Assembly (NCBI GenBank): GCA_903827955.1
Contig: CAIKKJ010000075.1
Coordinates: 5,147 to 69,146, forward strand
Direction of reading: 5' to 3'
DNA: 64,000 nt
DNA from: an uncultured Verrucomicrobia subdivision 3 bacterium
Lineage (GTDB): Bacteria; Verrucomicrobiota; Verrucomicrobiia; Limisphaerales; UBA11358
In this document: piece by piece, positions 1-64,000 of the stretch
Position numbering within the stretch: the first letter of the stretch is position 1
Layout of the letters: every line of letters begins with the position of its first letter
Made by a program: the position numbers and the translations under genes
The notes under the pieces: generated by a model
The model's input: the letters and a program-made list of their open reading frames with translations, nothing else
Told to the model about the DNA's origin: nothing
The model's database searches: none

Positions 1-3
1 CGT

Positions 4-3000
4 TTGAGCGGACGCGTGACGGATGTGAACGGTTCACCGCTCGGCGGCGTGCTCGTGGGCAACGGACAAATTGACGCGGCAAAATTCATCGGCGGCTGGA
101 CGGACAGTGACGGCCGTTACACCATCGTCAACGTCAGCGTCACGAACAGCTTCGACTTGCTGCCGCACCAGTTCGGCTACACCTATTCTAACGCGAACTG
201 GGCGAATCCAATTTTCCCGACGAACAACACGGATGGTTTGGATTTCGTCGCGACGCCGCTGCCATTAGTGAATGTTTTTGCCGATACCAATGCCGTCGTC
301 GAAAGCGACGGCGCGGCGCACACGTTCACCGTCACGCGCACCGGCAGCGTGAGCAATGACCTGACCGTGAACCTAGTTTTGAGCGGCACGGCCACGCTGA
401 GATCAGATTATTCGCTGACGCCGACGATTGTCGCCACGAACGGCGTGACGATTCCCGCCGGGACGAACAGCGTTACGTTCACTTTTCACGTTATCAACGA
501 CTCGCTCGTCGAAGGGCCGGAAACCATTTCGCTGACGCTGCTCGACGACGACCAGAACACGAGCAATCCCAACTACGCCATCGCGCCGCTCGGCGATGCG
601 ACCGTGACCATCATTGACGACGATTCACTCGTGACGCCGACCGTGATGCTCACAACCACCACGCCGCAGATTTCCGAAAACGGCATGGATCCCGGCCAGC
701 TCATCTTCACACGCCTCGGCAGCACGGCGGGAGATTTGGCCGTGAATTATTCCGTCAGCGGCACGGCGACGGCGGGCGCGGATTATGTCACGCTGCCGGG
801 CGTGGCGGTGATTCCGACGGGGCAAAGCAGCGTGACGATTCCGCTGGTGCCGATTGATGACAAAAATTTTGAGACCAATGAAACGGTCACTGCCACCCTC
901 GCCACAAATGTCACTTACATCATCGGTTCACCGTCCGCTGCGACCATCACGATTCTCGATGATGATTTCATGACCGTGTCAGTTTATGCCACGGGCGATG
1001 CCGCCGAACCGGCGACCGTCGGAAAATTCACCGTGAAGCGGGACGGTGATTTGACCGAGGCGCTCGTAGTAAATTACAACGTCAGCGGCACAGCCAGCAA
1101 CGGCGTGGATTATTCCGCATTGAGCGGCATTGTGACAATTCCCGCCGGCGCGGCCTCGGCGGATATTTCCGTTGCGCCCATTGACGATTCGCTGTTGGAA
1201 GGCGACGAGACGGTGATGCTTTCGCTAACCAACACGGTGAACTACGATGTCGGCACACCGGGCAGCGCCACGGTTTTCATCCGCGACAGCGAGCGGCCGA
1301 CCATCACCATCAGCTCAACCAATACGCCGATCTCCGAACAAGGTGCGACGACGGGGCAATTCATCATCACGCGCAACAGTTCCGTTGGCGACCTCACCGT
1401 GTTCCTAAACATCAGCGGCACGGCCACAGCCGGCAGTGATTATGTGCCGCTCGACAATCAGGTCCTCATCCCCGACGGCGCGACTTCCGCGACGCTCGAT
1501 GTGATTCCGTTTCACGATTTGATTTTGGAGCCGATGGAAACCGTCATCGTGACGTTGCCGACAAACGCCAATTATTTCGTGTCCTCCTCGGCGAGCGCCA
1601 CGGTGGAAATTCTGGACGACGGCACAAGCACGATTCCCGGCATCGGTTTTTGTTTTGCGACTTCCGCATTTTTGGAAGGCGAATCGCCGGGCATAGCGGT
1701 GACGTTGAGCCAGACTTCCAGCGTGCCGGTGCAGGTCGGCTACCGCGTCATCGGCGGCACGGCCTCAAGCAACCGCTATTCGCTGCCGCAGGGAATTTTG
1801 ATCATTCCGTCAAACACCTGGGTCGCGTTCGTGCCGCTGAAAATCACCAACGACTCCCTCGTCGAACCGCCGCAGACCATCCGCGTCACGCTCTTCAACC
1901 CGGCGAACGCCACGCTCGACGGCATTAAAATCCACACCTACACCATCCTCGATGACGACGTATGTTCCGTGAGCGTCACCGCCACGCAGACGAACGCGGC
2001 GGAAACCGGTTTAGTCGCGGGCAACTTCCGCATCACGCGCGTCGGCTCGACCAATTCCGCGCAGCCCGTGAATTTCCAAATCACCGGCAGTGCCAGCGCG
2101 CCGACAGATTATTCGCCGCTCGGAAATTCTACGGTGATCCCGGCGGGCGCGACGTTTGTGGATCTGCCGGTCACGCCGACGGATGACAACATGATGGAAT
2201 TTCCGCAGACCGTGGTGCTGACTTTGACCAGTGCCACCAATGCAAATATCATTTCGCCCAACGTCGCCACCGTAACCATTGCAGACAACGACACGAATAA
2301 TCTGCCCGTCGTCACCGTCACTTCCACCGACCATCCCAATGCGCTCGAAGGCGGCGCGAACGGCGAGTTTTTATTCACCCGCACCGGCCCGGTGACAAAC
2401 GCGCTGACCATTTTATTTTCTGTCAGCGGCACAGCCGGCAACGGCGTGGACTACGCAGCCATCACGAACGGCGTGACGATTCCTGCCGGCCAGTCGAACG
2501 CCATTGTGAGCGTCGCCGCCGTGGACGACACTTTGGTCGAGGGCGACGAGACGGTCATCATTTCGTTGACCGAGGGTGCGGATTATCGGACTGCGTATCC
2601 GGCGTTCGCAACGGTGACGATCCAAGACAACGACCAGCGCGTGTGGATTGATGCGAGCGATTTCATCGCGTCTAAATACGCGCCGAATCTTCCCGACCCC
2701 GGCCAGTTCACGTTCTCGCGCTTCGGCACGACGAACACGCCGGTCACCATTTTCTACGCCATCAGTGGCACGGCGAGCAACGGCCTCGACTACGCCAGCA
2801 TCACCAACTTCATCGTCATCCCCGCCGGCCAACTCACCACGACGCTACCCATTTTACCGCAGCACAGCGGCATCGTCGTCGGGCCGGTGACGGTGACGCT
2901 CACGTTGCTGACGAACACCGCCTTCGTCCTCGGCGCGAAGACGAATGGCACGGTGACCATCAACGACGACATGCCGGCAGTTTCGATTTCCGCCGTGGTG

Positions 3001-5307
3001 ACAAATGTTTTGGAAGGCAGCGGCTCGAACGGCGTCTTCCGCGTCACGCGCAGCGGCGACCCAAAATATGATTTCACCGCGCTGCTCGGCGTCGGCGGTC
3101 AGGCGACGTTCGGCGTGGATTATCCGCCGTTCGCGACGAATGTTTATTTTTCCTGCGGCGTGACCTCCGTGGATTTGTTCATCACGCCGACAAACGAAGT
3201 TGTGGTGGAAGGCGATGAATCGGTGCTCGCGTTCCTGCTGCCGAGTTCAGCGTATTCCATCCTTTCGCCGAGCAACGCCGTGCTAACCATCGCCGACGCG
3301 GGCACAAATCAAACGCCACAGGTCATCATCACCAGCCCAAAAACTTACGTCGCCTTCGCCAACGGCACGAACGCCGGCTTGGTGCTGAATGCGACGATCA
3401 TTGACGACAGCACCAACGACGTGCTGAAGTGGACGAAGGTGAGCGGGCCGGACAGCTACGTTTTCGGCGACCCCACGACGAACAACACCACGGTGACCTT
3501 CACCAACTCCGGCGTTTATTTGTTGCGGCTCACCGCGGACGACGGCCAGTTGCAAGGCCACGCAGACATTCTGGTTTTCGTCAGCACGGATGTTTTGAGC
3601 GTGACGAACATTTTGCATTGGACGCTCGATGACGGCAGTGGCACGAACGTCCTCGACTCATCAACGAACGGGCGCAACGGCACGCTGGTCGGCCAGCCAG
3701 CATGGATAACGAATGGCGCCATCGCCGGCGCCTTGAATTTTCACGGCACGAATGATTGCGTGCGCCAGACCGCCGGCTCCAACACGTTGAACGGTTTGTC
3801 CGCCTTCACCGTCGCGCTGTGGATCAAACCGGCGACGAACGCGAGCCAGGGATTTTTGACGGCGGATGACGTCAGCACCAATTCTACCTTCAGTTTTTCC
3901 ACACACACTTTTGCGTCTTGCGGAAATTCCACAAACGTCATCGAGACGACCGTTTCCACCACGCAGGGCGTGTTTCACCGCAGCAGCGCCAGCGGCGCGC
4001 TCAAGCCCGGCGCGTGGTCGCACGTCACGCTGACGTGGACGAACGGCGAGGCACTGAAACTTTACATCAACGGCCAACTCGACCAACCGAACGTCGGCTT
4101 CATTGCGGGCAGCGGCGCGTTGACGAATTGCCCACAGTTCATCATCGGCAAGGGCGCGTGGGACAGCCCGGCCTCGTGGAGCGGCGGCGTTGATGATGTG
4201 CGCGTATTTGACCAGGCATTGAGCGCGTCGGAAATTCTCGCCCTCGCCGCCGGGCCGGTGACGAATCACGCGCCAGTCGTGGACGCCGGGCCGGACGTGA
4301 GCGTGCAGATGGGAATTCCCGTCACGCTCATCGGCACGGTCAGTGACGATGGCTTGCCGAATCCGCCTGCGTCCATCACCAACTGGTGGACGTATCTCGG
4401 CACGAATAATATCACGATCACCAATCCCGCGAGCCTCACGAACACCTTCGTTTTCGACACGCCGGGCGATTACGTTTTCCGCCTCACCGCATTCGACGGC
4501 GAGCTGACGAGCTTTGATGACGTGACCATCACCGTGCTGGAGCCGATTTACGTCAGCGTCAATGCCTCCATCAGCGATGCGAACGAACTTGGCCCCGTGC
4601 CCGGCGAATTCACCCTCACGCGCACCGGCGACACCAACAGCCCGCTCACCGTTTATCTCGGCCTCTCCGGCACGGCGAGCAACGCGGTGGATTATGTTGC
4701 GGTGACCAACGCCGTCACGTTCGCCGCGCTAACGAATACAGTTGTCCTGACGCTCACACCCATCCTCGACGACCGCATCGAAGGCGATGAATCAGTGATG
4801 GTCACCGTGCAGACGAACCTCGCCTATGTCATCACCGGCAGCCCGGCAACCGTGACGATTCATGATTCACCCTACGGTTTGTGGAGCATCCAGAATTTCA
4901 CGATCGAGCAGTTGACCTTTCCGAACATCAGCGGCGCGGCGGCGGATTTTGAGCACGACGGCGTGAACAATTTTTCCGAATACGCCTTCAACCACGACCC
5001 GAAAGCCGCCGACGGCAACCCGCCGTATCAATGGGGTTTTGAAACCAGCACGAATGACAACAAGCCGCATCTCACCCTGACGTGGACGCGCCGGCTGCCG
5101 CCGCGCGATGTAGAATATGGCGTGTATGTCTCGACAAACTTGTTGGACTGGAACACAGGGACAAATTATGTGCAGGAATTTTTGCACACGAACGACCCGA
5201 ACGGCATCACCGAAACCGTGAAGACCCGCGCGCTGGCGCCATTTCCGAATTCCATAAAACTGTTCATGAACATCCGCGTATGGTTACAGCAAGTTCCCGC
5301 GCCTTGA
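4..5307 (+). CDS. Large secreted/surface protein with tandem Calx-beta repeats, PKD/Ig-like and LamG domains (5' end probably outside the window)
   Basis: Repeated 'V.Y..SGTA..G.DY...G...IPAG......V.P.DD...EG.ETV' Calx-beta units; LamG-type 'LYING...G.VDDVRVFDQALS'; 'NHAPVVDAGPD' PKD-like unit; frame runs from the window edge. Confidence 0.85.
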   Translation: MSGRVTDVNGSPLGGVLVGNGQIDAAKFIGGWTDSDGRYTIVNVSVTNSFDLLPHQFGYTYSNANWANPIFPTNNTDGLDFVATPLPLVNVFADTNAVVESDGAAHTFTVTRTGSVSNDLTVNLVLSGTATLRSDYSLTPTIVATNGVTIPAGTNSVTFTFHVINDSLVEGPETISLTLLDDDQNTSNPNYAIAPLGDATVTIIDDDSLVTPTVMLTTTTPQISENGMDPGQLIFTRLGSTAGDLAVNYSVSGTATAGADYVTLPGVAVIPTGQSSVTIPLVPIDDKNFETNETVTATLATNVTYIIGSPSAATITILDDDFMTVSVYATGDAAEPATVGKFTVKRDGDLTEALVVNYNVSGTASNGVDYSALSGIVTIPAGAASADISVAPIDDSLLEGDETVMLSLTNTVNYDVGTPGSATVFIRDSERPTITISSTNTPISEQGATTGQFIITRNSSVGDLTVFLNISGTATAGSDYVPLDNQVLIPDGATSATLDVIPFHDLILEPMETVIVTLPTNANYFVSSSASATVEILDDGTSTIPGIGFCFATSAFLEGESPGIAVTLSQTSSVPVQVGYRVIGGTASSNRYSLPQGILIIPSNTWVAFVPLKITNDSLVEPPQTIRVTLFNPANATLDGIKIHTYTILDDDVCSVSVTATQTNAAETGLVAGNFRITRVGSTNSAQPVNFQITGSASAPTDYSPLGNSTVIPAGATFVDLPVTPTDDNMMEFPQTVVLTLTSATNANIISPNVATVTIADNDTNNLPVVTVTSTDHPNALEGGANGEFLFTRTGPVTNALTILFSVSGTAGNGVDYAAITNGVTIPAGQSNAIVSVAAVDDTLVEGDETVIISLTEGADYRTAYPAFATVTIQDNDQRVWIDASDFIASKYAPNLPDPGQFTFSRFGTTNTPVTIFYAISGTASNGLDYASITNFIVIPAGQLTTTLPILPQHSGIVVGPVTVTLTLLTNTAFVLGAKTNGTVTINDDMPAVSISAVVTNVLEGSGSNGVFRVTRSGDPKYDFTALLGVGGQATFGVDYPPFATNVYFSCGVTSVDLFITPTNEVVVEGDESVLAFLLPSSAYSILSPSNAVLTIADAGTNQTPQVIITSPKTYVAFANGTNAGLVLNATIIDDSTNDVLKWTKVSGPDSYVFGDPTTNNTTVTFTNSGVYLLRLTADDGQLQGHADILVFVSTDVLSVTNILHWTLDDGSGTNVLDSSTNGRNGTLVGQPAWITNGAIAGALNFHGTNDCVRQTAGSNTLNGLSAFTVALWIKPATNASQGFLTADDVSTNSTFSFSTHTFASCGNSTNVIETTVSTTQGVFHRSSASGALKPGAWSHVTLTWTNGEALKLYINGQLDQPNVGFIAGSGALTNCPQFIIGKGAWDSPASWSGGVDDVRVFDQALSASEILALAAGPVTNHAPVVDAGPDVSVQMGIPVTLIGTVSDDGLPNPPASITNWWTYLGTNNITITNPASLTNTFVFDTPGDYVFRLTAFDGELTSFDDVTITVLEPIYVSVNASISDANELGPVPGEFTLTRTGDTNSPLTVYLGLSGTASNAVDYVAVTNAVTFAALTNTVVLTLTPILDDRIEGDESVMVTVQTNLAYVITGSPATVTIHDSPYGLWSIQNFTIEQLTFPNISGAAADFEHDGVNNFSEYAFNHDPKAADGNPPYQWGFETSTNDNKPHLTLTWTRRLPPRDVEYGVYVSTNLLDWNTGTNYVQEFLHTNDPNGITETVKTRALAPFPNSIKLFMNIRVWLQQVPAP

Positions 5308-5340
5308 CGCCACGGCAACTCCAGCCAATCATCCGCGAAT

Positions 5341-5670
5341 ATGTTTCCCTACCTCGCGCTTGCAAAAGATCAACCGTGGCAGCCCGGCCCTTATGCGGGC
5401 GTCGAATTGAAAGTGCTGCACAAAAATCCCGACTCCGGCGGCGTGGTGGTGCTGCGAAAATTTTCCGCCGGCAGCACCATCCCCGCCCACACGCATCCGC
5501 TCGCAAACGAATGGGCCTACGTTCTCACCGGCGAATGGGATGAGTCCGGCATGACCTACACCAACGGCGCGCTATTCTTCGCGCCCAAGGGAATCCAGCA
5601 CGGCCCGCATGTCGCGAAGACAGAAGTCACCAGCCTCACCATTTTTGACGGCCCGTTAACCGTCGTTTGA
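5341..5670 (+). CDS. ChrR-like cupin domain protein
   Basis: Cupin motifs [14 protein letters not shown] and P.G..HGP. Confidence 0.8.
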
Positions 5671-5728
5671 AATGGCGGCGGCCGGAGGGCCGTTGCTGAA
5701 ACTTCACGCGGTCGCTATATTCAATCCC

Positions 5729-6139
5729 ATGGGCGCATTTCCGGTCAGCCTCGAAAAAGAAAACCAGCTCGCATCACGCATGGCCGCGCTCGGCGTGCGC
5801 GAGGCGGACATCGAAGAAAGTTTTGTCCGCTCCGGCGGCCACGGCGGACAGAACGTCAATAAAGTTTCCACCTGCGTGATGCTCGTCCACCGCCCGACTG
5901 GCGTGACGGTAAAATGCCAGGAAACGCGCCAGCAGGGACTGAACCGCTACCTCGCGCGCCGGTTGTTGCTGGACAAAGTTGAAGAAAAGAAAAACGGCTT
6001 CATCGCCGCGCAACGCGCCGAGATCGAAAAAATTCGCCGTCAGAAACGTAAACGCTCCCGCCGCGCGAAAAACAAGATGCTCGCGGACAAATCCCATCAC
6101 TCGGAAAAGAAAGCCGCGCGCCGTTCGCCGGGGGAATAA
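5729..6139 (+). CDS. Codon-independent peptidyl-tRNA hydrolase / ribosome rescue factor (RF-1 domain, ArfB/C12orf65-like)
   Basis: [18 protein letters not shown] motif and a highly basic C-terminal tail; ATG at 5729 chosen as start. Confidence 0.85.
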
Positions 6140-6165
6140 AAAAGGCGCGTCAATGCTGACGCGCC
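6138..6165 (-). terminator. Intrinsic terminator between the convergent RF-like gene and hpnJ
   Basis: GGCGCGTCA-atgc-TGACGCGCC hairpin preceded by an A6 run (U-tract on the minus strand). Confidence 0.7.
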
Positions 6166-6183
6166 GTGAAAGTTGAAGGGCGC

Positions 6184-7635
6184 TTATGCCGCCGCGCGGG
6201 CCGCCGCCAGATCGCTCTTGCGCTGATTCAGACTCTTAAAGAATTCGTAGCCTTCGCGGCAGCGGCGCACCATCACATCCTTGTCTTCGAGCATCGTTTT
6301 AATGATGCGCAGAATCGGCTTCGGACGCAGATAGTAGCTGCGATAAAAACGGTCCACGGCCTCGAAGATTTCTTCCTTTGAGGCTTCCGGATATTCCAGC
6401 GTGCTTTGCTGTAAGCCGTCGGCGTGCAGAATGTCGCCCTTGTCCTTCTTGACGAACCAGCCGTTGAGCTTGGCCTGTTCGTAAAGCTCCGTGCCGGGAT
6501 ACGGCGCGGCGAGCGAGACTTGCAGCGAGAAGACGTCGAGTTCCTTCGCGAAGTTGATTGTCTGCTCAATCGTTTCTTTCGTCTCGACCGGCAAACCAAG
6601 AATGAACGTTCCGTGAATCACGACGCCAGCCTGATGGCAGGACTTGGTAAAGCGACGCATCTCATCGGTGGTCACGCCTTTTTTGATGCGTGTGAGGGTT
6701 TCGTCATTGCCACTTTCGTAACCGACGAGAAACAGGCGCAGGCCGTTGTCTTTGAAACTTTTGATTGTATCGTAATCGAGATTCGCGCGGCTGTTACAGC
6801 TCCAATCCACACCGAGCGGGCCGAGTTTCTTGGCGATTTCGCGCGCGCGCGGGAGATTCGCGGTGAAGGTGTCGTCGTCGAAGAAAAATTCGCGCACCTG
6901 CGGGAAAATTTTCTTCATGTAGGCCATCTCGTCCGCGACGTTCTGCGGCGAACGCACGCGATATTTGTGTCCGCCAATCGTCTGCGGCCAGAGACAGAAA
7001 CTGCACTGCGCCGGACAACCGCGACCGGTATACATCGAGACGTAAGGATGCTGGAGGTAGCCGATGAAATATTTTTCGATCTCCAGATCGCGCTTGTAAA
7101 CGTCCGCGACCCACGGCAGCACATCCATGTCCGCGATCATTTCGCGTTCGGGATTGTGGATGATCTTGCCGTCCTTGTTTTTGTAGGAGAGGCCGCTGAT
7201 GGTCGAGAGGTCGCGGTCTTCGGCGACTTCCTTGCAGGTGTAATCGAATTCCTTGCGGCCGACCCAATCAATCGCCGGAGAAGCTTTCAACGTTTCCGTC
7301 GGGAGAACCATCGTGTGCGCACCGATGAAACCGATTTTCGTGTCGGGCTTCTGCGCCTTGATGGCTTCGGCCACCTTGCAGTCGTTCTTCAGCGACGGCG
7401 TCGAAGTATTGATGATGACGTGGTCAAAGTTCTTCGCCTCGGCGAGACATTTGGCGAGGTCGATGTTGTGTGGAGCACAATCCATCAGCTTGGAATTCGG
7501 CGTGAGCGCAGCGGGTTGCGCGAGCCACGTTGGATACCAATAGCTGGTGACTTCGCGCCGCGCCTGATACCGCGCGCCGGCGCCGCCGTCAAAGCCGTCG
7601 AAACTCGGAGGTGAAAGATAAAGGGTTCTGCTCAT
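6184..7635 (-). CDS. hpnJ: Hopanoid biosynthesis-associated radical SAM protein HpnJ
   Basis: N-terminal PPSFDGFDGGAGARYQARRE signature; GRGCPAQCSFC radical SAM motif; adjacent to hpnH. Confidence 0.9.
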   Translation of the reverse strand: MSRTLYLSPPSFDGFDGGAGARYQARREVTSYWYPTWLAQPAALTPNSKLMDCAPHNIDLAKCLAEAKNFDHVIINTSTPSLKNDCKVAEAIKAQKPDTKIGFIGAHTMVLPTETLKASPAIDWVGRKEFDYTCKEVAEDRDLSTISGLSYKNKDGKIIHNPEREMIADMDVLPWVADVYKRDLEIEKYFIGYLQHPYVSMYTGRGCPAQCSFCLWPQTIGGHKYRVRSPQNVADEMAYMKKIFPQVREFFFDDDTFTANLPRAREIAKKLGPLGVDWSCNSRANLDYDTIKSFKDNGLRLFLVGYESGNDETLTRIKKGVTTDEMRRFTKSCHQAGVVIHGTFILGLPVETKETIEQTINFAKELDVFSLQVSLAAPYPGTELYEQAKLNGWFVKKDKGDILHADGLQQSTLEYPEASKEEIFEAVDRFYRSYYLRPKPILRIIKTMLEDKDVMVRRCREGYEFFKSLNQRKSDLAAARAAA

Positions 7636-7647
7636 TTAAAATGGTGG

Positions 7648-9084
7648 TTATTCGGCTTTCTTGTTGGCGGAAATTTTGGCGAGCAACTCATCGCGTTCGC
7701 TGGTGTCGCTCGTGCCGCAATGGCTGCCGACGTGCGCTTCGTGATTGTGATTGGTTTCTTCTTTGCGCGAGAACGCGGCTTGCGCGCCATTCATGGCGGC
7801 GCGGGGGGAATTCAGCACGGCCTTCGCTTCGGCAAGATGGCCTTTGCCAATGGTGACGCCGTTGAAGGCGGTTTTGACCAGTTCGGATGAAGCCGGATAC
7901 GGCTTGGGTTTCGAGCCGAAGTTGTAGGCGAAATTTTTCCAGTTGTCGCCGCGCTGGTAATTCGTGCCGAGCGCGCCGCTGGGATCGTAGCCGCAATGCA
8001 CCATGCAATTTTCACAACGCGGATCGCGCGCCACGCCGTCCACCACGCCGTATTTGTCCCACGTTACTTTCGTGAGCATTTCCGTGTAGCCGTCATAATG
8101 ACCGTCGGTCATCAGATAGCACGGAGCTTTCCAGCCCTTGACGTTGTAAGTCGGAATCGCCCAGGCGGTGCAGGTCAACTCACGTTTGCCCGCGAGAAAT
8201 TCCTGATACACCGGTGTGCCAAAGATGGTGAACATCTTGCCCCACTCCTCGATCTTGGCGAATTTCTGGCGCGTCATTTTGCGGGTCAGGAAAAAATCTT
8301 CCGGCTGTTTGCCGAGGCGCGAAACCATGTCCTTCTTGGCGGCATCGTATTCGTAACCGGGCGAAATCGTGTGGCCGTCCACTTCGAGTGAACTCAGATA
8401 CTTGAACATGTCTTCGAGTTCCTTCACGTCGGTTTCTTTATAGACCGTCGTGTTGGTCGCGACTTGGTAGCCGCAAATCTTCGCCATCTTGATGGCCTCG
8501 ACACATTCTTTGAACACGCCCTCGCGTTCGACGATCAAGTCATGCGTGAATTCCAGACCGTCCACGTGAACGTTCCAATACATCCATTTCGTCGGACGGA
8601 TGACAACTTTCTTGCGCGCTGCGTCGTTGGCGTTGCGGATGGCGTCGGCTTCCTTTTCGGAAATCAATTTTTCCGCAACGAGCTTTTTAAGCGTCGGCTC
8701 GGTTTCCGCCGTGTAAATCGCGGCAAGGTAATCGCGCATTTTTTTGCGCATGAACACGCCGTTGGTGCAGACGTAAATCACGCGGCCCTGTTCCAGTAAA
8801 CCGGCGATGAGTTCCTCAATCTTCGGATAAATCAGCGGCTCGCCGCCGCAAATGGAAACCATCGGCGCATCGCATTCCATCGCCACCGCGAGACATTTTT
8901 CCAACGGCACCATATCCTTGAGGTTCGTGGAATACTCGCGGATGCGCCCACAGCCGGTGCAGGTGAGGTTGCAGGTGTGGAGCGGTTCGAGCTGCAAGAC
9001 CATCGCGAATTTCGGCGTCTTGCGGACTTTATGTTTGACGATGTGGCTGGCGATTTTCATCGTCAGCGCGAGTGGGAAGCGCAT
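7648..9084 (-). CDS. hpnH: Adenosyl-hopene transferase HpnH (radical SAM, DUF3463)
   Basis: LEPLHTCNLTCTGCGRI motif; GGEPL; C-terminal CTAW..P...GW..PCYL and DPRCENCMVHCGY. Confidence 0.88.
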   Translation of the reverse strand: MRFPLALTMKIASHIVKHKVRKTPKFAMVLQLEPLHTCNLTCTGCGRIREYSTNLKDMVPLEKCLAVAMECDAPMVSICGGEPLIYPKIEELIAGLLEQGRVIYVCTNGVFMRKKMRDYLAAIYTAETEPTLKKLVAEKLISEKEADAIRNANDAARKKVVIRPTKWMYWNVHVDGLEFTHDLIVEREGVFKECVEAIKMAKICGYQVATNTTVYKETDVKELEDMFKYLSSLEVDGHTISPGYEYDAAKKDMVSRLGKQPEDFFLTRKMTRQKFAKIEEWGKMFTIFGTPVYQEFLAGKRELTCTAWAIPTYNVKGWKAPCYLMTDGHYDGYTEMLTKVTWDKYGVVDGVARDPRCENCMVHCGYDPSGALGTNYQRGDNWKNFAYNFGSKPKPYPASSELVKTAFNGVTIGKGHLAEAKAVLNSPRAAMNGAQAAFSRKEETNHNHEAHVGSHCGTSDTSERDELLAKISANKKAE

Positions 9085-9089
9085 AAAAA

Positions 9090-9293
9090 TTAACGAACGG
9101 AGGCGATTTCGTTGGCGGAAGTTTCAATCAGCACAAACGGTGCGCTGTTCGTGCAAGGCGGGCAGGCCTTCAACAGTCCCGGCAGGAAGAAGCTCGCCGG
9201 TGACACGCTCTGACTGGCATTGATGCCGCCGCAGCCCGCGCCCAAAAGCGCGACCGCCGGCAGCATTGCCATGAATTTCCAACTTAATCTCAC
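9090..9293 (-). CDS. Small putative lipoprotein upstream of hpnH
   Basis: GTG start gives MRLSWKFMAMLPAVALLGAGC (signal peptide with Cys; alternative ATG at 9272); ends 5 nt before the hpnH start. Confidence 0.55.
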   Translation of the reverse strand: MRLSWKFMAMLPAVALLGAGCGGINASQSVSPASFFLPGLLKACPPCTNSAPFVLIETSANEIASVR

Positions 9294-9345
9294 TTGCCGA
9301 GTATAAAACACTCCGCCACGATGGCAACTTCTAATTGACCGGATC

Positions 9346-10152
9346 ATGCTGTTCAAACACGCCCATGCGGGGAAAGTCGCGCTTTTATTTCTGCTGTCCC
9401 TTGCCGCGGCGCTGGCTGGCCGGGCGACGGATAACAACACCTTTATCGAGCAGGCGGAAAAAGAATTTCAGCGCGCACAAAAAAGTTTTCAAACCGACCC
9501 GCAAAACTCCACAAACTCCTGGCGATTCGCGTCGGCCTGCTTTGACCGGGCCGACCTCGCCACGAATGACGCGCGCCGCGCAGAATCTGCCCGGCTCGGC
9601 ATTGCCGCGTGCCAGCAATTACTCGCCCGCGAGCCGAAGTCCGCGCCGGGACATTATTATCTGGCGATGAATTTCGGCCAGCTCGCCGAGGCCGAGGCCC
9701 CGTCCATCGCCGCCTACAAGCTGGTGCACGAGGTTGAACACGAATTCAAAGCAGCGGCGGCAGTCGATGAACACTTTGATTTCGCTGGCCCGCCGCGATG
9801 CCTTGGCCTGCTTTACCGCGATGCGCCCGGCTGGCCCATCAGCATCGGCAGCAAACGCAAGGCGAAAGATTTTTTAGAACAAGCCGCCCGGCTCGCGCCG
9901 GATTATCCCGAAAACCAGCTGAACCTCGCCGAATCATATTTGAACTGGCGACAGCGCGAGGAAGCCGAAAAGGCCTTGGCCAAACTCGACGCTCTCTGGC
10001 CAGCCGCGCAGACAAACCTCGGCGGCGAACTGTGGGGGAAAAGCTGGCACGATTGGTCGGTGCGCCGGGCGGCGGCGAAGACAGAATTTCAAAAAGTCTT
10101 CAAGCACGCACCCGGACACAGCAATTTAACTGGTGCAAAATTGAATGGATGA
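9346..10152 (+). CDS. Exported TPR-like helical repeat protein (TatT-like)
   Basis: Signal peptide; GHYYLAMNFG, GPPRCLGLLY..APGWP.S.G and A..L.P.YPEN TPR-like helices. Confidence 0.65.
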   Translation: MLFKHAHAGKVALLFLLSLAAALAGRATDNNTFIEQAEKEFQRAQKSFQTDPQNSTNSWRFASACFDRADLATNDARRAESARLGIAACQQLLAREPKSAPGHYYLAMNFGQLAEAEAPSIAAYKLVHEVEHEFKAAAAVDEHFDFAGPPRCLGLLYRDAPGWPISIGSKRKAKDFLEQAARLAPDYPENQLNLAESYLNWRQREEAEKALAKLDALWPAAQTNLGGELWGKSWHDWSVRRAAAKTEFQKVFKHAPGHSNLTGAKLNG

Positions 10153-10186
10153 ACTAGACTGCCGCTCAAAGCTCGGTAAACCAGCC

Positions 10187-10771
10187 ATGGCAAAAAAACT
10201 CATCGCAGCATTGACTCACTCGACGGTGCTCCTGCGCGAGTGGGTAGCCAATCCACAAGGCACCGGTTCCATCGCGCCCAGTTCCCCGCAGCTCGGCGCC
10301 GCGATGGCACGCTGGCTGCCACGCAACCCCGACAGCTACGTGCTCGAGCTTGGCCCCGGCACCGGCGCGGTCACGGATGCGCTGCTCAAATACGGCCTGC
10401 GCGAAGACCGACTCATTGCCATTGAATTTAACCCCAACCTCGCCAAATTGCTGCGCAAAAGATTTAGGCACGCCCACATCATCACCGGCGACGCGTGGGA
10501 ACTCGACACCCTGCTCGCCGAATTGCCGTTGCCGGTGGAGTCCGTCGGCGCGGTGATTTCCAGCCTGCCGCTGCTGAATTTTCCCAAGGAAAAAGCCGAT
10601 GAACTCGCGCAAAAAATCCGTTCCATCCTCGAACCACGCGGCCGCTGGGTGCAATACAGCTACCAGATCGTGAAAGATCGCGCGCGGGGCGGTGAAGATT
10701 TCCGGCTGCTTGCCTCGAAGATTGTCTGGCTGAATTTTCCGCCCGCCCGCGTCAGCGTTTTTCAGAAATAG
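10187..10771 (+). CDS. Phospholipid N-methyltransferase PmtA-like class I SAM methyltransferase
   Basis: GSIAPSS, VLELGPGTG, ISSLPL and WLNFPPARV motifs. Confidence 0.8.
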   Translation: MAKKLIAALTHSTVLLREWVANPQGTGSIAPSSPQLGAAMARWLPRNPDSYVLELGPGTGAVTDALLKYGLREDRLIAIEFNPNLAKLLRKRFRHAHIITGDAWELDTLLAELPLPVESVGAVISSLPLLNFPKEKADELAQKIRSILEPRGRWVQYSYQIVKDRARGGEDFRLLASKIVWLNFPPARVSVFQK

Positions 10772-10774
10772 TTT

Positions 10775-12124
10775 TCAGCCGAAAACCATTTTGCAGACCG
10801 TCACCGCCACGACCACGCTGACAAAATCCGCAGTCAATCCCGCCAGCAGCGCGTGCCGTGTGCGCTTGATGGCCACCGAGCCGAAATAAACCGCCAGCAC
10901 ATAAAACGTCGTCTCCGTGCTGCCGTAAATCGTTCCCGCCGTCCGCGCAATCAAACTGTCCGGCCCGAATTGCTTCACCAGCTCCGTGAAAAATCCCAGC
11001 GAGCCACTGCCGCTCAACGGCCGCACCAAAACCATCGGCAGCAAATCCGTCGGGAAGCCGAGCTGATTCAGCACCGGCGACAGCGCGCGACTCAACATAT
11101 CAATCCCGCCCGCCGCGCGGAACATTCCCACCGCGACGAGCATCGCCACGAGATACGGGATGATGCGGATGGCCACATCAAAACCTTCCTTCGCGCCATC
11201 CACGAATTCTTCATAGACCTTCACCCGCCGCAACATGGCGAACAGCGGAATGGCCGAGAGCAGAAACGGAATCGAAAGCAGCGACACCGCGCCGACGATG
11301 CGGATGAAAAGATTTTTTTTCGTTTCCTCTTCTGAAACCGGTAGCCCGAACGTTTCCGGAAAAACCATCCGCAAAAAGAAAAACGCAAAACACAGCAAGA
11401 ACGCGGCAAAAATAAAATTCCCCCACCACTGCATCGGCTGAAGCGTCACGGCTTCCTTCACCGTCGGCTTGTCACTTTCAGCCCTCCCGCCTTCCGCTTT
11501 GGCAATTTCCGGTTTCAGGTTTCCAATTTCAGCCTTCACCGCAAACATCGGCAACTTGCTCAAAAATTTTGCCATCAGCACGCCGCTGACCGCTGCGCAC
11601 GCGGTGCAGATGATACTCGTGCCAACGATGGCTGTGGGGTTCGTGGATTTGTTCGCCGCGAGAATCGCGATGGCCGTGACGGGAATGAGCTGGATGCCGC
11701 TGGTGTTGATCGCGAGGAAGGTGCACATCGCATTGGTCGCCGTGCCGGGAGTTTTGTTGAGCGATTCCAGATCCTTCATCGCACGCAGGCCGAGCGGCGT
11801 GGCGGCGTTGCCGAGACCGAGCATGTTCGCGGCGATGTTCATGAGCATGGAACCCATCGCGGGATGTTCCGGCGGCACTTCGGGGAAAATGCGTTTCATC
11901 AGCGGACGCAACGCCCGCGCGAGCAGCGCGACCAGTCCAGCGCGTTCCGCCAGACGCATGATGCCAAGCCACAACGCCATCACGCCGATAAGCGCGAAGG
12001 CGATGCCGACGACAGCGGTGTTCACCATCTCCAGCGCCTTGTCGGCGACCTCCTTGAGCTGGCCGTTCCAGCCGCCGATGAGCACGGCGCACAACATCAG
12101 CCCCAGCCAGATGTAATTCAGCAT
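10775..12124 (-). CDS. Fused SpmA/SpmB nucleoside-recognition (Gate) membrane protein
   Basis: ANMLGLGNAATPLGL, FVDGAKEG, RPLSGSG and GSTETTFYVLAVYFG motifs. Confidence 0.85.
   Translation of the reverse strand: MLNYIWLGLMLCAVLIGGWNGQLKEVADKALEMVNTAVVGIAFALIGVMALWLGIMRLAERAGLVALLARALRPLMKRIFPEVPPEHPAMGSMLMNIAANMLGLGNAATPLGLRAMKDLESLNKTPGTATNAMCTFLAINTSGIQLIPVTAIAILAANKSTNPTAIVGTSIICTACAAVSGVLMAKFLSKLPMFAVKAEIGNLKPEIAKAEGGRAESDKPTVKEAVTLQPMQWWGNFIFAAFLLCFAFFFLRMVFPETFGLPVSEEETKKNLFIRIVGAVSLLSIPFLLSAIPLFAMLRRVKVYEEFVDGAKEGFDVAIRIIPYLVAMLVAVGMFRAAGGIDMLSRALSPVLNQLGFPTDLLPMVLVRPLSGSGSLGFFTELVKQFGPDSLIARTAGTIYGSTETTFYVLAVYFGSVAIKRTRHALLAGLTADFVSVVVAVTVCKMVFG
11476..11538 (-). repeat. Degenerate 7-bp-period tract in the SpmA/SpmB linker
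   Basis: Minus strand tgaaggc tgaaatt ggaaacc tgaaacc ggaaatt ..., read as KAEIGNLKPEIAKAEGGRAE. Confidence 0.55.
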
Positions 12125-12182
12125 GACGCAACGCTACACAAGCCGCCAAAAAAATGCGCGCGGAAAATTCAGGCGGGTTTCA

Positions 12183-12230
12183 ATTTAGAATTATTCTAAA
12201 TCTTGACCGATCATTCACGCTGTGTAAATT
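12183..12230 (+). promoter_or_regulatory. Fur/PerR-type operator next to a sigma70-like promoter
   Basis: Perfect 9-1-9 palindrome ATTTAGAAT-T-ATTCTAAAT (12183-12201), then TTGACC-N16-TAAATT, upstream of a Fur-family gene. Confidence 0.8.
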
Positions 12231-12241
12231 GTCTGTCGGCA

Positions 12242-12670
12242 ATGAAACCGCGCAGCCAGCAACCAGACGACCAGCACCTGACCGAACAGTTGGGCGCCAC
12301 CGGGCTGCGCCTCACGCCGCAACGCCAGCAGGTCTATGATGTGCTGCGGCACAAGCGCGATCATCCCACGGCGGAAGAGGTTTTTATCCGCGCCAAGAAG
12401 TCGATGCCGGAAATTTCCCACGCCACCGTTTACAACTGCCTTGACGCGCTCGTGAAGTCCGGCCTTGCGCGGCAGGTCACGCTGGATCGCGGCGCGACGC
12501 GCTATTGCCCGAACATGCACGAGCACGGCCATTTTCATTGCGATGTGTGCGCGACGGTATTTGATGTGGATTTGCCGGAACAGGCGATGAAGCTGCCCAA
12601 AGGTTTCAAGGCCGATCATTTTGACATCGCCATTCACGGCGTTTGCGCGGATTGCGCGAAGAAAAAATAA
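12242..12670 (+). CDS. Fur-family (PerR-like) transcriptional regulator
   Basis: RLTPQR, HPTAEE, ATVYNCL, H.HFHC..C and C-terminal C..C. Confidence 0.9.
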   Translation: MKPRSQQPDDQHLTEQLGATGLRLTPQRQQVYDVLRHKRDHPTAEEVFIRAKKSMPEISHATVYNCLDALVKSGLARQVTLDRGATRYCPNMHEHGHFHCDVCATVFDVDLPEQAMKLPKGFKADHFDIAIHGVCADCAKKK

Positions 12671-12676
12671 ATTACG

Positions 12677-14125
12677 ATGAGCACTGCTACCGAGACAATT
12701 GAGGAATTGGTCAAGACGGAATACAAATACGGCTTCGTCACCGATGTCGAGACCGAATCCACGCCGCCGGGCTTGAGCGAGGAGACCATCCGCCACATTT
12801 CCGCCAAAAAAAACGAGCCAGCGTGGCTGACCGACTGGCGTATCAAGGCTTATCAATACTGGCTGAAAATGCCGGAGCCGACGTGGCAGTTCGTTAAGTA
12901 TCCGAAGATTGATTTCCAAGCCATCAGCTATTTCTCGCAACCAAAGCCGAACGCAAATGCGCCCAAGAGCCTCGACGAAGTGGATCCCAAGTTGCTGGAG
13001 ACTTACGAGAAGCTCGGCATTCCGTTGCGCGAACGCAGCCGGCTCGCCGGCGTGGCGGTGGACGCGATTTTTGATTCCGTCAGCGTCGGCACGACGTATC
13101 GCGAAGATTTGGCGAAGAAAGGAATTATCTTTTGCTCGTTCAGCGAAGCGGTGCACGAACATCCAGAACTCGTCAAAAAATATCTCGGATCGGTCGTGCC
13201 TTACACGGACAACTATTACGCCGCGCTGAATTCCGCCGTGTTCACAGACGGTTCGTTCTGCTACATCCCGAAAGGCGTGCGCTGCCCGATGGAGCTTTCG
13301 ACGTATTTCCGCATCAACGCCGCCAAGTCCGGCCAGTTCGAGCGGACGCTGATTGTCGCGGACGAATCGGCGAGCGTGAGCTATCTTGAAGGCTGCACCG
13401 CGCCGATGCGCGATGAAAATCAGTTGCACGCCGCCGTGGTAGAACTCGTCGCGCTCGACTGCGCGGAAATCAAATACAGCACGGTGCAGAACTGGTATCC
13501 CGGCGACGAAAACGGCGTGGGCGGCATCTACAATTTCGTGACCAAGCGCGGTCTGTGCAAAGGCAAAAATTCGCGCATCACTTGGACGCAAGTCGAGACC
13601 GGTTCGGCGATCACCTGGAAATATCCTAGCTGCATTTTGCTAGGCGATGGCTCGAAGGGAGAATTTTATTCCGTCGCCGTGGTGAACAACATGCAGCAAG
13701 CCGACACCGGCACGAAGATGATCCACATCGGCAAGAACACGAAAAGCACCATTGTTTCCAAGGGTATTTCTGCTGGTCGCGGCCAGAACAGTTATCGCGG
13801 CCTTGTGGAAATCCGCAAGAGCGCCGAGAACGCGCGCAACTTTTCGCAGTGCGACTCGATGCTCATCGGCGCGAAGTGCGGCGCGCACACGTTTCCCTAT
13901 ATCGAAGTCAAGAACACGACGGCGAGCGTGGAGCATGAAGCCTCGACCTCGAAGATCGGCGAAGACCAGATTTTTTACTGCAACTCGCGCGGCCTCGCCA
14001 CGCAGGACGCGGTGAACATGATCGTGAACGGCTTCTGCAAAGAAGTGTTCAAGGAACTCCCGATGGAATTCGCCGTGGAAGCGCAGAAACTTCTGGGCGT
14101 GAGCTTGGAAGGCAGCGTCGGCTAG
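12677..14125 (+). CDS. sufB: Fe-S cluster assembly protein SufB
   Basis: [43 protein letters not shown] and [10 protein letters not shown] motifs. Confidence 0.97.
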
Positions 14126-14184
14126 ACACAGATTTCACGAATTAACACGAATTTGATTAGTGAAAATTCGTGCGATTCGTGTCT
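14124..14184. repeat. Imperfect palindrome built of ~9-bp units (cacgaat) between sufB and sufC
   Basis: gacacagat ttcacgaat taacacgaat / attagtgaaa attcgtgcg attcgtgtc. Confidence 0.75.
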
Positions 14185-14202
14185 GAATAATTTTTTAGAA
14201 AA

Positions 14203-14964
14203 ATGAGCAAGCAACCTATTCTTGAAATCAAAAATCTTCACGCGGGCGTGGAGAATAAACAAATCCTCAAAGGCTTCAGCCTGACGATCAATGCGGGCGA
14301 AGTCCACGCGTTGATGGGCCTGAACGGCAGCGGCAAGAGCACGCTCGCTGCGATTCTCGCTGGCCGCGATGGCTACGAAGTGACTGAGGGCACGGTGAAT
14401 TATCTCGGCAAAGATTTGCTGGAACTTGATCCCGAAGAGCGCGCCCGCGAAGGCGTGTTTCTCGCATTCCAGTATCCGGTGGAAATCCCCGGTGTGAACA
14501 GCACCTACTTTTTGAAGGCTGCGCTGAACGAAATCCGCAAGCACCACGGCTTGCAGGAACTCGACGCGATTGAATTTCTCGCGCTCGTGAAGGACAAAAT
14601 TAAGCTGCTCGACCTCAACGAGGATTTGCTCAAGCGCTCCGTCAACGAAGGCTTTTCCGGCGGCGAAAAAAAGCGCGCGGAAATTTTCCAGATGGCCGTG
14701 CTCGAACCGAAGCTGGCGATTCTCGACGAGACGGATTCCGGTTTGGACATTGACGCGTTGAAAATTGTTTCCAGCGGCGTGAACAAATTGCGTCGCCCGG
14801 ATTCCTGCCAGCTTGTTATCACGCATTATCAGCGACTGCTGAATCACATCATTCCCGATGTCGTTCACGTTATGGCCGATGGCCGCATCGTGAAATCCGG
14901 CGGCAAGGAACTTGCGTTCGAGCTGGAGGCCAATGGTTACGATGGCATCTTGAAAAATCTTTGA
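14203..14964 (+). CDS. sufC: Fe-S cluster assembly ATPase SufC
   Basis: GLNGSGKST, FLAFQYPVEIPGV, GFSGGEKKR, LDETDSGLDIDAL, THYQR. Confidence 0.97.
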   Translation: MSKQPILEIKNLHAGVENKQILKGFSLTINAGEVHALMGLNGSGKSTLAAILAGRDGYEVTEGTVNYLGKDLLELDPEERAREGVFLAFQYPVEIPGVNSTYFLKAALNEIRKHHGLQELDAIEFLALVKDKIKLLDLNEDLLKRSVNEGFSGGEKKRAEIFQMAVLEPKLAILDETDSGLDIDALKIVSSGVNKLRRPDSCQLVITHYQRLLNHIIPDVVHVMADGRIVKSGGKELAFELEANGYDGILKNL

Positions 14965-14977
14965 TTAAGCTGCGCGC

Positions 14978-15466
14978 ATGAAATTAGACGAAGCCCAGCG
15001 GCAAGCGGTCAGCAAATGGATAGCTGAAGGCGCAAAACTTTCGGAAATCCAAAACCGTCTCGCCGCCGAATTCGGCATCAAGCTCACCTACATGGAAGCG
15101 CGCTTCCTCGTAGATGATTTGAAGCTCACGCCGAAAGATCCGGAGCCGCCGAAAGTAGTCGCGCCGCCCGAACCCGCAAAGCCGCTCGCGACCAAGCCGG
15201 TTCCCGCTGGCGAAACGCCCGTCGCCGATGAAGTCCTGCCGCCCCTCGGCGGCAACGTTTCGGTGAGCGTGGATCAAATCACCCGCCCCGGCGCGGTCAT
15301 CAGCGGCAAAGTGAATTTCAGCGACGGCCAAATCGCCGATTGGTATCTCGATCAAACCGGACGCCTCGGCGTCGTGCCGAAAGTGGCGGGCTACAAGCCT
15401 TCCGCCGAAGACGTCAAAGAATTCCAACTCGCGTTGCAGCAGGAAGTGGCGAAGCTCGGCTACTGA
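14978..15466 (+). CDS. Conserved hypothetical protein
   Basis: Host-like codon usage; 13 nt after sufC; two domains joined by a Pro-rich linker. Confidence 0.7.
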   Translation: MKLDEAQRQAVSKWIAEGAKLSEIQNRLAAEFGIKLTYMEARFLVDDLKLTPKDPEPPKVVAPPEPAKPLATKPVPAGETPVADEVLPPLGGNVSVSVDQITRPGAVISGKVNFSDGQIADWYLDQTGRLGVVPKVAGYKPSAEDVKEFQLALQQEVAKLGY

Positions 15467-15558
15467 GGCAGTTTTTAGTTTTAAGTTTTTAATGTTTAGT
15501 TGGAACGCAAACCTTGCGCTCAACTAAAAACTGAAAATTAAAAATTCAAAACTCCCTC
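15465..15558. repeat. Long imperfect hairpin with 7-bp-period arms
   Basis: gaggc agttttt agtttta agttttt aatgttt agttg ... caact aaaaact gaaaatt aaaaatt caaaact ccctc. Confidence 0.8.
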
Positions 15559-15581
15559 CAGACTTGGCACATTGATGCCCA

Positions 15582-16754
15582 ATGCGTGAAAAATTCCGTG
15601 ACTGGGCAGAATTCATCGAAACGTTCTTCATCGAAGTCGTCTTCGAAGAACGCCATGATTGGAAAGCCAAACTCACGCGCGCCATTCTTTTCGGCACTTC
15701 AAAGTTTTACCTCGTCGCCGTCAAAATCCATCGCGGCCTCATCAACTACCGCATCCTGCGCGACAAAACGCTCGGCGTGCAAGTCATCGCCATCGGCAAC
15801 CTCACCGTCGGCGGCACGGGCAAGACGCCCGTCGTAGAAAAATTCGCGCGCGAACTTCAGAACGCCGGCCGCAAGGTTGCCATTCTCTCACGCGGTTACC
15901 GTTCGCGCCCCGCGCCGCTGCACCGGCGCATCGTGAACAAAATTCTTTTGCGCGACGACCAGACGCCGCCGCGCGTGGTGTCGGACGGAAAATCTCTTTT
16001 GCTCGATTCCGAAATGGCGGGCGACGAGCCTTACATGCTCGCGTCAAATCTCAAAGACGTCATCGTGCTGGTGGACAAAGACCGCGTGAAGAGTGGACGT
16101 TACGCGATTGAAAAATTCGGCTGCGACACACTGCTGCTCGACGACGGTTTTCAATACTGGCGGCTGCGCGGCCGCCGGCACGACGTGGTGCTGATTGACC
16201 GCCAGCAGCCGTTCGGCAACGAGCATTTGTTTCCGCGCGGCACCTTGCGCGAACCGCATTCGCATCTGGCGCGGGCGCACACCATTTTTATTACCAAGAG
16301 CGACGGCAAAACGGCCGAGCTGCGCCAGCGCATTGCGAAATTAAATTCCACCGCCGCCGTCATCGAGTGCGTGCATCAGCCGCTTTATTTTGAGGACGTG
16401 TTCACCGGCGAACGCAAGGGGTTGGAACTGCTCGCGGGAAAAAAAGTTGCGTCGTTGAGCGGCATCGCGCAGCCGGAAAGTTTTGAGCAAAGCCTCGTCC
16501 GGCTAGGCGGTGAATTGGTTTATGCCAAACGTTTCGCCGATCATCACCGCTTCACGCAGCAGGAAATCCTGAACACCATCAACCGCGCGAAGAAACGCCA
16601 GGCCCACATCATTCTCACCACGCAAAAAGACGCCGTGCGCTTCCCCAAAATTGACCGGCGCGACTTGCCATTTTATTTCATGCGCGTTGAAATCAAGATT
16701 GTGGACGGCGCGGACGACTTTCAGGATTGCGTGGGTAAAATCTGTTTTCGTTGA
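15582..16754 (+). CDS. lpxK: Tetraacyldisaccharide 4'-kinase
   Basis: [43 protein letters not shown]. Confidence 0.95.
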
Positions 16755-17646
16755 TGAACACGTTGCTTTATTGGCTTGGACGCGCAGTGATCGGCTGTGT
16801 GCAGGCACTGCCGCTGACCTTCGTGGCACGCGTCGGCCGTTGCCTTGGCGCGCTGGCATGGCTGGTGGACATCAAGCACCGCCGCGTGGTCGTCAAAAAT
16901 TTGAACCTTGTTTTTCACACGGAAAAATCGGCGGAAGAAATCCGCGCCATCGCCCGGGAATGTTTCCGGCGCATCGGCGAGAACATGGCTTGCAGCGTCA
17001 AAACCGCAGCCATGACCAGAGCGGAACTGCAACCGCATTTGGAACTCGTGCTGGGCGGTTTTGCGCCGGCCCCCAACGCCGATGGCACAAAGCCCAATTA
17101 CATATTTGCCGCCGGCCATTTTGGGAACTTCGAGATCTATGCCCGCACGCATGGTATTTTCCCCGACTACCAGCTCGCCACCACCTACCGAGCCATGAAA
17201 CAACCCGGCCTCAACCGGCTGGTGCAGGAAATGCGCCAACGCAGCGGCTGCCGGTTTTTTGAACGGCGCACCGAAGGCGCAGAATTGCGGGCGGCAATGA
17301 ATCAAGGCGGCCTCTTCCTCGGCCTGCTGGGCGACCAATATGCCCGCGGCCTGCGCGCCCCGTTTTTCGGCCACATTTGCGACACCGGCCTCGCCCCCGC
17401 CGTCCTGGCGTTGCGCTATGATTGCCGGCTATACACGGTAATCTGCTACCGCACCGCGCTGGCCAGTTGGCGACTGGAATTCGATGACCAAATTGCGACC
17501 CACGAAAACGGCCAGCCGCGCCGCGCCGAGGACATCATTCTCGACGTGAATCGCGCCTACGAAAAAGCTATCCGCCGCGACCCCGCCAACTGGTTCTGGG
17601 TGCACGACCGCTGGAAAGTCCGCCGCCTCCGCCGCCTCGTTCCCGA

Positions 17647-17650
<4 letters not shown>
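16754..17650 (+). CDS. Lipid A late acyltransferase (LpxL/HtrB family)
   Basis: HFGNFE, L.DQ, FFG and P..WFWVH.RWK motifs; coupled to lpxK. Confidence 0.85.
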
Positions 17651-18777
<1,127 letters not shown>

Positions 18778-18805
18778 CCTAACTTCCCGGCTGAAAAATA
18801 AATTC

Positions 18806-18844
18806 TTGACGCGCACATCTGTCTGTCCTATTGTCATATGACAG
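18806..18844 (+). promoter_or_regulatory. sigma70 promoter overlapped by a GntR/YtrA-type operator
   Basis: TTGACG-N17-TATTGT; inverted repeat CTGTCCTAT-tgtc-ATATGACAG (18823-18844) covering the -10. Confidence 0.7.
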
Positions 18845-18853
18845 TCACCGCGT

Positions 18854-19255
18854 ATGCTCCTGCAAATTGATTTCAAGTCCGGCACACCAGTCTATCTACA
18901 ACTGGTGGACCAGATCCGCCATGCCGCGGCGTCCGGCGGGCTGCGCACGGGCGAACCGCTGCCATCCATCCGCCCGCTGGCGGAGGAATTGCGCGTGAAC
19001 CGCAACACTGTGGCCAAGGCCTACGCGGAACTGGAAAGCCAGGGTGTCATCGAGACGATTCCAGGCAAGGGTTGTTTTCTCAAGGCGGTCGGTTCCCCGC
19101 TCACCAAGTCAGCGCGCAACGATCTCGTCGTGCAGGAAATTGACCGCGCCATCGTCGCCGCGCATCACTTGCAGATTGGCGATGCGGATTTGATTTCGCT
19201 GGTGAAGAAACGGCTGGAGGCGTTTGAAAAGAAGCACAAGGCCACGAACGATTGA
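18854..19255 (+). CDS. GntR family (YtrA subfamily) regulator
   Basis: PVYLQL, LPSIR.LA..L.VN.NTVAKAY..LE..G......GKG; short C-terminus; precedes an ABC exporter. Confidence 0.92.
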   Translation: MLLQIDFKSGTPVYLQLVDQIRHAAASGGLRTGEPLPSIRPLAEELRVNRNTVAKAYAELESQGVIETIPGKGCFLKAVGSPLTKSARNDLVVQEIDRAIVAAHHLQIGDADLISLVKKRLEAFEKKHKATND

Positions 19256-19271
19256 ATTTAAAAGGACACGC

Positions 19272-20177
19272 ATGAAAACGGAAAACCCAGTCATCGAAAT
19301 CCAAAACCTCGTGCGGCGCTACGGCAAACACGATGCCGTGGACGGCCTCTCGCTCACCGTGCAGCCCGGCAGATGCTATGGCTTCTTCGGCCGCAACGGC
19401 GCGGGTAAAACCACGACCATCAAGTGCCTGCTTAATTTGCTGCGGCCGGATTCCGGCAGCGTGCGCGTGTTTGGTCTCGACCCGCGCAAGGATGAAGTCG
19501 CCATCAAATCGCGCATCGCCTATGTGCCGGACGTGGTGGCGTTTTATCCGTGGATGACCGTGGCCGACACGCTGGAATACTACGCCTCCTTCCGCACCAA
19601 CTGGAATCGCGACATCGAGGCCGATTTGCTCAAACGCTTTCAGCTCGATGCCGCCAAGAAAACCACGAGTCTCTCGAAAGGCCAGCGCACACAGCTCGCG
19701 CTCATCGGCGCGATTTGTCCCGAACCGGAACTGCTCGTGCTCGATGAGCCGACGAGCGGCCTCGACCCGATTGTCCGCCGCGAATTCATCGAAACCGTCA
19801 TCGGCGCGTATCAATCCGGCGACCCCGGCAAGCGCACGGTGTTTGTTTCCACGCATTTGATTTCCGAGTTCGAGGGTTTGATTGACGAATTCACCATCGT
19901 TGAAAACGGCAAAAATCTTTTGACGATGGAAGCCGACGCCGCGCGGGATCGTTTCAAAAAAATTCGGGCCCGCTTGCCGCAAGAAACCAAACTGAACCTG
20001 TCTGCCGCATTGAGCGTGAAGCAAAGCGGACGCGACGTAGAAATTCTCGCTAACGGCAACAGCGAACAGTTGCTCGCGGAATTGAAGGCGCACAAGCCGG
20101 AGGAATTAAAAATCGAGGCGCTGACGCTGGAAGAAATCTTCGTGGCGTCGGATGTTTTGAAAAAGGCAACCACATGA
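19272..20177 (+). CDS. ABC exporter ATP-binding subunit
   Basis: GRNGAGKTT, LSKGQ, LDEPTSGLDP, STH. Confidence 0.93.
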   Translation: MKTENPVIEIQNLVRRYGKHDAVDGLSLTVQPGRCYGFFGRNGAGKTTTIKCLLNLLRPDSGSVRVFGLDPRKDEVAIKSRIAYVPDVVAFYPWMTVADTLEYYASFRTNWNRDIEADLLKRFQLDAAKKTTSLSKGQRTQLALIGAICPEPELLVLDEPTSGLDPIVRREFIETVIGAYQSGDPGKRTVFVSTHLISEFEGLIDEFTIVENGKNLLTMEADAARDRFKKIRARLPQETKLNLSAALSVKQSGRDVEILANGNSEQLLAELKAHKPEELKIEALTLEEIFVASDVLKKATT

Positions 20178-22990
20178 CCCCGCTCGTCAAAAAAGAAATC
20201 CGCCTGCTGCTGCCGAGCTTTCTCCTCGGTTGCCTGCTGGCATTTTCCAACTGGCTGCTGCCCATCATAGCGCGAGATTTCGACGGAATATTTTACCTGT
20301 TCCCATTCGTATTCTGCCCGGCGATGGTGGCCATGATGGCACTCAATCCGTTTGGCGGCGAGGTGAGCGCGGGCACGCTGGCCAACCTGTTGGCGCAACC
20401 CATTTCGCGGCTGCGGCTGTGGCAGACGAAAATTGTGCTGTTGGCGCTCGCGCTGTTGATTATCGGCCTGCTCTGGTGTGGATCTTTTATTTTACAATTA
20501 CATTTTTACGGTAACCACGGTGATTTCAAAAATCCGCTGGATGCGCTTATTACCGCCGTCCTCTTCGGCCTCGTGGTTTTTTCCGGCGGACTGTGGACGG
20601 TGCTGCTGCTGCGGCAGGTGGCAGCGGCGTTTTGGTTCACGCTACTCGTGCCGGGCGTGTTGCTGGTGATTGTCTTCGCCATCTTCGGCGGCGAATCGGA
20701 CGAACTCATCACCGCCGTGAGCGTGACGGTGCTGGGGCTTTACAGCCTCGCGGGATTTTTCTTTGCGCGCTGGCTGTTTTTCCGCGCGCAGGATTTGCAA
20801 TGGTCGGGCGGCAGCATCGTCATGCCGGAAATGCGCGGGCTAAAGTGGTGGGGCGAGCGTCCTCGCGAGCCGCACGTCGTGGGTGCCAGCGGCTCGTCAG
20901 TAGCCTCGCCCCACCGAAGACATCCGCGCGCGGCACTGTGGCGCAAGGAATTCATGCTGCACCAGTCGCAATACGTCATGGCCTTCGTGCTGCTCGTGCT
21001 GCACCTCGGCGTGCTGGGCGTGCGACGTTTTTACGACTTGAGCCATTCGCGCGACTTGAAATTCACGCTCGAAATTTTCTGGGGTCTGTGGTTTGTGATG
21101 CCGCTGCTCGTCGGTTGCGCGGCGGTGGCGGAGGAACGCAAAATCGGCACGCTCGAAGGCCAGCTCTGCCTGCCGGTAAAACGGCGCTCGCAGTTCGCCA
21201 TCAAATTTATCGTGATGCTCTTTCTGTCCGTGCTGCTCGGCGTGGTGATGCCGTTGCTACTGGAAGGTAAACGGATTTTGCCGGGCGGCGGCCTTGATTT
21301 CTCAACGGCCACCGGGGTCATGGGACAAATTGCCTCCACAAATTATCCATTCTCCACCATAGAAACGATTTTGTTGAACACGGTGGTCATGGTGTGTCTT
21401 TATTTACCGGTGCTTTTTTTGGTCGGCATTGCTTTGCTGATTGGCGGCATGGCGTTTTACGCGTCGTCGCTGGCCCGCAACACGCTGCAATCGCTTGCGC
21501 CGGCAGTGCTGGGAATTTTGGTCATGTGTTTTCTGCTGGCGGCGGCGGGTATTCCGGCGGTTCCCACAGTTGATTTTATGTGGCGCGGGCCGCTGGCGTA
21601 TTTCATCGGCGTGCCGCTGGTGCTGCTCACGCTGGTGGGCTTGGCGTTTTGGAATTTTCAGCAGGTCAAAGCCAGCGCACAAATGGGCTGGCGCAACCTG
21701 CTGGCGTTCGTGCTGGCCGTGGGGCTGGGCGTGGTGACGACGGCGGCGGTGTATCATCGCGCGTGGGAAAAACTCACGCCGTTCGAGCCGGCGCACGGCG
21801 CGGCGCGGTTGGCGCTGGCGGATTCTGTCCGGTTGGAAAACCCTTGGAACGACTTGAGCGTCCGTTTGCCGGAGGGAAAAATCTGGAAAGCCTGGTCCAA
21901 ATACAACCGACCTGACCCGCTTGATGTGTTGCTGGGAAATTTCAAAGTCGCGAAGCAGGAAGGCGCATATCTCGGCGGCTCGAATTGGACAGCCGTGGTT
22001 GATTGTCTTTGGTATCAACAGGCGGGCATCAAGTCGGACGGGACGCTGTGGGTTTCGCCAAAGCCAAAACGTCCCAGCGCCTCCGAAAGATTCCGGTCCG
22101 TCTTGCCAAAACGAGAAGCACTCGCGCAATTTGGCAGCGAGACCAACTGGAGCAGTCTGGGCTCGCGAGGAATTTTTGCGTTGCTCGTTAAAAATGACGG
22201 AACCTTGTGGCGCTGGGGCGTGACGAATTTTGACTCGAAGCACGAAACCTGGCCCGGCCTGCAAGCCTTCACGCCCCAGCGGCTCGGAACGGAATCAAAC
22301 TGGGCGGAGGTTTCCGAACATAACTACCGGTTTCAACTTCGCGAGACCGACGGCAGCGTCTGGACTTGGAATGACTACGGCAGCACAAACAATCTGACCC
22401 GGCTTGAAATTGAACCGGGGTTCACCGTCGAATCCATGACTAGCTTCAAAAATTTTCGCAGCAAGGCATACATAAATCCTGGATTGCAATACCGCGTCGG
22501 CGTGCGCGACGACGGCACCTTCCGCATCTGGTCTGGTGATCGTGTGGTTATCAATAAAACTTCACGCTACAATTCTTACGAGCAGTTTCCGATGGATTTG
22601 CAAATCGGCAGCGAAACCAACTGGCTCGCCGTCGCTGGCGGCGGCGAAAAAATCATCACGCTCAAAAACGACGGAACGCTCTGGCTGTGGAATTTTCAGC
22701 GGAGTCAATTCAGCGGTGGAGCACAAAACGAATTTGAATCGGAAATCCAAAAGACCGTCCCCGTCCGCCTCGGCAAGCATGCGGACTGGATAGCCATTTC
22801 CGGCGGTTGGGAGGCCACCACTCTCGCCGCCGACGGCAGCCTCTGGTATTGGCCGCTGCAAACCGGCAACCGCTATGACGGTGCCTACAGCACATACGAC
22901 GACCGGAATGATTTCAGCCACATCCGCCCGCTGCTGGAAAGCTCGCGCAAGCCGCAGTTGCTGGGAAATGTGTTTGCCGGCGGACAGTGA
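20174..22990 (+). CDS. Duplicated ABC-2-type permease fused to a C-terminal RCC1/BLIP-II-like beta-propeller
   Basis: Two 'L.KE' / 'E...GTL..L...P..R....K' permease halves; repeated 'K.DGTLW' and 'G.E.NW' blades. Confidence 0.75.
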   Translation: MTPLVKKEIRLLLPSFLLGCLLAFSNWLLPIIARDFDGIFYLFPFVFCPAMVAMMALNPFGGEVSAGTLANLLAQPISRLRLWQTKIVLLALALLIIGLLWCGSFILQLHFYGNHGDFKNPLDALITAVLFGLVVFSGGLWTVLLLRQVAAAFWFTLLVPGVLLVIVFAIFGGESDELITAVSVTVLGLYSLAGFFFARWLFFRAQDLQWSGGSIVMPEMRGLKWWGERPREPHVVGASGSSVASPHRRHPRAALWRKEFMLHQSQYVMAFVLLVLHLGVLGVRRFYDLSHSRDLKFTLEIFWGLWFVMPLLVGCAAVAEERKIGTLEGQLCLPVKRRSQFAIKFIVMLFLSVLLGVVMPLLLEGKRILPGGGLDFSTATGVMGQIASTNYPFSTIETILLNTVVMVCLYLPVLFLVGIALLIGGMAFYASSLARNTLQSLAPAVLGILVMCFLLAAAGIPAVPTVDFMWRGPLAYFIGVPLVLLTLVGLAFWNFQQVKASAQMGWRNLLAFVLAVGLGVVTTAAVYHRAWEKLTPFEPAHGAARLALADSVRLENPWNDLSVRLPEGKIWKAWSKYNRPDPLDVLLGNFKVAKQEGAYLGGSNWTAVVDCLWYQQAGIKSDGTLWVSPKPKRPSASERFRSVLPKREALAQFGSETNWSSLGSRGIFALLVKNDGTLWRWGVTNFDSKHETWPGLQAFTPQRLGTESNWAEVSEHNYRFQLRETDGSVWTWNDYGSTNNLTRLEIEPGFTVESMTSFKNFRSKAYINPGLQYRVGVRDDGTFRIWSGDRVVINKTSRYNSYEQFPMDLQIGSETNWLAVAGGGEKIITLKNDGTLWLWNFQRSQFSGGAQNEFESEIQKTVPVRLGKHADWIAISGGWEATTLAADGSLWYWPLQTGNRYDGAYSTYDDRNDFSHIRPLLESSRKPQLLGNVFAGGQ
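20847..20915. repeat. REP-like palindromic element, copy 1 (69 bp, in frame in the ABC permease)
   Basis: GGTGGGGCGAGCGTCCTCGCGAGCCG - 17 nt - CGGCTCGTCAGTAGCCTCGCCCCACC; both arms identical to 42527-42588. Confidence 0.92.
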
Positions 22991-23034
22991 AGCAAAAACT
23001 TTGTGTCCGAGCGGCTTCGTGCTAGTTTTCCGCC

Positions 23035-23949
23035 GTGGAAACCGTCACGCAACTCACGAACCAGCTCGTCGCATCCTACGCGAAGGCGGGCGGCATCAAT
23101 CATCTGGACGGAAAAAACCTGCCGTCCAAACGCGTCGTCACCGAATTGACGTGCGGTTTGCTGCGCCTGCTCTTCCCCGGATTTTTTGACGAGAAGCTGA
23201 TTCATTCGTCCGAGATCAAAGTCGAGACGGCGGCGTTGTTAGATTCCATTCTCGGCACGCTGGAAGATGAAATCCGCAAGGCGCTTGAATACCAAACGCC
23301 CGCTGGCCTCGCGAAAAGTGACGTGGCAAATGAGGCGCACAAGCTGACGGTGGAATTTCTCGGCAGCCTGCCGCGTGTCCGCGAAATTTTGCAGACGGAC
23401 GTAGACGCGGCCTTCGACGGCGACCCGGCGGCGGCGAGCAAAGAGGAAATTATTGTTTCGTATCCGTTCATCGAAGCCATCGCCGTGCAACGGCTGGCGC
23501 ATGAGCTTTACCTCAAGAACATCGCGCTCATTCCGCGCATCATGAGCGAATGGGCGCACGCGCGCACAGGCATGGACCTGCATCCGGGCGCGAAGATTGG
23601 GACGCATTTTTTTGTGGATCATTGCACCGGCACAGTTGTCGGCGAGACGGCCATCATCGGCAACCATGTGAAGATGTATCACGGCGTGACGCTTGGCGCA
23701 AAATCCACGGCAGGCGGGCAATTGCTCAAGGGCAAGAAACGCCATCCGACCATCGAAGATCGCGTAACGATTTATCCCGGCGCGACCATTCTCGGCGGCG
23801 AAACCATCATTGGCGTGGGCAGCACCATCGGCGGCAACGTGTTCATCATGGATAGCGTGCAGCCGAACTCGCTCGTCATCTACGACGGCCTTGATATGCG
23901 TGTGTTGAGCAAGGCGGATAAAAATTCCGGGCTCGATTTTCAGATTTGA
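23035..23949 (+). CDS. cysE: Serine O-acetyltransferase (EpsC/CysE type)
   Basis: DGDPAA, E...SYP, TG.D.HPGA.IG, DH.TG.V.GET, GVTLGA, KRHPTI. Confidence 0.9.
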   Translation: METVTQLTNQLVASYAKAGGINHLDGKNLPSKRVVTELTCGLLRLLFPGFFDEKLIHSSEIKVETAALLDSILGTLEDEIRKALEYQTPAGLAKSDVANEAHKLTVEFLGSLPRVREILQTDVDAAFDGDPAAASKEEIIVSYPFIEAIAVQRLAHELYLKNIALIPRIMSEWAHARTGMDLHPGAKIGTHFFVDHCTGTVVGETAIIGNHVKMYHGVTLGAKSTAGGQLLKGKKRHPTIEDRVTIYPGATILGGETIIGVGSTIGGNVFIMDSVQPNSLVIYDGLDMRVLSKADKNSGLDFQI

Positions 23950-23962
23950 AATATCCCGGAGC

Positions 23963-24012
23963 AAAACAACGCCGCGCTTCGACGTGAGTCAAAGCGCGGC
24001 GTTTTGTTTTTT
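23963..24012. terminator. Probable bidirectional terminator between cysE and rhaT
   Basis: AACGCCGCGCTTcGAC-gtga-GTCaAAGCGCGGCGTT with A-rich left and T-rich right flanks. Confidence 0.75.
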
Positions 24013-24017
24013 GAGAA

Positions 24018-25265
24018 TTATTTTTTGAGCGCGTCCACAGCGTTCTTGGTGGCATCCGCTGTTGCTTGCGCGGCGTCTTTGACCGTTTCCACCGCCGTTG
24101 CCGCTGCACCTTTCAACGTGGCCGCGGCGTCTTCCGACTTCTTGTTGCCCCAGCCGATGATGCAAGTCGAGCCGACGAGCAGCGCGAGCATCAGCACGAC
24201 CAGTTTTTTCGTGAACGGCTGTGCGCCGCGCCATTCCTTGAAGAAAATTCCCCACAGCGTGCTGAAAATGATGATGCTCGCCATATGCAGCGTCCAACTG
24301 GAAAATTTATACGCGCCCATCTGGCTCTCACCCATCTGGTAGAAGAAAAATTGCAGATACCAGAACGTGCCGGCGAGGATGCAGAAAAACCAGTTGCCGC
24401 CGAGCGGCACGGCGCTGCCGATCTCGAACGATTGCACGGAAGTTTTTCCACCGTGGCCGTCGCCGCCCGTTGTCTGGCTGTTCACTGGTTTGACCGTGGG
24501 ACTGAAGTATTGGTGCGCCGAGCCGTTCTTGATGTGCAGCATCACGCACCAGAGAAAATTCGTCGTCAGGCCGCCGAGCAAAATCGTGACCACCACCGGC
24601 AGACCGGCAAATTTGGGGTCGGTTCCGTGCGCGAGCGACAGGTCGTGAATCGGCCCGCCGTATTGAAAGCCAAACGAGAAACACGCGCTCATCACGCCGG
24701 AGAACGTCGCGATGGCGAGGCCTTTCCACAAATTAAATTCCGGCAGCACGCTGTTGCTCCCGCTCATTTCCTTTTCCTTGCGCACACCAGCAACGCCACC
24801 AATGAAAATTCCCAGCAAACAGACGAACACGCCGAGCAGCACCAACGGCCCGCCAACGCTCGTGCCGGAATGGTTCAGCAGCTTGTCGGCGAATTCACCC
24901 TTCACAATCGGCGGGACGAGCGTGCCGAACGCCGCGCAGTAGCCCAGCGCCACCGCCATGCCCAGCGACATGCCGAGATAACGCATCGTCAGCCCGAATG
25001 TCAATCCGCCGAAACCCCACAACGCGCCCATCAGATATGTCATCCAAAACGTGTGGCTTGGCGTCTCGTGTAACACTTGGAGCAAATCTTTCGACAGCAC
25101 AAACGCGCCAATCCACGGGCAAATGAGCCAGCTGAACATTCCGCCCGCCAGCCAGAAAGTTTCCCACGACCATTTGCGGACGCCTTTGAAGGGAACGTAA
25201 AAACTGCCGGACGCGAGACCGCCGAGCCAGTGAAAGACGACGCCAAGTAAGGGATTCGGTTGCAT
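24018..25265 (-). CDS. rhaT: L-rhamnose/proton symporter
   Basis: SFYVP.K.V.KWSWE, LWGFGGLTFGLTMRYLG.S.G, WYLQFFFY, SWTLHM, KEW. Confidence 0.92.
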   Translation of the reverse strand: MQPNPLLGVVFHWLGGLASGSFYVPFKGVRKWSWETFWLAGGMFSWLICPWIGAFVLSKDLLQVLHETPSHTFWMTYLMGALWGFGGLTFGLTMRYLGMSLGMAVALGYCAAFGTLVPPIVKGEFADKLLNHSGTSVGGPLVLLGVFVCLLGIFIGGVAGVRKEKEMSGSNSVLPEFNLWKGLAIATFSGVMSACFSFGFQYGGPIHDLSLAHGTDPKFAGLPVVVTILLGGLTTNFLWCVMLHIKNGSAHQYFSPTVKPVNSQTTGGDGHGGKTSVQSFEIGSAVPLGGNWFFCILAGTFWYLQFFFYQMGESQMGAYKFSSWTLHMASIIIFSTLWGIFFKEWRGAQPFTKKLVVLMLALLVGSTCIIGWGNKKSEDAAATLKGAAATAVETVKDAAQATADATKNAVDALKK

Positions 25266-25278
25266 GATTTATTTTGGT

Positions 25279-26532
25279 TTAGTTGCGTTTGCTCAAAACT
25301 GTTTTCTCGTAATTCTTCGCTTCTGTCAGCCAATGTTCGCCGACGGGAACGCCCTGACTTTCGCAGTAATAGTCCCAGACCGCGCCGAACGGCAGCGTCT
25401 TGGCTTCTTCCTGCAATGCGAGACGCGTGGTGAAATCTCCCGCCGCTTCCGCCGTGCGGATGAGCGGGGTTTCGAGCAGCGCGATGAGCAGGGCGCGAAT
25501 CATGTTGCGCGTGCCGATGGTCCACGCGGCGACGCGATTGATGCTGGCGTCGAAATAGTCGAGGCCGATGTGAACGCGCTTCTCAAAACCGTTCACCGCG
25601 ATTTCGCGGGCGATGGCGAGCAGGTCGTCGTTGAGAATCACGACGTGATCGCTGTCCCAGCGCACGCCGCGGCTGACGTGCAGCAAAATCTCCGGCATGA
25701 ATTGCAACACGCTGGAAATCTTGTCAGCGATGCCTTCGGTCGGATGATAATGGCCGGCATCGAGCGTTAGCAGCTTCTTCCGACTGACCGCATAGCCCAG
25801 ATAAAATTCATGCGAGCCGACCACAAAACTTTCACTGCCGATGCCGAACAGTTTCGGCTCCACCGCATCGAGATTAAGCTTCGGCGAAATCTGTTTCTTG
25901 AAAATCGCGTCGAGCGATTCCGCCAAGCGTTCACGGGGCGAAACGCGATCCGCCGGCGTGTCCTTCATGCCGTCGGGTATCCACACATTCGTCACGCAGG
26001 TCTTGCCGAGCGCCTTACCCATCGCCGCGCCGATCTCGCGCGAGCGGATGCAATGCTCAATCCAGAATTTCCGCACACCCTTATCCGCGTGCGACAGCGT
26101 GAAGCCATCCGCCGCCTGCGGATGCGAGAAGCACGTCGGATTAAAGTCGAGGCCGAGGCCGTTCTTCTTCGCCCAAGAAATCCAGTTCGCGAAATGCTTC
26201 GGCTCGATGGCGTCGCGATCCACTTTTTTGCCACCAAATTCGCCGTAGAAGGCGTGCAGGTTCAAGCGATGCTTGCCGGGAATGAGCGAGAGGGATTTAT
26301 CGAGGTCAGCGCGGAGTTCATCCGGCGTGCGGGCTTTGCCGGGATAATTTCCGGTGACCGCCAGACCGTTGACCAACGCGCCGCCGGCATTTTCAAAACC
26401 ACCCACATCATCACCCTGCCAGCAGTGCAGTGAAATGGGAATCGTGGCCAGCGTTTGCAACGCGTGTTCCACATCCACGCCGAGACCGGCATAACGTTCT
26501 TGGGCGAGGCAAAATGATTTGGCAATGCTCAT
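25279..26532 (-). CDS. rhaA: L-rhamnose isomerase
   Basis: [52 protein letters not shown]; ATG at 26532. Confidence 0.95.
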
Positions 26533-26621
26533 GTCGTAAAATTCAAATAATATGGGATTTTGTCCGCGCAGGCTAGTCACGCAAGCGCGGGCGGGCAATC
26601 CCCAATTGTGGTTAGGTAATT

Positions 26622-27743
26622 TTATTTCGTGCCGTTTGCTTGCAGATGAGCTCTCAAATCTTTGGACGTAGCCAGCGCGATTACGCGACCTTCGCTGCCG
26701 ACGGCGCAGTAGAAGTGATAGACCACGCCGTTCCATTTCACGACCCACGGTTTGTGCGCGTAGGTTTGGTCGAATGGCTCGCTAGGCTGAATTAATTTTT
26801 TCCCATCCCATTTGGTCCAGTGAACGAGGTCGTAGGAACACGCAAACGTGTCGAACGCGTGCGGCTGCCAGCCGGCTCCAAAATAAAACATCGTCCACAC
26901 GTCACCCAGCTTCACGATTTGCGGGTCACCGCTGATGCCGTTCTTTTTCGCCTCGCCGTTGACGATGACGGAGTTGGTTCCGTAGCGGCTCCAGTTTTTC
27001 AGGTCGCTGGAAACGGCCATGCCGATTTGTTCGTAGCCGTTTTTATATTTCGCGTTGTAAAACATCACAAACGGCCAGCCGAGCGACTGAGCCTCGTCGT
27101 GGATGATCTGGCTTTTGTAGAGCGTCTTGGTTTCAAACTCGCGCGCGTCCGGCTGCTTCGGCGACAGCACGGGGTTTTCTGCAAGCCGCGTCCACTCCTT
27201 CGCTTTCGTCGGCGATTTTGTCCACGCCACGCCGAGTGAAAGCGGGTCGGTCTCGTAGCCTTGCTTCGCGCCGCCGATGTAGGTGAGCCAAAACTTGCCG
27301 GCGAATTTTTCTAGTGCGTGCGTGCCGTCCCAATGGTAATCGCACAACGCAATTCCGCCGTCCGCCTGCCACGCGTCCCACTGGTTCGTGGGCGTGAAGG
27401 TAAGAATTTTTCCCAGCTTCTCCCAATGCAACAGGTCGTCGCTCTTCGCAAGGAACGTCTGGTAGCCCACCTTGTTCGTGATGGCAACATACAGCATGAA
27501 CCAATGCTTGCCGCTGCGGAAAATGCTCGGGCAATCCACGAGCACGTTCGTGCTTTCGCCGCGCAGCACTACGCCATATTTAAACGGCGTCTTCACCTCG
27601 TCGTAAATCTGCTGCATCACGTTCGTGTCCACAAGCCGGCCTTCGGGGATGGCGGGGATGACCGTGCGATGGGAATCAGCGGCGTGAACACTCTGGAGTG
27701 CCAGACCAGACAAGCACACAGATAGCAGCAACAGTAGTTTCAT
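26622..27743 (-). CDS. Secreted five-bladed beta-propeller glycoside hydrolase (GH137-like)
   Basis: Signal peptide; '[15 protein letters not shown]', DCPS.F, SDDLLHW, GYETDPL and AHKPWVV blades; family assigned from memory of GH137 sequences. Confidence 0.7.
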
Positions 27744-27765
27744 AATCAATTTCAGTTTGGGAATA

Positions 27766-28839
27766 TCAATGGCCGGAATTTTTCGTCGCGCGGATGATTT
27801 CATTGCGACCGCTTTGCGCCGAACTGCAGGCGGCGGCGATGATTTCCATCGAGGCGAGGCCAAGTTCGCCCGACGAACCATTGGCAGCATTGCCGAGAAT
27901 CGCCTCGATAAAATTTAGCGCGGGTGATTGCGCCGGATAGATTTCTTCCGCCGCGAGCGGTTTGAATTCCGTGCGTTGGTTCGCAAAATCGGTCAGCGTC
28001 ATCGTGCCGCGCCACAGTTCCAGTTGCAAAATGGCTTGGCTGCCGAAAACACGAACCTCGTAATTTTTTTCCGCCAACGGCGTTGCGGCCGTGCTGGCGA
28101 GCGAAACAAGCGCGCCGTTTTCCATTGTAATGGTTAGGGCGTTGTAGAGGTCGTTCGGCGAGCCGTCGCGGTCGAAGCGCGCGAAGACTTCGGCCGGGCG
28201 CAGTCCGGTGAGAAACGTCAGATACGCCGCCGCGTGCGAGACCTGACAGTAGATTTGCCCGCCGCCGGCGATGGCCGGGTCGTTGTAAGAACCGCGCCCC
28301 GGCTGGACATAGACGTTGTCCATCCCGTGTGTCGGCGAGGTGTTGATGCCGCGCAGCAACTGGTCAATCGGGTTGGTCATCAGCACGGAAATCATTTTGA
28401 CTTCGCCCAGCGCACCGGCATGAATCAAACGCCGCGCCTCGATGCCGTGCCGCGTGAAATGCCACGGGCAACTGATAAGCAATTGCAAATTTTTCTGTGC
28501 CGCCAATTCCACGAGCTCACGCGCTTCGGCGGCGGTGAAAGTCATCGGCTTTTCCACCAGCACATGCAGCCCGCGTTCGAGCGCAGCCTTGGCTTGCGCG
28601 TAGTGGACGTTCGGCGTGGAGGCCACGATGACAGCGTCGAGCGGTTGCAGCGCGAGCAAGGACTCAACTTCAGTGCAGGCGTGGGCCGCGCCAAAATCCC
28701 GCGCGATTTTTTCCGCCTGCTCGCGACCGCGTGTCTGGATGGCGACGAGTTTTGCCGCCGGATGCGATCGCACCGCCGGCAGGTGAGCGAAGGTCGCCCA
28801 CCATCCCGCGCCAATCACGCCAATGGAAATTTGCTTCAT
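27766..28839 (-). CDS. Gfo/Idh/MocA family oxidoreductase
   Basis: GVIGAG, STPN..H, HVLVEKP, GGG...H motifs. Confidence 0.9.
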   Translation of the reverse strand: MKQISIGVIGAGWWATFAHLPAVRSHPAAKLVAIQTRGREQAEKIARDFGAAHACTEVESLLALQPLDAVIVASTPNVHYAQAKAALERGLHVLVEKPMTFTAAEARELVELAAQKNLQLLISCPWHFTRHGIEARRLIHAGALGEVKMISVLMTNPIDQLLRGINTSPTHGMDNVYVQPGRGSYNDPAIAGGGQIYCQVSHAAAYLTFLTGLRPAEVFARFDRDGSPNDLYNALTITMENGALVSLASTAATPLAEKNYEVRVFGSQAILQLELWRGTMTLTDFANQRTEFKPLAAEEIYPAQSPALNFIEAILGNAANGSSGELGLASMEIIAAACSSAQSGRNEIIRATKNSGH

Positions 28840-28932
28840 GCCGGAAACAGCTGACGGCGCGCTTAACTGGTTGCCGCCAAATTTTGGTTTGCCCGACGGT
28901 GTCAAAAAAAATGCGCGTTGCCGAGAATTTTG

Positions 28933-29586
28933 TCAGAAAGCGGCGGTCTGCTGCACTGCCGCCGCGAGCAGTCCGAGGTAGCTGCTGCGCGAAATTACTT
29001 TTGCTCCGAAAGGTTCGGTCGCGGGCGTGACCATTTGGATGTCGAACAATGAAAACTTTCTTTCACGCAAATGCGCCGCGAGTTTTACGAGCGCGACCTT
29101 CGAGGCGTTGTCTGCGCGGTGGAACATGGATTCGCCCGCGAACAATCCGCCAACACTTACGCCGTAGATGCCGCCCACAAGTTTTCCGGACTGCCAGCAC
29201 TCGACGCTGTGCGCGTGACCGAGTTCGTGCAGCCGCGTGTAGGCCGCGATGAACTCCGGCGAAATCCAAGTGCCGCCGCGTTTCGGATCCGGCGCGGCGC
29301 ACGCGGTCATTACCTTGCGGAACGCAGTGTTCACGGTGACTTCAAACGGACAGCGGCGAATAAATTTTGCTAGGCTCGCGGAAACATGAAACGTATCCAG
29401 CGGCATCACGCCGCGTGGTTCCGGGGACCACCAAGAAATCGGATTCACGCTCCACGGAAAAATTCCGCTGCGATACGCGAGCAGCAGCCTTTCAGGCGAA
29501 AGGTCGCCGCCGACCGCGAGCAGGCCATCCGCGTCGGCCGCGTTTACGTCGGGAAACCAGAGTCGCTGATCCAGCATCGCGGGCAT
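28933..29586 (-). CDS. aat: Leucyl/phenylalanyl-tRNA-protein transferase
   Basis: GLLAVGGDL, AY..GIFPW, WWSPEPR, AHSVECW, F.GESMF, ASKVAL. Confidence 0.95.
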   Translation of the reverse strand: MPAMLDQRLWFPDVNAADADGLLAVGGDLSPERLLLAYRSGIFPWSVNPISWWSPEPRGVMPLDTFHVSASLAKFIRRCPFEVTVNTAFRKVMTACAAPDPKRGGTWISPEFIAAYTRLHELGHAHSVECWQSGKLVGGIYGVSVGGLFAGESMFHRADNASKVALVKLAAHLRERKFSLFDIQMVTPATEPFGAKVISRSSYLGLLAAAVQQTAAF

Positions 29587-29589
29587 GGT

Positions 29590-30081
29590 TCACTCCGGCA
29601 GTTCCGGCGGCACGTCGCCGTTGATGATGCCGAGGAAAAACATTTCGAACGCCCCGGCGATCTCCATAAACATCGCGCGCCGCGCGCCCTCGGAGTTTGG
29701 CGCAATTTTTTTCTTTGGTTCATAGCCCGGCGAACCCAGCGCAAGCCAGCAGCCGATGCGCACGTCGTTGACGACTTGCAGCAGCCATTCCAAATCAGTT
29801 CGGGAGAAAGCAGCCTGGCTTGCATTTTCTTTATCCGTGAACCGCCCCGGCTCGTTGATCAGCGCGAGAACTTCCTGCTGGTTTTGCTGGCGTTGCGCCT
29901 TGAGCGCGTCGTCGAGCAACTGCTGGTTTTCCTCGCGTCGCGGAAATTTTTTATCCTTCGTCAACCGGTGGTGCGCGGCTGGCACGAGCGGATACATGGA
30001 AAGCAGATGCAGCAGCAGCAGCTTTTCCTCGGTGGCAAACTCAATCAAAAAGTTTCCACCGTCATGGCCAAGAAATTTCAT
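29590..30081 (-). CDS. DUF2017-like protein
   Basis: 'WLQVVNDVRIG...ALG' motif; overlaps the clpS stop (ATGA). Confidence 0.6.
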   Translation of the reverse strand: MKFLGHDGGNFLIEFATEEKLLLLHLLSMYPLVPAAHHRLTKDKKFPRREENQQLLDDALKAQRQQNQQEVLALINEPGRFTDKENASQAAFSRTDLEWLLQVVNDVRIGCWLALGSPGYEPKKKIAPNSEGARRAMFMEIAGAFEMFFLGIINGDVPPELPE

Positions 30082-30383
30082 TTGCCATCGCGCTCCAGCG
30101 TGGCATTGAGCGTGTATTTCTGAAGCTGGTGAACGTAGAACTCCGCTTTCTCCAAACTCTCCCGCGTCAGCACGCTCTTGCCGTTTTTGTGAACTTCCAG
30201 CATGTGCTTCTCGGCTTTCTTGCGCTCCCAGCCGAAGACGGTTTGGAAAACATGCGTCACATAATCCATCAAATTCACCGGGTCGTCCCAGCAGATGACG
30301 AGATAGCCCGGCTCGTGTTCGCTGGCGGAATCCGCCGCATGCGAAATGTCCGGGGCGACTTCAGGAAAAGCGGTGGCGGGCAT
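30078..30383 (-). CDS. clpS: ATP-dependent Clp protease adaptor ClpS (actinobacterial-like)
   Basis: WDDPVNLMDYVT.VF, MLEVH..G, E.AE.Y...L....L.AT. Confidence 0.92.
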   Translation of the reverse strand: MPATAFPEVAPDISHAADSASEHEPGYLVICWDDPVNLMDYVTHVFQTVFGWERKKAEKHMLEVHKNGKSVLTRESLEKAEFYVHQLQKYTLNATLERDGK

Positions 30384-30415
30384 GATTCAATTTATTTCAG
30401 TCGCACAAAAAAACT

Positions 30416-31843
30416 TTAGCACACCCGCGCCACTTCAATGCCAAGCAATTTGCCCAGCTTGTCAATTTTGTCTGCAATGTGACTCACGCCGACCGCGCAA
30501 TGATGCGCCGGGCCGTGCGCGTTCCAGTCGTTGACAAATTTCCGCGCGCCGATGGAAAATTTGTAACGACTGTTCGTATTTCCAATTTCTAAAATTGGTC
30601 CGGAAACGGATTCACCTTCGGCCACGAGCAGTTTTAATTTTCCATCTTTCGTTTCCACGACAGACAGCAACGTCACCGCGCCGTGCTTCACGGACATTTC
30701 CACCGACAAGCCGCGTCCGACTTTGCCGTGATAAACCTTAAGCGGACGCACTTTAGTTTTTCCTTCAGCGATGGCTATGTGACCCGGCCCGTCGTGCCCC
30801 ATGAGCACCACGTCAGCGGCAAAATCCAGCGCGTAATATTCCGTGAACGAGCCGCCCACGCCGAAGGTGTCCATGATCTTCATGGCCTGGGCGTTTTTCA
30901 CTTCGTATTCGCCGGCGACGGGAATGCCGCGCGCGGTCAAAAGTGAATTGCCCAAAATAATCGAGCTGATGGCGTCTTCGTTTTCTGCATTGCCCGTGCC
31001 GCTGTAAAAATACGCGAGCGAGCCGAGGTCGTGTTCCTTCACCAAGCGGTCGAGCGCGACGGAAGTTTTCGCGGCGCGCTCCAACTCCGCTTGCGAACAA
31101 TCCGACTGCACGGCAAAAACTTTTTTGAACTTCGCGACGCGCTCCTTGATCTGGGCGGCAGAAACATCGCGGCGCAGCGCGGCGAGTTCGTCCACCTCCA
31201 AAATTTCCAGATGGCCGCCGAACGTCGCGCATTGCAGCGTGGTGTCGGAATAAATATCCAGCATCCCGCCGTAATAATGTCCCATCAAACCGAGGCGATT
31301 GTGAAACATCTTGTGTGCGACGCGCGCAGCTTCGATCCACGCATCCACTTCGTTCCAGCAAACCGGATCGTCATGCAGCATTCCGGTGACTTGGTGAAAA
31401 TCAATGCCGGCGCGGCTGAAAACATTGGCGATTTCCGGCACGGGACACGCGGCGCAATACGCCAGCCAGTCGCCAGTCATCGCGGTGCGATCGCCCATGC
31501 GGTTAAATTTTTCGTAATCAATCGCGGCGGCGGGCGCGAGATTCAAAATGATGACGGGAACTTTCGCGCGTTGCACCACGGGCAAAACCGTGGACGAAAG
31601 CGCATAAGTTGTGACGTGGAGAAAAATCACATCCACATCGGCCGCACGAAATTGATGTCCGGCTTCCAACGCCTTCACCGGATTGTCAATCAGGCCGAGA
31701 TTCACCACTTCGACGCCGGGACGTTCCAATTTTTTCTGAACGGTGCGAACGTAGCTTTCAAGACGCGGCTTGAGTCCTTTGAACTGCGGCCAGTAAGTGT
31801 CGAGGCCAATGCCGAAGAGACCGACGCGGAGATTACGTTTCAT
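30416..31843 (-). CDS. L-fucose/L-arabinose isomerase family protein
   Basis: GLFGIGLDTYWPQF, AGEYE, SFTE, MGHDGP, GNTN, GPAHH. Confidence 0.8.
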   Translation of the reverse strand: MKRNLRVGLFGIGLDTYWPQFKGLKPRLESYVRTVQKKLERPGVEVVNLGLIDNPVKALEAGHQFRAADVDVIFLHVTTYALSSTVLPVVQRAKVPVIILNLAPAAAIDYEKFNRMGDRTAMTGDWLAYCAACPVPEIANVFSRAGIDFHQVTGMLHDDPVCWNEVDAWIEAARVAHKMFHNRLGLMGHYYGGMLDIYSDTTLQCATFGGHLEILEVDELAALRRDVSAAQIKERVAKFKKVFAVQSDCSQAELERAAKTSVALDRLVKEHDLGSLAYFYSGTGNAENEDAISSIILGNSLLTARGIPVAGEYEVKNAQAMKIMDTFGVGGSFTEYYALDFAADVVLMGHDGPGHIAIAEGKTKVRPLKVYHGKVGRGLSVEMSVKHGAVTLLSVVETKDGKLKLLVAEGESVSGPILEIGNTNSRYKFSIGARKFVNDWNAHGPAHHCAVGVSHIADKIDKLGKLLGIEVARVC

Positions 31844-31865
31844 ATGGAAAAAGCTTCAGAGTTCA

Positions 31866-31944
31866 AACCGCGAACCACGCGAAATACACGAACGAATTAA
31901 TTTTTGATTTCGAGTATTTCGAGTGTTTCGTGTGTTTCGCGGTC
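31866..31944. repeat. Imperfect palindrome of 9-bp units
   Basis: aaccgcgaa ccacgcgaa atacacgaa ... tttcgagta tttcgagtg tttcgtgtg tttcgcggt. Confidence 0.8.
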
Positions 31945-31958
31945 AAAATTGTTTTTGT

Positions 31959-32348
31959 TCAACCCGAAATCAAAATGGTGTTCGCATATTGCGTCGTGTC
32001 GCCGGTGCGGATCAAGCCGATGGCGTGCGGCACGCGTTTTTTGAAATCCACATGCGGCTCGAATTTTGTCGGCACGCCGCGCAGCGCGGTGGCGAATTTT
32101 GCGCGCGTGGCGGGGGAATTGTTTCTCAGGAACTCCTTCGCCTGAAATGCCTGGGTGAAATTGTGGTTCGCGCGCACGGCGGCGATGAGTTGCAGCACCG
32201 TCGGCAAATCGTCCACGATGGAGATGTCTACCGTTTCAATCATCGGCCAGAACGGAAAGCCGCGGTCGGCAATGACGAGCGCGTTCGTATGCCGCACGCG
32301 CGCGAGCAGCGAGAGGATTTGCGGATTGAGAATACCGTGGTTAATCAT
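31959..32348 (-). CDS. RbsD/FucU family sugar mutarotase/pyranase
   Basis: GILNP, H....VIAD.GFP, H..FK, IRTGD...YAN. Confidence 0.88.
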   Translation of the reverse strand: MINHGILNPQILSLLARVRHTNALVIADRGFPFWPMIETVDISIVDDLPTVLQLIAAVRANHNFTQAFQAKEFLRNNSPATRAKFATALRGVPTKFEPHVDFKKRVPHAIGLIRTGDTTQYANTILISG

Positions 32349-32409
32349 GCTTGGATTATCGGAGAAACCGGCTCCCCGTCAATCCGTCAAAAACCGCCGC
32401 CGGTAATTT

Positions 32410-33387
32410 TTAAATTCTAAAATGGCTGCCCGTGAACTTTGGAAAAATCTGCATGACCCACGCTCCGATTAGCCGGCAATGCCAATACACCAACACCACG
32501 CCCAAGGCGAGCGGCACTTCACGCCGGGCCAGGCCGGCTTTTTTTCGCTGCCAAAAAATGGCTTTGCCTCCCTCGAACATTGCGGCATACGAGCGGCGCA
32601 GCTCGCGGTAGCTTTCACGCCCAAACCAGGATTGGCCACGAAATGTCCGGCGCAGCAGCAAATCATCGCGTCCCTGGGCCAGACCACGAATTAAAAAATG
32701 CCGTCCACCGTTAGGCGGCGGGTGGCTGACCTGTGCCCCGGTGTGCTGGTGGATTTTCATCCCGCTGTTCCGCCATACCACGGCAAGCTGCACACAGGCA
32801 CCACGGGTCGCCCCCGCTGCCATCCTGGGAAATTCAAATTTCCCCAGCAAGCATCTGCGGATAGCAAAATTGTTTGCGTGAAAAACCGGTGACTCCTTTA
32901 ACACCGCTTCGGTTGCACGCAGCGGAAAAAACCAGCTCAACGCCATCGCCCGCCCCAGAAAATCTGACTGGTCGAGATAAGTATGCCCGGCCACCACGTT
33001 CACCTCCGGGTGGACGAACGATTGCAGGAGCGTGACCAGCCAGCCCGGGTCGGGAATGACGTCACTATCCAAAAAAACGATGATTTTGCCCTCCGCCGAC
33101 CGTGCACCGAAATTTTTTAGCTCGTAATAGTTCAGCCCGGCCGCCGCTGCCAATCGCCATTCTATGTGCGCATCGCCCGCTTGAAATACCTGCGCCAGTT
33201 CATTCCGGACGAGTGCCGCCGGAATGTATTCGTTCAAGGCGACAATGATTTCAAAGTCCACCGCTGGCTGGGCGGCTGCGTTCAGTTCCAAAATCTGTCG
33301 GCGAACTTCCCGCAACATCCGGCGGCAGCGGTCCATTTCTGACAGCCGCACGTTTTCCCATTCAATGACGATAGAGAATTTTTCCAT
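32410..33387 (-). CDS. Family 2 glycosyltransferase
   Basis: KN.GA....G.IIVFLDSDVIP...W; ANNFA. Confidence 0.75.
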   Translation of the reverse strand: MEKFSIVIEWENVRLSEMDRCRRMLREVRRQILELNAAAQPAVDFEIIVALNEYIPAALVRNELAQVFQAGDAHIEWRLAAAAGLNYYELKNFGARSAEGKIIVFLDSDVIPDPGWLVTLLQSFVHPEVNVVAGHTYLDQSDFLGRAMALSWFFPLRATEAVLKESPVFHANNFAIRRCLLGKFEFPRMAAGATRGACVQLAVVWRNSGMKIHQHTGAQVSHPPPNGGRHFLIRGLAQGRDDLLLRRTFRGQSWFGRESYRELRRSYAAMFEGGKAIFWQRKKAGLARREVPLALGVVLVYWHCRLIGAWVMQIFPKFTGSHFRI

Positions 33388-33388
33388 G

Positions 33389-34816
33389 TCAGACCGTTTG
33401 CGTCAATCGTCGGCCGAGTTGTAAAAGTTTTTCCATGTCCGCAGCGGACTTGCCCTCGGCGTAAATGCGCAGCACCGGCTCGGTGCCGGAGCCACGCAGC
33501 ATTAGCCACGTTGAATCCCCGGCGACAAATTTCACGCCGTCGCGCGCGTCCACTTTTGCGAGCGGCGAACGGAGAAGTTTTTTTGGCGGATTGGTTTTCA
33601 GCGATTCCATGAGCGCGGCGCGTTTCTCCAGCGGATAATGCGCGTCGTAACGGCCGTAGCGATGCGGGCCAAACTCCTTTTCCAGCCGCGCGTAAATTCT
33701 ATTCACGGAAATTTTTTCCATCGCCAGCATTTCCAGCAGAAACAAACCGGCCGCCAAACCATCCCGTTCGGGAATGTGGTTGGCAAAACCGACCGAGCCG
33801 CTTTCTTCTGCGCCGAAGAGCGCGCCCGGCTTCATCATTTCCGGCGCGATGAAGCGAAAGCCGATGCCGACTTCGGTGAGCGGCAGATTCCACGCCCCGC
33901 ACATTTTGTCCACCATCGCCGTGGTGTTAAAAGTTTTCGTCACCGTGCCGCGCCCGCCGCGGTTGCGCACGAGATGATGCAGCAACAGCGCGATGACTTG
34001 CTGATTCGTCAGCGGATTGCCGCGCCCGTCCATCGCGCCGATGCGGTCGGAATCGCCATCGGTCACGAGGCAGATGGCGTGCGGATTCTTTTTTAACTGC
34101 GCGCCGCCGAGTGCGTAATTTTTCGGCAACGGCTCCGGGCAGATGCCGCCGAATAAAACATCATGCTTGGAATTCAGCGTGGTGACGGTGCAATTTGTCT
34201 TCGCCAGTAGTGTTTCAAAAACTCCCGCGCCGACGCCGAACAACGGATCATGCGCCACGCGCAATTTGGATTTGGCGATGAGCTTGAAATCCACGAGTTT
34301 TTTGATGGCAGCGAAATGTGCGGGGCGAATGTCTTGAACGGAAATTTTTAGTTTTGAATTTTTAGTTTTTGGTTGCGGCTGACTGCGGTCCAAAAACCTT
34401 TCAACGGCCTTGCACGTCTCCGCGTCGCTGCTGCCGCCGAAGTGCGACTTGAGCTTGAAGCCGTTGAAGATCGGTGGATTATGGCTGGCGGTGATCACCA
34501 CGCCGCCGACCGCACCGAGATTTTTCACCGCAAAGGAAACGCACGGCGCCGGCGTCGGCGTGGAGGTGAGGATGACTTGAAAATTATTCCCCGCAAAAAC
34601 CTCGGCGGTGATTTGTGCAAAACGGTCGGAGAAAAAACGGCGGTCGTAGCCGACAATTACTTTTGGCTCGCGCCCAAAAATTTCAGATTGCGGATTTGAA
34701 ATTTCAGATTTCCAAAAATCCGCCGTGGCTTGCGCGACGCGCGCGACGTTGGCAAAGGTAAAATCTTCCGCGATGACCGCGCGCCAGCCGTCCGTGCCGA
34801 ATTTGATCTGGCTCAT
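33389..34816 (-). CDS. Phosphoglucomutase/phosphomannomutase family protein
   Basis: IKFGTDGWR, TASHNP, DGDSDR, GAEESG, R.SGTEPVLRIYAE; ATG overlaps the rpe stop. Confidence 0.92.
   Translation of the reverse strand: MSQIKFGTDGWRAVIAEDFTFANVARVAQATADFWKSEISNPQSEIFGREPKVIVGYDRRFFSDRFAQITAEVFAGNNFQVILTSTPTPAPCVSFAVKNLGAVGGVVITASHNPPIFNGFKLKSHFGGSSDAETCKAVERFLDRSQPQPKTKNSKLKISVQDIRPAHFAAIKKLVDFKLIAKSKLRVAHDPLFGVGAGVFETLLAKTNCTVTTLNSKHDVLFGGICPEPLPKNYALGGAQLKKNPHAICLVTDGDSDRIGAMDGRGNPLTNQQVIALLLHHLVRNRGGRGTVTKTFNTTAMVDKMCGAWNLPLTEVGIGFRFIAPEMMKPGALFGAEESGSVGFANHIPERDGLAAGLFLLEMLAMEKISVNRIYARLEKEFGPHRYGRYDAHYPLEKRAALMESLKTNPPKKLLRSPLAKVDARDGVKFVAGDSTWLMLRGSGTEPVLRIYAEGKSAADMEKLLQLGRRLTQTV
34343..34374 (-). 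repeat. 7-bp-period tract in frame in pgm/pmm
   Basis: Minus strand aaccaaa aactaaa aattcaa aactaaa aatt (PKTKNSKLKI); resembles the right arm of 15465-15558. Confidence 0.75.
34679..34713 (-). repeat. Second 7-bp-period tract in frame in pgm/pmm
   Basis: Minus strand ggaaatc tgaaatt tcaaatc cgcaatc tgaaatt (KSEISNPQSEI). Confidence 0.75.
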
Positions 34817-35529
34817 AGCGCAAACGATGGTGGCGGTAGCGAAGGCACGGCAAGGTCGGCGAGCGCCGGGTCGCTGGCGCAGGCGATCTTCCGCATTTTT
34901 TTGACGGCCGCGCCCATGTTGCGCTGGCTGAACAGCGCGGTCCCGGCCACAAACGTATCCGCCCCGGCGCGGGCGCATTCGGCGACAGTTTGGTTGTTGA
35001 TGCCGCCGTCCACCTCGATGCGATAATTCAATTTCCGTTCGCGCCGCCAAGTTTCCGCCTGCTGGATTTTGGGCAGGCATTCGTGGATAAAACTTTGCCC
35101 GCCGAAGCCGGGATTAACAGTCATCACGAGCAGCAAATCAATTTTGTCGAGATACGGCGCGGCTTCGGCGATGGCGGTGGGCGGGTTGACGGCGAGACCG
35201 ACTTTTTTGCCGAGCGATTTTATTTTCCAGAGGAGCTGCGGAACTTTGTCGCCGAGTTCTACGTGGACGATGATTTGGTCCGCGCCGGCTTTGACAAACG
35301 GCTCCAGCAAAATTTCCGGCTTGCCGCACATCAGATGCACGTCGAAGAAAAGTTTTTTGGCGTGCGGCCGAACGGCGGCGACGACGGCGGGGCCGAAGGA
35401 AATGTTCGGCACGAACTGGCCGTCCATGATGTCGAGGTGCAGCCAGTCGGCCCCGGCGCGTTCGGCGCGTTCAGCCTCCTTGCCAAGGCGGGTGAAGTCG
35501 GCGGCGAGCAGTGACGGCGCAATTATCAT
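34813..35529 (-). CDS. rpe: Ribulose-phosphate 3-epimerase
   Basis: IAPSLL.ADF, HLDIMDG.FVPN, DVHLM, MTVNPGFGGQ, EVDGG. Confidence 0.95.
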   Translation of the reverse strand: MIIAPSLLAADFTRLGKEAERAERAGADWLHLDIMDGQFVPNISFGPAVVAAVRPHAKKLFFDVHLMCGKPEILLEPFVKAGADQIIVHVELGDKVPQLLWKIKSLGKKVGLAVNPPTAIAEAAPYLDKIDLLLVMTVNPGFGGQSFIHECLPKIQQAETWRRERKLNYRIEVDGGINNQTVAECARAGADTFVAGTALFSQRNMGAAVKKMRKIACASDPALADLAVPSLPPPSFAL

Positions 35530-35536
35530 GGCGCGA

Positions 35537-35575
35537 GGATAGCGGATGAAGGCTGGCGGATGGAAGATGGAAAAT
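35537..35575. repeat. Intergenic 7-bp-period tract
   Basis: ggatagc ggatgaa ggctggc ggatgga agatgga aaat. Confidence 0.6.
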
Positions 35576-35585
35576 TTCCGCCGTG

Positions 35586-38500
35586 TTATTTTTTCTTCGC
35601 GTCGAGGCTTTTGCGGACGATCCGGGCCAGCGCATGCGGCAGATACGGCTTTTGCAAATAATTCAAATCCGGGTCAAGCTTGAACCCCTTGCCCAGCGCA
35701 TCGGCACCGTAGCCGGTGGAAAAAACGACTTTTAAATCCGGCTTCTCCGCCCACAGTTTTTCGGCCAGCTCGCGGCCGTTCATGCCGCCGGGCATGATGA
35801 CATCGGTGAATACGAGCTGGATTTCGTTTTTGTAATCGCGCCAGATTTGCAGGGCGTTGTTGCCATCTACCGCCTGAAACACGCGGTAGCCGTGGCGGTT
35901 TAGCGTGCGGGTGATAATCTCGCGCAAGTCACGCTCGTCCTCGACCACGAGCACGGTCTCCGTGCCGCCGAGCGCGCGGAACTGCGTCTCGGTGGCGGCC
36001 TCAATCTCCGGTGCGAGCACGGCACTGGCGGGCAGAAAAATATTGAACGTGGTGCCCTTGCCCATTTCACTATCAATCTCAATCCAACCTTTGTGCTGTT
36101 TGACAATGCCATAGACGGTCGCCAAGCCAAGGCCTGTGCCTTTGCCAAGTTCCTTCGTGGTAAAAAACGGCTCAAAAATGCGCGGCAAATTTTCCGGCGG
36201 AATGCCATCGCCCGTGTCGGTGTGGCTCAAACAGACAAATTTTCCCGGCGTGGCCTCGACGGATTTGCGGATGTGCGCCGTGTCCACGTCGCGCATCGAA
36301 ATGCGGATTGCCAGCCGTCCGCCCCGCGGCATCGCGTCGCGCGAGTTCACGGACAGGTTCAATAAGATCTGTTCCAGCATCGTCGGGTCGGCCTCGACAA
36401 TCGCCGGCTGGCCGTTGAAATGTATCTGCAACGCGATGTCCTCGCCGAGCAACCGGCTGAGCATTTCCTTCATGCCGCCAACCACGCGATTCAAATCCAG
36501 CGGACGCGGATTGACGATTTGTTTGCGGCCGAACGCCAGCAACTGCCGGGTGAGACCAGCGGCGCGTTCGGATGCTTGCTTGATCTGGTTGGCGGAGACG
36601 AGCGCCTTCGGCTCCAGCGGCGTCATCGCCAGCAGCGATGCGTGCCCGAGGATGATGGTGAGGATGTTGTTGAAATCGTGCGCCACGCCGCCGGCGAGCT
36701 GGCCGATGGCCTCCATCTTTTGCGACTGGCGCAATTGCTCTTCCAAGCGTTTATGCAGCGTGATGTCGCGGAATAGGCTCAACAGGAGGCGCGGCTTGCC
36801 GCCCGCGCTGACGTAGGAATCGGTGACTTCCAAAACCAGCCGGCGGCCATCTTGCAACACGGCCTGATGCTCCACATTACTACGGGCGATGCAAGCGGTG
36901 AAATTAGTGCGGTATTGAAGTAACACCTGTTCCGTGTCCGCATCTGCCGCGTAGGCCACGCTCAATGGCCGGCCTTCAAGTTTTTCCTGCGGCAGACCTA
37001 CGAGGCGGCAATACGCGCCGTTCACCGCCACGATACTTCCGTTTTCATCGGTGAGCCGCATGCCGTCCACGGAATTTTCCCAGACGGAGCGAAACAACGT
37101 TTCCGAGCTGCGCAACGCCATCTCCGCCGCATGGCGCTCGCTGACATCGCGGACATGGAACAGCAGTGCCGGGCGGCCCTCAAATTCCACGCGCACCACG
37201 CGGCCCTCCACCGGAATGATGTTCCCGTTCGAGGCCACGCTTTCGCTCTCGAACCATTTGACTTCGCCGGCGGCGATCTTCACGAGATTTTCCCGTGCGT
37301 ATTCGCGGCGCGACGGCGGGATGAGCTGCTCGATGGCGTTCTGGCCAATCAAAGCCTCACGCGGCAATCCATGCAACCGGCAGGCGGCGGCATTCACGTC
37401 CAACACATTCGCCTGCAAGTCCTCGACAAAAATTGCATCCGGCGAATTTTCAAACAGATCATGGAACCGCTGCTGGCTATGTCGCAATTCTTCCTCGGCG
37501 TGCACGCGCTGCAACGCGCCACCGCATTGATCGGCCAGTGTCTGCAACGTCTGCGCATCGTTAGCGGCAAAACTGTGCGACCGGCGGCTCTGGATGAATA
37601 GCACGCCGATGACGCGTTCGCCGTTGCGGATGGGTGCCACCATCGTGGTGCCGATTTTCTCGCCGGTTTCCTGCGCCGAAATCACCTCCGCACCCCGGGT
37701 GACGACGCGGCGGACAATCGCATTCGCATGCTGCGGCTGGGTTGAGCCGGGGATTTCCACTCGTTTGCCGTCAATCGTCGTGATGGTCAGCAGCGAAACC
37801 ACCTCGTCTTTTTCCGACGAATACAAATCCAACGCGAAATCATCCCAGCGGAACAGTTCGTCCGCCGCCTCGCAGATGAACATCGCCGCCTCGGCCGCCG
37901 TCGTGACCGCGCTCAACTGGTGGCTTAACTTTCCGAACAGCGCATTGTGGTGCGCGGCGCGACGGCGCACGGTCACATCCGTGGCCATTGTGAGCGCGGC
38001 GAGTTTGCCGTGAAAGGCGAGCGGCGACCAAACGACCTCCATGTCCATCGTCGTGCCGTCCTTGCGGCGATGACGCCAGACGAGGCCGCTGGCATTCGCG
38101 TCCGGCAACGCAGATTTGAGCTGGCCGGCAAACTCACCCGCGCGCAAATCCGCGAGGCTCATCTTCAAAAATTCATCGCGCGCGTAGCCGTAGTGCTGCA
38201 CCGCCGCCTCGTTGATCTCCAAAATTTTCAATGTTTCCAGATCGAAGACCCACATCGGATGCGGGTTGCCCTGGAACAAAAGCCGGTATTGTTTCTCACT
38301 GCGCTTGAGTTCCTCCTGCGTCTCATGGCGCAAGACGCGTTCCGCCGCCTCGGCCACCGCCCGGCGCACGGCGGACGGCAGACGGTCGCGGTTTTGTTTG
38401 AGGACGTAGTCCGTCGCGCCGGCCTTGAGGCTTTCAATGGCCGCGTGTTCACCAATGGTGCCGGACATCAGGATGAATGGCAGGAGCGGAAGTTTTTCGC

Positions 38501-38717
38501 GGACGATTTTCAACGCGTCCAGCCCCGTGAAGTCCGGCAGCTTGTAATCCGAGATGAGCACATCCCATTTCTGCGACTCGAGCGCTGCGAGAAATTCCGC
38601 GCGGTTGCTGACCAGCCGGATGTCCGCCGACAGGCTGTCGTGCTCCAGCAAATCGCGCACCAGCAGCGCGTCGGCCGGGTTGTCTTCCAGATGCAGGATG
38701 CGGAGCGTTGGGTTCAT
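35586..38717 (-). CDS. Hybrid sensor histidine kinase (REC-PAS-GAF-PAS-PAS-HisKA-HATPase-REC)
   Basis: ILHLED; three PAS and one GAF domain; [10 protein letters not shown]; [13 protein letters not shown]; C-terminal receiver. Confidence 0.92.
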
Positions 38718-38945
38718 TCCGAAAAATTTCTCCAAAACGAGCAAATTTCACGCCGCACACACGGCATCACGGTAAAAGAGCAGCCGGCGACAAAAATGTA
38801 AAGAACAGACGGTTTTCCGAGCCAATCCCACGCAGAGCGCCGAAATGGGCGCGTTCAAGATTGGGACAGAATGAAAGTTTTTAGACGTTGACTTCTCCAA
38901 CGCATCCGCTAGATTTTGCGGCCTTTTACGCAACTAGAATAATTT

Positions 38946-39224
38946 ATGCCGAACACGAAGTCAGCCGAACGCCGCATGCGCGGCAGCGCCCGCAAAAACC
39001 TGCACAACCGCAGCATCGCCTCCAACCTGCGCCGCGTGGAAAAAGAATTCCGCGCCGTGGTTGCCGCCGGCAAAAAAGATGAAGCGGTCAAGCTGCTCCC
39101 CGGCGTTCATTCCGCCTACGATAAGGCCGTGAAATCCGGCGTCGTCAAGCGCCCCACCGCCAACCGCAAGAAATCACGTCTAGCGCTCACGCTAGCCGCC
39201 AAGCCAGCCGCCGCGAAGAAATAA
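38946..39224 (+). CDS. rpsT: 30S ribosomal protein S20
   Basis: MPNTKSAERR, DKAVK.G......A.RKKSRL. Confidence 0.95.
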   Translation: MPNTKSAERRMRGSARKNLHNRSIASNLRRVEKEFRAVVAAGKKDEAVKLLPGVHSAYDKAVKSGVVKRPTANRKKSRLALTLAAKPAAAKK

Positions 39225-39242
39225 TTTTCCGCAAACGAAAAT

Positions 39243-39281
39243 AAAAAGCCGGAGCAATTTTGCTCCGGCTTTTTTGTTTTT
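39243..39281. terminator. Bidirectional intrinsic terminator between rpsT and aspS
   Basis: AAAAAGCCGGAGCAA-t-TTTGCTCCGGCTTTTTT. Confidence 0.85.
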
Positions 39282-39301
39282 CAAAGTTTCGGCAATCTGC
39301 C

Positions 39302-41134
39302 TCACGCCTTGACCGGACTCGCTGCTGGAGCCGGAGCGGCGGCTGGCTTCACTTTCACTTCGATGTAAAGGTCGCGCAGCTGCTTCGGTGAAACCTGACT
39401 CGGTGAATCGGTCATCATGCAAGTGCCCTTCGCGGTTTTCGGGAAGGCGATGACGTCGCGGATACTAGACGTGCCACACAGAATCGCGATGAGTCGGTCG
39501 AAGCCCAGAGCGATGCCGCCGTGCGGGGGCGCACCATATTTGAACGCGTCCAGCATGTAGCCGAAACGCAATTTCGTTTCTTCCGGCGGAATGGCGAGCA
39601 GTTCCTCGAAGATGGTTTTCTGCACGTCGGGCTGGTGGATACGAATGGAGCCGCCACCGAGTTCCACGCCGTTCACCACGATGTCGTAGTGCTGGCCGCG
39701 AACTTTCTTCGGGTCGGTCTTGAGCAACGGAACGTCCTCGGCCACGGGCGCGGTGAACGGATGATGGCTGGAATACCAGCGGTTTTGTTCGCGGTCGAAA
39801 CCAAGCAGCGGAAATTCGATGACCCAGAGAAAATTAAATTGTTTCGGATCAATCACCAGCTTGCCCTGCGTCTTCAAAACGTCGGCGCAATACAAACGGA
39901 TCTTGCCGAGAATTTCGCAGGCGTTGAGCCATTGGTCGGCGGCGAACAAAATCAAATCGCCTTCCTGAATCGCCAGCTTCTGTGTGAGCGCGGCCTTCTC
40001 GGCCTCGCTGAAAAATTTCACGATGGGTGATTTCCATTCCCCGTTTTCCACTTTGATGAACGCAAGGCCTTTCGCGCCAAAACTCTTGGCGTATTCGGTC
40101 ATCGTCTCGATCTGGCCTTGCGTCGCGCCGGCCATGCCTTTCGCGTTGAGCGCTTTCACCACGCCGCCGTTGGCGATGGTGCCGCTGAACACTTTGAACG
40201 TGCTCGCTTTGAAATCTTCCGTCATGTCCACCAGCTCCATGCCAAAGCGCGTGTCGGGCTTATCAATGCCGTAGCGGTTCAGCGCTTCCTCGAAAGAGAT
40301 GCGCTTAAACGGCGTCGGCACGTCCATGTTCAACGCCGTTTTCCAGACGCGCTTGAGCAAGCCTTCGATGAGCGGATAAATATCTTCGCGATCAATGAAG
40401 CTCATCTCGATATCTACCTGCGTGAACTCGGGCTGGCGATCCGCGCGCAAATCTTCATCGCGATAGCAGCGGGCGAGTTGGAAATATTTTTCCACGCCGG
40501 CGACCATCAAGATTTGTTTGAACTGCTGCGGCGATTGCGGCAACGCATAAAACGTCCCGGCCTCGCGACGGTTCGGCACAAGAAACTCGCGCGCACCTTC
40601 GGGCGTGGACTTGAAGAGCGTCGGCGTTTCGACTTCGAGGAAGCCTTGTTCGTCCATGTAGCTGCGCGTGGCGATGGCGACTTTGCTGCGGACTTTTAGG
40701 TTGCGCGCCATTTCCGGACGGCGCAGGTCGAGATAGCGATACTGCAAACGCAATTCCTCGTTCACCTTGCTGGCGACTTCGGGATCGTCCACCGCGAACG
40801 GCAGCACTTCCGCCATGTTCAAGACTTCGAACGCGGTGATGCCGACTTCGATTTCGCCGGTGGGGATTTTAGAATTGTTCGTGCCTTCGGGACGGTGACG
40901 CACCTTGCCGGTGAGGCTCACGACGCATTCGCTGCGGAGCGACGCGGCTTGCGTGAAAAGTTCCGGCGTCAAATCGCTCGGATCAAAAACCGTTTGCGTG
41001 CGGCCTTCGCGGTCGCGGATGTCGATGAAGATGAGGCCGCCGAGATCGCGGCGGGAATGGACCCAACCCGAGAGCGTGACGGTTTGCCCGATGTGAGCCG
41101 GGCGCAGTTCGTTGCAATGATGCGTGCGTTTCAT
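39302..41134 (-). CDS. aspS: Aspartate-tRNA ligase (probably non-discriminating Asp/Asn)
   Basis: HSRRDLGGLIF, STPEGAR, LPQSPQ.FKQ, RDED.RADRQPEFTQ, GAPPHGG.A.G.DR; His before RRD and RPEG suggest the non-discriminating type. Confidence 0.96.
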   Translation of the reverse strand: MKRTHHCNELRPAHIGQTVTLSGWVHSRRDLGGLIFIDIRDREGRTQTVFDPSDLTPELFTQAASLRSECVVSLTGKVRHRPEGTNNSKIPTGEIEVGITAFEVLNMAEVLPFAVDDPEVASKVNEELRLQYRYLDLRRPEMARNLKVRSKVAIATRSYMDEQGFLEVETPTLFKSTPEGAREFLVPNRREAGTFYALPQSPQQFKQILMVAGVEKYFQLARCYRDEDLRADRQPEFTQVDIEMSFIDREDIYPLIEGLLKRVWKTALNMDVPTPFKRISFEEALNRYGIDKPDTRFGMELVDMTEDFKASTFKVFSGTIANGGVVKALNAKGMAGATQGQIETMTEYAKSFGAKGLAFIKVENGEWKSPIVKFFSEAEKAALTQKLAIQEGDLILFAADQWLNACEILGKIRLYCADVLKTQGKLVIDPKQFNFLWVIEFPLLGFDREQNRWYSSHHPFTAPVAEDVPLLKTDPKKVRGQHYDIVVNGVELGGGSIRIHQPDVQKTIFEELLAIPPEETKLRFGYMLDAFKYGAPPHGGIALGFDRLIAILCGTSSIRDVIAFPKTAKGTCMMTDSPSQVSPKQLRDLYIEVKVKPAAAPAPAASPVKA

Positions 41135-41229
41135 GAAATTATTCGCCAGAGCGAACAGGAATCTTGGCTGGAAACGCCACAGTTTTCAAAGACTTTTTGC
41201 GTTCGTCAGCGGGTGCGCGCTAGCCGGCA

Positions 41230-41832
41230 TCATTGCGCCCGGACGCGGATGAAGACATTATTGCCGGGCGGCTTGCCGCAGATGACGTCGTTGGTGCCGT
41301 TCGGTGCGGCGTTGGTCTGGACGACGGTGAGGGCAAACCAGTTGGTCGAGGCGAGGTTGGTGTTGTATTCCGGAAAATAGGAAAACGTGTTCGAGCCGGT
41401 AAACTTGAGATTCAAATTGGTGCCGACCGCGAACGTGAGAATTTTCGGCGGCAACGGCGTGGGCGGGTTCACCATCACGATGCTGCCGTTAAAACCATGA
41501 ATGCCGCAGTAGTAGAAGCAATCGGAGGCGTTTGCCGGCACCGCGAACGTGACCGTTCCCGAACTCGTGTTCTCGCCCGTCACGCCGGCTGGAACTGTTC
41601 CAAAAACTGTCGCACCAATTCTAAACGGATGGAAACCAGCCGTGTTCACCGCGAAGGTGTAAGTTTTGCCGCGCTGCAAGGTGATGGTGGGATTTCCGTT
41701 CACGCCATTGATCAAGAAGGCGAATTGTGAACCGGGCGTGGTGACGCTGAAATCCGCCGCCTGCGCTGCGGGCGTAACCGCCGTCAACCACAGCAGGCCA
41801 AAGGTGAATAAAATCAGGTTTTTTAATTTCAT
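41230..41832 (-). CDS. Secreted cupredoxin-like protein with a C-terminal beta domain
   Basis: Signal peptide; NPTITL.RG.TY.F, HPF, YYCGIH. Confidence 0.65.
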   Translation of the reverse strand: MKLKNLILFTFGLLWLTAVTPAAQAADFSVTTPGSQFAFLINGVNGNPTITLQRGKTYTFAVNTAGFHPFRIGATVFGTVPAGVTGENTSSGTVTFAVPANASDCFYYCGIHGFNGSIVMVNPPTPLPPKILTFAVGTNLNLKFTGSNTFSYFPEYNTNLASTNWFALTVVQTNAAPNGTNDVICGKPPGNNVFIRVRAQ

Positions 41833-41933
41833 GGTAAAGTAAGGATGCTTTCATTTCCGATTTGTTCCAGACAATTTCACCCCCAAATTCCGCGATTGAG
41901 TCAGGGGATTTCTTGCGTATCATTCAGCGCTCT

Positions 41934-44900
41934 ATGTCCAGCAGCCGCAGACAATATCCGTTTCACCTGATCGAACCCAAGTGGCAGCAAACTTGGGAGC
42001 AGCAGCAGGCTTTCCGCGCGTTTAATCCGAACGAGGAAATTCCCGCGAACCATCCTTTCGCCGTGCGCCATAAGCTTTCCGGCAAAGTTTCCGCCACGCA
42101 ACTGCCTGAAAAATTTTACATCCTCGACATGTTTCCGTATCCGAGCGGCGCGGGCTTACACGTCGGGCATCCCGAAGGCTATACAGCCACGGACATTCTC
42201 GCGCGCTACCGTCGCGCGTGCGGATTCAACGTGCTGCATCCGATGGGCTGGGATTCGTTCGGTTTGCCTGCCGAGCAATACGCCGTCAAGACCGGCCAGC
42301 ATCCGCGCGTGACGACCGAGGCGAACATCGCCAACTTCACGCGCCAGATCAAGAGTCTCGGCTTCAGCTACGACTGGTCGCGCGAACTCGCCACGACGGA
42401 TGTGGAATATTTCAAGTGGACGCAGTGGATTTTCCTAAAGCTTTACAATTCGTGGTTCAATCCCGAAACGAACAGGGCTGAACCGATTGAAACGCTGAAA
42501 TTTCCGGCAGAATTGGAATCAACGTCGGTGGGGCGAGCGTCCTCGCGAGCCGACGCGTGGGACGGCTCGTCAGTAGCCTCGCCCCACCAAGACCTCGAAT
42601 CGCGCCGCCGCGCTTATCGCGATTCCAAACGCCTCGCCTATGTCAGCGAAGCGCCGGTGAACTGGTGTCCTGAACTCGGCACGGTGCTGGCCAATGAGGA
42701 AGTCATAGACGGCAAGAGCGAAGTCGGCGGCTTTCCAGTCATCCGCAAGCCGATGCGCCAATGGATGCTCCGCATCACCGCCTACGCCGAGAAATTGCTG
42801 GCCGACCTCGACACGATTGACTGGAGCGATTCGCTCAAGGAAATGCAGCGGAACTGGATTGGGGGCAGCGAAGGCGCGGAAGTAGAATTTCGAGCTGGTG
42901 GAAAATATGTTCGGCGCAGCGATAATGCCGAATCAGAATTTCAAATAGGCCCAAAAATTCCAGTGTTCACAACACGTCCAGACACGTTGTGCGGCGCAAC
43001 CTATTTGGTCATGTCGCCAGAAAATAAATTGTTGGATGAAATTGTCGAAGACAAATGGCCGTTTTGGGCATACGCAGAATTGAAAGGAACGTCATTATTT
43101 GGCAAAGAGCCGGCAACGCCAAAGGAAGCTCTGGAATTGTATCGCAAATATGCGGCTTCAAAGAGCGATTTGGAACGAACTGATCTCAATCGAGAAAAAA
43201 CAGGCGTGTATATTGGCGAATCAGCGGTTGAACCCATTCGCGAAAACATAATCCCCATCTTTGTCGCAGATTATGTTTTAGCAAACTACGGGACGGGCGC
43301 AATAATGGCTGTTCCAGCCCACGACGAGCGTGATTGGGAATTTGCGAAAAAATACCGACTGTCAATTCGCGCGGTCGTCATGCCACCGGACGAATGGCTC
43401 ATGAACGCGGTCGGTTCACCGCCGGCGGAATGGTTCACTAACGCATTCAAACTTTTGAACTTGTCAATGGATTCAATGGATTTGCTGACGGCAGCACGGA
43501 AGTTATACGAGCGAGACTGCGGTCTTTTCCCTTATCCGTTTGTTGGAACTGGCACTGCAATTAATTCCAGTGGGACTGATGATCTCCAAGTTAATGGCTT
43601 ATCCACCGCCGAAGCCAAAGCGAAAATCACCGCTTGGCTCGAAGAAAAAAAACTCGGCAAGCGCACCATCAACTACAAATTGCGCGACTGGCTGTTCAGC
43701 CGCCAGCGTTACTGGGGCGAACCGTTCCCGATTGTTTGGAAAAAGGACGCCGCCGGGAATTTGCACCACGAAGCATTGCCGGAAAGTTCGTTGCCACTGT
43801 TGCCGCCGTCGCTCGAAGATTACAAGCCCACTGCCGACGGCCAGCCACCGCTCGCCCGCGCGAAGGATTGGTTGAATCTGCCCGACGGTTCCGTGCGCGA
43901 AACGAACACCATGCCGCAGTGGGCCGGCTCGTGCTGGTATTATTTGCGTTACACCGATGCGAAGAACGTGCAGTCGTTCGTCGGCAAGGATGCGGACAAT
44001 TATTGGATGGCCTCGAATGGCAAGGCGGCGGGCGTGGACCTTTACGTCGGCGGCACGGAACACGCCGTGTTGCATCTGCTTTACGCGCGGTTCTGGCACA
44101 AAGTTTTGTTCGACCTCGGCCACGTTTCGACGCCCGAACCGTTTTACAAACTCGTCAATCAAGGTCTTATCCTCGGCGAGGATATGCAGAAGATGTCCAA
44201 GGCTCGTGGTAATGTGGTGAATCCTGACGCTGTCGTCGAAGAATACGGCGCGGATGCGCTCCGGCTTTACGAGATGTTCATGGGGCCGTTGCAGGACACC
44301 AAGCCATGGAACACCAAGGGCGTCGAAGGCGTCTATCGTTTCCTCGGCCGCGCGTGGCGTTTGTTCGTGGACGAGAAAGCGGAAACGGCTTTTGAACAGG
44401 CTGAGACTACGACTGAACCGTCCAAGCACGCAGAGTTGCTTGATTTAATTTTACTCGATGGCGGCATTACCGACACGGACGCCACGCCCGCGCAACTCAA
44501 GACACTCCACGCCTGCATCAAAAAAGTCACTGAGGATTTGGACGGCATGCGCTTCAACACAGCGATTTCCGCGATGATGGTGTTCATCAACGAGGCGATG
44601 ACGTGGCAGACGAAGCCGTTGTCGGTGATGAAAACTTTTCTGCAACTGCTCGCGCCGTTCGCGCCGCACATCGCGGAAGAATTGTGGGCGCGGCTGCATT
44701 CCACGTTCGGCCAAACCGCGCCGTCACTGGCTTATGCGGTGTGGCCGAAGTTTGATGCGGCTTTGCTCGTCGAAAGCGAGATCGAACTGCCGGTGCAAGT
44801 GAATGGCAAGTTCCGTGACACGATCAAGGTGGCGGTGGACGCCGATAACACAGCCATCGAGGCGGCGGCGAAAGCTTCGGAAAAAGTCCAAACGTTTATC

Positions 44901-44966
44901 GCAGGCAAGGCCATCAAGAAAGTCATCATCGTGCCGAAGCGGATGGTGAATTTAATTGTCGGCTAA
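41934..44966 (+). CDS. leuS: Leucine-tRNA ligase with several insertions
   Basis: MFPYPSGAGLHVGH, TTRPDT, GTGAIMAVPAHD.RD, DWLFSRQRYWGEP, KMSKA, PVQVNGK. Confidence 0.97.
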   Translation: MSSSRRQYPFHLIEPKWQQTWEQQQAFRAFNPNEEIPANHPFAVRHKLSGKVSATQLPEKFYILDMFPYPSGAGLHVGHPEGYTATDILARYRRACGFNVLHPMGWDSFGLPAEQYAVKTGQHPRVTTEANIANFTRQIKSLGFSYDWSRELATTDVEYFKWTQWIFLKLYNSWFNPETNRAEPIETLKFPAELESTSVGRASSRADAWDGSSVASPHQDLESRRRAYRDSKRLAYVSEAPVNWCPELGTVLANEEVIDGKSEVGGFPVIRKPMRQWMLRITAYAEKLLADLDTIDWSDSLKEMQRNWIGGSEGAEVEFRAGGKYVRRSDNAESEFQIGPKIPVFTTRPDTLCGATYLVMSPENKLLDEIVEDKWPFWAYAELKGTSLFGKEPATPKEALELYRKYAASKSDLERTDLNREKTGVYIGESAVEPIRENIIPIFVADYVLANYGTGAIMAVPAHDERDWEFAKKYRLSIRAVVMPPDEWLMNAVGSPPAEWFTNAFKLLNLSMDSMDLLTAARKLYERDCGLFPYPFVGTGTAINSSGTDDLQVNGLSTAEAKAKITAWLEEKKLGKRTINYKLRDWLFSRQRYWGEPFPIVWKKDAAGNLHHEALPESSLPLLPPSLEDYKPTADGQPPLARAKDWLNLPDGSVRETNTMPQWAGSCWYYLRYTDAKNVQSFVGKDADNYWMASNGKAAGVDLYVGGTEHAVLHLLYARFWHKVLFDLGHVSTPEPFYKLVNQGLILGEDMQKMSKARGNVVNPDAVVEEYGADALRLYEMFMGPLQDTKPWNTKGVEGVYRFLGRAWRLFVDEKAETAFEQAETTTEPSKHAELLDLILLDGGITDTDATPAQLKTLHACIKKVTEDLDGMRFNTAISAMMVFINEAMTWQTKPLSVMKTFLQLLAPFAPHIAEELWARLHSTFGQTAPSLAYAVWPKFDAALLVESEIELPVQVNGKFRDTIKVAVDADNTAIEAAAKASEKVQTFIAGKAIKKVIIVPKRMVNLIVG
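42527..42588. repeat. REP-like palindromic element, copy 2 (62 bp, inside leuS)
   Basis: Same two 26-bp arms as 20847-20915 with a 10-nt spacer (acgcgtggga). Confidence 0.92.
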
Positions 44967-45043
44967 AACTTGGTTGAACGGTGAAAGTGTGGATGAAGGT
45001 TGAATTGCACCGGGCAACCTTCTAGTGTGAACTAGAAATTCCC

Positions 45044-45718
45044 ATGAGCAACCCGCCCATCATCCAAGGTTCACCAGTGCTTCAGTCCGACCCGCCGTTA
45101 CGCGGGGCGGTGGCACTCGGTCTCACAGTTTTTCTGATCGTGATGATCATCAGCACCGCGATCACCTTTGTTTTGCCGGAGTCGTATTCCAGCACGGCGC
45201 GAATCAAGGTGGAAATCACGCCGGCGAATCGCGGCCCTAATTTTCTTCAAACCGAATTTGAAGTCATCCAGTCACAAATCGTGTTGAGCAATGTGGTCCG
45301 GCAGTTGAACTTGAACGATTATTGGGGGAAGAAATATTTCAACGGCGAAACCCTCAAGACCACCGAGTCTTTGCAAATCTTGAAAGCCCGATTGAGCTTG
45401 GAAAGTGTTCGTGGCGCCGACCTCATCGCCATCACCGCTTTCAGTGACGACCGGCGGGAAGCCGCCCAAATCGCCAACGCCATTGCCACCGCCTACCAGA
45501 ATTTTTGCAGCGAACGACAAAAGGCCGATGGCGCGAAGCCGCTTGATCCACGCATCATCGCTGATGCGATGGTAATCTTCGTCGACCCCGCTGAACCGGC
45601 TTCCAAGCCGTGCAAACCAAACAAACCACTGAACCTCGCGCTCGGTGCGATAGCGGGCGCTGGTCTCGGTGCCATGGCCGGTGGTTTGCTGCTGCTGTTT
45701 CGGCGCGGACAAAGATAA
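45044..45718 (+). CDS. Small Wzz/GumC-like (polysaccharide co-polymerase domain) membrane protein
   Basis: TM-P..Y.STARI..-TEFEVIQS..VL..V-AA.IANAIA..Y-D.AEP...P.KPNK-TM; no kinase domain. Confidence 0.7.
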   Translation: MSNPPIIQGSPVLQSDPPLRGAVALGLTVFLIVMIISTAITFVLPESYSSTARIKVEITPANRGPNFLQTEFEVIQSQIVLSNVVRQLNLNDYWGKKYFNGETLKTTESLQILKARLSLESVRGADLIAITAFSDDRREAAQIANAIATAYQNFCSERQKADGAKPLDPRIIADAMVIFVDPAEPASKPCKPNKPLNLALGAIAGAGLGAMAGGLLLLFRRGQR

Positions 45719-45808
45719 TTCTGCGAAGTTGCTGTTAGCTGAATTGTCAGAATTAAAAATCAGCCAACCCAATTTTGAAAACCTGGTCAACTCTGTCCAA
45801 GCCTTCGG

Positions 45809-46921
45809 TTACCGGCGCGTCTTGGCGGCGAGTTCCAGAATACCTTCCGCCGCTTCCTCGTCGCCGTTGATTTCAAATTTCGGCGGCATCGGCTTGCGGC
45901 CTACCCACGAATCTTTCGCGTGCATGTCCATCATGCGGTCGAGCAGGTCGGCTTCGGTGACGTGGTAGCCGAGGCCGAGATCTTCGGTCATGCGCGCGTT
46001 GATGAATTGCTCGGCGTGACCCGGCACAGGCAAAACAAACGTCGGCTTGCGAAACGCGAACGCCTCGGACAGCGCGGAGTAACCGCCGTTGATGACGAGC
46101 GCGTCGGCGCGGGCGAGGATCTCGGTGTTGCTCATCAGGCGACCGTGGAATTTCACGTTGCCGTGCGAGTTGCCGTCGCGCCCGACGACGTCCACGTTGA
46201 AGGGGAATTCACGGTTGTCAAAATTCACCAGCGTCGCGTGGACGGAACCGCTCAACATGAAGACGACGTTCTTCAACTGTTTCGGCGAAAGATTTTTCAC
46301 TGGCGTCTGGCCAATGATTTCACGGACGTTTTTCCGCACAATCAAACCAATGCGCTTAAACTTCGGATGCCGCGTGGGTGTTCGTAGCGGATACGGACTC
46401 AAAATCAGGTCGCAAAATTTGCGGTGGAACAGGTAGTCGGAAAATTCCACGAACCAAAAATGGCTGCGGACGCCTTTGGCATCGCGCCGATGCTTGAAGA
46501 ATTCCGTGACGACGACTTCGGAATTATTGATGGCTGCGATGGGAATTCTTTTGCGGCGTAACGGCGCGGTGGCGTATTCGGAGTCCGTCACGGCGATGTC
46601 GGGCTTCACCTCGGCGATGATCTGTTCGAGCTTGGCGCGCTTGGCCTGCGCCAGTTTTGCGAGGTTGCCGACGGTCTTAATCGTGGCCCAGCCGCTCACG
46701 CCGCCGTTGCTGCCGGAATAATAAAACGACGCCATCTCATGCAGCGACGCGATGCCGGGACGGTTGGAAAAATATTTCAACCCGTTGCCGGAGGTCAGCA
46801 CATGGACTTTTACGCCCGCTGCCGCAAGATTTTCGATCACCGCGTGGCATCGCGTGCTATTGCCCATGCCAAGGCCGTTGATGAGGAAAAGACAGGAAAA
46901 GGACACGCGACAGGTTGGCAT
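45809..46921 (-). CDS. GT-B glycosyltransferase (MJ1255/GT28-like)
   Basis: G.GMGN.TR, PD....DSE, INGGY..LSEA, P.PGH.EQ..NA. Confidence 0.75.
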   Translation of the reverse strand: MPTCRVSFSCLFLINGLGMGNSTRCHAVIENLAAAGVKVHVLTSGNGLKYFSNRPGIASLHEMASFYYSGSNGGVSGWATIKTVGNLAKLAQAKRAKLEQIIAEVKPDIAVTDSEYATAPLRRKRIPIAAINNSEVVVTEFFKHRRDAKGVRSHFWFVEFSDYLFHRKFCDLILSPYPLRTPTRHPKFKRIGLIVRKNVREIIGQTPVKNLSPKQLKNVVFMLSGSVHATLVNFDNREFPFNVDVVGRDGNSHGNVKFHGRLMSNTEILARADALVINGGYSALSEAFAFRKPTFVLPVPGHAEQFINARMTEDLGLGYHVTEADLLDRMMDMHAKDSWVGRKPMPPKFEINGDEEAAEGILELAAKTRR

Positions 46922-46963
46922 TGTCCGCTTGACAAAATCAATAAATATTCAGACAAGCCAGCG

Positions 46964-47734
46964 ATGATTATTTGCGCCGACGACTACGGAATGCGCGCGG
47001 ACATTGACCGCGCCATCCTCCAGCTCTGCGATAACGGCAAGCTCGCCGCCGTGTCGTGCATGGTCTTGTTCGAGCGTTGCGACGGCGCGCTGATGGAAAA
47101 AATCCGCGCGCACGAAAGCCGCGTGGACCTCGGCCTGCACTTTTGCCTAACGAATGAAAACCTGCCGCTCTCCGCGCCGCTGGATAAAAACGTGCTGCCG
47201 GAGTTTGGAAAATTATTTCGGCGCGCAATATTCCGGCGATTGAAGCACGAGGAAATTTTATCACTGCTCGCGGCGCAATACGATTTGTTCGTCAAAAAAT
47301 CCGGGCGCGCGCCGGACTACATTGACGGGCATTTGCATTCGCATCAACTGCCGGTGGTGGCGGGCGCGCTGGTGGATTTTGTTAGTCAGTTGCCAACGGA
47401 AAAACGGCCTTACATCCGCAACACGCGGCTTTGCACGCGCGAACTCCAGCGCAAAAATCTGCCGCCCATGAAAGCTGGTTTCATCGGCGCGTTCGGCGCG
47501 CGGCTGGAGAAAAGGCTGCGCGCGGCAGGCATCGCCACGAACGACGGCTTCTCCGGCATCTACGATTTCAAAGAGTGGCGGCGCTACTCGGAATTTTTCC
47601 AAAAGTTCGCCGCGTGCTTGCCGGAGAAAAATGGAATCCTCGTCACGCATCCCGGCTTCGACGAAGACTGGCGGCGCAGCGAATTTGAAACATTGGAAAA
47701 ATTTCCTGGCGGTGCGAATCGCTTTCAGCGCTGA
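46964..47734 (+). CDS. ChbG/HpnK (YdjC) family deacetylase
   Basis: IICADDYG, DLGLH, PDYIDGH.H.H, THPG motifs. Confidence 0.85.
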   Translation: MIICADDYGMRADIDRAILQLCDNGKLAAVSCMVLFERCDGALMEKIRAHESRVDLGLHFCLTNENLPLSAPLDKNVLPEFGKLFRRAIFRRLKHEEILSLLAAQYDLFVKKSGRAPDYIDGHLHSHQLPVVAGALVDFVSQLPTEKRPYIRNTRLCTRELQRKNLPPMKAGFIGAFGARLEKRLRAAGIATNDGFSGIYDFKEWRRYSEFFQKFAACLPEKNGILVTHPGFDEDWRRSEFETLEKFPGGANRFQR

Positions 47735-47735
47735 A

Positions 47736-49328
47736 TCATTGCGGCACGGCGACGAGCGCGATGCCGTTGCCGTAAAATGTCACCGCCGAGTCGTTGGAAT
47801 TCACCAAGGTCGCGGCGCGTAGTTCAAAAAAGTTGGTCCGCGAAAACAGCGCGCCCGCCGCCTGTAATTCCAGTTCGCGCGACTTGACGTAGTGGCTGAT
47901 CAGCCGTGCGTGACGGAAAATATTATTCTTTTCGCCCGGCGGCACGGCGGCGATGTAATCCGCATCGCGCACCTCGACGCGGCCTGCCGCCCGCGCTTTC
48001 AATTGCTGATAAACCAGATTCATCTTCGCGCAGCTCGGCACGAAGATCGGGCCGTTTGCGATGCGGTCGCCCTCGAATTTGCAAATCACCGGCATGAACC
48101 ACAAATCAGCGGCGACCGTGACGAGCAGCGCCGGCAGGAAAATCTTTTTCAGCCACGGCAATTCCAGACAGCGCGCCGCGCCGACGCCGGCGAGCGTGAA
48201 CAACAGCGGCGAAATCAGCAGGCAATAGCGCGAGTGAAACGGCTTGCCCGCGACGAAGCTGAACGCCAGATACGCGAGAAAAACAAAGGCGGCGGTCAGC
48301 AGACCGGGCGGTTGCGCCAGCGTTTCGCGTAGTGTGGCGGAACGATTTTTTAACGCCGACTTCACGGCGAGGATTGCGCCCAGCAAAATCCCCAGCGCAA
48401 AAATCACCGAGACGGCGTTCACCGCAATCAGTGCCGGCACGCCGCCGAAAGCACGTTGCGCCAGAGTTTGAAAATCACCGGGCGCATAAGTCCAGCCGGG
48501 GTTCCAAAAATTCACGAGGAAGGTGAACGGCGAGGAAAAAATTTTCAGCGCGTCCGGCGAGAAACCGCCGTTGCCGCCGGTCAGCATCCCGCGCGTATTG
48601 GCCCAGTCGTGCCGCGCGTCGCCGAGAACGTAGGGGACGTAGCTCGCTGCCGCCGCGAGCAGGCCGATGACAAGCCAGCACCAGTTCACGCACAGCCGCG
48701 CAAACCAGCCGAACGCGATGAGCGGCAGAATCAGCGACAGCGTGCTCATGTGAAATTGCGCGCCGGCGAGCAGCAGCAGCGGCAGCAAAAAAATCGCGCG
48801 CGATTTTTGAATTCGCACGCAGCGGAACAGCGCGAGGAAAATCACCGCGCCCAGCAACGGCATCGGCGAAGGATTCCAGACAATTGAAGAATATTGCACC
48901 ATCCACAGCGACACGGCCATGAACAGCGCGCCAAAACTTGCCGCTGTGACGCCAACCAATTCACGCGCCAGCCGCCACGTCAGCGCGATGGCGGCGAGGT
49001 TCACGGCGATCATGAGCAGCACCACTCCGTCGAGCGAGCCGTAGAGCTTGAGTCCGGCGACGCAAAAAAGCGTCCACAGCGGGCCGGGAAGTTTGGAGTG
49101 CGGATTGCAGTTGGGCTGGCCGATGTAGAGTGCGCGTTCGCCACCGTTCTCAAAATTCGCGGCGACCTCGTAGGCCTCGATACCGTCCACCTGATAGCCG
49201 AGCGCGTGGCTTTGCGCCCAGCCGAAATAGCCCAGGCGCAACGCCAGCGCGACGAGCAAGATGACCGGCAGATGCCAGGCGGAATATTTTTTCAGCCAAC
49301 CAACGGCAGGATTGGATGGCGGCTGCAT
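47736..49328 (-). CDS. GT-C fold membrane glycosyltransferase (ArnT/PMT-like)
   Basis: Polytopic; LRL..., PGPL, WNP, Q.H and RY motifs; ATG at 49328. Confidence 0.7.
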   Translation of the reverse strand: MQPPSNPAVGWLKKYSAWHLPVILLVALALRLGYFGWAQSHALGYQVDGIEAYEVAANFENGGERALYIGQPNCNPHSKLPGPLWTLFCVAGLKLYGSLDGVVLLMIAVNLAAIALTWRLARELVGVTAASFGALFMAVSLWMVQYSSIVWNPSPMPLLGAVIFLALFRCVRIQKSRAIFLLPLLLLAGAQFHMSTLSLILPLIAFGWFARLCVNWCWLVIGLLAAAASYVPYVLGDARHDWANTRGMLTGGNGGFSPDALKIFSSPFTFLVNFWNPGWTYAPGDFQTLAQRAFGGVPALIAVNAVSVIFALGILLGAILAVKSALKNRSATLRETLAQPPGLLTAAFVFLAYLAFSFVAGKPFHSRYCLLISPLLFTLAGVGAARCLELPWLKKIFLPALLVTVAADLWFMPVICKFEGDRIANGPIFVPSCAKMNLVYQQLKARAAGRVEVRDADYIAAVPPGEKNNIFRHARLISHYVKSRELELQAAGALFSRTNFFELRAATLVNSNDSAVTFYGNGIALVAVPQ

Positions 49329-49332
49329 CTTC

Positions 49333-52300
49333 TTATTCTTCCGCGAACAGATATTCCAAATCTGTCGCCGTGAGGCTGCGGGCGAAGCCTTCTTCGCCAA
49401 GCACGTCGGCGATGGTCTTGGCCTTGCTCTGTTGCAGTTCCCAGATTTTTTCCTCCACCGTGCCGGGCGCGATGAGGCGATACGCGTTCACCGTCTGCGT
49501 CTGGCCAATGCGATGCGAGCGGTCAATGGCCTGCGCCTCGACTGCCGGATTCCACCAAGGATCGTAAAGCACAACGTAGCTGGCGTTCGTCAGATTCAAT
49601 CCCGTTCCCGCCGCGCGCAAACTCAAGAGGAACACGCACGCGCCGGATTCTTTTTGGAAATCGTTCACGACGGACTGGCGATCTTTTGTCTGGCCGGTTA
49701 GGACGTGCGTGTGGATGTTGCGCGCTTTACATTCCTTTTGGAGGAGTTCGAGCATCTGCACAAATTGCGAGAAGACCAAAACTTTTTGGCCGTCGGCAAT
49801 GAGCGGATCGAGCAATTCAAAGAGCGTATCGGTCTTGCCGCTGGCGGTGTCGCTGCCGACGAGCGCGGGATGGCAGCACACCTGGCGCAACCGCGTGAGC
49901 GCGGCGAGGACGTGCATCTTGGATTTGTTCAAGCCCTGCGTCTCGACCGCCTTCATCACCTGATCGCGGCTGCGGCGCAACTCGGCGAGATACAGTTTCC
50001 GCTGGTCTTCACCGAGCGGACAATCGCGGCGCTCCTCGATGCGGTCGGGCAAATCTTTCGCGACGTGTTTTTTCAAACGGCGCAGCAGGAGCGGGCGCAG
50101 CTTGGCGGACAGACGGCGGCGCGCGATGCGCTGCTCGGATTCGGCATTCTCGCCGCCTTTGGGTTCGTAGGTGTCGAGAAATTGATCCTGCGTGCCGAGA
50201 TAACCGGGCTGGATGAAATCCACGATGCTCCACAGATCGAGCAAGCGGTTTTCCAGCGGCGTGCCGGTGAGCGCGATTTTGTTTTCGCACTTCAATTGCT
50301 TCACCGACTGCGTGACCTGCGCGCCGGGATTTTTGATGAACTGCGCCTCGTCCAAAATCACCGCACGGAAACTGAACTTGTGAAACTCTTCCAAGTCGCG
50401 CCGCAACAGCGCGTAGTTCGTGACGATCAAATCGTGCTGTGGAATCTGTTTCCGCAAATTGTGCCGCGCCGCGCCGCTTTCCAGCACGAGCACTTTCATG
50501 TCGGGCGTAAACTTCTCCGCTTCGCGCCGCCAGTTGTGCAGCACGGACGCGGGGCAAATCACCAATGACGGCTTGGGATTTTTCACATTGCGTTCCTTGA
50601 GCCAGTCGAGCCACGTCAACGTCTGCAAGGTTTTGCCGAGCCCCATGTCGTCGGCAAGAATGCCGCCGAGTTTGACCTGCACGAGGTGCGCGAGGAAATC
50701 AAAACCGTCTTTTTGATACGGGCGCAATTCCGCCTGCAAACCTTTCGGCAATTGCGCGTTCGGCACGCCTTTGAAATCACGGACTCGCTCGCGCAACGCC
50801 TGCGCCTCGGGTGAATCCACAAAACGCATCAACCCGTTTTCGTCCAGATGTGCGACGTGTTCCAGCCCGACTTTTTGCGGCACGGCAATGAGTCCAGCCA
50901 CGCCCATGTCGGCCATCGCTTCGTGCGCACTCTGCACGGCGTTCGTGTCAAGCTCCACCCAGCCGGCGTTCGGCAATTTCACGAACCGGCTGGTCGCGGC
51001 GGCGAGGCGATCCAAATCGGCCTTGGAAAGTTTCATGCCTTCCGCCTCCCATTCGGCACTCACGGACAACCAGTCAATGCCGCTGCCTTTGACAATTAAT
51101 TTTGGCTTGAGTGCACGCGGCTTGAGAAACAGGTGATGGAACGCGGGGTTGCCAAGAAATTCTGCATCAGCCGGCCGGGAAGCCCAGGCTTCCGCCAGCA
51201 GGCCGAGAAAGTTTTCATTCGCATCGCCGATCCACAACCCGGGCTCCTGCATGAACCAGTCGAGTTTCCGCAGCCAATGCACGGACGGATCGAGGCGCGG
51301 GTCATCAAGGATTTCCGGTTTGTCGCCGGCCTTGATGCTGCGGTTGTGCGGTGCCCATTCGTGGCCGTTCCAAACCCAGGTGCTTTTGTCGCGCAAACTT
51401 TTCGCGAGCAACCGCAGCTGCACGGTGTCATCCATCAGTTCAAAGACAAACTGCGGCGTGGCCTGATGCGCCACGCAAAGCTGCTCCCAGTCCACGCCGT
51501 GATTCGCCTGCGTCTTGCGCAAGTGCAGCAGCAAGCGATGGCTCAGTTTGCGCACGGGCACGGACGGTTTTTGTGAAAGATATTTCAGCACGCCGTTCGG
51601 CGGCGCGTTGCGCAGCAGGAAAAATGTGTTGCCGATGAGGGCGATGGGCGCCTGGCGGTTGAAAAATTTTGCGTCGGCGATCGCGTGGGAAGTGCCATCC
51701 TGCAACGTGATGCGATGCGTGAAGGAAAGTTCTTGCGTGCCGTTCTCCAGCTGGGGCGTGAGCGAAACCACATCGCCATGAAAATGGATCATCTGGCCGT
51801 TGGCCGCGAGTTCGAGCCGGCCAGTGTTGCCCCAGCGCGCGAGCCACTGCAGCAGTTCCGCATCGGTCAGCAGCAGCGACGTCTCGTGGCCGGCGCGTTC
51901 GCGGTGCGTGTCGTAAATCCACTGGACGAATTCCCAGTCCCACGGGGTGAACAGCTCCTGCTCGTGCGCGGCGCGAACGACGAGATCCACAAGGTCATGC
52001 AGCGAACGCGCTTTTTCGCCGGTGCGCGGACGGAGCAAAAGAAATTGCAGCGCGAGCCGGTGGCGCGAAGGTTCCGCCACATCCGGTTGCGGTTTGCACA
52101 CGACGCGCAGCGTGGCGCGCGGCGTGTCGAGGTGCAGCGGCGCGGGCGGCGAGAGCCAGTTTTCCAATTCCTTGACGAGGCGTTGTTCCTGCTCGGCTTC
52201 CTCGGCCTTGGCAAAACGCTCCGGGCTGGCGTGCGTCTGCAATTCCGGCGGCACGGAACGCTTGGCGCGCAAAAACAAAAACGCGAGTTCCTCCAGCCGG

Positions 52301-52602
52301 TTTTTGCCGGTCGCGGCGAGCAACTTTGGCCACCAGTCCGTCGCGGGAAAATCGCGGCGCGAGAGCGAGAGTTTTTCAAAATAATCCTCAAGCAGCAGCC
52401 ACGAGCGTTGCGAATCCGGGCAGGTGGCAAAGCCTTTCAGGATGTCCTCACGCTCGCAGACGGTGTTCTTGGAGTCGGAAAGTTCGCGGCGCAAATCGGC
52501 GAAGGCACCGTAAGTCTGCGACAAAACCTTGTGGTGGGCGTCGTATTTATTCGCGCCCGTGCGGGTCGCGCCATTCCCGTTTCTGATTGGAGTTCTCGGC
52601 AT
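49333..52602 (-). CDS. SNF2-family DEAD/DEAH-type ATPase
   Basis: LRPYQ, LADDMGLGKT, DEAQ.IKN, LTGTP.EN, FSQF, G.GLNL, DPWWNP..E.QA.DR.HRIGQ. Confidence 0.93.
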   Translation of the reverse strand: MPRTPIRNGNGATRTGANKYDAHHKVLSQTYGAFADLRRELSDSKNTVCEREDILKGFATCPDSQRSWLLLEDYFEKLSLSRRDFPATDWWPKLLAATGKNRLEELAFLFLRAKRSVPPELQTHASPERFAKAEEAEQEQRLVKELENWLSPPAPLHLDTPRATLRVVCKPQPDVAEPSRHRLALQFLLLRPRTGEKARSLHDLVDLVVRAAHEQELFTPWDWEFVQWIYDTHRERAGHETSLLLTDAELLQWLARWGNTGRLELAANGQMIHFHGDVVSLTPQLENGTQELSFTHRITLQDGTSHAIADAKFFNRQAPIALIGNTFFLLRNAPPNGVLKYLSQKPSVPVRKLSHRLLLHLRKTQANHGVDWEQLCVAHQATPQFVFELMDDTVQLRLLAKSLRDKSTWVWNGHEWAPHNRSIKAGDKPEILDDPRLDPSVHWLRKLDWFMQEPGLWIGDANENFLGLLAEAWASRPADAEFLGNPAFHHLFLKPRALKPKLIVKGSGIDWLSVSAEWEAEGMKLSKADLDRLAAATSRFVKLPNAGWVELDTNAVQSAHEAMADMGVAGLIAVPQKVGLEHVAHLDENGLMRFVDSPEAQALRERVRDFKGVPNAQLPKGLQAELRPYQKDGFDFLAHLVQVKLGGILADDMGLGKTLQTLTWLDWLKERNVKNPKPSLVICPASVLHNWRREAEKFTPDMKVLVLESGAARHNLRKQIPQHDLIVTNYALLRRDLEEFHKFSFRAVILDEAQFIKNPGAQVTQSVKQLKCENKIALTGTPLENRLLDLWSIVDFIQPGYLGTQDQFLDTYEPKGGENAESEQRIARRRLSAKLRPLLLRRLKKHVAKDLPDRIEERRDCPLGEDQRKLYLAELRRSRDQVMKAVETQGLNKSKMHVLAALTRLRQVCCHPALVGSDTASGKTDTLFELLDPLIADGQKVLVFSQFVQMLELLQKECKARNIHTHVLTGQTKDRQSVVNDFQKESGACVFLLSLRAAGTGLNLTNASYVVLYDPWWNPAVEAQAIDRSHRIGQTQTVNAYRLIAPGTVEEKIWELQQSKAKTIADVLGEEGFARSLTATDLEYLFAEE

Positions 52603-52738
52603 CTAAACTAAAAAATAATGTTCTATCATTTCGACAGAACCCGCGTGGCCGGTCAATCGCAAATGAAAAGTTTTTTGGTCGGGACGTGGGCGACGCGATT
52701 GACGATGGCGTTTTTTTTGATAGATTGTCCGGCCTTTT

Positions 52739-53743
52739 ATGAATCGCAATCCGCATGTCGCAATTGTCGGTGCCACGGGAGCCGTGGGCATCGAGATGAT
52801 CAAGACCTTGGAAAAAAGAAAATTTCCCGTGGGCAAACTCACCCTGCTCGCCTCGGCGCGCTCGGCGGGGAAAAAATTAAAATTTCGCGGCAAGGCGATC
52901 ACGATCAAGGAACTCACCAAGGATTCATTCGCGGGCGTGGACATCGCGCTGTTCAGCGCGGGCGGCGGCATCTCGCGGGAATTCGCACCGATCGCGGCCA
53001 AGGCCGGCTGCGTAGTCGTGGATAATTCCAGCGCGTTCCGCCAAGATCCGAACGTCCCGCTCGTCGTGCCGGAAATCAACGCGGCGGACGTCAAGAAGCA
53101 CAAGGGCATCATCGCGAATCCGAATTGCACCACGGCCATCACGCTGATGGCGTTGTATCCGCTGCACAAAAAATTCGGCGTGAAACGCATTTTTGCTTCG
53201 AGCTACCAAGCGGTTTCTGGCACGGGCGCACAGGCGATTGAAGAATTGAAGCGGCAGGTCGGCCAGGTCGTCGCCGGCAAAAAGGTGACGAAGGAAGTGT
53301 ATCCCCACCAGATTGCCTTCAACGTGCTGCCCCATGTGGATTCATTTTTGCCGACCGGTTACACGAAGGAAGAGATGAAGATGGAGAACGAAGGCCGCAA
53401 AATCATGCACCACGACAAATTTCGCGCGAGCGTGACCTGCGTGCGCGTGCCGGTCTATCGTTCGCATTCGGTCGCCGTGAGCGCGGAATTTGCCAAGCCC
53501 ATCACCGTGGCCGCCGCGCGGGCGGTGTTGAACAAAGCGCCCGGTCTCGACGTGGTGGATGAACCGGAAAATAAAAAATATCCGATGCCGCTCAACACGT
53601 CCGAGCAATACAACTGCCAGGTTGGCCGGATTCGTCTGGACTGCGCGTTGGACAACGGCTTGTGCTTCTGGGTCTCGGGTGATCAGTTGCTCAAGGGCGC
53701 GGCGCTGAACGCGGTGCAGATCGCCGAGGAACTGCTGAAGTAA
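52739..53743 (+). CDS. asd: Aspartate-semialdehyde dehydrogenase
   Basis: GATGAVG, DNSSAFR, ANPNCTT, YQAVSG, CVRVPV..SH, KGAALNAVQI. Confidence 0.96.
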   Translation: MNRNPHVAIVGATGAVGIEMIKTLEKRKFPVGKLTLLASARSAGKKLKFRGKAITIKELTKDSFAGVDIALFSAGGGISREFAPIAAKAGCVVVDNSSAFRQDPNVPLVVPEINAADVKKHKGIIANPNCTTAITLMALYPLHKKFGVKRIFASSYQAVSGTGAQAIEELKRQVGQVVAGKKVTKEVYPHQIAFNVLPHVDSFLPTGYTKEEMKMENEGRKIMHHDKFRASVTCVRVPVYRSHSVAVSAEFAKPITVAAARAVLNKAPGLDVVDEPENKKYPMPLNTSEQYNCQVGRIRLDCALDNGLCFWVSGDQLLKGAALNAVQIAEELLK

Positions 53744-53815
53744 CCAGCTGGTTACAAAATTAAAAGTCCATTGAGCGTCCGCCAAAGTGTGATAGCTTTG
53801 GCGGACTTTCATTTT

Positions 53816-55081
53816 ATGGCAAAACGCAGGCAGCAGCAGGAATCCGGGCAGGCGGCGAACAATTTCCAATTCACCCTCGCGGGACTGATTATCTTTAGCC
53901 TAGCGCTGATGGGCGGCGCGTCGCTAATCACTTGGAAGCTGTCGCAGAAGAGCGCGGCGCGCACGGAGCCTTACGCGGTGGATACCAAGGACAAGTCCGC
54001 CACCGTCCGCAGCGGGGCGTGGGGCACGCTGCTCACGCGTGACATCGAACTGGAACGGCCAGCGGAATACCTCACGGAAGAAGTCGCGTTGCCGAAGCCG
54101 GAAATCTGGTCGTTCGCTGGGATGCGCCCGGAGGCGGTGAAAAAACTGTTCGCGGCGAACGGGGTTTCCGCCGGACAGATCGCCTCAGCCTTCGCGCCGG
54201 GAAGTTATTCGGAGAAAAACTCCGGCACGGAATTAAAGCCGTCGGAGTCATTTCTGACTTCATTCACCCCGGAGCAGCGTCAGAAACTCTACCTCGCGCT
54301 AGCCGGCGCGGGCGTGAACCTGTATCTGGATTTCCCTTACATTTTTCCGGGCAATGATTTTGCGGACATCTGCACCAGCGGACATCTGCTGCCGGAGGAA
54401 GTGGCTTTGCTGAAGCAACTCGCCTATCCAAATGGAACGGCGCAGCAGTTGTCCGATTATTTTTTCCTGCTGGAAAAAATTCCCACACTGGAACGGCGCA
54501 CGAAGGTAACGCAGGCGCTTTCGCGGCAGTCCGCCGTGCTCGCGCGCCTCGCGGTGCAACCGGACACGGACATTGACAAGATTGCGAGCTACTGGGGCAA
54601 CGTGCCGAACGTGCGCTTCACCAACATCCGCCCGCTGATGGAATCACTCAAGCAACTGCCGGAGGGTGGCAGCCTGAGCCTGCTGTATTTCCTGCCCAAG
54701 TTTGCGCGCGAACGGCTCTACACCTTTCCGCTGCCCGCGCAGACTGGCGACCCGGTGATGGACTGCCATTGGACGACGTTCAACTTTTTCAACGAGACGC
54801 CCGACAACCGTTTCAATGACGCCAACTATGCCGTGCAGTTCATCCAGAAAAATTATTATCAGATTTCCGCGCCGTCGCAGTATGGCGACATCTTGCTGTT
54901 GATGAATGAAAAACAGGAGGTGAAACATTCCGCCGTCTTCATTGCCGACGACATCGTCTTCACGAAAAACGGCAACAACTATCGCCAGCCGTGGATGCTC
55001 ATGCGGATTCCTGACCTGCTCACGACCTATCCCGCCACACCGCCCATGAAGACAGTTTACATGCGGCGCAAGACCGATTGA
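53816..55081 (+). CDS. Membrane-anchored protein with a C-terminal papain/NlpC-P60-like domain
   Basis: N-terminal TM; DCHW...GD.......HSAVFIAD..VFTKNG (Cys-His arrangement). Confidence 0.55.
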   Translation: MAKRRQQQESGQAANNFQFTLAGLIIFSLALMGGASLITWKLSQKSAARTEPYAVDTKDKSATVRSGAWGTLLTRDIELERPAEYLTEEVALPKPEIWSFAGMRPEAVKKLFAANGVSAGQIASAFAPGSYSEKNSGTELKPSESFLTSFTPEQRQKLYLALAGAGVNLYLDFPYIFPGNDFADICTSGHLLPEEVALLKQLAYPNGTAQQLSDYFFLLEKIPTLERRTKVTQALSRQSAVLARLAVQPDTDIDKIASYWGNVPNVRFTNIRPLMESLKQLPEGGSLSLLYFLPKFARERLYTFPLPAQTGDPVMDCHWTTFNFFNETPDNRFNDANYAVQFIQKNYYQISAPSQYGDILLLMNEKQEVKHSAVFIADDIVFTKNGNNYRQPWMLMRIPDLLTTYPATPPMKTVYMRRKTD

Positions 55082-55084
55082 AAA

Positions 55085-55522
55085 TTATTTTACGCCCGCT
55101 TCCTTCATGTAGGCGCTGGAAATCCTGATGTTCGCCGCTTTGGCGACATCCATCACCCGCACAATCTGCCCCCACGGCGCGGCCTTGTCCGCCCGCACGG
55201 CCAGCTTGGCTTCATTGCCGGTGGCACGGGCTTTTTCGGCATCCACAATCAACCGGCCGCGCAACTGGTCTGGCGTCACCACATCGCCCGCCAGGCCGTA
55301 GCGCAAAGTGCCGGAAGCCTCGATGCTCACGAGCAACGGCGGATTTTCATTCGCGCCGGATCGCAAGGCGGAATTGGATTCCGGCAACGCCAGCCGCAGC
55401 GCGGGCTGCTGCCGAAACGTCGTCGTCACCAGCAGAAAAATCACCAGCACGATCAGCACATCAATCAGGGCGACGATGATGACCGCCGGCGCGGTGCGGC
55501 GTTTGTGCAGGATGAATCTCAT
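55085..55522 (-). CDS. exbD: ExbD/TolR family protein
   Basis: LIDVLIVLVIFLLVTTTF, LP, RAD.......V.VMD. Confidence 0.85.
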   Translation of the reverse strand: MRFILHKRRTAPAVIIVALIDVLIVLVIFLLVTTTFRQQPALRLALPESNSALRSGANENPPLLVSIEASGTLRYGLAGDVVTPDQLRGRLIVDAEKARATGNEAKLAVRADKAAPWGQIVRVMDVAKAANIRISSAYMKEAGVK

Positions 55523-56118
55523 TTCTTCTCCGCAGATTGGCGGCGGATGAATTCCGCGCACAGCGTTTCCATTTCCACGGCGAGCACTTCAACCTTTTTT
55601 GAAAAATAACTCCAGGCCACCAGCGACGGGATGGAAATCAGCAGGCCGATGAGCGTCGTCCGCAAAATCAAACTGATACCCTGCGCCAGTTTGGAAGCGT
55701 CGTTGATGTTCGTCAAACCCGTCTGCCCGATGTCGCCGAACACCGTCATCATGCCGAAAATGGTTCCGACCAGGCCGAGCAGCGGCGCGATGCCTACGAT
55801 GACTTCCAGCACGACCAACCCCTGCTCCAACTTCACGACTTCATGACGCGCGGCTGTTTCCACCGCCGCCTCGGTGTCGGCTTTGGGCCAGTCACGATGC
55901 GCATCGGCAACCCGCAGCAGGCGACCGAGCGACGACGGCTGCGCTTCACAAAGCTGCCGGAGATTTTTCAAATCTTCGTCCGTGCGGCAAACCGCGACCG
56001 CAGCGGCGAGCCGCGCCGGCACGACGCTGCCCCAGCGCAATGTCCACGCGCGCCAGATGATCACACCCAGTCCCGCCACCGAGGTCAGGCCGAGTAACAC
56101 ATAAACAATTTTATCCAT
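55519..56118 (-). CDS. exbB: MotA/TolQ/ExbB proton channel protein
   Basis: APLLGLVGTIFGM, LA.GIS..L.TT..GL..SIP. Confidence 0.85.
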   Translation of the reverse strand: MDKIVYVLLGLTSVAGLGVIIWRAWTLRWGSVVPARLAAAVAVCRTDEDLKNLRQLCEAQPSSLGRLLRVADAHRDWPKADTEAAVETAARHEVVKLEQGLVVLEVIVGIAPLLGLVGTIFGMMTVFGDIGQTGLTNINDASKLAQGISLILRTTLIGLLISIPSLVAWSYFSKKVEVLAVEMETLCAEFIRRQSAEKK

Positions 56119-56142
56119 AAATTTTTCGAGTCGCGAACCGGT

Positions 56143-57111
56143 TTAATAATAATAAAACGTAAAGGAAATTTCCCGATAATTCGCATTGATCATGCGCTTC
56201 ATGTCCGCCGGCCATTTGCCGAAAGGCGCAGCATCCTGCACGGCTTCCTCGCAAACGTAGCCGAGCAACTGGCCGACGGTATTCTCCAAAAATTTCACTT
56301 CCATGATTGTGCCGTCAGCCTGCAACTTGAAATGCACGATGACCTTGCCGGTGCGGTCCTCGGCGAAACGATGGCTGTCCAGCAAATCATACCAGCGCTG
56401 CGTGACCGCCTCGACAATTGCGCGGTCGTAATCACCAAACGCCGTGGATTTCACGTCGAGCGACGACCATTGTAACTGTCGCTTCACGCCGCCGTCCTGA
56501 TGCATCGCCTGGCCGGGCAGCTGTTGCGTCTGCGCCTGTGCCTGTTTCAAAGTGCGCGGCCGCTGTTGCGCCGGTGCTGATTCGGGTTTGGGCTGGACCG
56601 GCTTGCTCAATTTCAAATCGCCCAGGCTCATCGGGTCATGCGGATGCGCTTCCTCTACCGGTTTGGTTTCTGGCGCTGCTTCCGCCGGCGGCGGGGTAGA
56701 CGGCTGCAATTTCGGCAGCATCGGCACGTCCTCGGTTTTCGGCACATCCTTCTGCTTGCCGTTCACCTTTGGCTGGCTGGAATTTTTCTCCGGCTCGGGA
56801 TTGGCCGCTTGGGAATTTTTGTTGGAATAATATTTCGTCTGCTTCGGCGGCTCCGGCGCGGCGTGGCTCACGTCCACAAAAATCAACGGCGGCTCGGCCT
56901 CGTGCTTGGCCGCCAGCATGGTGGTATTTTTTTTCTCGGGTTTTTTGAACCATGAGATCGCCTGCAACCGTTTCCACCAGCCAAGCTTTTTTCCCGCTTC
57001 GTAGCCCGACCACGCGCCGAGGTGTAACATCAGCGAAATCAAAAGCGCGACGACCAGCCGGCTGGAGCCAAGCCGGCCGGGACGCAACGACTGGATTTCA
57101 GCGCGAGCCAT
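56143..57111 (-). CDS. TonB/TolA-like energy transducer
   Basis: S...H transmembrane motif, Pro/Lys/Gln-rich linker, C-terminal G.V...F.L..DG....AAPF domain; precedes exbB-exbD. Confidence 0.75.
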   Translation of the reverse strand: MARAEIQSLRPGRLGSSRLVVALLISLMLHLGAWSGYEAGKKLGWWKRLQAISWFKKPEKKNTTMLAAKHEAEPPLIFVDVSHAAPEPPKQTKYYSNKNSQAANPEPEKNSSQPKVNGKQKDVPKTEDVPMLPKLQPSTPPPAEAAPETKPVEEAHPHDPMSLGDLKLSKPVQPKPESAPAQQRPRTLKQAQAQTQQLPGQAMHQDGGVKRQLQWSSLDVKSTAFGDYDRAIVEAVTQRWYDLLDSHRFAEDRTGKVIVHFKLQADGTIMEVKFLENTVGQLLGYVCEEAVQDAAPFGKWPADMKRMINANYREISFTFYYY

Positions 57112-57211
57112 GAACGGAAATTTTGCCTCATGGACGCGTCTCCGGCAACAGCAGGGTTTGACGTCCGTTTTCCCGCCTTGCAGTTTCACCGCGTTTTGCT
57201 TTCATCGCGCC

Positions 57212-57973
57212 ATGCCGAAAGTTCCGCTCGCCCAAATCGTCACACACTGCGATAAAATCCTCCGCACCGCCGAAATCGGCGACTACGACGGCGCAGTGAA
57301 CGGCTTGCAGATGGAAAATTCCGGCCACGTCACGCGTATCGCCGCGACCGTGGATGCCAGCCTCGCCACGGTGAAGCTTGCCATTGCGGCGCAAGCGGAT
57401 TTGCTCATTGTGCATCATGGCTTGTTTTGGTCAAAGATGCAGCCACTGACGGGCAAAAAATTTGAGCTGCTGCAATTGCTCGTTGAAAACAACCTCGCCA
57501 TTTACAGCTCGCATCTGCCGCTCGACGCACACCCGAGGCTGGGTAACAATGCGCAGCTCGCCGAAGCGCTGGGCTTGAAAAATCTAAAACCATTTTTCTT
57601 CAGCCACGGGCAGAACATCGGGCTAAAAACTTTTGCCAAAATTTCCCGCGCCGAACTGGCCAAAAGGCTAGAACGTGCGACCGGCGCGAAACCAAAATTG
57701 CTTCCCGGTGGAAAAGAAGCCTGCGGGCGCATCGGCATTGTCACCGGCGGCGCGGGCGGCGAGTTGAAACAGGCGGCGGCGGAAGGCGTGGACACCTTCA
57801 TCACCGGCGAAGGCCCGCACTGGACTTATGCGCTTGCCGAAGAACTGGGCGTGAATGTTTTTTACGCCGGCCATTACGCCACGGAAACATTTGGCGTGAA
57901 GGCACTGGCGGCGGAGCTGGCCAAAAAATTCCGTGTGCCGTGGGAATTTCTCGACCACCCGACGGGGTTATAG
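57212..57973 (+). CDS. Nif3-like dinuclear metal center protein
   Basis: NGLQ, HHGLFW, HLPLDAH...GNN, TGE, AGHYATE.FGV. Confidence 0.92.
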   Translation: MPKVPLAQIVTHCDKILRTAEIGDYDGAVNGLQMENSGHVTRIAATVDASLATVKLAIAAQADLLIVHHGLFWSKMQPLTGKKFELLQLLVENNLAIYSSHLPLDAHPRLGNNAQLAEALGLKNLKPFFFSHGQNIGLKTFAKISRAELAKRLERATGAKPKLLPGGKEACGRIGIVTGGAGGELKQAAAEGVDTFITGEGPHWTYALAEELGVNVFYAGHYATETFGVKALAAELAKKFRVPWEFLDHPTGL

Positions 57974-58945
57974 GTCGGGCTTGATCTTCGGATCGCGCGG
58001 ATTTTTTTTCTGCGCGGCGATACCGTCGCGCACGCCGCGTAAATCTTCACGAAAGACGCGGGCGAGTTCCTTTTTCCCAGTGAGCGAGTATTGCGCAATC
58101 TTGATGTAGAGTTGCACGAAACGGCCGACCTTCATGCAAAACATCAGCGGGTTGCCGGAGTTTTCGTGCATGAGCGCCGCGCCACCAAAGCTGTAGGCGT
58201 AACGGGTTTTAAATACATCCTCGGTGGTCATGCGGTGATGATTGTGCCGCACCACGGCGCGCGGTTCGTAAATCAGGCAATGGCCGGAACGCAGCACGCG
58301 ATAATTGATGTCAATGTCTTCGCCGCTGCGCAACGGCGCGCCGGCACCAAGGCGGTTGTCGAAACCGCCGAGCTGGTCGAGTGCGAGCTTACGGAACGAC
58401 ATGCTGCTGCCGTGGCCGACATTCCACGGTGCCATGCCTTTTCCCTTCAGATGCTTGGCGAAAACTTTCAGGACATTCCGCAAAACTAGGCCAATGCTGA
58501 AACGCACTTCGTCCGGCATGAATTCGCGGCGCACTTCGCCCAGATCCTGCCCGGCGACTTCCTCAAACAAATCGGCGGCGGTTTCATTGCGATGCGGCAC
58601 GACCCGGCCGGAGCAGCCCCAGACTTCGGGACGGGAATAATTTTCGACGAGTAACGAAAGCCAGTTGGTCGCGGGCAGGCAGTCGTCATCGGTGAAGGCG
58701 ATGATTTCGCCGGTGCAATGCGGCAGTCCGGAATTGCGGGCGAGCGACTGGCCGAGGCGCGGTTCGACAATGTATTTGGCGCGGAACTGCTCCGCAATTT
58801 TCGCGGATTTTTCTTTTTCCTCGCCATTGCTACTGTCCACGATGACGACTTCAAAATCGGGATAATCCTGTTTGGACAACGCCGCCAGCACTTCGGCCAG
58901 ATAGCCGGAATGGTTACGGGTGATGACGATGACGGAGGCGCGCAT
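57968..58945 (-). CDS. Family 2 glycosyltransferase
   Basis: SVIV.TRN, IVDS, ARN.G, FTDDDC, GGFD, GED. Confidence 0.9.
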   Translation of the reverse strand: MRASVIVITRNHSGYLAEVLAALSKQDYPDFEVVIVDSSNGEEKEKSAKIAEQFRAKYIVEPRLGQSLARNSGLPHCTGEIIAFTDDDCLPATNWLSLLVENYSRPEVWGCSGRVVPHRNETAADLFEEVAGQDLGEVRREFMPDEVRFSIGLVLRNVLKVFAKHLKGKGMAPWNVGHGSSMSFRKLALDQLGGFDNRLGAGAPLRSGEDIDINYRVLRSGHCLIYEPRAVVRHNHHRMTTEDVFKTRYAYSFGGAALMHENSGNPLMFCMKVGRFVQLYIKIAQYSLTGKKELARVFREDLRGVRDGIAAQKKNPRDPKIKPDL

Positions 58946-58949
58946 CGGT

Positions 58950-59981
58950 TCAGACCTGACGTTTTTCAAACTTGGATTCCAGCAGGCCAACCTTGTCGCG
59001 GTGGACGGCGAAAATATTCATCGCCGTGTGCAGCAGCAAACGCTGGGCGGGCTGAAAAGGCACGAGCGCGAGCGTTTCCTTTGGCTGCGGGTGCGGGTCA
59101 AATTCATCGCCCACGAGACAAGGGCCGCCGGCCTGACGCAACCACGCGGCGTGGTAAAAAACGTAGCCCAGTTCTTCGAGCAACTGGATGGGCCGCATGA
59201 TTTGGGCGAGGTCTTCGGTGTCGCGTTTATTTTCAAACGCAATCATCGGTTGGTGCTTGGCGATAGTTTTCTTGCCGCCGAGGAAGACTTCGCTTTCATT
59301 GCCTTCGACATCCACCTTCATCACGTCGGGCGGCGGGCCGTCGAACTGGTCGAGCATGGAAGTTTTGATGCCGCCGACGCCGCGATTTTCTTTGGTCACC
59401 GTGGCACAGCCGCTGTGAATTGAATCCGGCAGGAACATCGAAGCCGTGCCCGCTTCTGCCATCAGCGCAAAATCATGAAGCTGGATGCGGTCGCCTAAAC
59501 CGGCTTGTTGCACCATGCTAGCAATGTCCTGATGCGTGGTGGGGAAAGGTTCAAACGCGTGAATCTTTCCCTGAAAGCCGGGCCGCGTCGCGGCCATGAG
59601 TGAAAACCAACCCCAGTTGCTGCCGATGTCGTAGAACACGCCGTTGTCCGGGATGACGAGATCGAAGAGCGAAGCGACCTGCGGTTCATAGCCCATCACG
59701 TATTGCTTGAAATAGAGGATGGCGTAGGTCGCGTTTTTGGTGTTGTAGGAAATATGTTTCCGCTGGCCGTTGACGGTCAGGTAAAACGAGCCCTTCATCG
59801 TGAACGGGGAAAATTTCCGGTAGAGCAAAAACGTGAGCAGGTTGTGAGCGCCATACAATCCTTGCTTGCCCTGCGTGCTCCAGCGGTCGAACGGATAGCG
59901 GTAGCAGCGCACAATCCACGGCAGATGGTCGAGTTCAAACGGGTTTCGGCGCGTGATTTCGCGGCACAGGATTTCTTTCAT
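58950..59981 (-). CDS. FkbM family methyltransferase
   Basis: YDIGSNWG, AFEP, KVDVEG.E. Confidence 0.88.
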   Translation of the reverse strand: MKEILCREITRRNPFELDHLPWIVRCYRYPFDRWSTQGKQGLYGAHNLLTFLLYRKFSPFTMKGSFYLTVNGQRKHISYNTKNATYAILYFKQYVMGYEPQVASLFDLVIPDNGVFYDIGSNWGWFSLMAATRPGFQGKIHAFEPFPTTHQDIASMVQQAGLGDRIQLHDFALMAEAGTASMFLPDSIHSGCATVTKENRGVGGIKTSMLDQFDGPPPDVMKVDVEGNESEVFLGGKKTIAKHQPMIAFENKRDTEDLAQIMRPIQLLEELGYVFYHAAWLRQAGGPCLVGDEFDPHPQPKETLALVPFQPAQRLLLHTAMNIFAVHRDKVGLLESKFEKRQV

Positions 59982-60069
59982 CGCGTTGAGGCTATTGAGA
60001 AGTCATCGACGGGCAAGCATTTTTACGCGCTGCCCGCCGCGAAGTTGTTTTTAAAAATCCGGCCTGCGC

Positions 60070-62754
60070 CTATTTTTTTTGCGTCGCCAAAAAGAGTCCA
60101 GCCGCCAGCAACCCCGCCAGCCCGATCGCCACCAGAGTGATGTAAAGCGGCTTGCTGGGCAGGCTGTAATAAAATTCCACCGTGTGCTGGCCGGGCGCAA
60201 GTTGCACGCCGCGCATGAGGAAGTTGCAGCGCAGTAATTCGGCCGACTGTCCGTCCACGGACACGCGCCAACCGGGGTCGAACTTGTCGTTCAGCAGCAG
60301 CACAGCGGGCGCAGCGGCGTTCGCAGTGAAGGTGATGCGCTTCGTCGAATAATTTTTAAACACCACTGTGCCGGGGCTGCTATCGTTCGTTGAACTGGCG
60401 GGCAGATTTTTTGACGGCGTGGAAACGAGCACGGTTTTGGCCGGATCAAAATTCAAGTCGGCGAGCATTTTCAGATTGGCCGCGTCGTTGGTGCTGACCT
60501 GCCAGCTGGAAAATAATTTTGCGCGCGGCAGGGCGCCGGTGAATTCAAACAGCGCGTATCGGCCGTTGTCATTCAGCGTAGCAGTGAGTTCTTCCAATCG
60601 TTGCGGTTGGAGCACGCCGGGCTTGGGCACGATTTCAAAACGCTGGGCGATGCGGAAGCGGTGTTGCACCGGATCAAGCTGCTGGTTCATCACTTCCAGA
60701 TAGCCGGCGGGACCGAGCAGATAGCAAGTATTGGACAATTCCCAGCGGCGCGCCATCAACGGAGCGGATTCTGCCGTGCCGCGCGGTGATAATGCTTCAA
60801 GATACATCTTCAAATCCTCCGCCATGCGCGGCATCTGGATGATGTCGAGGCACTGGATGTTGTAATACGGAAAATGATGCTGCATCCATTCGATGCGATA
60901 AACCTGGTCGAGCAACTCCATGCCTTCCGGCGCGCGAAACGGCAGACCGGCCACGCGTTGTTCCCACGGATTTTTGGTGAGCTGCGCCACGATGGGATTG
61001 AGTGTGCCGACTTCGTATTTCTGTTTGTAATCCCAATGGATGACATACGGCAGATTGGCGCGGCCTAAATCAAACAGTAAAAATCCGCCGAGACAAATCG
61101 TGCCCAACCGCGCGCGCGAACCGCGAAAACCGCCCGCCAGCAATTGCGTGAACAAAACCAGCGCCACCGCCAGCAGCACCACAAACCAGCCGGCCTGCGC
61201 GATGCTGAAACCGGCAATCTGCCCGGCCATGTCTTCACCCGGAAATCCGCGCTTTTGCAGCCACGCCACAAACGCCGCACGCTGGCTGGAAAAAATCATC
61301 CAGCCAAGGACGCTGGCGGCGAGCGCCGCACCACTGGCAAACACCCAGCGCCGGTCAAATTTATTGGCGCGCGTCCACCAGGCATTGAAAGTTCCCGCCG
61401 GGGTAGCGGCGTCCAGTTGCCGGCTCAAGGCCTGCAGGCCATACGCAAACAACACCAGCAGCGCCCAACAGAAAAAAATGATAAACTTGCACGGGTTACG
61501 GATGGTGGAAAAATACGGCAGCTGATACAGCGCGCCATAAAACATTGGCGCAAAACGTCCCCACGATAACAGCAGCGAACCGACCAGCACCACAATCCAG
61601 AACCAGATAATTTTTTTCTGCGATGAGTTGAACGGCGAGTTTTCGCGCCGGAAAGATTGAACCACCGTCCACAACGCAACCAGCATCACCAGCACGCCGC
61701 AATAATCACCGCCGCCAGTGAACCGCATGAATGACGAAGCCGGCGGCGCACCCTGTTCGCCGCTGTCGTAATAGCGATCCAACACCGGATCACGGCCTAC
61801 GCCACCCCAATAGTTGCCGCCGTCATAAAATTTTGCGACTGCCGGCATCATGTCTTTCGGCGTATCCATTTTGTAGCCGAACAGTCCGGGCACGATGAGC
61901 CCAAGCGTTTCTGTCTTGGGCAGGCTCCATTGCGTGGCCCAGTCCCAATGCGCGGCCTTGGTTTCCGAATCTTGCGCCGTGCCGGCCACGCCGGTGATGG
62001 AATTACCCACGAGTGCCAGCACCGTTTGCAACGCCATGAAGCCGGCGAAAACAGCGATGACCGCAACGTGGCTGATGCCACGGAAAATTCTGATTGGCAT
62101 GGTGCCATCGGCTTCGACCAGTGATTTGAAGAAAATAAAACCCGCCACCAGCACACTGCATAACGCGCCGACATCAGCACCTTCAACCACATTCATGCCC
62201 ACGCAAAAACCGGCCAAGACGAGTCGCAAGCAGAAAATTTTCCACGGGGTTTCCTTAGTGTTGGCGATAGCCAGCGCGAGCGCAAAAAAATTCATGCCAA
62301 TGGCAATTTCCACCGAGGCAATTCCCCAGCAGGCACCTGCAAAAAACGTAGAATTCAGCACAGCGGCCAACATTCCCATGGTCGCGGCGAAACTGGTAAA
62401 TTTGAGTGCGCGCAAAAATGCCCACACACCCAATCCCAGCACAAACAAGGAAACGGGCGCGTAAAATTTGGAATAGCCGACCGGGCCTATAGACCAATAA
62501 AGCAGAGCACGAATGCTAGGCGTATACGTTCCGACGGCAAAACCGACATCGTTTAAGTCATCCCACATTCCGGTCAGCGCCCCCGGCATCTGTTGCCAAT
62601 TGACATTTTGCTGACCGAGCGGACCGTCGTTGGAAAAATGAACATAACCCGGTAAAAAACTGCGCCAAAACAACAGGCCGATAACGGCCATTAATAACAA
62701 CGGGGCAAAAAAACGAGCCTGATAACGCGGCAACAGTGAAGGTGTATTTTTCAT
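60070..62754 (-). CDS. YfhO-like polytopic membrane protein (GT-C like)
   Basis: Many TMs; C-terminal LPRA and 'D..DPGW...VDG.......N.LMRGV....G.H.VEF.Y'. Confidence 0.8.
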   Translation of the reverse strand: MKNTPSLLPRYQARFFAPLLLMAVIGLLFWRSFLPGYVHFSNDGPLGQQNVNWQQMPGALTGMWDDLNDVGFAVGTYTPSIRALLYWSIGPVGYSKFYAPVSLFVLGLGVWAFLRALKFTSFAATMGMLAAVLNSTFFAGACWGIASVEIAIGMNFFALALAIANTKETPWKIFCLRLVLAGFCVGMNVVEGADVGALCSVLVAGFIFFKSLVEADGTMPIRIFRGISHVAVIAVFAGFMALQTVLALVGNSITGVAGTAQDSETKAAHWDWATQWSLPKTETLGLIVPGLFGYKMDTPKDMMPAVAKFYDGGNYWGGVGRDPVLDRYYDSGEQGAPPASSFMRFTGGGDYCGVLVMLVALWTVVQSFRRENSPFNSSQKKIIWFWIVVLVGSLLLSWGRFAPMFYGALYQLPYFSTIRNPCKFIIFFCWALLVLFAYGLQALSRQLDAATPAGTFNAWWTRANKFDRRWVFASGAALAASVLGWMIFSSQRAAFVAWLQKRGFPGEDMAGQIAGFSIAQAGWFVVLLAVALVLFTQLLAGGFRGSRARLGTICLGGFLLFDLGRANLPYVIHWDYKQKYEVGTLNPIVAQLTKNPWEQRVAGLPFRAPEGMELLDQVYRIEWMQHHFPYYNIQCLDIIQMPRMAEDLKMYLEALSPRGTAESAPLMARRWELSNTCYLLGPAGYLEVMNQQLDPVQHRFRIAQRFEIVPKPGVLQPQRLEELTATLNDNGRYALFEFTGALPRAKLFSSWQVSTNDAANLKMLADLNFDPAKTVLVSTPSKNLPASSTNDSSPGTVVFKNYSTKRITFTANAAAPAVLLLNDKFDPGWRVSVDGQSAELLRCNFLMRGVQLAPGQHTVEFYYSLPSKPLYITLVAIGLAGLLAAGLFLATQKK

Positions 62755-62928
62755 TTAGTTACGAGCCAATTGACATTCGGCGGCAGGGTTTGTTCAACCG
62801 CGAGCGAACGTTCAGTCTTGGCGCAGACCGGGCGACTGTCAAGAATGTCTCTCGCCCGCAGAGAAAACCAGTGCTTTTGGCCGCGGTGCAGATTAACATC
62901 AACGCCCATAGGGTTTACGTTCTGATTC

Positions 62929-63999
62929 ATGAAAAATATTGTCATGCTGCAGGGGATGGGTAACAACGAGCGCGGTTGGGCGCGGCTCGTCTCCAAGTTC
63001 GGGCGCGTGACGCTGATCCAGCAGGGCCTGATTCAGCATGTCGAGGTTTGGGAGAATGAAACAAAGATTTTCGACGGTCCGGAAACCAGCGTTAAGAGCA
63101 CCCGACAGTTGGATGAAGCCACATTTTCTTCACTGACCATTTTTCGTTCTATTGCGCGTTGCGTGGAAAATGCCAAGGATGGAAAGATTGATGCGTTGAT
63201 TGCAGCCAATTACAGCGGCGGGCTGGCGGCGTTGGTTTTGCGATGGTTTGGGCGCACGAAGAAGATTGTGTTGACGGTTTCAGATTTTCTGCCACCGCGC
63301 GGTTCGCTGGCCGTGCGGCTGCATCGGCGGATTACTGCGGCTTTAACCCGTTTCGTGGCGCGGCGGGTGGACGAGGTTTGGACGGTTTCGCCCCGGATTC
63401 CAACGGCGTTGGTCAACCCTAATAATTACGTTTTCCCGATTTGCTTGGATGACAATCAAGTGTCGGCCGGCACACGAAATGAAATCGGATACATCGGATT
63501 CCCCTCGCCCGACCACGCGCTTGAAATTCTGTTTGAAATTGCCCGGCGGCATGACCTGCGCCTCAACATTATCGGCCAGTCACCGTATCTGGAATCCATC
63601 AAACATCTGGCACCGCCGACAACCGTTTTTCATGGAACCTTGAGCGACCCAAAAAAGGTGAACGCCATCTTGTCCCGCTGCTTTTGCGGCTACGCGATTT
63701 ATCGCAACACCGGCCCGCAGAGTTACAGCTACTACGGAATTCCGTCCAAAACATTTTATTATTTTGCCAGCAACACGCCGGTGGTGACGACTAACACGGC
63801 GCATTTCAGCCCGCGCATCGAAGAATTTGGCGTCGGCCGCGTCGTCGAGCCAACGTCGACAGAAATTGAACAGGCAATTTTGCAGATACAAGCGGAGTTT
63901 TCCAAATTTTACAAGGCGATTGGCAGTTTTAGAACTGCCTGGAACGTTGACGCGGAAAATTTTCATCGAGAACGGTTCGTTAAACTGGGGGTGTTGTAA
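62929..63999 (+). CDS. Putative GT-B (GT4-like) glycosyltransferase
   Basis: D.VWTVS, YIG, FHG, PSK...Y.A...PVVTT. Confidence 0.65.
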   Translation: MKNIVMLQGMGNNERGWARLVSKFGRVTLIQQGLIQHVEVWENETKIFDGPETSVKSTRQLDEATFSSLTIFRSIARCVENAKDGKIDALIAANYSGGLAALVLRWFGRTKKIVLTVSDFLPPRGSLAVRLHRRITAALTRFVARRVDEVWTVSPRIPTALVNPNNYVFPICLDDNQVSAGTRNEIGYIGFPSPDHALEILFEIARRHDLRLNIIGQSPYLESIKHLAPPTTVFHGTLSDPKKVNAILSRCFCGYAIYRNTGPQSYSYYGIPSKTFYYFASNTPVVTTNTAHFSPRIEEFGVGRVVEPTSTEIEQAILQIQAEFSKFYKAIGSFRTAWNVDAENFHRERFVKLGVL

Positions 64000-64000
64000 T

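Follow-up and report, generated by a model that had tools for sequence, protein, structure and literature searches.

General O-glycosylation in the Bacteroidota uses the acceptor motif D-(S/T)-(A/I/L/V/M/T) (PMC8550257). Animal enzymes that combine a GT-C fold with TPR repeats (TMTC1-4 and TMEM260) carry out domain-specific protein O-mannosylation (PMC10214176, PMC11292533), and in streptococci the YfhO-family proteins PgtC2 and PgfM1, together with the GT-A enzyme GtrB/PgfS, glycosylate extracytoplasmic Ser/Thr residues (PMC11092751). A Thr-Asn repeat region occurs in one exported protein, p60 (iap) of Listeria monocytogenes (PMC3768361, PMC3917698); each of these systems is described here as in excerpts of the cited papers. 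The literature consulted contained no description of a Thr-Asn (TN) signature of the kind analyzed below.

The window is the whole 64,000-nucleotide stretch of DNA analyzed here, from an uncultured freshwater Limisphaerales (subdivision 3) bacterium of the Verrucomicrobiota, and it opens inside the gene for a giant exported protein.

1..5307, + strand: giant exported protein, C-terminal 1768 codons, with ten Calx-beta domains, LamG and two PKD-like domains; 52 TN

The gene begins upstream of the window (G000:C75:3014-10453) and encodes 2479 residues with 58 TN against 19.6 expected; the open reading frame at 4..5307 accounts for 1767 of these residues, including 239 Thr (13.5%) and 125 Asn (7.1%). 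Pfam matches to Calx-beta (257.6 bits, seven stretches) and Laminin_G_3 (77.8 bits) both exceed their cut-offs, a K319L-like PKD match scores 61.3 bits, and phmmer resolves ten Calx-beta repeats. The original prediction had counted about 50 TN dipeptides in the 1767 residues by hand; the computed number is 52 against 16.9 expected (observed/expected ratio, O/E, 3.08; z 9.6), the 5000 shuffles used as a control giving a mean of 16.9, a standard deviation of 3.65 and a maximum of 30, and TN is the highest-ranking dipeptide of the frame. A large share of Asn was said to follow Thr, with the reverse order far rarer, and both statements agree with the counts (52/125 Asn, or 42%, preceded by Thr; 12 NT, O/E 0.71). 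The accompanying claim that further Asn residues follow Ser was not borne out, SN reaching 1.17 in this frame (12 vs 10.3 expected) and 0.80 genome-wide. Three loop positions, homologous between the Calx-beta repeats, carry TN recurrently, and the full-length orthologues of the protein (48-75% identity) are TN-rich without exception.

The bias had also been predicted to recur in other exported proteins of the window and to leave few TN in cytoplasmic ones, and the following proteins conform to this description.

9346..10152, + strand: exported TPR protein; 3 TN vs 0.4 expected
20174..22990, + strand: ABC-2-type membrane protein ending in a large RCC1/propeller-like domain; 5 TN vs 1.7 expected
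26622..27743, - strand: glycoside-hydrolase-like protein, weak GH130/GH32N matches; 5 TN vs 0.8 expected, 0 NT
41230..41832, - strand: exported protein of 200 residues, no family match; 5 TN vs 2.6 expected
12677..14125, + strand: SufB, cytoplasmic control; 0 TN vs 1.4 expected
39302..41134, - strand: AspS, cytoplasmic control; 1 TN vs 0.9 expected
41862..44966, + strand: LeuS, cytoplasmic control; 3 TN vs 2.3 expected

Every one of the five TN in the ABC-2-type protein lies within residues 389-815, all five in the 200-residue protein fall at residues 138-180 (its last 63 residues), and STND occurs twice in the C-terminus of a YfhO-like protein (residues 754 and 788). A C-terminal sorting domain common to the giant protein and the 200-residue protein was rejected, because phmmer and two HMM rounds matched no other protein in the genome.

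Across the genome (2941 genes from our own crude gene caller, with signal peptides assigned by a hydrophobicity-based rule), TN occurs 5724 times against 3522 expected (1.63) and ranks first among all dipeptides with an expectation above 50, confirming that the over-representation is real and larger than the original prediction supposed. It is also compartment-specific, as had been proposed: the O/E is 2.04 in 580 signal-peptide proteins (2516/1231), 1.18 in 1710 proteins with neither signal peptide nor transmembrane segment (1585/1346), and 1.00 in the 1440 no-signal proteins of ordinary cytoplasmic composition (K+R+E of at least 15%; 883/878.7). With composition corrected protein by protein the O/E stays far above 1 in exported proteins, and the excess is present in all size bins (1.50-2.11) and all composition bins (1.47-2.35), being strongest in giant multi-domain proteins (2.06-2.11) and still evident in small exported proteins of unrelated families (1.50-1.84 at 60-500 residues). 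Repeats do not account for it, because 3632 of 3690 eight-residue TN contexts are distinct; in contrast to p60, which as excerpted is a single protein with a tandem low-complexity repeat, the genome has thousands of lone, non-repetitive TN sites throughout its exported proteome. Besides TN, the strongest enrichment in exported over cytoplasmic proteins is that of CH and MK; we take these for CXXCH haem sites and the first residues of signal peptides, known compartment motifs that the method thus picks up. The 43 proteins whose N-terminus is of the prepilin type, likewise exported, lack the excess (47/45.5). In 232 multi-pass membrane proteins with crude positive-inside topology calls, TN is at about 1.7-1.8 on both sides, driven by long domains, and the short loops, on the same crude calls, have no excess (0.95-0.97).

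The signature is specific for order and residue. The claimed dependence on order is seen in exported proteins, with TN at 2.04 vs NT at 0.82 and only the directly adjacent T-to-N arrangement enriched (about 1.0 at gaps of 2-6). Ser is no substitute for Thr (SN 0.79-0.85 in further tallies), and neither VN nor IN is enriched. D, E, K, R and H are all disfavored around TN, which is commonly followed by a small and then a hydrophobic residue; two residues past the Asn, hydrophobics are over-represented and K/R drop to 0.30.

The bias operates at the amino-acid level. Each of the six pairs that combine ACA, ACC or ACG with AAC or AAT shows an enrichment of 1.7-3.1 fold, which these hexamers lack when read out of frame (frame 1: 2618 vs 2399). 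A codon-pair bias, a DNA motif or a gene-calling artefact is therefore a very improbable source: six of the eight codon pairs rise together, the effect hinges on a signal peptide located elsewhere in the protein, and the pair is conserved at the protein level between orthologues of 48-75% identity. What speaks for an influence of this kind is that the two remaining pairs, ACT-AAC (0.71) and ACT-AAT (0.84), are unenriched, so some nucleotide-level filter exists, perhaps avoidance of an out-of-frame TAA. Whole-genome hexamer proxies for the trait (ACCAAC alone, or all eight pairs on samples) were abandoned because their ratios were noisy and dependent on codon usage.

Outgroup Calx-beta homologues were obtained from a related-locus search with a three-repeat alignment. 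Homologues labelled Limisphaerales or subdivision 3 have a TN O/E of 2.58, those from other named Verrucomicrobiota orders 0.88, and those from other phyla 0.72 (212/295.4, 13 loci pooled); the Calx-beta domains of unrelated phyla do not share the enrichment. Among 57 loci with an expectation of at least 8 the distribution is bimodal, with modes near 0.8 and 2.4. TN-rich and TN-poor homologues are alike in composition, Thr and Asn making up 10.1% and 5.7% of the former and 9.8% and 5.2% of the latter. Homologous domains from Opitutus, Chthoniobacteraceae, Verrucomicrobiaceae and other phyla range over 0.3-1.2, and the excess is common to several further Verrucomicrobiota families. The signature is thus limited by lineage, to this Limisphaerales bacterium and other lineages scattered patchily through the Verrucomicrobiota. 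Since random 100-kb samples of genomes contain few exported proteins and give wide errors, giant ORFs around LamG and Calx-beta matches were added to the survey, which skews it towards adhesin-like proteins.

The patchy phyletic pattern and the strength of the excess in giant multi-domain proteins would be expected if TN-rich loops stemmed from a few ancestral adhesin domains and had spread by duplication, shuffling and horizontal transfer, the pair being functionless now. Two genomes fit such a history: G119, in a genus otherwise TN-poor (G113, G127), has two TN-rich proteins (34/16.8 and 25/13.3), and the giant ORFs of G148 are TN-rich (2.57), yet its 22 ordinary exported proteins are not (11/12.4). 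We nevertheless consider a purely historical origin unlikely, since small unrelated exported proteins are also enriched, the contexts are nearly all distinct, and TN is conserved in orthologues beyond expectation. Furthermore, 44 of 115 TN columns are singletons and therefore imply ongoing gains, and drift leaves unexplained why, at equal composition, only T-then-N rises.

TN resembles the sequons of N-glycosylation (N-X-S/T; bacterial D/E-X-N-X-S/T) as a short Asn-containing motif on exported proteins, but it differs from those of STT3, PglB and AglB in placing the hydroxy residue at -1 rather than +2. The N-X-S/T sequon is itself unenriched (1.09 exported, 1.05 cytoplasmic; N-x-[ST] at 0.186 after TN vs 0.171 after other Asn), in keeping with the original view that the motif is a different one. 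No STT3-family gene was found either: the 95%-complete genome has no PF02516 match at E <= 0.01, and the family was found in 4 of 14 control genomes. These observations argue against an Asn-centered modification (N-linked, with Thr at -1) or a Thr-mediated protection from an Asn-directed protease or decay, both of which we regard as distinctly improbable; we know of no enzyme that reads the residue preceding Asn. Their main attraction is that the shift is greatest when viewed from the Asn side: the proportion of Asn preceded by Thr is 26% in TN-rich Calx-beta homologues vs 8% in TN-poor ones (and higher still in the window protein), and nearly all other residues before Asn are depleted in the TN-rich set (GN, YN, FN, RN, PN). 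The larger relative shift on this side is partly arithmetic, however, because Asn is rarer than Thr.

The sites have a characteristic position in the fold. The AlphaFold model of residues 1106-1767 of the 4..5307 frame was kept out of the statistics because its mean pLDDT was 49.9. Thr is in coil at 21 of 23 TN sites vs 45 of 122 other Thr, and a shuffle that preserves secondary-structure class yields 8.8 ± 2.7 TN vs the 23 observed. The sites are mostly loops directly ahead of beta-strands, with the Asn 0-1 residue before the strand in 13/23 cases, as against 23/40 for other Asn. TN is retained as a unit at 38-43% of sites at about 50% identity, where roughly 19% would be expected from T and N separately; mean column occupancy is 3.92 for TN, 1.94-3.49 for eleven other dipeptides and 5.13 for DD, and the commonest replacements are SN, AN, TD and ND, all ordinary turn residues. 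Conservation above that of most dipeptides and replacement by turn residues are both equally compatible with a structural role.

TN could accordingly be an unmodified cap at the loop-to-strand transition in beta-sandwich and other exported folds, a possibility that is somewhat doubtful but nearly as likely as modification, and one that might be driven, for example, by a periplasmic factor for folding or secretion that is peculiar to these lineages, or by an envelope chemistry that rewards TN. The placement of Thr in coil and of Asn just before strands, the three homologous Calx-beta loop positions, the conservation of the pair as a unit and the turn-type replacements would all follow from such a cap; so would the rise in hydrophobics and fall in K/R two residues past the Asn, as on strand entry, and the restriction of the excess to long folded domains. 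Generic turn chemistry should apply to all bacteria, yet homologous domains in other phyla and in Opitutus, Chthoniobacteraceae and Verrucomicrobiaceae lack the enrichment, and in TN-rich Calx-beta homologues (TN 2.41) Asp is no substitute for Asn (TD 0.78) and Ser hardly one for Thr (SN 1.14). Other Asn residues are as near to strands, so position alone cannot explain the preceding Thr, and no candidate folding factor has been identified.

We tentatively prefer to regard TN as a selected two-residue motif of proteins leaving the cytoplasm, which may serve an undescribed extracytoplasmic modification as its acceptor or recognition motif; a little less securely, it may be the sequon of a general modification, likeliest glycosylation, in Limisphaerales and several other Verrucomicrobiota lineages. 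The covalent modification, the modified residue and the responsible enzyme are all matters that we infer. In favor of modification we count the residue specificity of the Calx-beta homologues, which looks chemical rather than a generic turn propensity, and the retention of TN as a unit above expectation, which probably reflects selection, along with the restriction by compartment and lineage, the action at the amino-acid level, the position in loops and the non-repetitive contexts. In the most probable form, O-glycosylation, proteins would be exported by Sec and a membrane GT-C enzyme would then move a lipid-linked sugar onto the Thr of TN, in surface loops that are predicted to lie usually one or two residues ahead of a beta-strand. 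By analogy, such a system would resemble the general O-glycosylation of Bacteroidota with another short motif. Compared with the excerpted account of the latter, both involve a short motif that is restricted to a single phylum and to extracytoplasmic proteins (2.04 vs 1.00 for TN), but TN is Thr-specific, has no preceding acidic residue (Asp before TN is merely 1.15 relative to Asp before any Thr) and covers just part of its phylum, so the Bacteroidota-type acceptor motif is not matched. Most known O-glycosylation systems take Ser as well as Thr, a point counted against modification, as were the lack of excess in prepilin-type proteins and short membrane loops and the failure of the GT-C candidates described below to track the trait clearly.

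The presence of GT-C plus TPR fusions in the genome, together with the YfhO-family precedent in streptococci, makes a modification machinery plausible by analogy. The candidates and their neighbors in the window, followed by the fusions, are as follows.

60070..62754, - strand: YfhO-like multi-pass membrane protein, candidate GT-C enzyme; Pfam YfhO 24.9 bits
57968-58990, - strand: GT2 glycosyltransferase, co-oriented with the YfhO-like gene and, with the methyltransferase listed next, immediately downstream of it
58950-59981, - strand: FkbM-type methyltransferase, co-oriented with the YfhO-like gene
47736..49400, - strand: multi-pass membrane protein, GT-C candidate; sub-threshold PMT_2 match, 21 bits
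L199 and L200: TMEM260-like plus TPR
L206: PMT_2 plus TPR
L207: TPR with a sub-threshold PMT_2 match
L202: Wzy_C plus TPR

Both window GT-C genes sit within polysaccharide-type clusters, that at 47736-49400 adjoining GT1, YdjC-like and Wzz-like genes. The YfhO match covers residues 797-865 only and falls below the gathering cut-off of 28.5 bits, and searches of PDB and NCBIfam gave no match. Like the streptococcal pairs, as excerpted, the YfhO-like gene stands beside a GT2 gene; unlike those enzymes, its product matches Pfam YfhO at the C-terminus alone and below cut-off, and the streptococcal targets are poly-Ser/Thr disordered tails (PMC11092751), whereas the window TN lie in folded loops.

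The possible tie between TN and these two genes that the original prediction raised is not supported across genomes. No counterpart of the protein at 47736-49400 was found in 60 other genomes of the phylum sample, five TN-rich ones included, and intact orthologues of the YfhO-like gene occur in G058 (48% identity) and G115 (40%), both TN-poor. Genomes with a YfhO-like match are TN-rich in 13 of 20 cases and those without one (TN expectation of at least 7) in 0 of 10, figures in which kinship makes the genomes non-independent. Seven TN-poor genomes have a match, full-length orthologues in G058, G031 and G115, and in TN-rich G028, G117, G118, G133 and G142 the match is confined to the C-terminal 90-185 residues.

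With at least five GT-C plus TPR fusions, TMEM260-like and PMT_2 proteins among them, the genome recalls the animal enzymes, as excerpted, whose targets the putative acceptors would also resemble, being Thr residues in Ig-like, beta-sandwich extracellular domains. Unlike what such a parallel would require, the bacterial homologues do not co-vary with TN, and the excerpts report no TN rule for the animal enzymes. The TMEM260-like family occurs in 5/5 TN-rich genomes and also in 7/14 TN-poor ones, with an orthologue in all five test genomes, two of them TN-poor; L200 is found in none of those five; and PMT_2 plus TPR proteins, of which TN-rich G028 has none, reach 6-8 copies in G068 and G080, both TN-poor. 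The TMEM260-like, L200, PMT_2 plus TPR, YfhO-like and 47736-49400 proteins were hence rejected as determinants of TN, none of them clearly tracking the trait. The cross-genome tests covered six GT-C candidates of a repertoire that also comprises L202, L207 and plain PMT_2 proteins.

In the exported proteins of this bacterium and some of its relatives, Thr stands directly ahead of Asn at two to three times the chance frequency, which points to a rule of modification or of folding. A signature of two residues thus marks thousands of exported-proteome sites in a large bacterial group, most of it uncultured, and is accounted for by no described system. If TN marks a modification, it would reveal that general systems of this kind extend beyond the few phyla now known to have them, would be a second phylum-level bacterial 'glycosylation code' after that of Bacteroidota, and would allow modified sites in metagenomic proteins to be predicted from sequence. 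If its role is structural, it would represent a rare lineage-specific folding 'dialect' in homologous domains, of use in protein design and in assigning metagenomic adhesin genes to their hosts.

The open frame at 4-5307 (1767 codons) encodes the C-terminal portion of a protein of 2479 aa (G000:C75:3014-10453, with G000 the genome that holds the window and C75 its contig), which starts upstream of the window with a hydrophobic N-terminal signal and carries ten Calx-beta repeats along with one LamG and two PKD-like domains. Thr directly before Asn (TN) is the most over-represented dipeptide in the frame, with 52 observed where its own composition predicts 16.9 (5000 shuffles reached at most 30; z 9.6), and Thr precedes 52 of the 125 Asn. 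The TN excess and the rarer reverse order (NT 12, observed/expected (O/E) 0.71) noted in the original prediction are thus confirmed, and its TN counts for the remaining window proteins were all correct on recount; the Ser-Asn enrichment that it also claimed was wrong (SN 12, O/E 1.17 in the frame and 0.80 genome-wide). One TN-rich protein lies in a sugar-use cluster of the window:
24018-31843, minus strand: RhaT-like transporter, L-rhamnose isomerase, TN-rich glycoside-hydrolase-like protein, GFO/IDH/MocA oxidoreductase and arabinose/fucose-isomerase-like protein

The whole G000 assembly (3.86 Mb, 213 contigs) was then analysed, with 2941 genes called by a self-trained codon score, proteins classed by a simple signal-peptide and transmembrane-segment rule, and dipeptide expectations computed per protein. 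Genome-wide, TN is the most enriched of all dipeptides (5724 versus 3522 expected, 1.63), with NT at 0.80.
TN O/E by protein class in G000
Signal-peptide proteins (n = 580): 2.04
Single-transmembrane-segment proteins: 1.84
Multi-pass proteins: 1.48
Neither signal peptide nor transmembrane segment (n = 1710): 1.18
In the last class, into which errors of the crude gene caller and class rule mostly move exported proteins with wrong starts, the leftover excess was traced to 54 proteins with K+R+E below 9%, which look like missed exported proteins; members of ordinary charge content (n = 1440) show no excess (883/878.7 = 1.00), upholding the predicted compartment specificity. Exported proteins have the excess at every size, from 1.50 (60-200 aa) up to 2.11 (800-1500 aa), and in every composition bin, the sole exempt group being proteins with a prepilin-type N-terminus (n = 43; 47/45.5). 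Two T/N-rich proteins, G000:C133:1668-6077 and G000:C195:674-2236, have no TN at all (0 versus 10.6 and 0 versus 6.7 expected; the median for T/N-rich proteins in G000 is 2.2) and may have been imported recently or belong to another class of protein.

The enrichment is limited to adjacent T-then-N, as predicted, since T and N at gaps of 2-6 give 0.92-1.04. Apart from TN, the strongest skew towards exported over cytoplasmic proteins is seen for CH and MK, which we take to be haem c sites and signal-peptide starts and which serve as an internal control. Of 3690 eight-residue TN contexts, 3632 are distinct, which discounts repeats as the cause. Six of the eight Thr-Asn codon pairs are enriched (1.7-3.1 fold; genome-wide in G000, only ACT-AAC at 0.71 and ACT-AAT at 0.84 are not), and the same hexamers shifted one base out of frame show no enrichment in G000 genes; the effect therefore acts on the protein, and a nucleotide-level cause is nearly excluded. 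Both unenriched pairs give an out-of-frame TAA.

The closest orthologues of the giant protein are labelled Limisphaerales or Verrucomicrobia subdivision 3. A three-repeat Calx-beta alignment yielded 78 named loci, in which every ORF of 600 aa or more was scored.
TN in Calx-beta loci by lineage (observed/expected, O/E)
Limisphaerales / subdivision 3, 6 loci: 273/105.6, 2.58
Other named Verrucomicrobiota (Prosthecobacter, Brevifollis, Verrucomicrobiaceae, Chthoniobacteraceae/-ales, Opitutus), 11 loci: 150/170.1, 0.88
Other phyla (Acidobacteriota, Myxococcota, Gammaproteobacteria, Planctomycetota, Cyanobacteria, Bacteroidota), 13 loci: 212/295.4, 0.72
Calx-beta homologues from unrelated phyla are thus not equally enriched. 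Across the 57 loci with an expectation of at least 8 the ratio falls into two modes, one near 0.8 and the other near 2.4; TN-rich and TN-poor homologues, groups defined by TN itself (2.41 versus 0.76), have the same composition, and no other dipeptide differs more than 1.8-fold between them (TD 0.78 versus 0.80; SN 1.14 versus 0.93). Loci L061, L088, L105, L126 and L104 include an orthologue of the giant protein, full-length and 72% identical, that is labelled Candidatus Acidiferrales, and TN-rich Calx-beta loci of 59-64% GC labelled Bifidobacterium, Bifidobacteriaceae or Akkermansia muciniphila; these labels look doubtful.

Giant ORFs around LamG matches pool at 1.72 in the same order (20 loci, range 0.27-3.12) and at 1.81 over 20 loci from different orders of the same class. 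In those other orders, families f73, f74 and f76 are TN-rich, f12, f13, f14, f17 and f80 are not, and f69 is mixed (genome G119 TN-rich, G113 and G127 TN-poor); in other classes, f22, f26, f29 and f33 are TN-rich (1.95-3.70) and f18, f20, f21, f23, f24, f25, f28 and f31 are not. With the same pipeline, the exported class gave 0.94, 0.56, 0.81 and 0.97 in the TN-poor genomes G074, G080, G058 and G115 (pooled 0.85) and 3.10 in G079, the most TN-rich genome sampled. The strength of the trait varies: giant ORFs of G148 reach 2.57, yet 22 of its ordinary exported proteins give 0.89, and G119, from an otherwise TN-poor genus, has two TN-rich proteins. Domain shuffling and horizontal transfer as the route of spread would account for part of the overall pattern but leave the small exported proteins unexplained, and we consider this reading unlikely. 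In G064, a 3.2-Mb genome of another class, a LamG match (C5:80522-81007) lies inside an open frame with a listed length of 19033 aa, the sampled part of which is TN-poor (0.93).

All nine full-length orthologues of the giant protein (48-75% identity) have the excess (35-52 observed versus 13-20 expected). TN is retained as a unit at 66-74% of sites at ~72% identity and at 38-43% at ~50% identity, versus about 47% and 19% expected from the retention of other Thr multiplied by that of other Asn. Eleven of the 115 TN columns are held in at least nine of ten sequences and 44 are singletons, with SN, AN, TD and ND as the usual replacements; together, these results indicate purifying selection on the sites combined with turnover. 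A model of residues 1-1105 that AlphaFold built from a 10-sequence alignment (mean pLDDT 76.4) has the Thr of TN in coil at 21 of 23 sites, compared with 45 of 122 for other Thr, and the Asn 0-1 residue ahead of a strand at 13 of 23. When residues are shuffled only among coil positions and only among strand positions, TN falls from the 23 observed to 8.8 ± 2.7. Judged against other Asn of these proteins, TN favours T, A or S over P or E at the next position and P, V, I or F at the one after, where K and R drop to 0.30. The loop-cap position and good conservation would both suit a purely structural motif, a reading we rank a close second to modification.

No STT3 gene was found in G000, which has eight PMT_2-type, two TMEM260-like and three Wzy_C matches of GT-C type. 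Five are fused to TPR, the architecture that accessible parts of the literature describe for animal protein O-mannosyltransferases:
C54:28487-32137 (L199), C101:53009-55948 (L200), C51:18906-20858 (L206), C178:16655-18985 (L207) and C170:1405-3354 (L202): two TMEM260-like+TPR, two PMT_2+TPR (L207 with a sub-threshold PMT_2 match) and one Wzy_C+TPR
No enzyme among the candidates tested is linked to the TN trait. The TMEM260-like family occurs in 5/5 TN-rich but also 7/14 TN-poor genomes; L199 has an orthologue in 5/5 test genomes and L200 in 0/5; PMT_2+TPR has 6-8 copies in TN-poor G068 and G080 and none in TN-rich G028. The tie to two window GT-C genes raised in the original prediction is not supported either: 47736-49400 was found in 0/60 other genomes, and the YfhO-like gene (60070-62754) has full-length orthologues in TN-poor G058 (48% identity), G031 and G115 (40%), although 13/20 genomes with a match are TN-rich versus 0/10 without. 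Its C-terminal 90-185 residues alone match in five TN-rich genomes. Both genes have polysaccharide-type neighbours (GT2, FkbM methyltransferase and GT4 around one; GT1, YdjC and Wzz around the other). In two genomes of other classes (G028:C96:2838-4963, G024:C63:4867-7940), the best TMEM260-like match adjoins the YfhO-like match on one contig and may form a two-enzyme unit with it. The YfhO-like gene shows up in one genus as neighbouring frames for its N- and C-terminal halves (G113:C41, G119:C58, G127:C16, G135:C45), with three TGA stops in the G135 N-terminal match and a single 806-aa frame around the halves in G127; the two of these four genomes that were scored are both TN-poor. G079 has 9-11 PMT_2+TPR paralogues, most clustered on one contig (C16:27450-43716 and 89752-93230).

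Searches of the accessible full-text literature turned up neither a Thr-Asn bias of exported proteins nor protein glycosylation in Verrucomicrobiota. That the pair is strictly ordered, specific for both Thr and Asn, restricted by compartment and distributed among lineages in a bimodal, patchy way speaks for its recognition by an extracytoplasmic factor that is lineage-specific. On this sequence evidence we tentatively propose that TN may be read by such a factor, the simplest being a modification enzyme that would act outside the cytoplasm and recognize TN on exported proteins; that it would modify the Asn is a doubtful sub-case.

What the first reader, a model, noticed from the sequence alone, without database searches (positions are those of the whole stretch)
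20847..20915. REP-like palindromic element inserted in frame in two unrelated genes
Seen: arms GGTGGGGCGAGCGTCCTCGCGAGCCG and CGGCTCGTCAGTAGCCTCGCCCCACC (26 bp each) are identical here and at 42527-42588 in leuS, while the spacers differ (17 versus 10 nt). Both copies in the window lie inside intact ORFs. The right arm reads GSSVASPH in both; the left arm is read in different frames (WGERPREP versus VGRASSRA), so conservation is at the nucleic-acid level. The fold is an 11-bp outer stem, a fixed internal loop and a 7-bp inner stem. Established: REP/REPIN elements are normally extragenic and spread by RAYT (HUH) transposases; Rickettsia palindromic elements are the known coding precedent. Inference: a recently active non-autonomous element family that adds peptides to proteins.
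Basis: partly seen in the sequence, partly recalled or inferred. Interest (0 to 1): 0.75.

Follow-up and report, generated by a model that had tools for sequence, protein, structure and literature searches.

The report
Transposase-linked palindromic element inside genes
A short hairpin-forming mobile DNA element, whose matching transposase gene lies elsewhere in the same genome, sits in frame inside leuS, a transporter gene and seven other genes; this is unusual for such elements but already described in related bacteria.

Summary
Both 26-nt arms are exact at 20847-20915 and 42527-42588, against 0 expected by chance. The two copies belong to a family of 15 arm-spacer-arm elements in this 3.86-Mb genome. 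Every spacer differs (10-29 nt). Nine of the 15 lie in frame inside Pfam-supported genes: LeuRS, an ABC-2 membrane protein, MutS, MutY, OGG, PriA, PurL, a ketoacyl synthase and a squalene/phytoene synthase. All three reading frames of the arm are used.

On another contig the same arms, 535 nt apart, enclose a 161-aa HUH/Y1 transposase that matches the REP-associated tyrosine transposase family and E. coli TnpA-REP. Its orthologues in other species carry the same arms (21 of 23 public loci).

Contigs from other metagenome runs hold the element, and close relatives hold an allele without it.

This is therefore a non-autonomous partner of a RAYT/TIRYT-type transposase, translated as a 20-27-aa loop. 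The kind is known: Di Nocera et al. 2013 described intragenic GTAG-type REP dimers, most numerous in the verrucomicrobium Opitutus terrae and frequent in repair and tRNA-synthetase genes.

Possibly new: different element families occupy the same mutS and leuS sites across the genus, and arms stay 96-98% identical while flanking third codon positions are 54-58% identical.

The parts
20847..20872 (+). Left arm (variant A), read as WGERPREP in the ABC-2 gene
   Evidence: Exact match. The same 26-mer, with up to 2 mismatches, forms the left arm of most of the 15 genome copies.
20873..20889 (+). 17-nt spacer (hairpin loop), unique to this copy
   Evidence: all 15 spacers in the genome differ.
20890..20915 (+). 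Right arm (reverse complement of variant B), read as GSSVASPH
   Evidence: Exact match. Variant B differs from A only in the central 8 nt.
20174..22990 (+). Host gene 1: ABC-2-type membrane protein with a C-terminal RCC1-like domain. The insert falls at about aa 224-247 of the 938-aa ORF from the first ATG (aa 264-287 of the stop-to-stop frame 20054-22987).
   Evidence: ORF. Pfam ABC2_membrane_2 lies upstream of the insert and WD40_RLD downstream. Of 23 orthologues, 21 lack the insert.
42527..42552 (+). Left arm (variant A), read as VGRASSRA in leuS
42553..42562 (+). 10-nt spacer
42563..42588 (+). Right arm (reverse complement of variant B), read as GSSVASPH
41862..44966 (+). Host gene 2: leuS. 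The insert sits in a 59-residue lineage-specific loop that solved bacterial LeuRS structures lack.
   Evidence: ORF. Pfam tRNA-synt_1g, editing domain and anticodon-binding domain. Query residues 105-163 have no counterpart between residues 149 and 150 of PDB 3ziu.

Best explanation
The two segments are copies of a miniature, non-autonomous inverted-repeat element. It consists of two 26-nt arms that begin with GGTGGGG, are separated by a variable spacer, and together form one long hairpin. The element belongs to a REP-associated (RAYT/TIRYT-type) HUH tyrosine transposase system in a Verrucomicrobiota genome.

Shown: the transposase gene lies between the same two arms on another contig. The arm-transposase pairing is conserved across species. 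More than half of the copies lie in frame inside conserved genes.

Inferred: the Y1 transposase recognises and cuts the arms on single-stranded DNA, as E. coli TnpA-REP and the IS200/IS605 enzymes do, and in this way spreads or renews them. Selection then keeps only those coding insertions that preserve the frame and carry no stop codon. Arm A has no stop codon in any of its six frames. The element is translated as a 20-27-residue loop rich in Gly, Arg, Ala, Ser and Pro, at tolerant and usually hypervariable surface positions.

The sites that already hold an element appear to be preferred targets, because different element families occupy the same codon in different species.
For: Family: 15 arm-spacer-arm copies in the genome plus one arm at a contig end; all spacers differ, 10-29 nt.

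Coding copies: 9 of 15 have Pfam domains on both sides of, or around, the insert in one open frame: PriA, ABC-2, LeuRS, MutS, MutY, OGG, ketoacyl synthase, PurL and SQS_PSY. All nine keep the frame. The left arm is read in all three frames, and arm A has no stop in six frames.

Transposase: at G000:C211 the arms A and rc(A), 535 nt apart, enclose a 161-aa ORF. It matches NCBIfam NF047646 'REP-associated tyrosine transposase' at E 2.8e-18 and PDB 4er8 TnpA-REP at E 6.8e-8, with the HUH motif and the Tyr motif aligned.

Conserved pairing: the 5 genus genomes with an orthologue of at least 77% identity all carry family arms at the gene. In 3 the arrangement is the simple A upstream / rc(A) downstream. 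Transposases of 52-58% identity are flanked by other GTAG-type repeats. 21 of 23 public loci that encode relatives carry arm A or B within 400 nt.

Spread: the 22-nt arm core occurs in 16 of 18 other genomes of the genus drawn; the reversed control gave 0.

Relatives: of 19 full copies examined in 5 related genomes, 9 are in frame in Pfam-supported genes.

Polymorphism: contigs of runs X3, X4 and X5 hold the element, while contigs of X5 and X9 from close relatives replace 82 nt with 40 nt that encode the ancestral-type peptide.

Precedent: PMC3733652.
Against: No transposition event or enzyme activity has been observed; mobilisation by this transposase is inferred.

The transposase scores 66 bits, below the NCBIfam cut-off of 80, and has no Pfam match even at E 10.

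Every spacer is different. That is not what a unit copied as a whole (the classical REPIN) should show.

Single arms do not fold better than shuffled sequence (z -0.4, 0.0 and +1.0), so an arm is not itself a REP hairpin.

No target-site duplication is visible.

Element lengths are not multiples of three (70, 69, 62, 73, 77, 77, 80, 68, 65 nt). At the ABC-2 site the filled allele has 82 nt where the empty one has 40, so insertion was not a simple addition.

Several copies (MutS, PurL, PriA) are shared between species, so near-identical arms need not mean recent movement.

There are no RNA or protein data, so translation of the insert is inferred from frame conservation only.

The genome is a 213-contig assembly, 95% complete.
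Confidence: 0.8

Rival explanations
1. The hairpins are kept by the host for a function of their own, such as mRNA stability, translational pausing or a protein-binding DNA site. On this view their arm sequence is held by selection or by gene conversion between copies, and the transposase is only a neighbour of one copy.
For: At the orthologous mutS site the arms are 50-51 of 52 identical between three species, while flanking third codon positions are 54-58% identical. Copies persist at the same codon in PurL, PriA and PrmC across species.
Against: A purely structural function would allow compensatory changes, but the arms keep the family sequence instead. The same arms flank the transposase in 21 of 23 loci. 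Transposases of other clades carry other repeats. One copy is present or absent among close strains. In some species the arms at the same site have decayed: L057 and L053 in mutS, L083 and L085 in ABC-2.
Confidence: 0.1
2. It is an ordinary MITE of a DDE-type insertion sequence with 26-bp terminal inverted repeats.
For: The element has terminal inverted repeats with a short variable interior and is 62-81 nt long.
Against: No direct target duplication is seen at any of 16 sites. The only gene found between the arms is a Y1/HUH enzyme, not a DDE transposase. Sixteen different interiors would need sixteen independent deletion derivatives.
Confidence: 0.04
3. The segment is cut out of the transcript or the protein, like an intron or intein, so no peptide is added.
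For: The two ends are brought together by a strong hairpin.
Against: All 9 of 9 coding copies in this genome, and 9 further copies in relatives, keep the reading frame and contain no stop codon. If the segment were removed there would be no such constraint, and the chance of 9 of 9 in frame would be about (1/3)^9. The insert has no intein or intron features and is only 62-81 nt long.
Confidence: 0.03
4. It is an assembly or binning artefact.
For: The genome is a fragmented metagenome assembly, and contigs tend to break at repeats (one arm ends contig C201).
Against: A 2012-nt contig of another sample spans the whole tested kilobase with 2 differences, and shorter contigs of two more runs hold the element. 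Orthologous copies lie at the same codons in independently assembled genomes.
Confidence: 0.01

Closest known systems
Intragenic GTAG-type REP dimers (Di Nocera, De Gregorio, Rocco 2013, BMC Genomics 14:522, PMC3733652; abstract, sections 15 and 16 and passages read)
   Same: These are short palindromic repeats paired in inverted orientation with the tag outside ('HH dimers'), with variable spacers, and associated with tyrosine transposases. The inserts encode 20-30 aa in frame. They are most numerous in the verrucomicrobium Opitutus terrae and frequent in DNA replication/repair and tRNA-synthetase genes. The GTAG tag is mutated to GTGG in O. terrae family GTAG-20. Different REPs lie at about the same site in Xanthomonas recB.
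   Different: In this family a single arm is not self-complementary. The share of coding copies is high: 9 of 15 here, and 9 of 19 in the relatives sampled. The sequence family itself could not be compared with the paper's families, because those are shown only in its figures and an old .xls supplement that I could not read.
TIRtrons / TIRYT transposases and their TIR repeats (same paper, section 16)
   Same: A Y1 transposase gene is flanked by long terminal inverted repeats rather than by complete REP hairpins. Moderately abundant TIR families are organised as dimers. Some TIRs share a GGGGWSAS motif, and the arm here has GGGGCGAG (7 of 8 positions).
   Different: The motif does not fit at its fifth position. 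The paper's TIRYT groups were defined on alignments that I could not see. The enzyme here hits the NCBIfam RAYT model.
REPIN-RAYT systems (Bertels and Rainey; PMC3116915 seen as a listing, preprint 10.1101/2021.07.10.451892 read in passages)
   Same: Two inverted repeats with a short spacer form a hairpin. The cognate, mostly vertically inherited single-copy Y1 transposase is flanked by the same repeats, and the sequence family persists across species.
   Different: [quoted passage not shown] Here most copies are coding and every spacer is different.
Rickettsia palindromic elements (RPE; review PMC10969869 read in passages)
   Same: A palindromic repeat is inserted in frame in many unrelated housekeeping genes without destroying them.
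   Different: RPEs are about 100-150 bp, encode a conserved peptide, occur in another phylum and have no known transposase partner. Here three reading frames are used and a partner enzyme is present. No sequence comparison was made.
E. coli TnpA-REP with REP/BIME (PDB 4er8)
   Same: It is an HUH Y1 enzyme of about 160 aa. The HUH motif and the catalytic Tyr align with the C211 protein. BIMEs also pair two repeat variants in inverted orientation.
   Different: Similarity is distant (E 6.8e-8). E. coli REPs are self-folding 35-40-nt hairpins and are extragenic.

Membership tests
REP (GTAG superfamily, as defined in PMC3733652) | Each unit is a 20-40-nt imperfect palindrome that folds on its own | tested here: not met
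   Single arms A, B and a third variant fold no better than shuffled sequence (z -0.40, -0.02, +0.98). Only the arm-arm hairpin is significant (z -4 to -11).
REP (GTAG superfamily) | GTAG-like tetranucleotide at one end of the unit, on the outside in HH dimers | tested here: met
   All 15 copies begin GGTGG (or GGTCG, GATGG) and end CCACC. The paper reports the GTGG variant for O. terrae GTAG-20.
REP (GTAG superfamily) | Association with a Y1 transposase gene flanked by the same repeats (REPtron) | tested here: met
   C211 in this genome. Arms are present at the transposase gene in all 5 genus orthologues of at least 77% identity, in the simple A upstream / rc(A) downstream arrangement in 3 of them, and in 21 of 23 public loci.
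REP / REPIN | Extragenic location | tested here: not met
   9 of 15 copies lie in frame within Pfam-supported genes, as do 9 of 19 in relatives.
REPIN | Two inverted repeats plus spacer replicate as one unit, so spacers are alike among copies | tested here: not met
   All 15 spacers differ in length and sequence. In relatives a 50-nt form without a spacer recurs in 5 loci.
RAYT (REP-associated tyrosine transposase), for the C211 ORF | HUH motif and catalytic Tyr of the Y1 fold, and a match to the family model | tested here: inconclusive
   NCBIfam NF047646 at E 2.8e-18 but 66.2 bits, below the cut-off of 80. No Pfam match. PDB 4er8 aligns the HUH motif (pdHlHlf / peHmHci) and the Tyr motif. 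Both motifs are invariant in 7 orthologues.
TIRtron / TIR repeats | Y1 transposase flanked by long terminal inverted repeats that are not self-folding REPs, with the repeats also dispersed as dimers | tested here: met
   The GGGGWSAS motif quoted in the paper fits at 7 of 8 positions.
MITE of a DDE insertion sequence | Target-site duplication and a DDE transposase parent | tested here: not met
   No direct repeats flank any of 16 sites. The parent gene is a Y1 enzyme.
Rickettsia palindromic elements | Sequence similarity to an RPE family; length about 100-150 bp; a conserved encoded peptide | not tested
   No RPE sequence was on hand. Length (62-81 nt) and the use of three frames differ.

The most novel reading that the evidence does not exclude
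Certain loops of essential proteins (MutS, LeuRS, PurL, PriA, PrmC) act as permanent landing pads. Whichever Y1-transposase-linked repeat family is active in a lineage replaces or renews the arms of the resident element at its GT(A/G)G end, while the spacer drifts. On this reading the arms stay at the family consensus long after synonymous sites have saturated, and the same codon carries different families in different species. That would amount to site-specific cassette exchange by RAYT-type enzymes inside coding sequence, and a continuous source of new surface loops.
Probability: 0.3. Interest if true: 0.65.

Novelty: new member of a known kind. Interest (0 to 1): 0.42.

Why it matters
REP/REPIN elements are usually treated as extragenic. 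Here a transposase-linked family has more than half of its copies translated inside housekeeping genes, four of them in DNA repair or replication restart (MutS, MutY, OGG, PriA). This extends the 2013 report on Opitutus terrae to uncultured freshwater Verrucomicrobiota.

It also supplies a clean data set for asking how Y1 transposases choose targets, because filled and empty alleles coexist in nature and the same codons are occupied by different families.

For annotation, such inserts explain odd low-complexity peptides (VGRASSRA, AREDARPT, GSSVASPH) in otherwise conserved proteins. They should not be read as frameshifts or as new domains.

Tried and rejected
- **Expression.** No RNA holder was listed for the stretch, so expression could not be examined.
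- **Structure.** The AlphaFold2 model of the 241-aa MutS fragment, built with a 30-row alignment, was poor (mean pLDDT 52.5, pTM 0.27). It says nothing reliable about whether the insert is exposed.
- **Pfam on the C211 ORF.** No match even at E 10. The whole-genome PF01797 scan found four other Y1 genes, each flanked by a different repeat family.
- **Spacer as host DNA.** I considered whether the spacer is host DNA caught between two separately inserted arms. At the ABC-2 site the resemblance between the spacer and the 40-nt empty allele is limited to a few short words, which I judged to be within chance. At mutS the spacers of three species are at most faintly alike. The idea is neither supported nor excluded.
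- **Ketoacyl-synthase orthologues.** Only 4 of 40 genus genomes matched, 3 of them with stop codons in the match, so no empty site could be defined.
- **Single-arm hairpin.** Rejected.
- **Target-site duplication.** None was seen.
- **Unclear copies.** C185, C90 and C124 lie in long open frames but upstream of the Pfam-supported part (C124: fumarase domain from aa 113, element at aa 66-88), or in a frame with no family. I counted them as not shown to be coding.
- **Supplements.** The supplementary tables of PMC3733652 (an old .xls listing intragenic REPs) were not opened. They may list related families and the coding fraction in O. terrae.
Full report
**1. The observation**

The two segments are as described. 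The left arm (GGTGGGGCGAGCGTCCTCGCGAGCCG) and the right arm (CGGCTCGTCAGTAGCCTCGCCCCACC) each occur exactly twice in the window, at 20847/42527 and 20890/42563. No further match appears with up to 3 mismatches, and none appears in 100 shuffles. The spacers are 17 and 10 nt.

Both copies lie inside long ORFs. One is a 938-aa ABC-2-type membrane protein with an RCC1-like C-terminus (20174-22990). The other is a 1034-aa LeuRS (41862-44966).

The predicted hairpins are much more stable than shuffled sequence: RNA -44.5 and -41.7 kcal/mol, z -4.7 and -4.5; DNA z -4.3 and -4.1.

**2. The family in this genome**

The window is G000:C75:5147-69146 in a 3.86-Mb, 213-contig assembly with 56.6% G+C.

A search for the arms with up to 5 mismatches, together with a looser end-motif scan, gave the following:
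- 24 candidates in the loose scan, of which 15 carry both arms; the other 9 were chance hits.
- One arm at the end of contig C201.
- One pair of arms 535 nt apart on C211.

Most copies are near-perfect palindromes of arm A and its reverse complement. The two window copies, C191 and C106 pair arm A with a variant B that differs only in the central 8 nt. A third variant occurs in C73 and C210. Conservation starts exactly at GGTGG and ends at CCACC, and no direct repeat flanks any copy. Every spacer is different (10-29 nt).

**3. Most copies are coding**

For each copy I took the longest stop-to-stop frame that runs through it and scanned the 13 frames of 130 aa or more against Pfam.

Nine have domains on both sides of, or around, the insert in one frame:

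| Host protein | Contig | Insert position and flanking domains |
|---|---|---|
| PriA | C73 | between Helicase_C and PriA_C |
| ABC-2 membrane protein | C75 | after the ABC-2 membrane domain |
| LeuRS | C75 | between tRNA-synt_1g and the editing domain |
| MutS | C88 | inside domain III |
| MutY | C103 | between HhH-GPD and NUDIX_4 |
| OGG | C105 | inside HhH-GPD |
| Ketoacyl synthase | C125 | inside the N-terminal domain |
| PurL | C191 | aa 706-728 of 806 |
| Squalene/phytoene synthase | C210 | inside the domain |

Of the other six:
- C124 lies upstream of the fumarase domain.
- C185 and C90 lie in unsupported N-terminal stretches.
- C106 is in a 143-aa frame with no Pfam family; C32 and C114 have no frame of 130 aa running through them.

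The left arm is read as VGRASSRA, WGERPREP or GGASV.AS in different genes. Conservation is therefore at the DNA level. Arm A has no stop codon in any of six frames; arm B has one in two of six.

If the segment were removed from the RNA or the protein, the frame would not need to be kept. All 9 of 9 keep it.

Four of the nine hosts act in DNA repair or replication restart.

**4. The partner enzyme**

On C211 (locus L015), arm A (1 mismatch) and its reverse complement (1 mismatch) enclose an ORF of 161 aa counted from MNTPQ.

- It has no Pfam match.
- It matches NCBIfam NF047646, REP-associated tyrosine transposase, at E 2.8e-18. The score of 66 bits is below the equivalog cut-off of 80.
- It matches the solved E. 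coli TnpA-REP (4er8) at E 6.8e-8, with the HUH motif and the Tyr motif aligned. Both motifs are invariant in seven orthologues.

In the genus, 30 of 41 genomes have a relative at E <= 1e-5. Five have an orthologue of at least 77% identity. Of these:
- G044, G045 and G001 show the same arrangement, A upstream and rc(A) downstream.
- G052 has A upstream and rc(A) inside the ORF.
- G042 has several arms on both sides.

The six transposases of 52-58% identity that were fetched are flanked by other GTAG-tagged repeats.

In the public species-level collection, 21 of 23 loci that encode a relative carry arm A or B (up to 3 mismatches) within 400 nt; 2 carry none. Most of those records are titled Limisphaerales, Verrucomicrobiae or Verrucomicrobiota MAGs; two are titled Bifidobacteriaceae/Bifidobacterium and two only 'bacterium'. 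From this I infer that the window's organism belongs to Verrucomicrobiota.

Four other Y1 genes in this genome each have their own repeat family.

**5. Relatives**

The 22-nt arm core (up to 1 mismatch) is present in 16 of 18 other genomes of the genus drawn. It is also present in 3 of 12 genomes from other families of the order, one of them with 47 hits. The reversed control gave 0 everywhere.

In five related genomes I examined the 30 best hits. Nineteen were full arm pairs, and 9 of those lie in frame in Pfam-supported genes:
- PrmC at the same site in three species
- GcvT
- RibD
- a radical-SAM protein
- a beta-propeller protein
- PriA, at the same site as here
- PurL, at the same site as here

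A 50-nt form with no spacer recurs in 5 loci.

**6. The two window sites in orthologues**

*LeuRS.* 40 of 41 genus genomes matched, and 30 loci including this one were aligned. The insert lies in a stretch between ETLKYPAEL and RR.YRDSKRLAYV that differs in length and sequence in every species. Solved bacterial LeuRS lacks this stretch: query residues 105-163 have no counterpart between residues 149 and 150 of 3ziu. None of the 29 other orthologues shows this family there. The DNA of 12 was read. At least six of them carry other inverted repeats that begin GTAG (ATAG in one) and end CTAC, including the closest relative, G003.

*ABC-2.* 24 of 41 genomes matched at E <= 1e-15. Of the 23 other orthologues, 21 have 14-15 residues where this genome has 28. 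Two (G038, G001) have decayed copies of the same element at the same place.

**7. Support from reads, and polymorphism**

Logan contigs of four runs were laid on 20400-21400.

- X3, from another sample of the study that may be the source, spans the whole stretch in one 2012-nt contig with 2 differences.
- X4 holds 20736-20910 without a difference.
- X5, from another study, holds 20806-20925 with 1 difference.
- X5 and X9, from two further studies, also hold contigs of close relatives in which 20842-20923 (82 nt) is replaced by 40 nt. By my own reading in frame, these encode a peptide of the type seen in the orthologues without the insert.

The element is therefore real, and it is present or absent among close strains. 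The filled allele is 42 nt (14 codons) longer. It is not the empty allele plus 69 nt.

**8. The mutS site**

37 of 41 genomes matched, and 30 loci were aligned. At one codon of domain III, 13 of 30 orthologues carry an inverted repeat with at least 14 paired bases. In equal-length control segments on either side of the site, 0 of 30 and 0 of 30 do. At 12 or more paired bases the counts are 16 against 3 and 3.

The DNA of 14 loci was read, with these results:
- This family has near-consensus arms in this genome, G031 and G008.
- It is decayed in G032 and G046.
- Four other families, each beginning GTAG at the same codon, occupy the site in other species.
- Two of those families still have the last 15 nt of this family's right arm behind them. 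The newer element therefore replaced most of an older one while keeping the left boundary.
- Two species have a short segment with no repeat.

Between this genome, G031 and G008 the arms are 50, 50 and 51 of 52 identical. Flanking third codon positions are 54, 54 and 58% identical (n = 216-217), and the spacers are not alignable.

By my own reading:
- The PurL copy here and in G044 has 51 of 52 identical arm bases and 13 of 16 identical spacer bases.
- The PriA copy here and in G042 has equal-length spacers, 10 of 18 identical, but a different variant of the left arm.

**9. What it is**

Shown:
- It is a family of hairpin-forming inverted-repeat elements.
- A Y1/HUH transposase lies between the same arms, and the arm-enzyme pairing is conserved across species.
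- More than half of the copies are in frame in genes.
- One copy is polymorphic in nature.

Inferred:
- The enzyme acts on the arms in single-stranded DNA. This follows what I recall of the IS200/IS605 and TnpA-REP paradigm; of the relevant papers I saw only listings.
- Selection filters coding insertions for frame and for absence of stop codons.
- The insert is translated into a flexible loop.
- Resident elements attract new ones.

A single arm does not fold on its own. In the terms of the 2013 paper, the element therefore fits 'TIR repeats of a TIRtron' or a REPIN-like unit better than a pair of classical REP hairpins.

**10. Comparison with the literature**

Di Nocera et al. 2013 (PMC3733652; I read the abstract, sections 15 and 16 and further passages) report the following:
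- More than half of the inserts are dimers that encode 20-30 aa.
- Many of the hosts act in DNA synthesis and repair or are tRNA synthetases.
- A GTGG variant of the tag occurs in O. terrae.
- Dimer spacers are variable.
- Some Y1 transposases are flanked by TIRs instead of REPs.
- Different REPs lie at about the same site in Xanthomonas recB.

A Bertels and Rainey preprint states that REPINs are almost exclusively extragenic. The MITE review PMC10969869 describes RPEs as the extreme case of in-frame insertion.

My three searches found no paper on this family or on Limisphaerales, and none on renewal of arms at fixed coding sites. That covers only the library searched.

**11. Verdict**

The kind of element is already known, so this is a new member of it. 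It has a clearly identified partner enzyme and an unusually high share of coding copies. The turnover of families at fixed codons, and the arm conservation far above the synonymous-site level, are the parts worth following up.

Noticed in passing
G000:C118:3332-5554 (locus L048 94-2316, + strand): The alaS ORF (741 aa, runs off the contig end) carries a whole RAYT-like Y1 domain in frame, with an HUH motif and a Tyr motif (PF01797, E 8e-7). The domain lies between conserved AlaRS segments and is bounded by its own inverted repeats. This looks like an entire transposase unit inside an essential gene.
   Followed up: partly
Loci L154, L156-L159, L161, L163, L166 (public MAG records) and L109 (G052): In several species the transposase gene itself carries one arm of its own element in frame (peptide RLARTLAPP or RLAGTLAPP after KHxR). 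In L163 it carries an arm pair.
   Followed up: partly
Loci L120, L128, L129, L137, L140 (genus relatives): A 50-nt form of the element recurs in which arms B and rc(A), or A and rc(B), abut with no spacer. In RibD it reads VGRASSRAGSSVASPH. It may be the minimal or master form.
   Followed up: no
G000:C134:246-584, C191:33986-34330, C151:58381-58608, C152:623-880: Further Y1/RAYT-type genes lie in the same genome. The three whose flanks were read (C134, C191, C151) each have a different palindromic repeat family; C152 is a match only and its flanks were not read. The genome thus hosts several such systems.
   Followed up: partly
window 129-4703: Direct repeats spaced about 327-339 nt (families D1-D4, D8, D12, D15 of the repeat scan) suggest a large protein made of tandem domains of about 110 aa at the start of the window.
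   Followed up: no
Loci L160 and L165: Two public MAG contigs titled Bifidobacteriaceae/Bifidobacterium encode close relatives (75% and 61% identity) of this verrucomicrobial-type transposase with the same arms. This probably reflects mis-binning or mislabelling.
   Followed up: no
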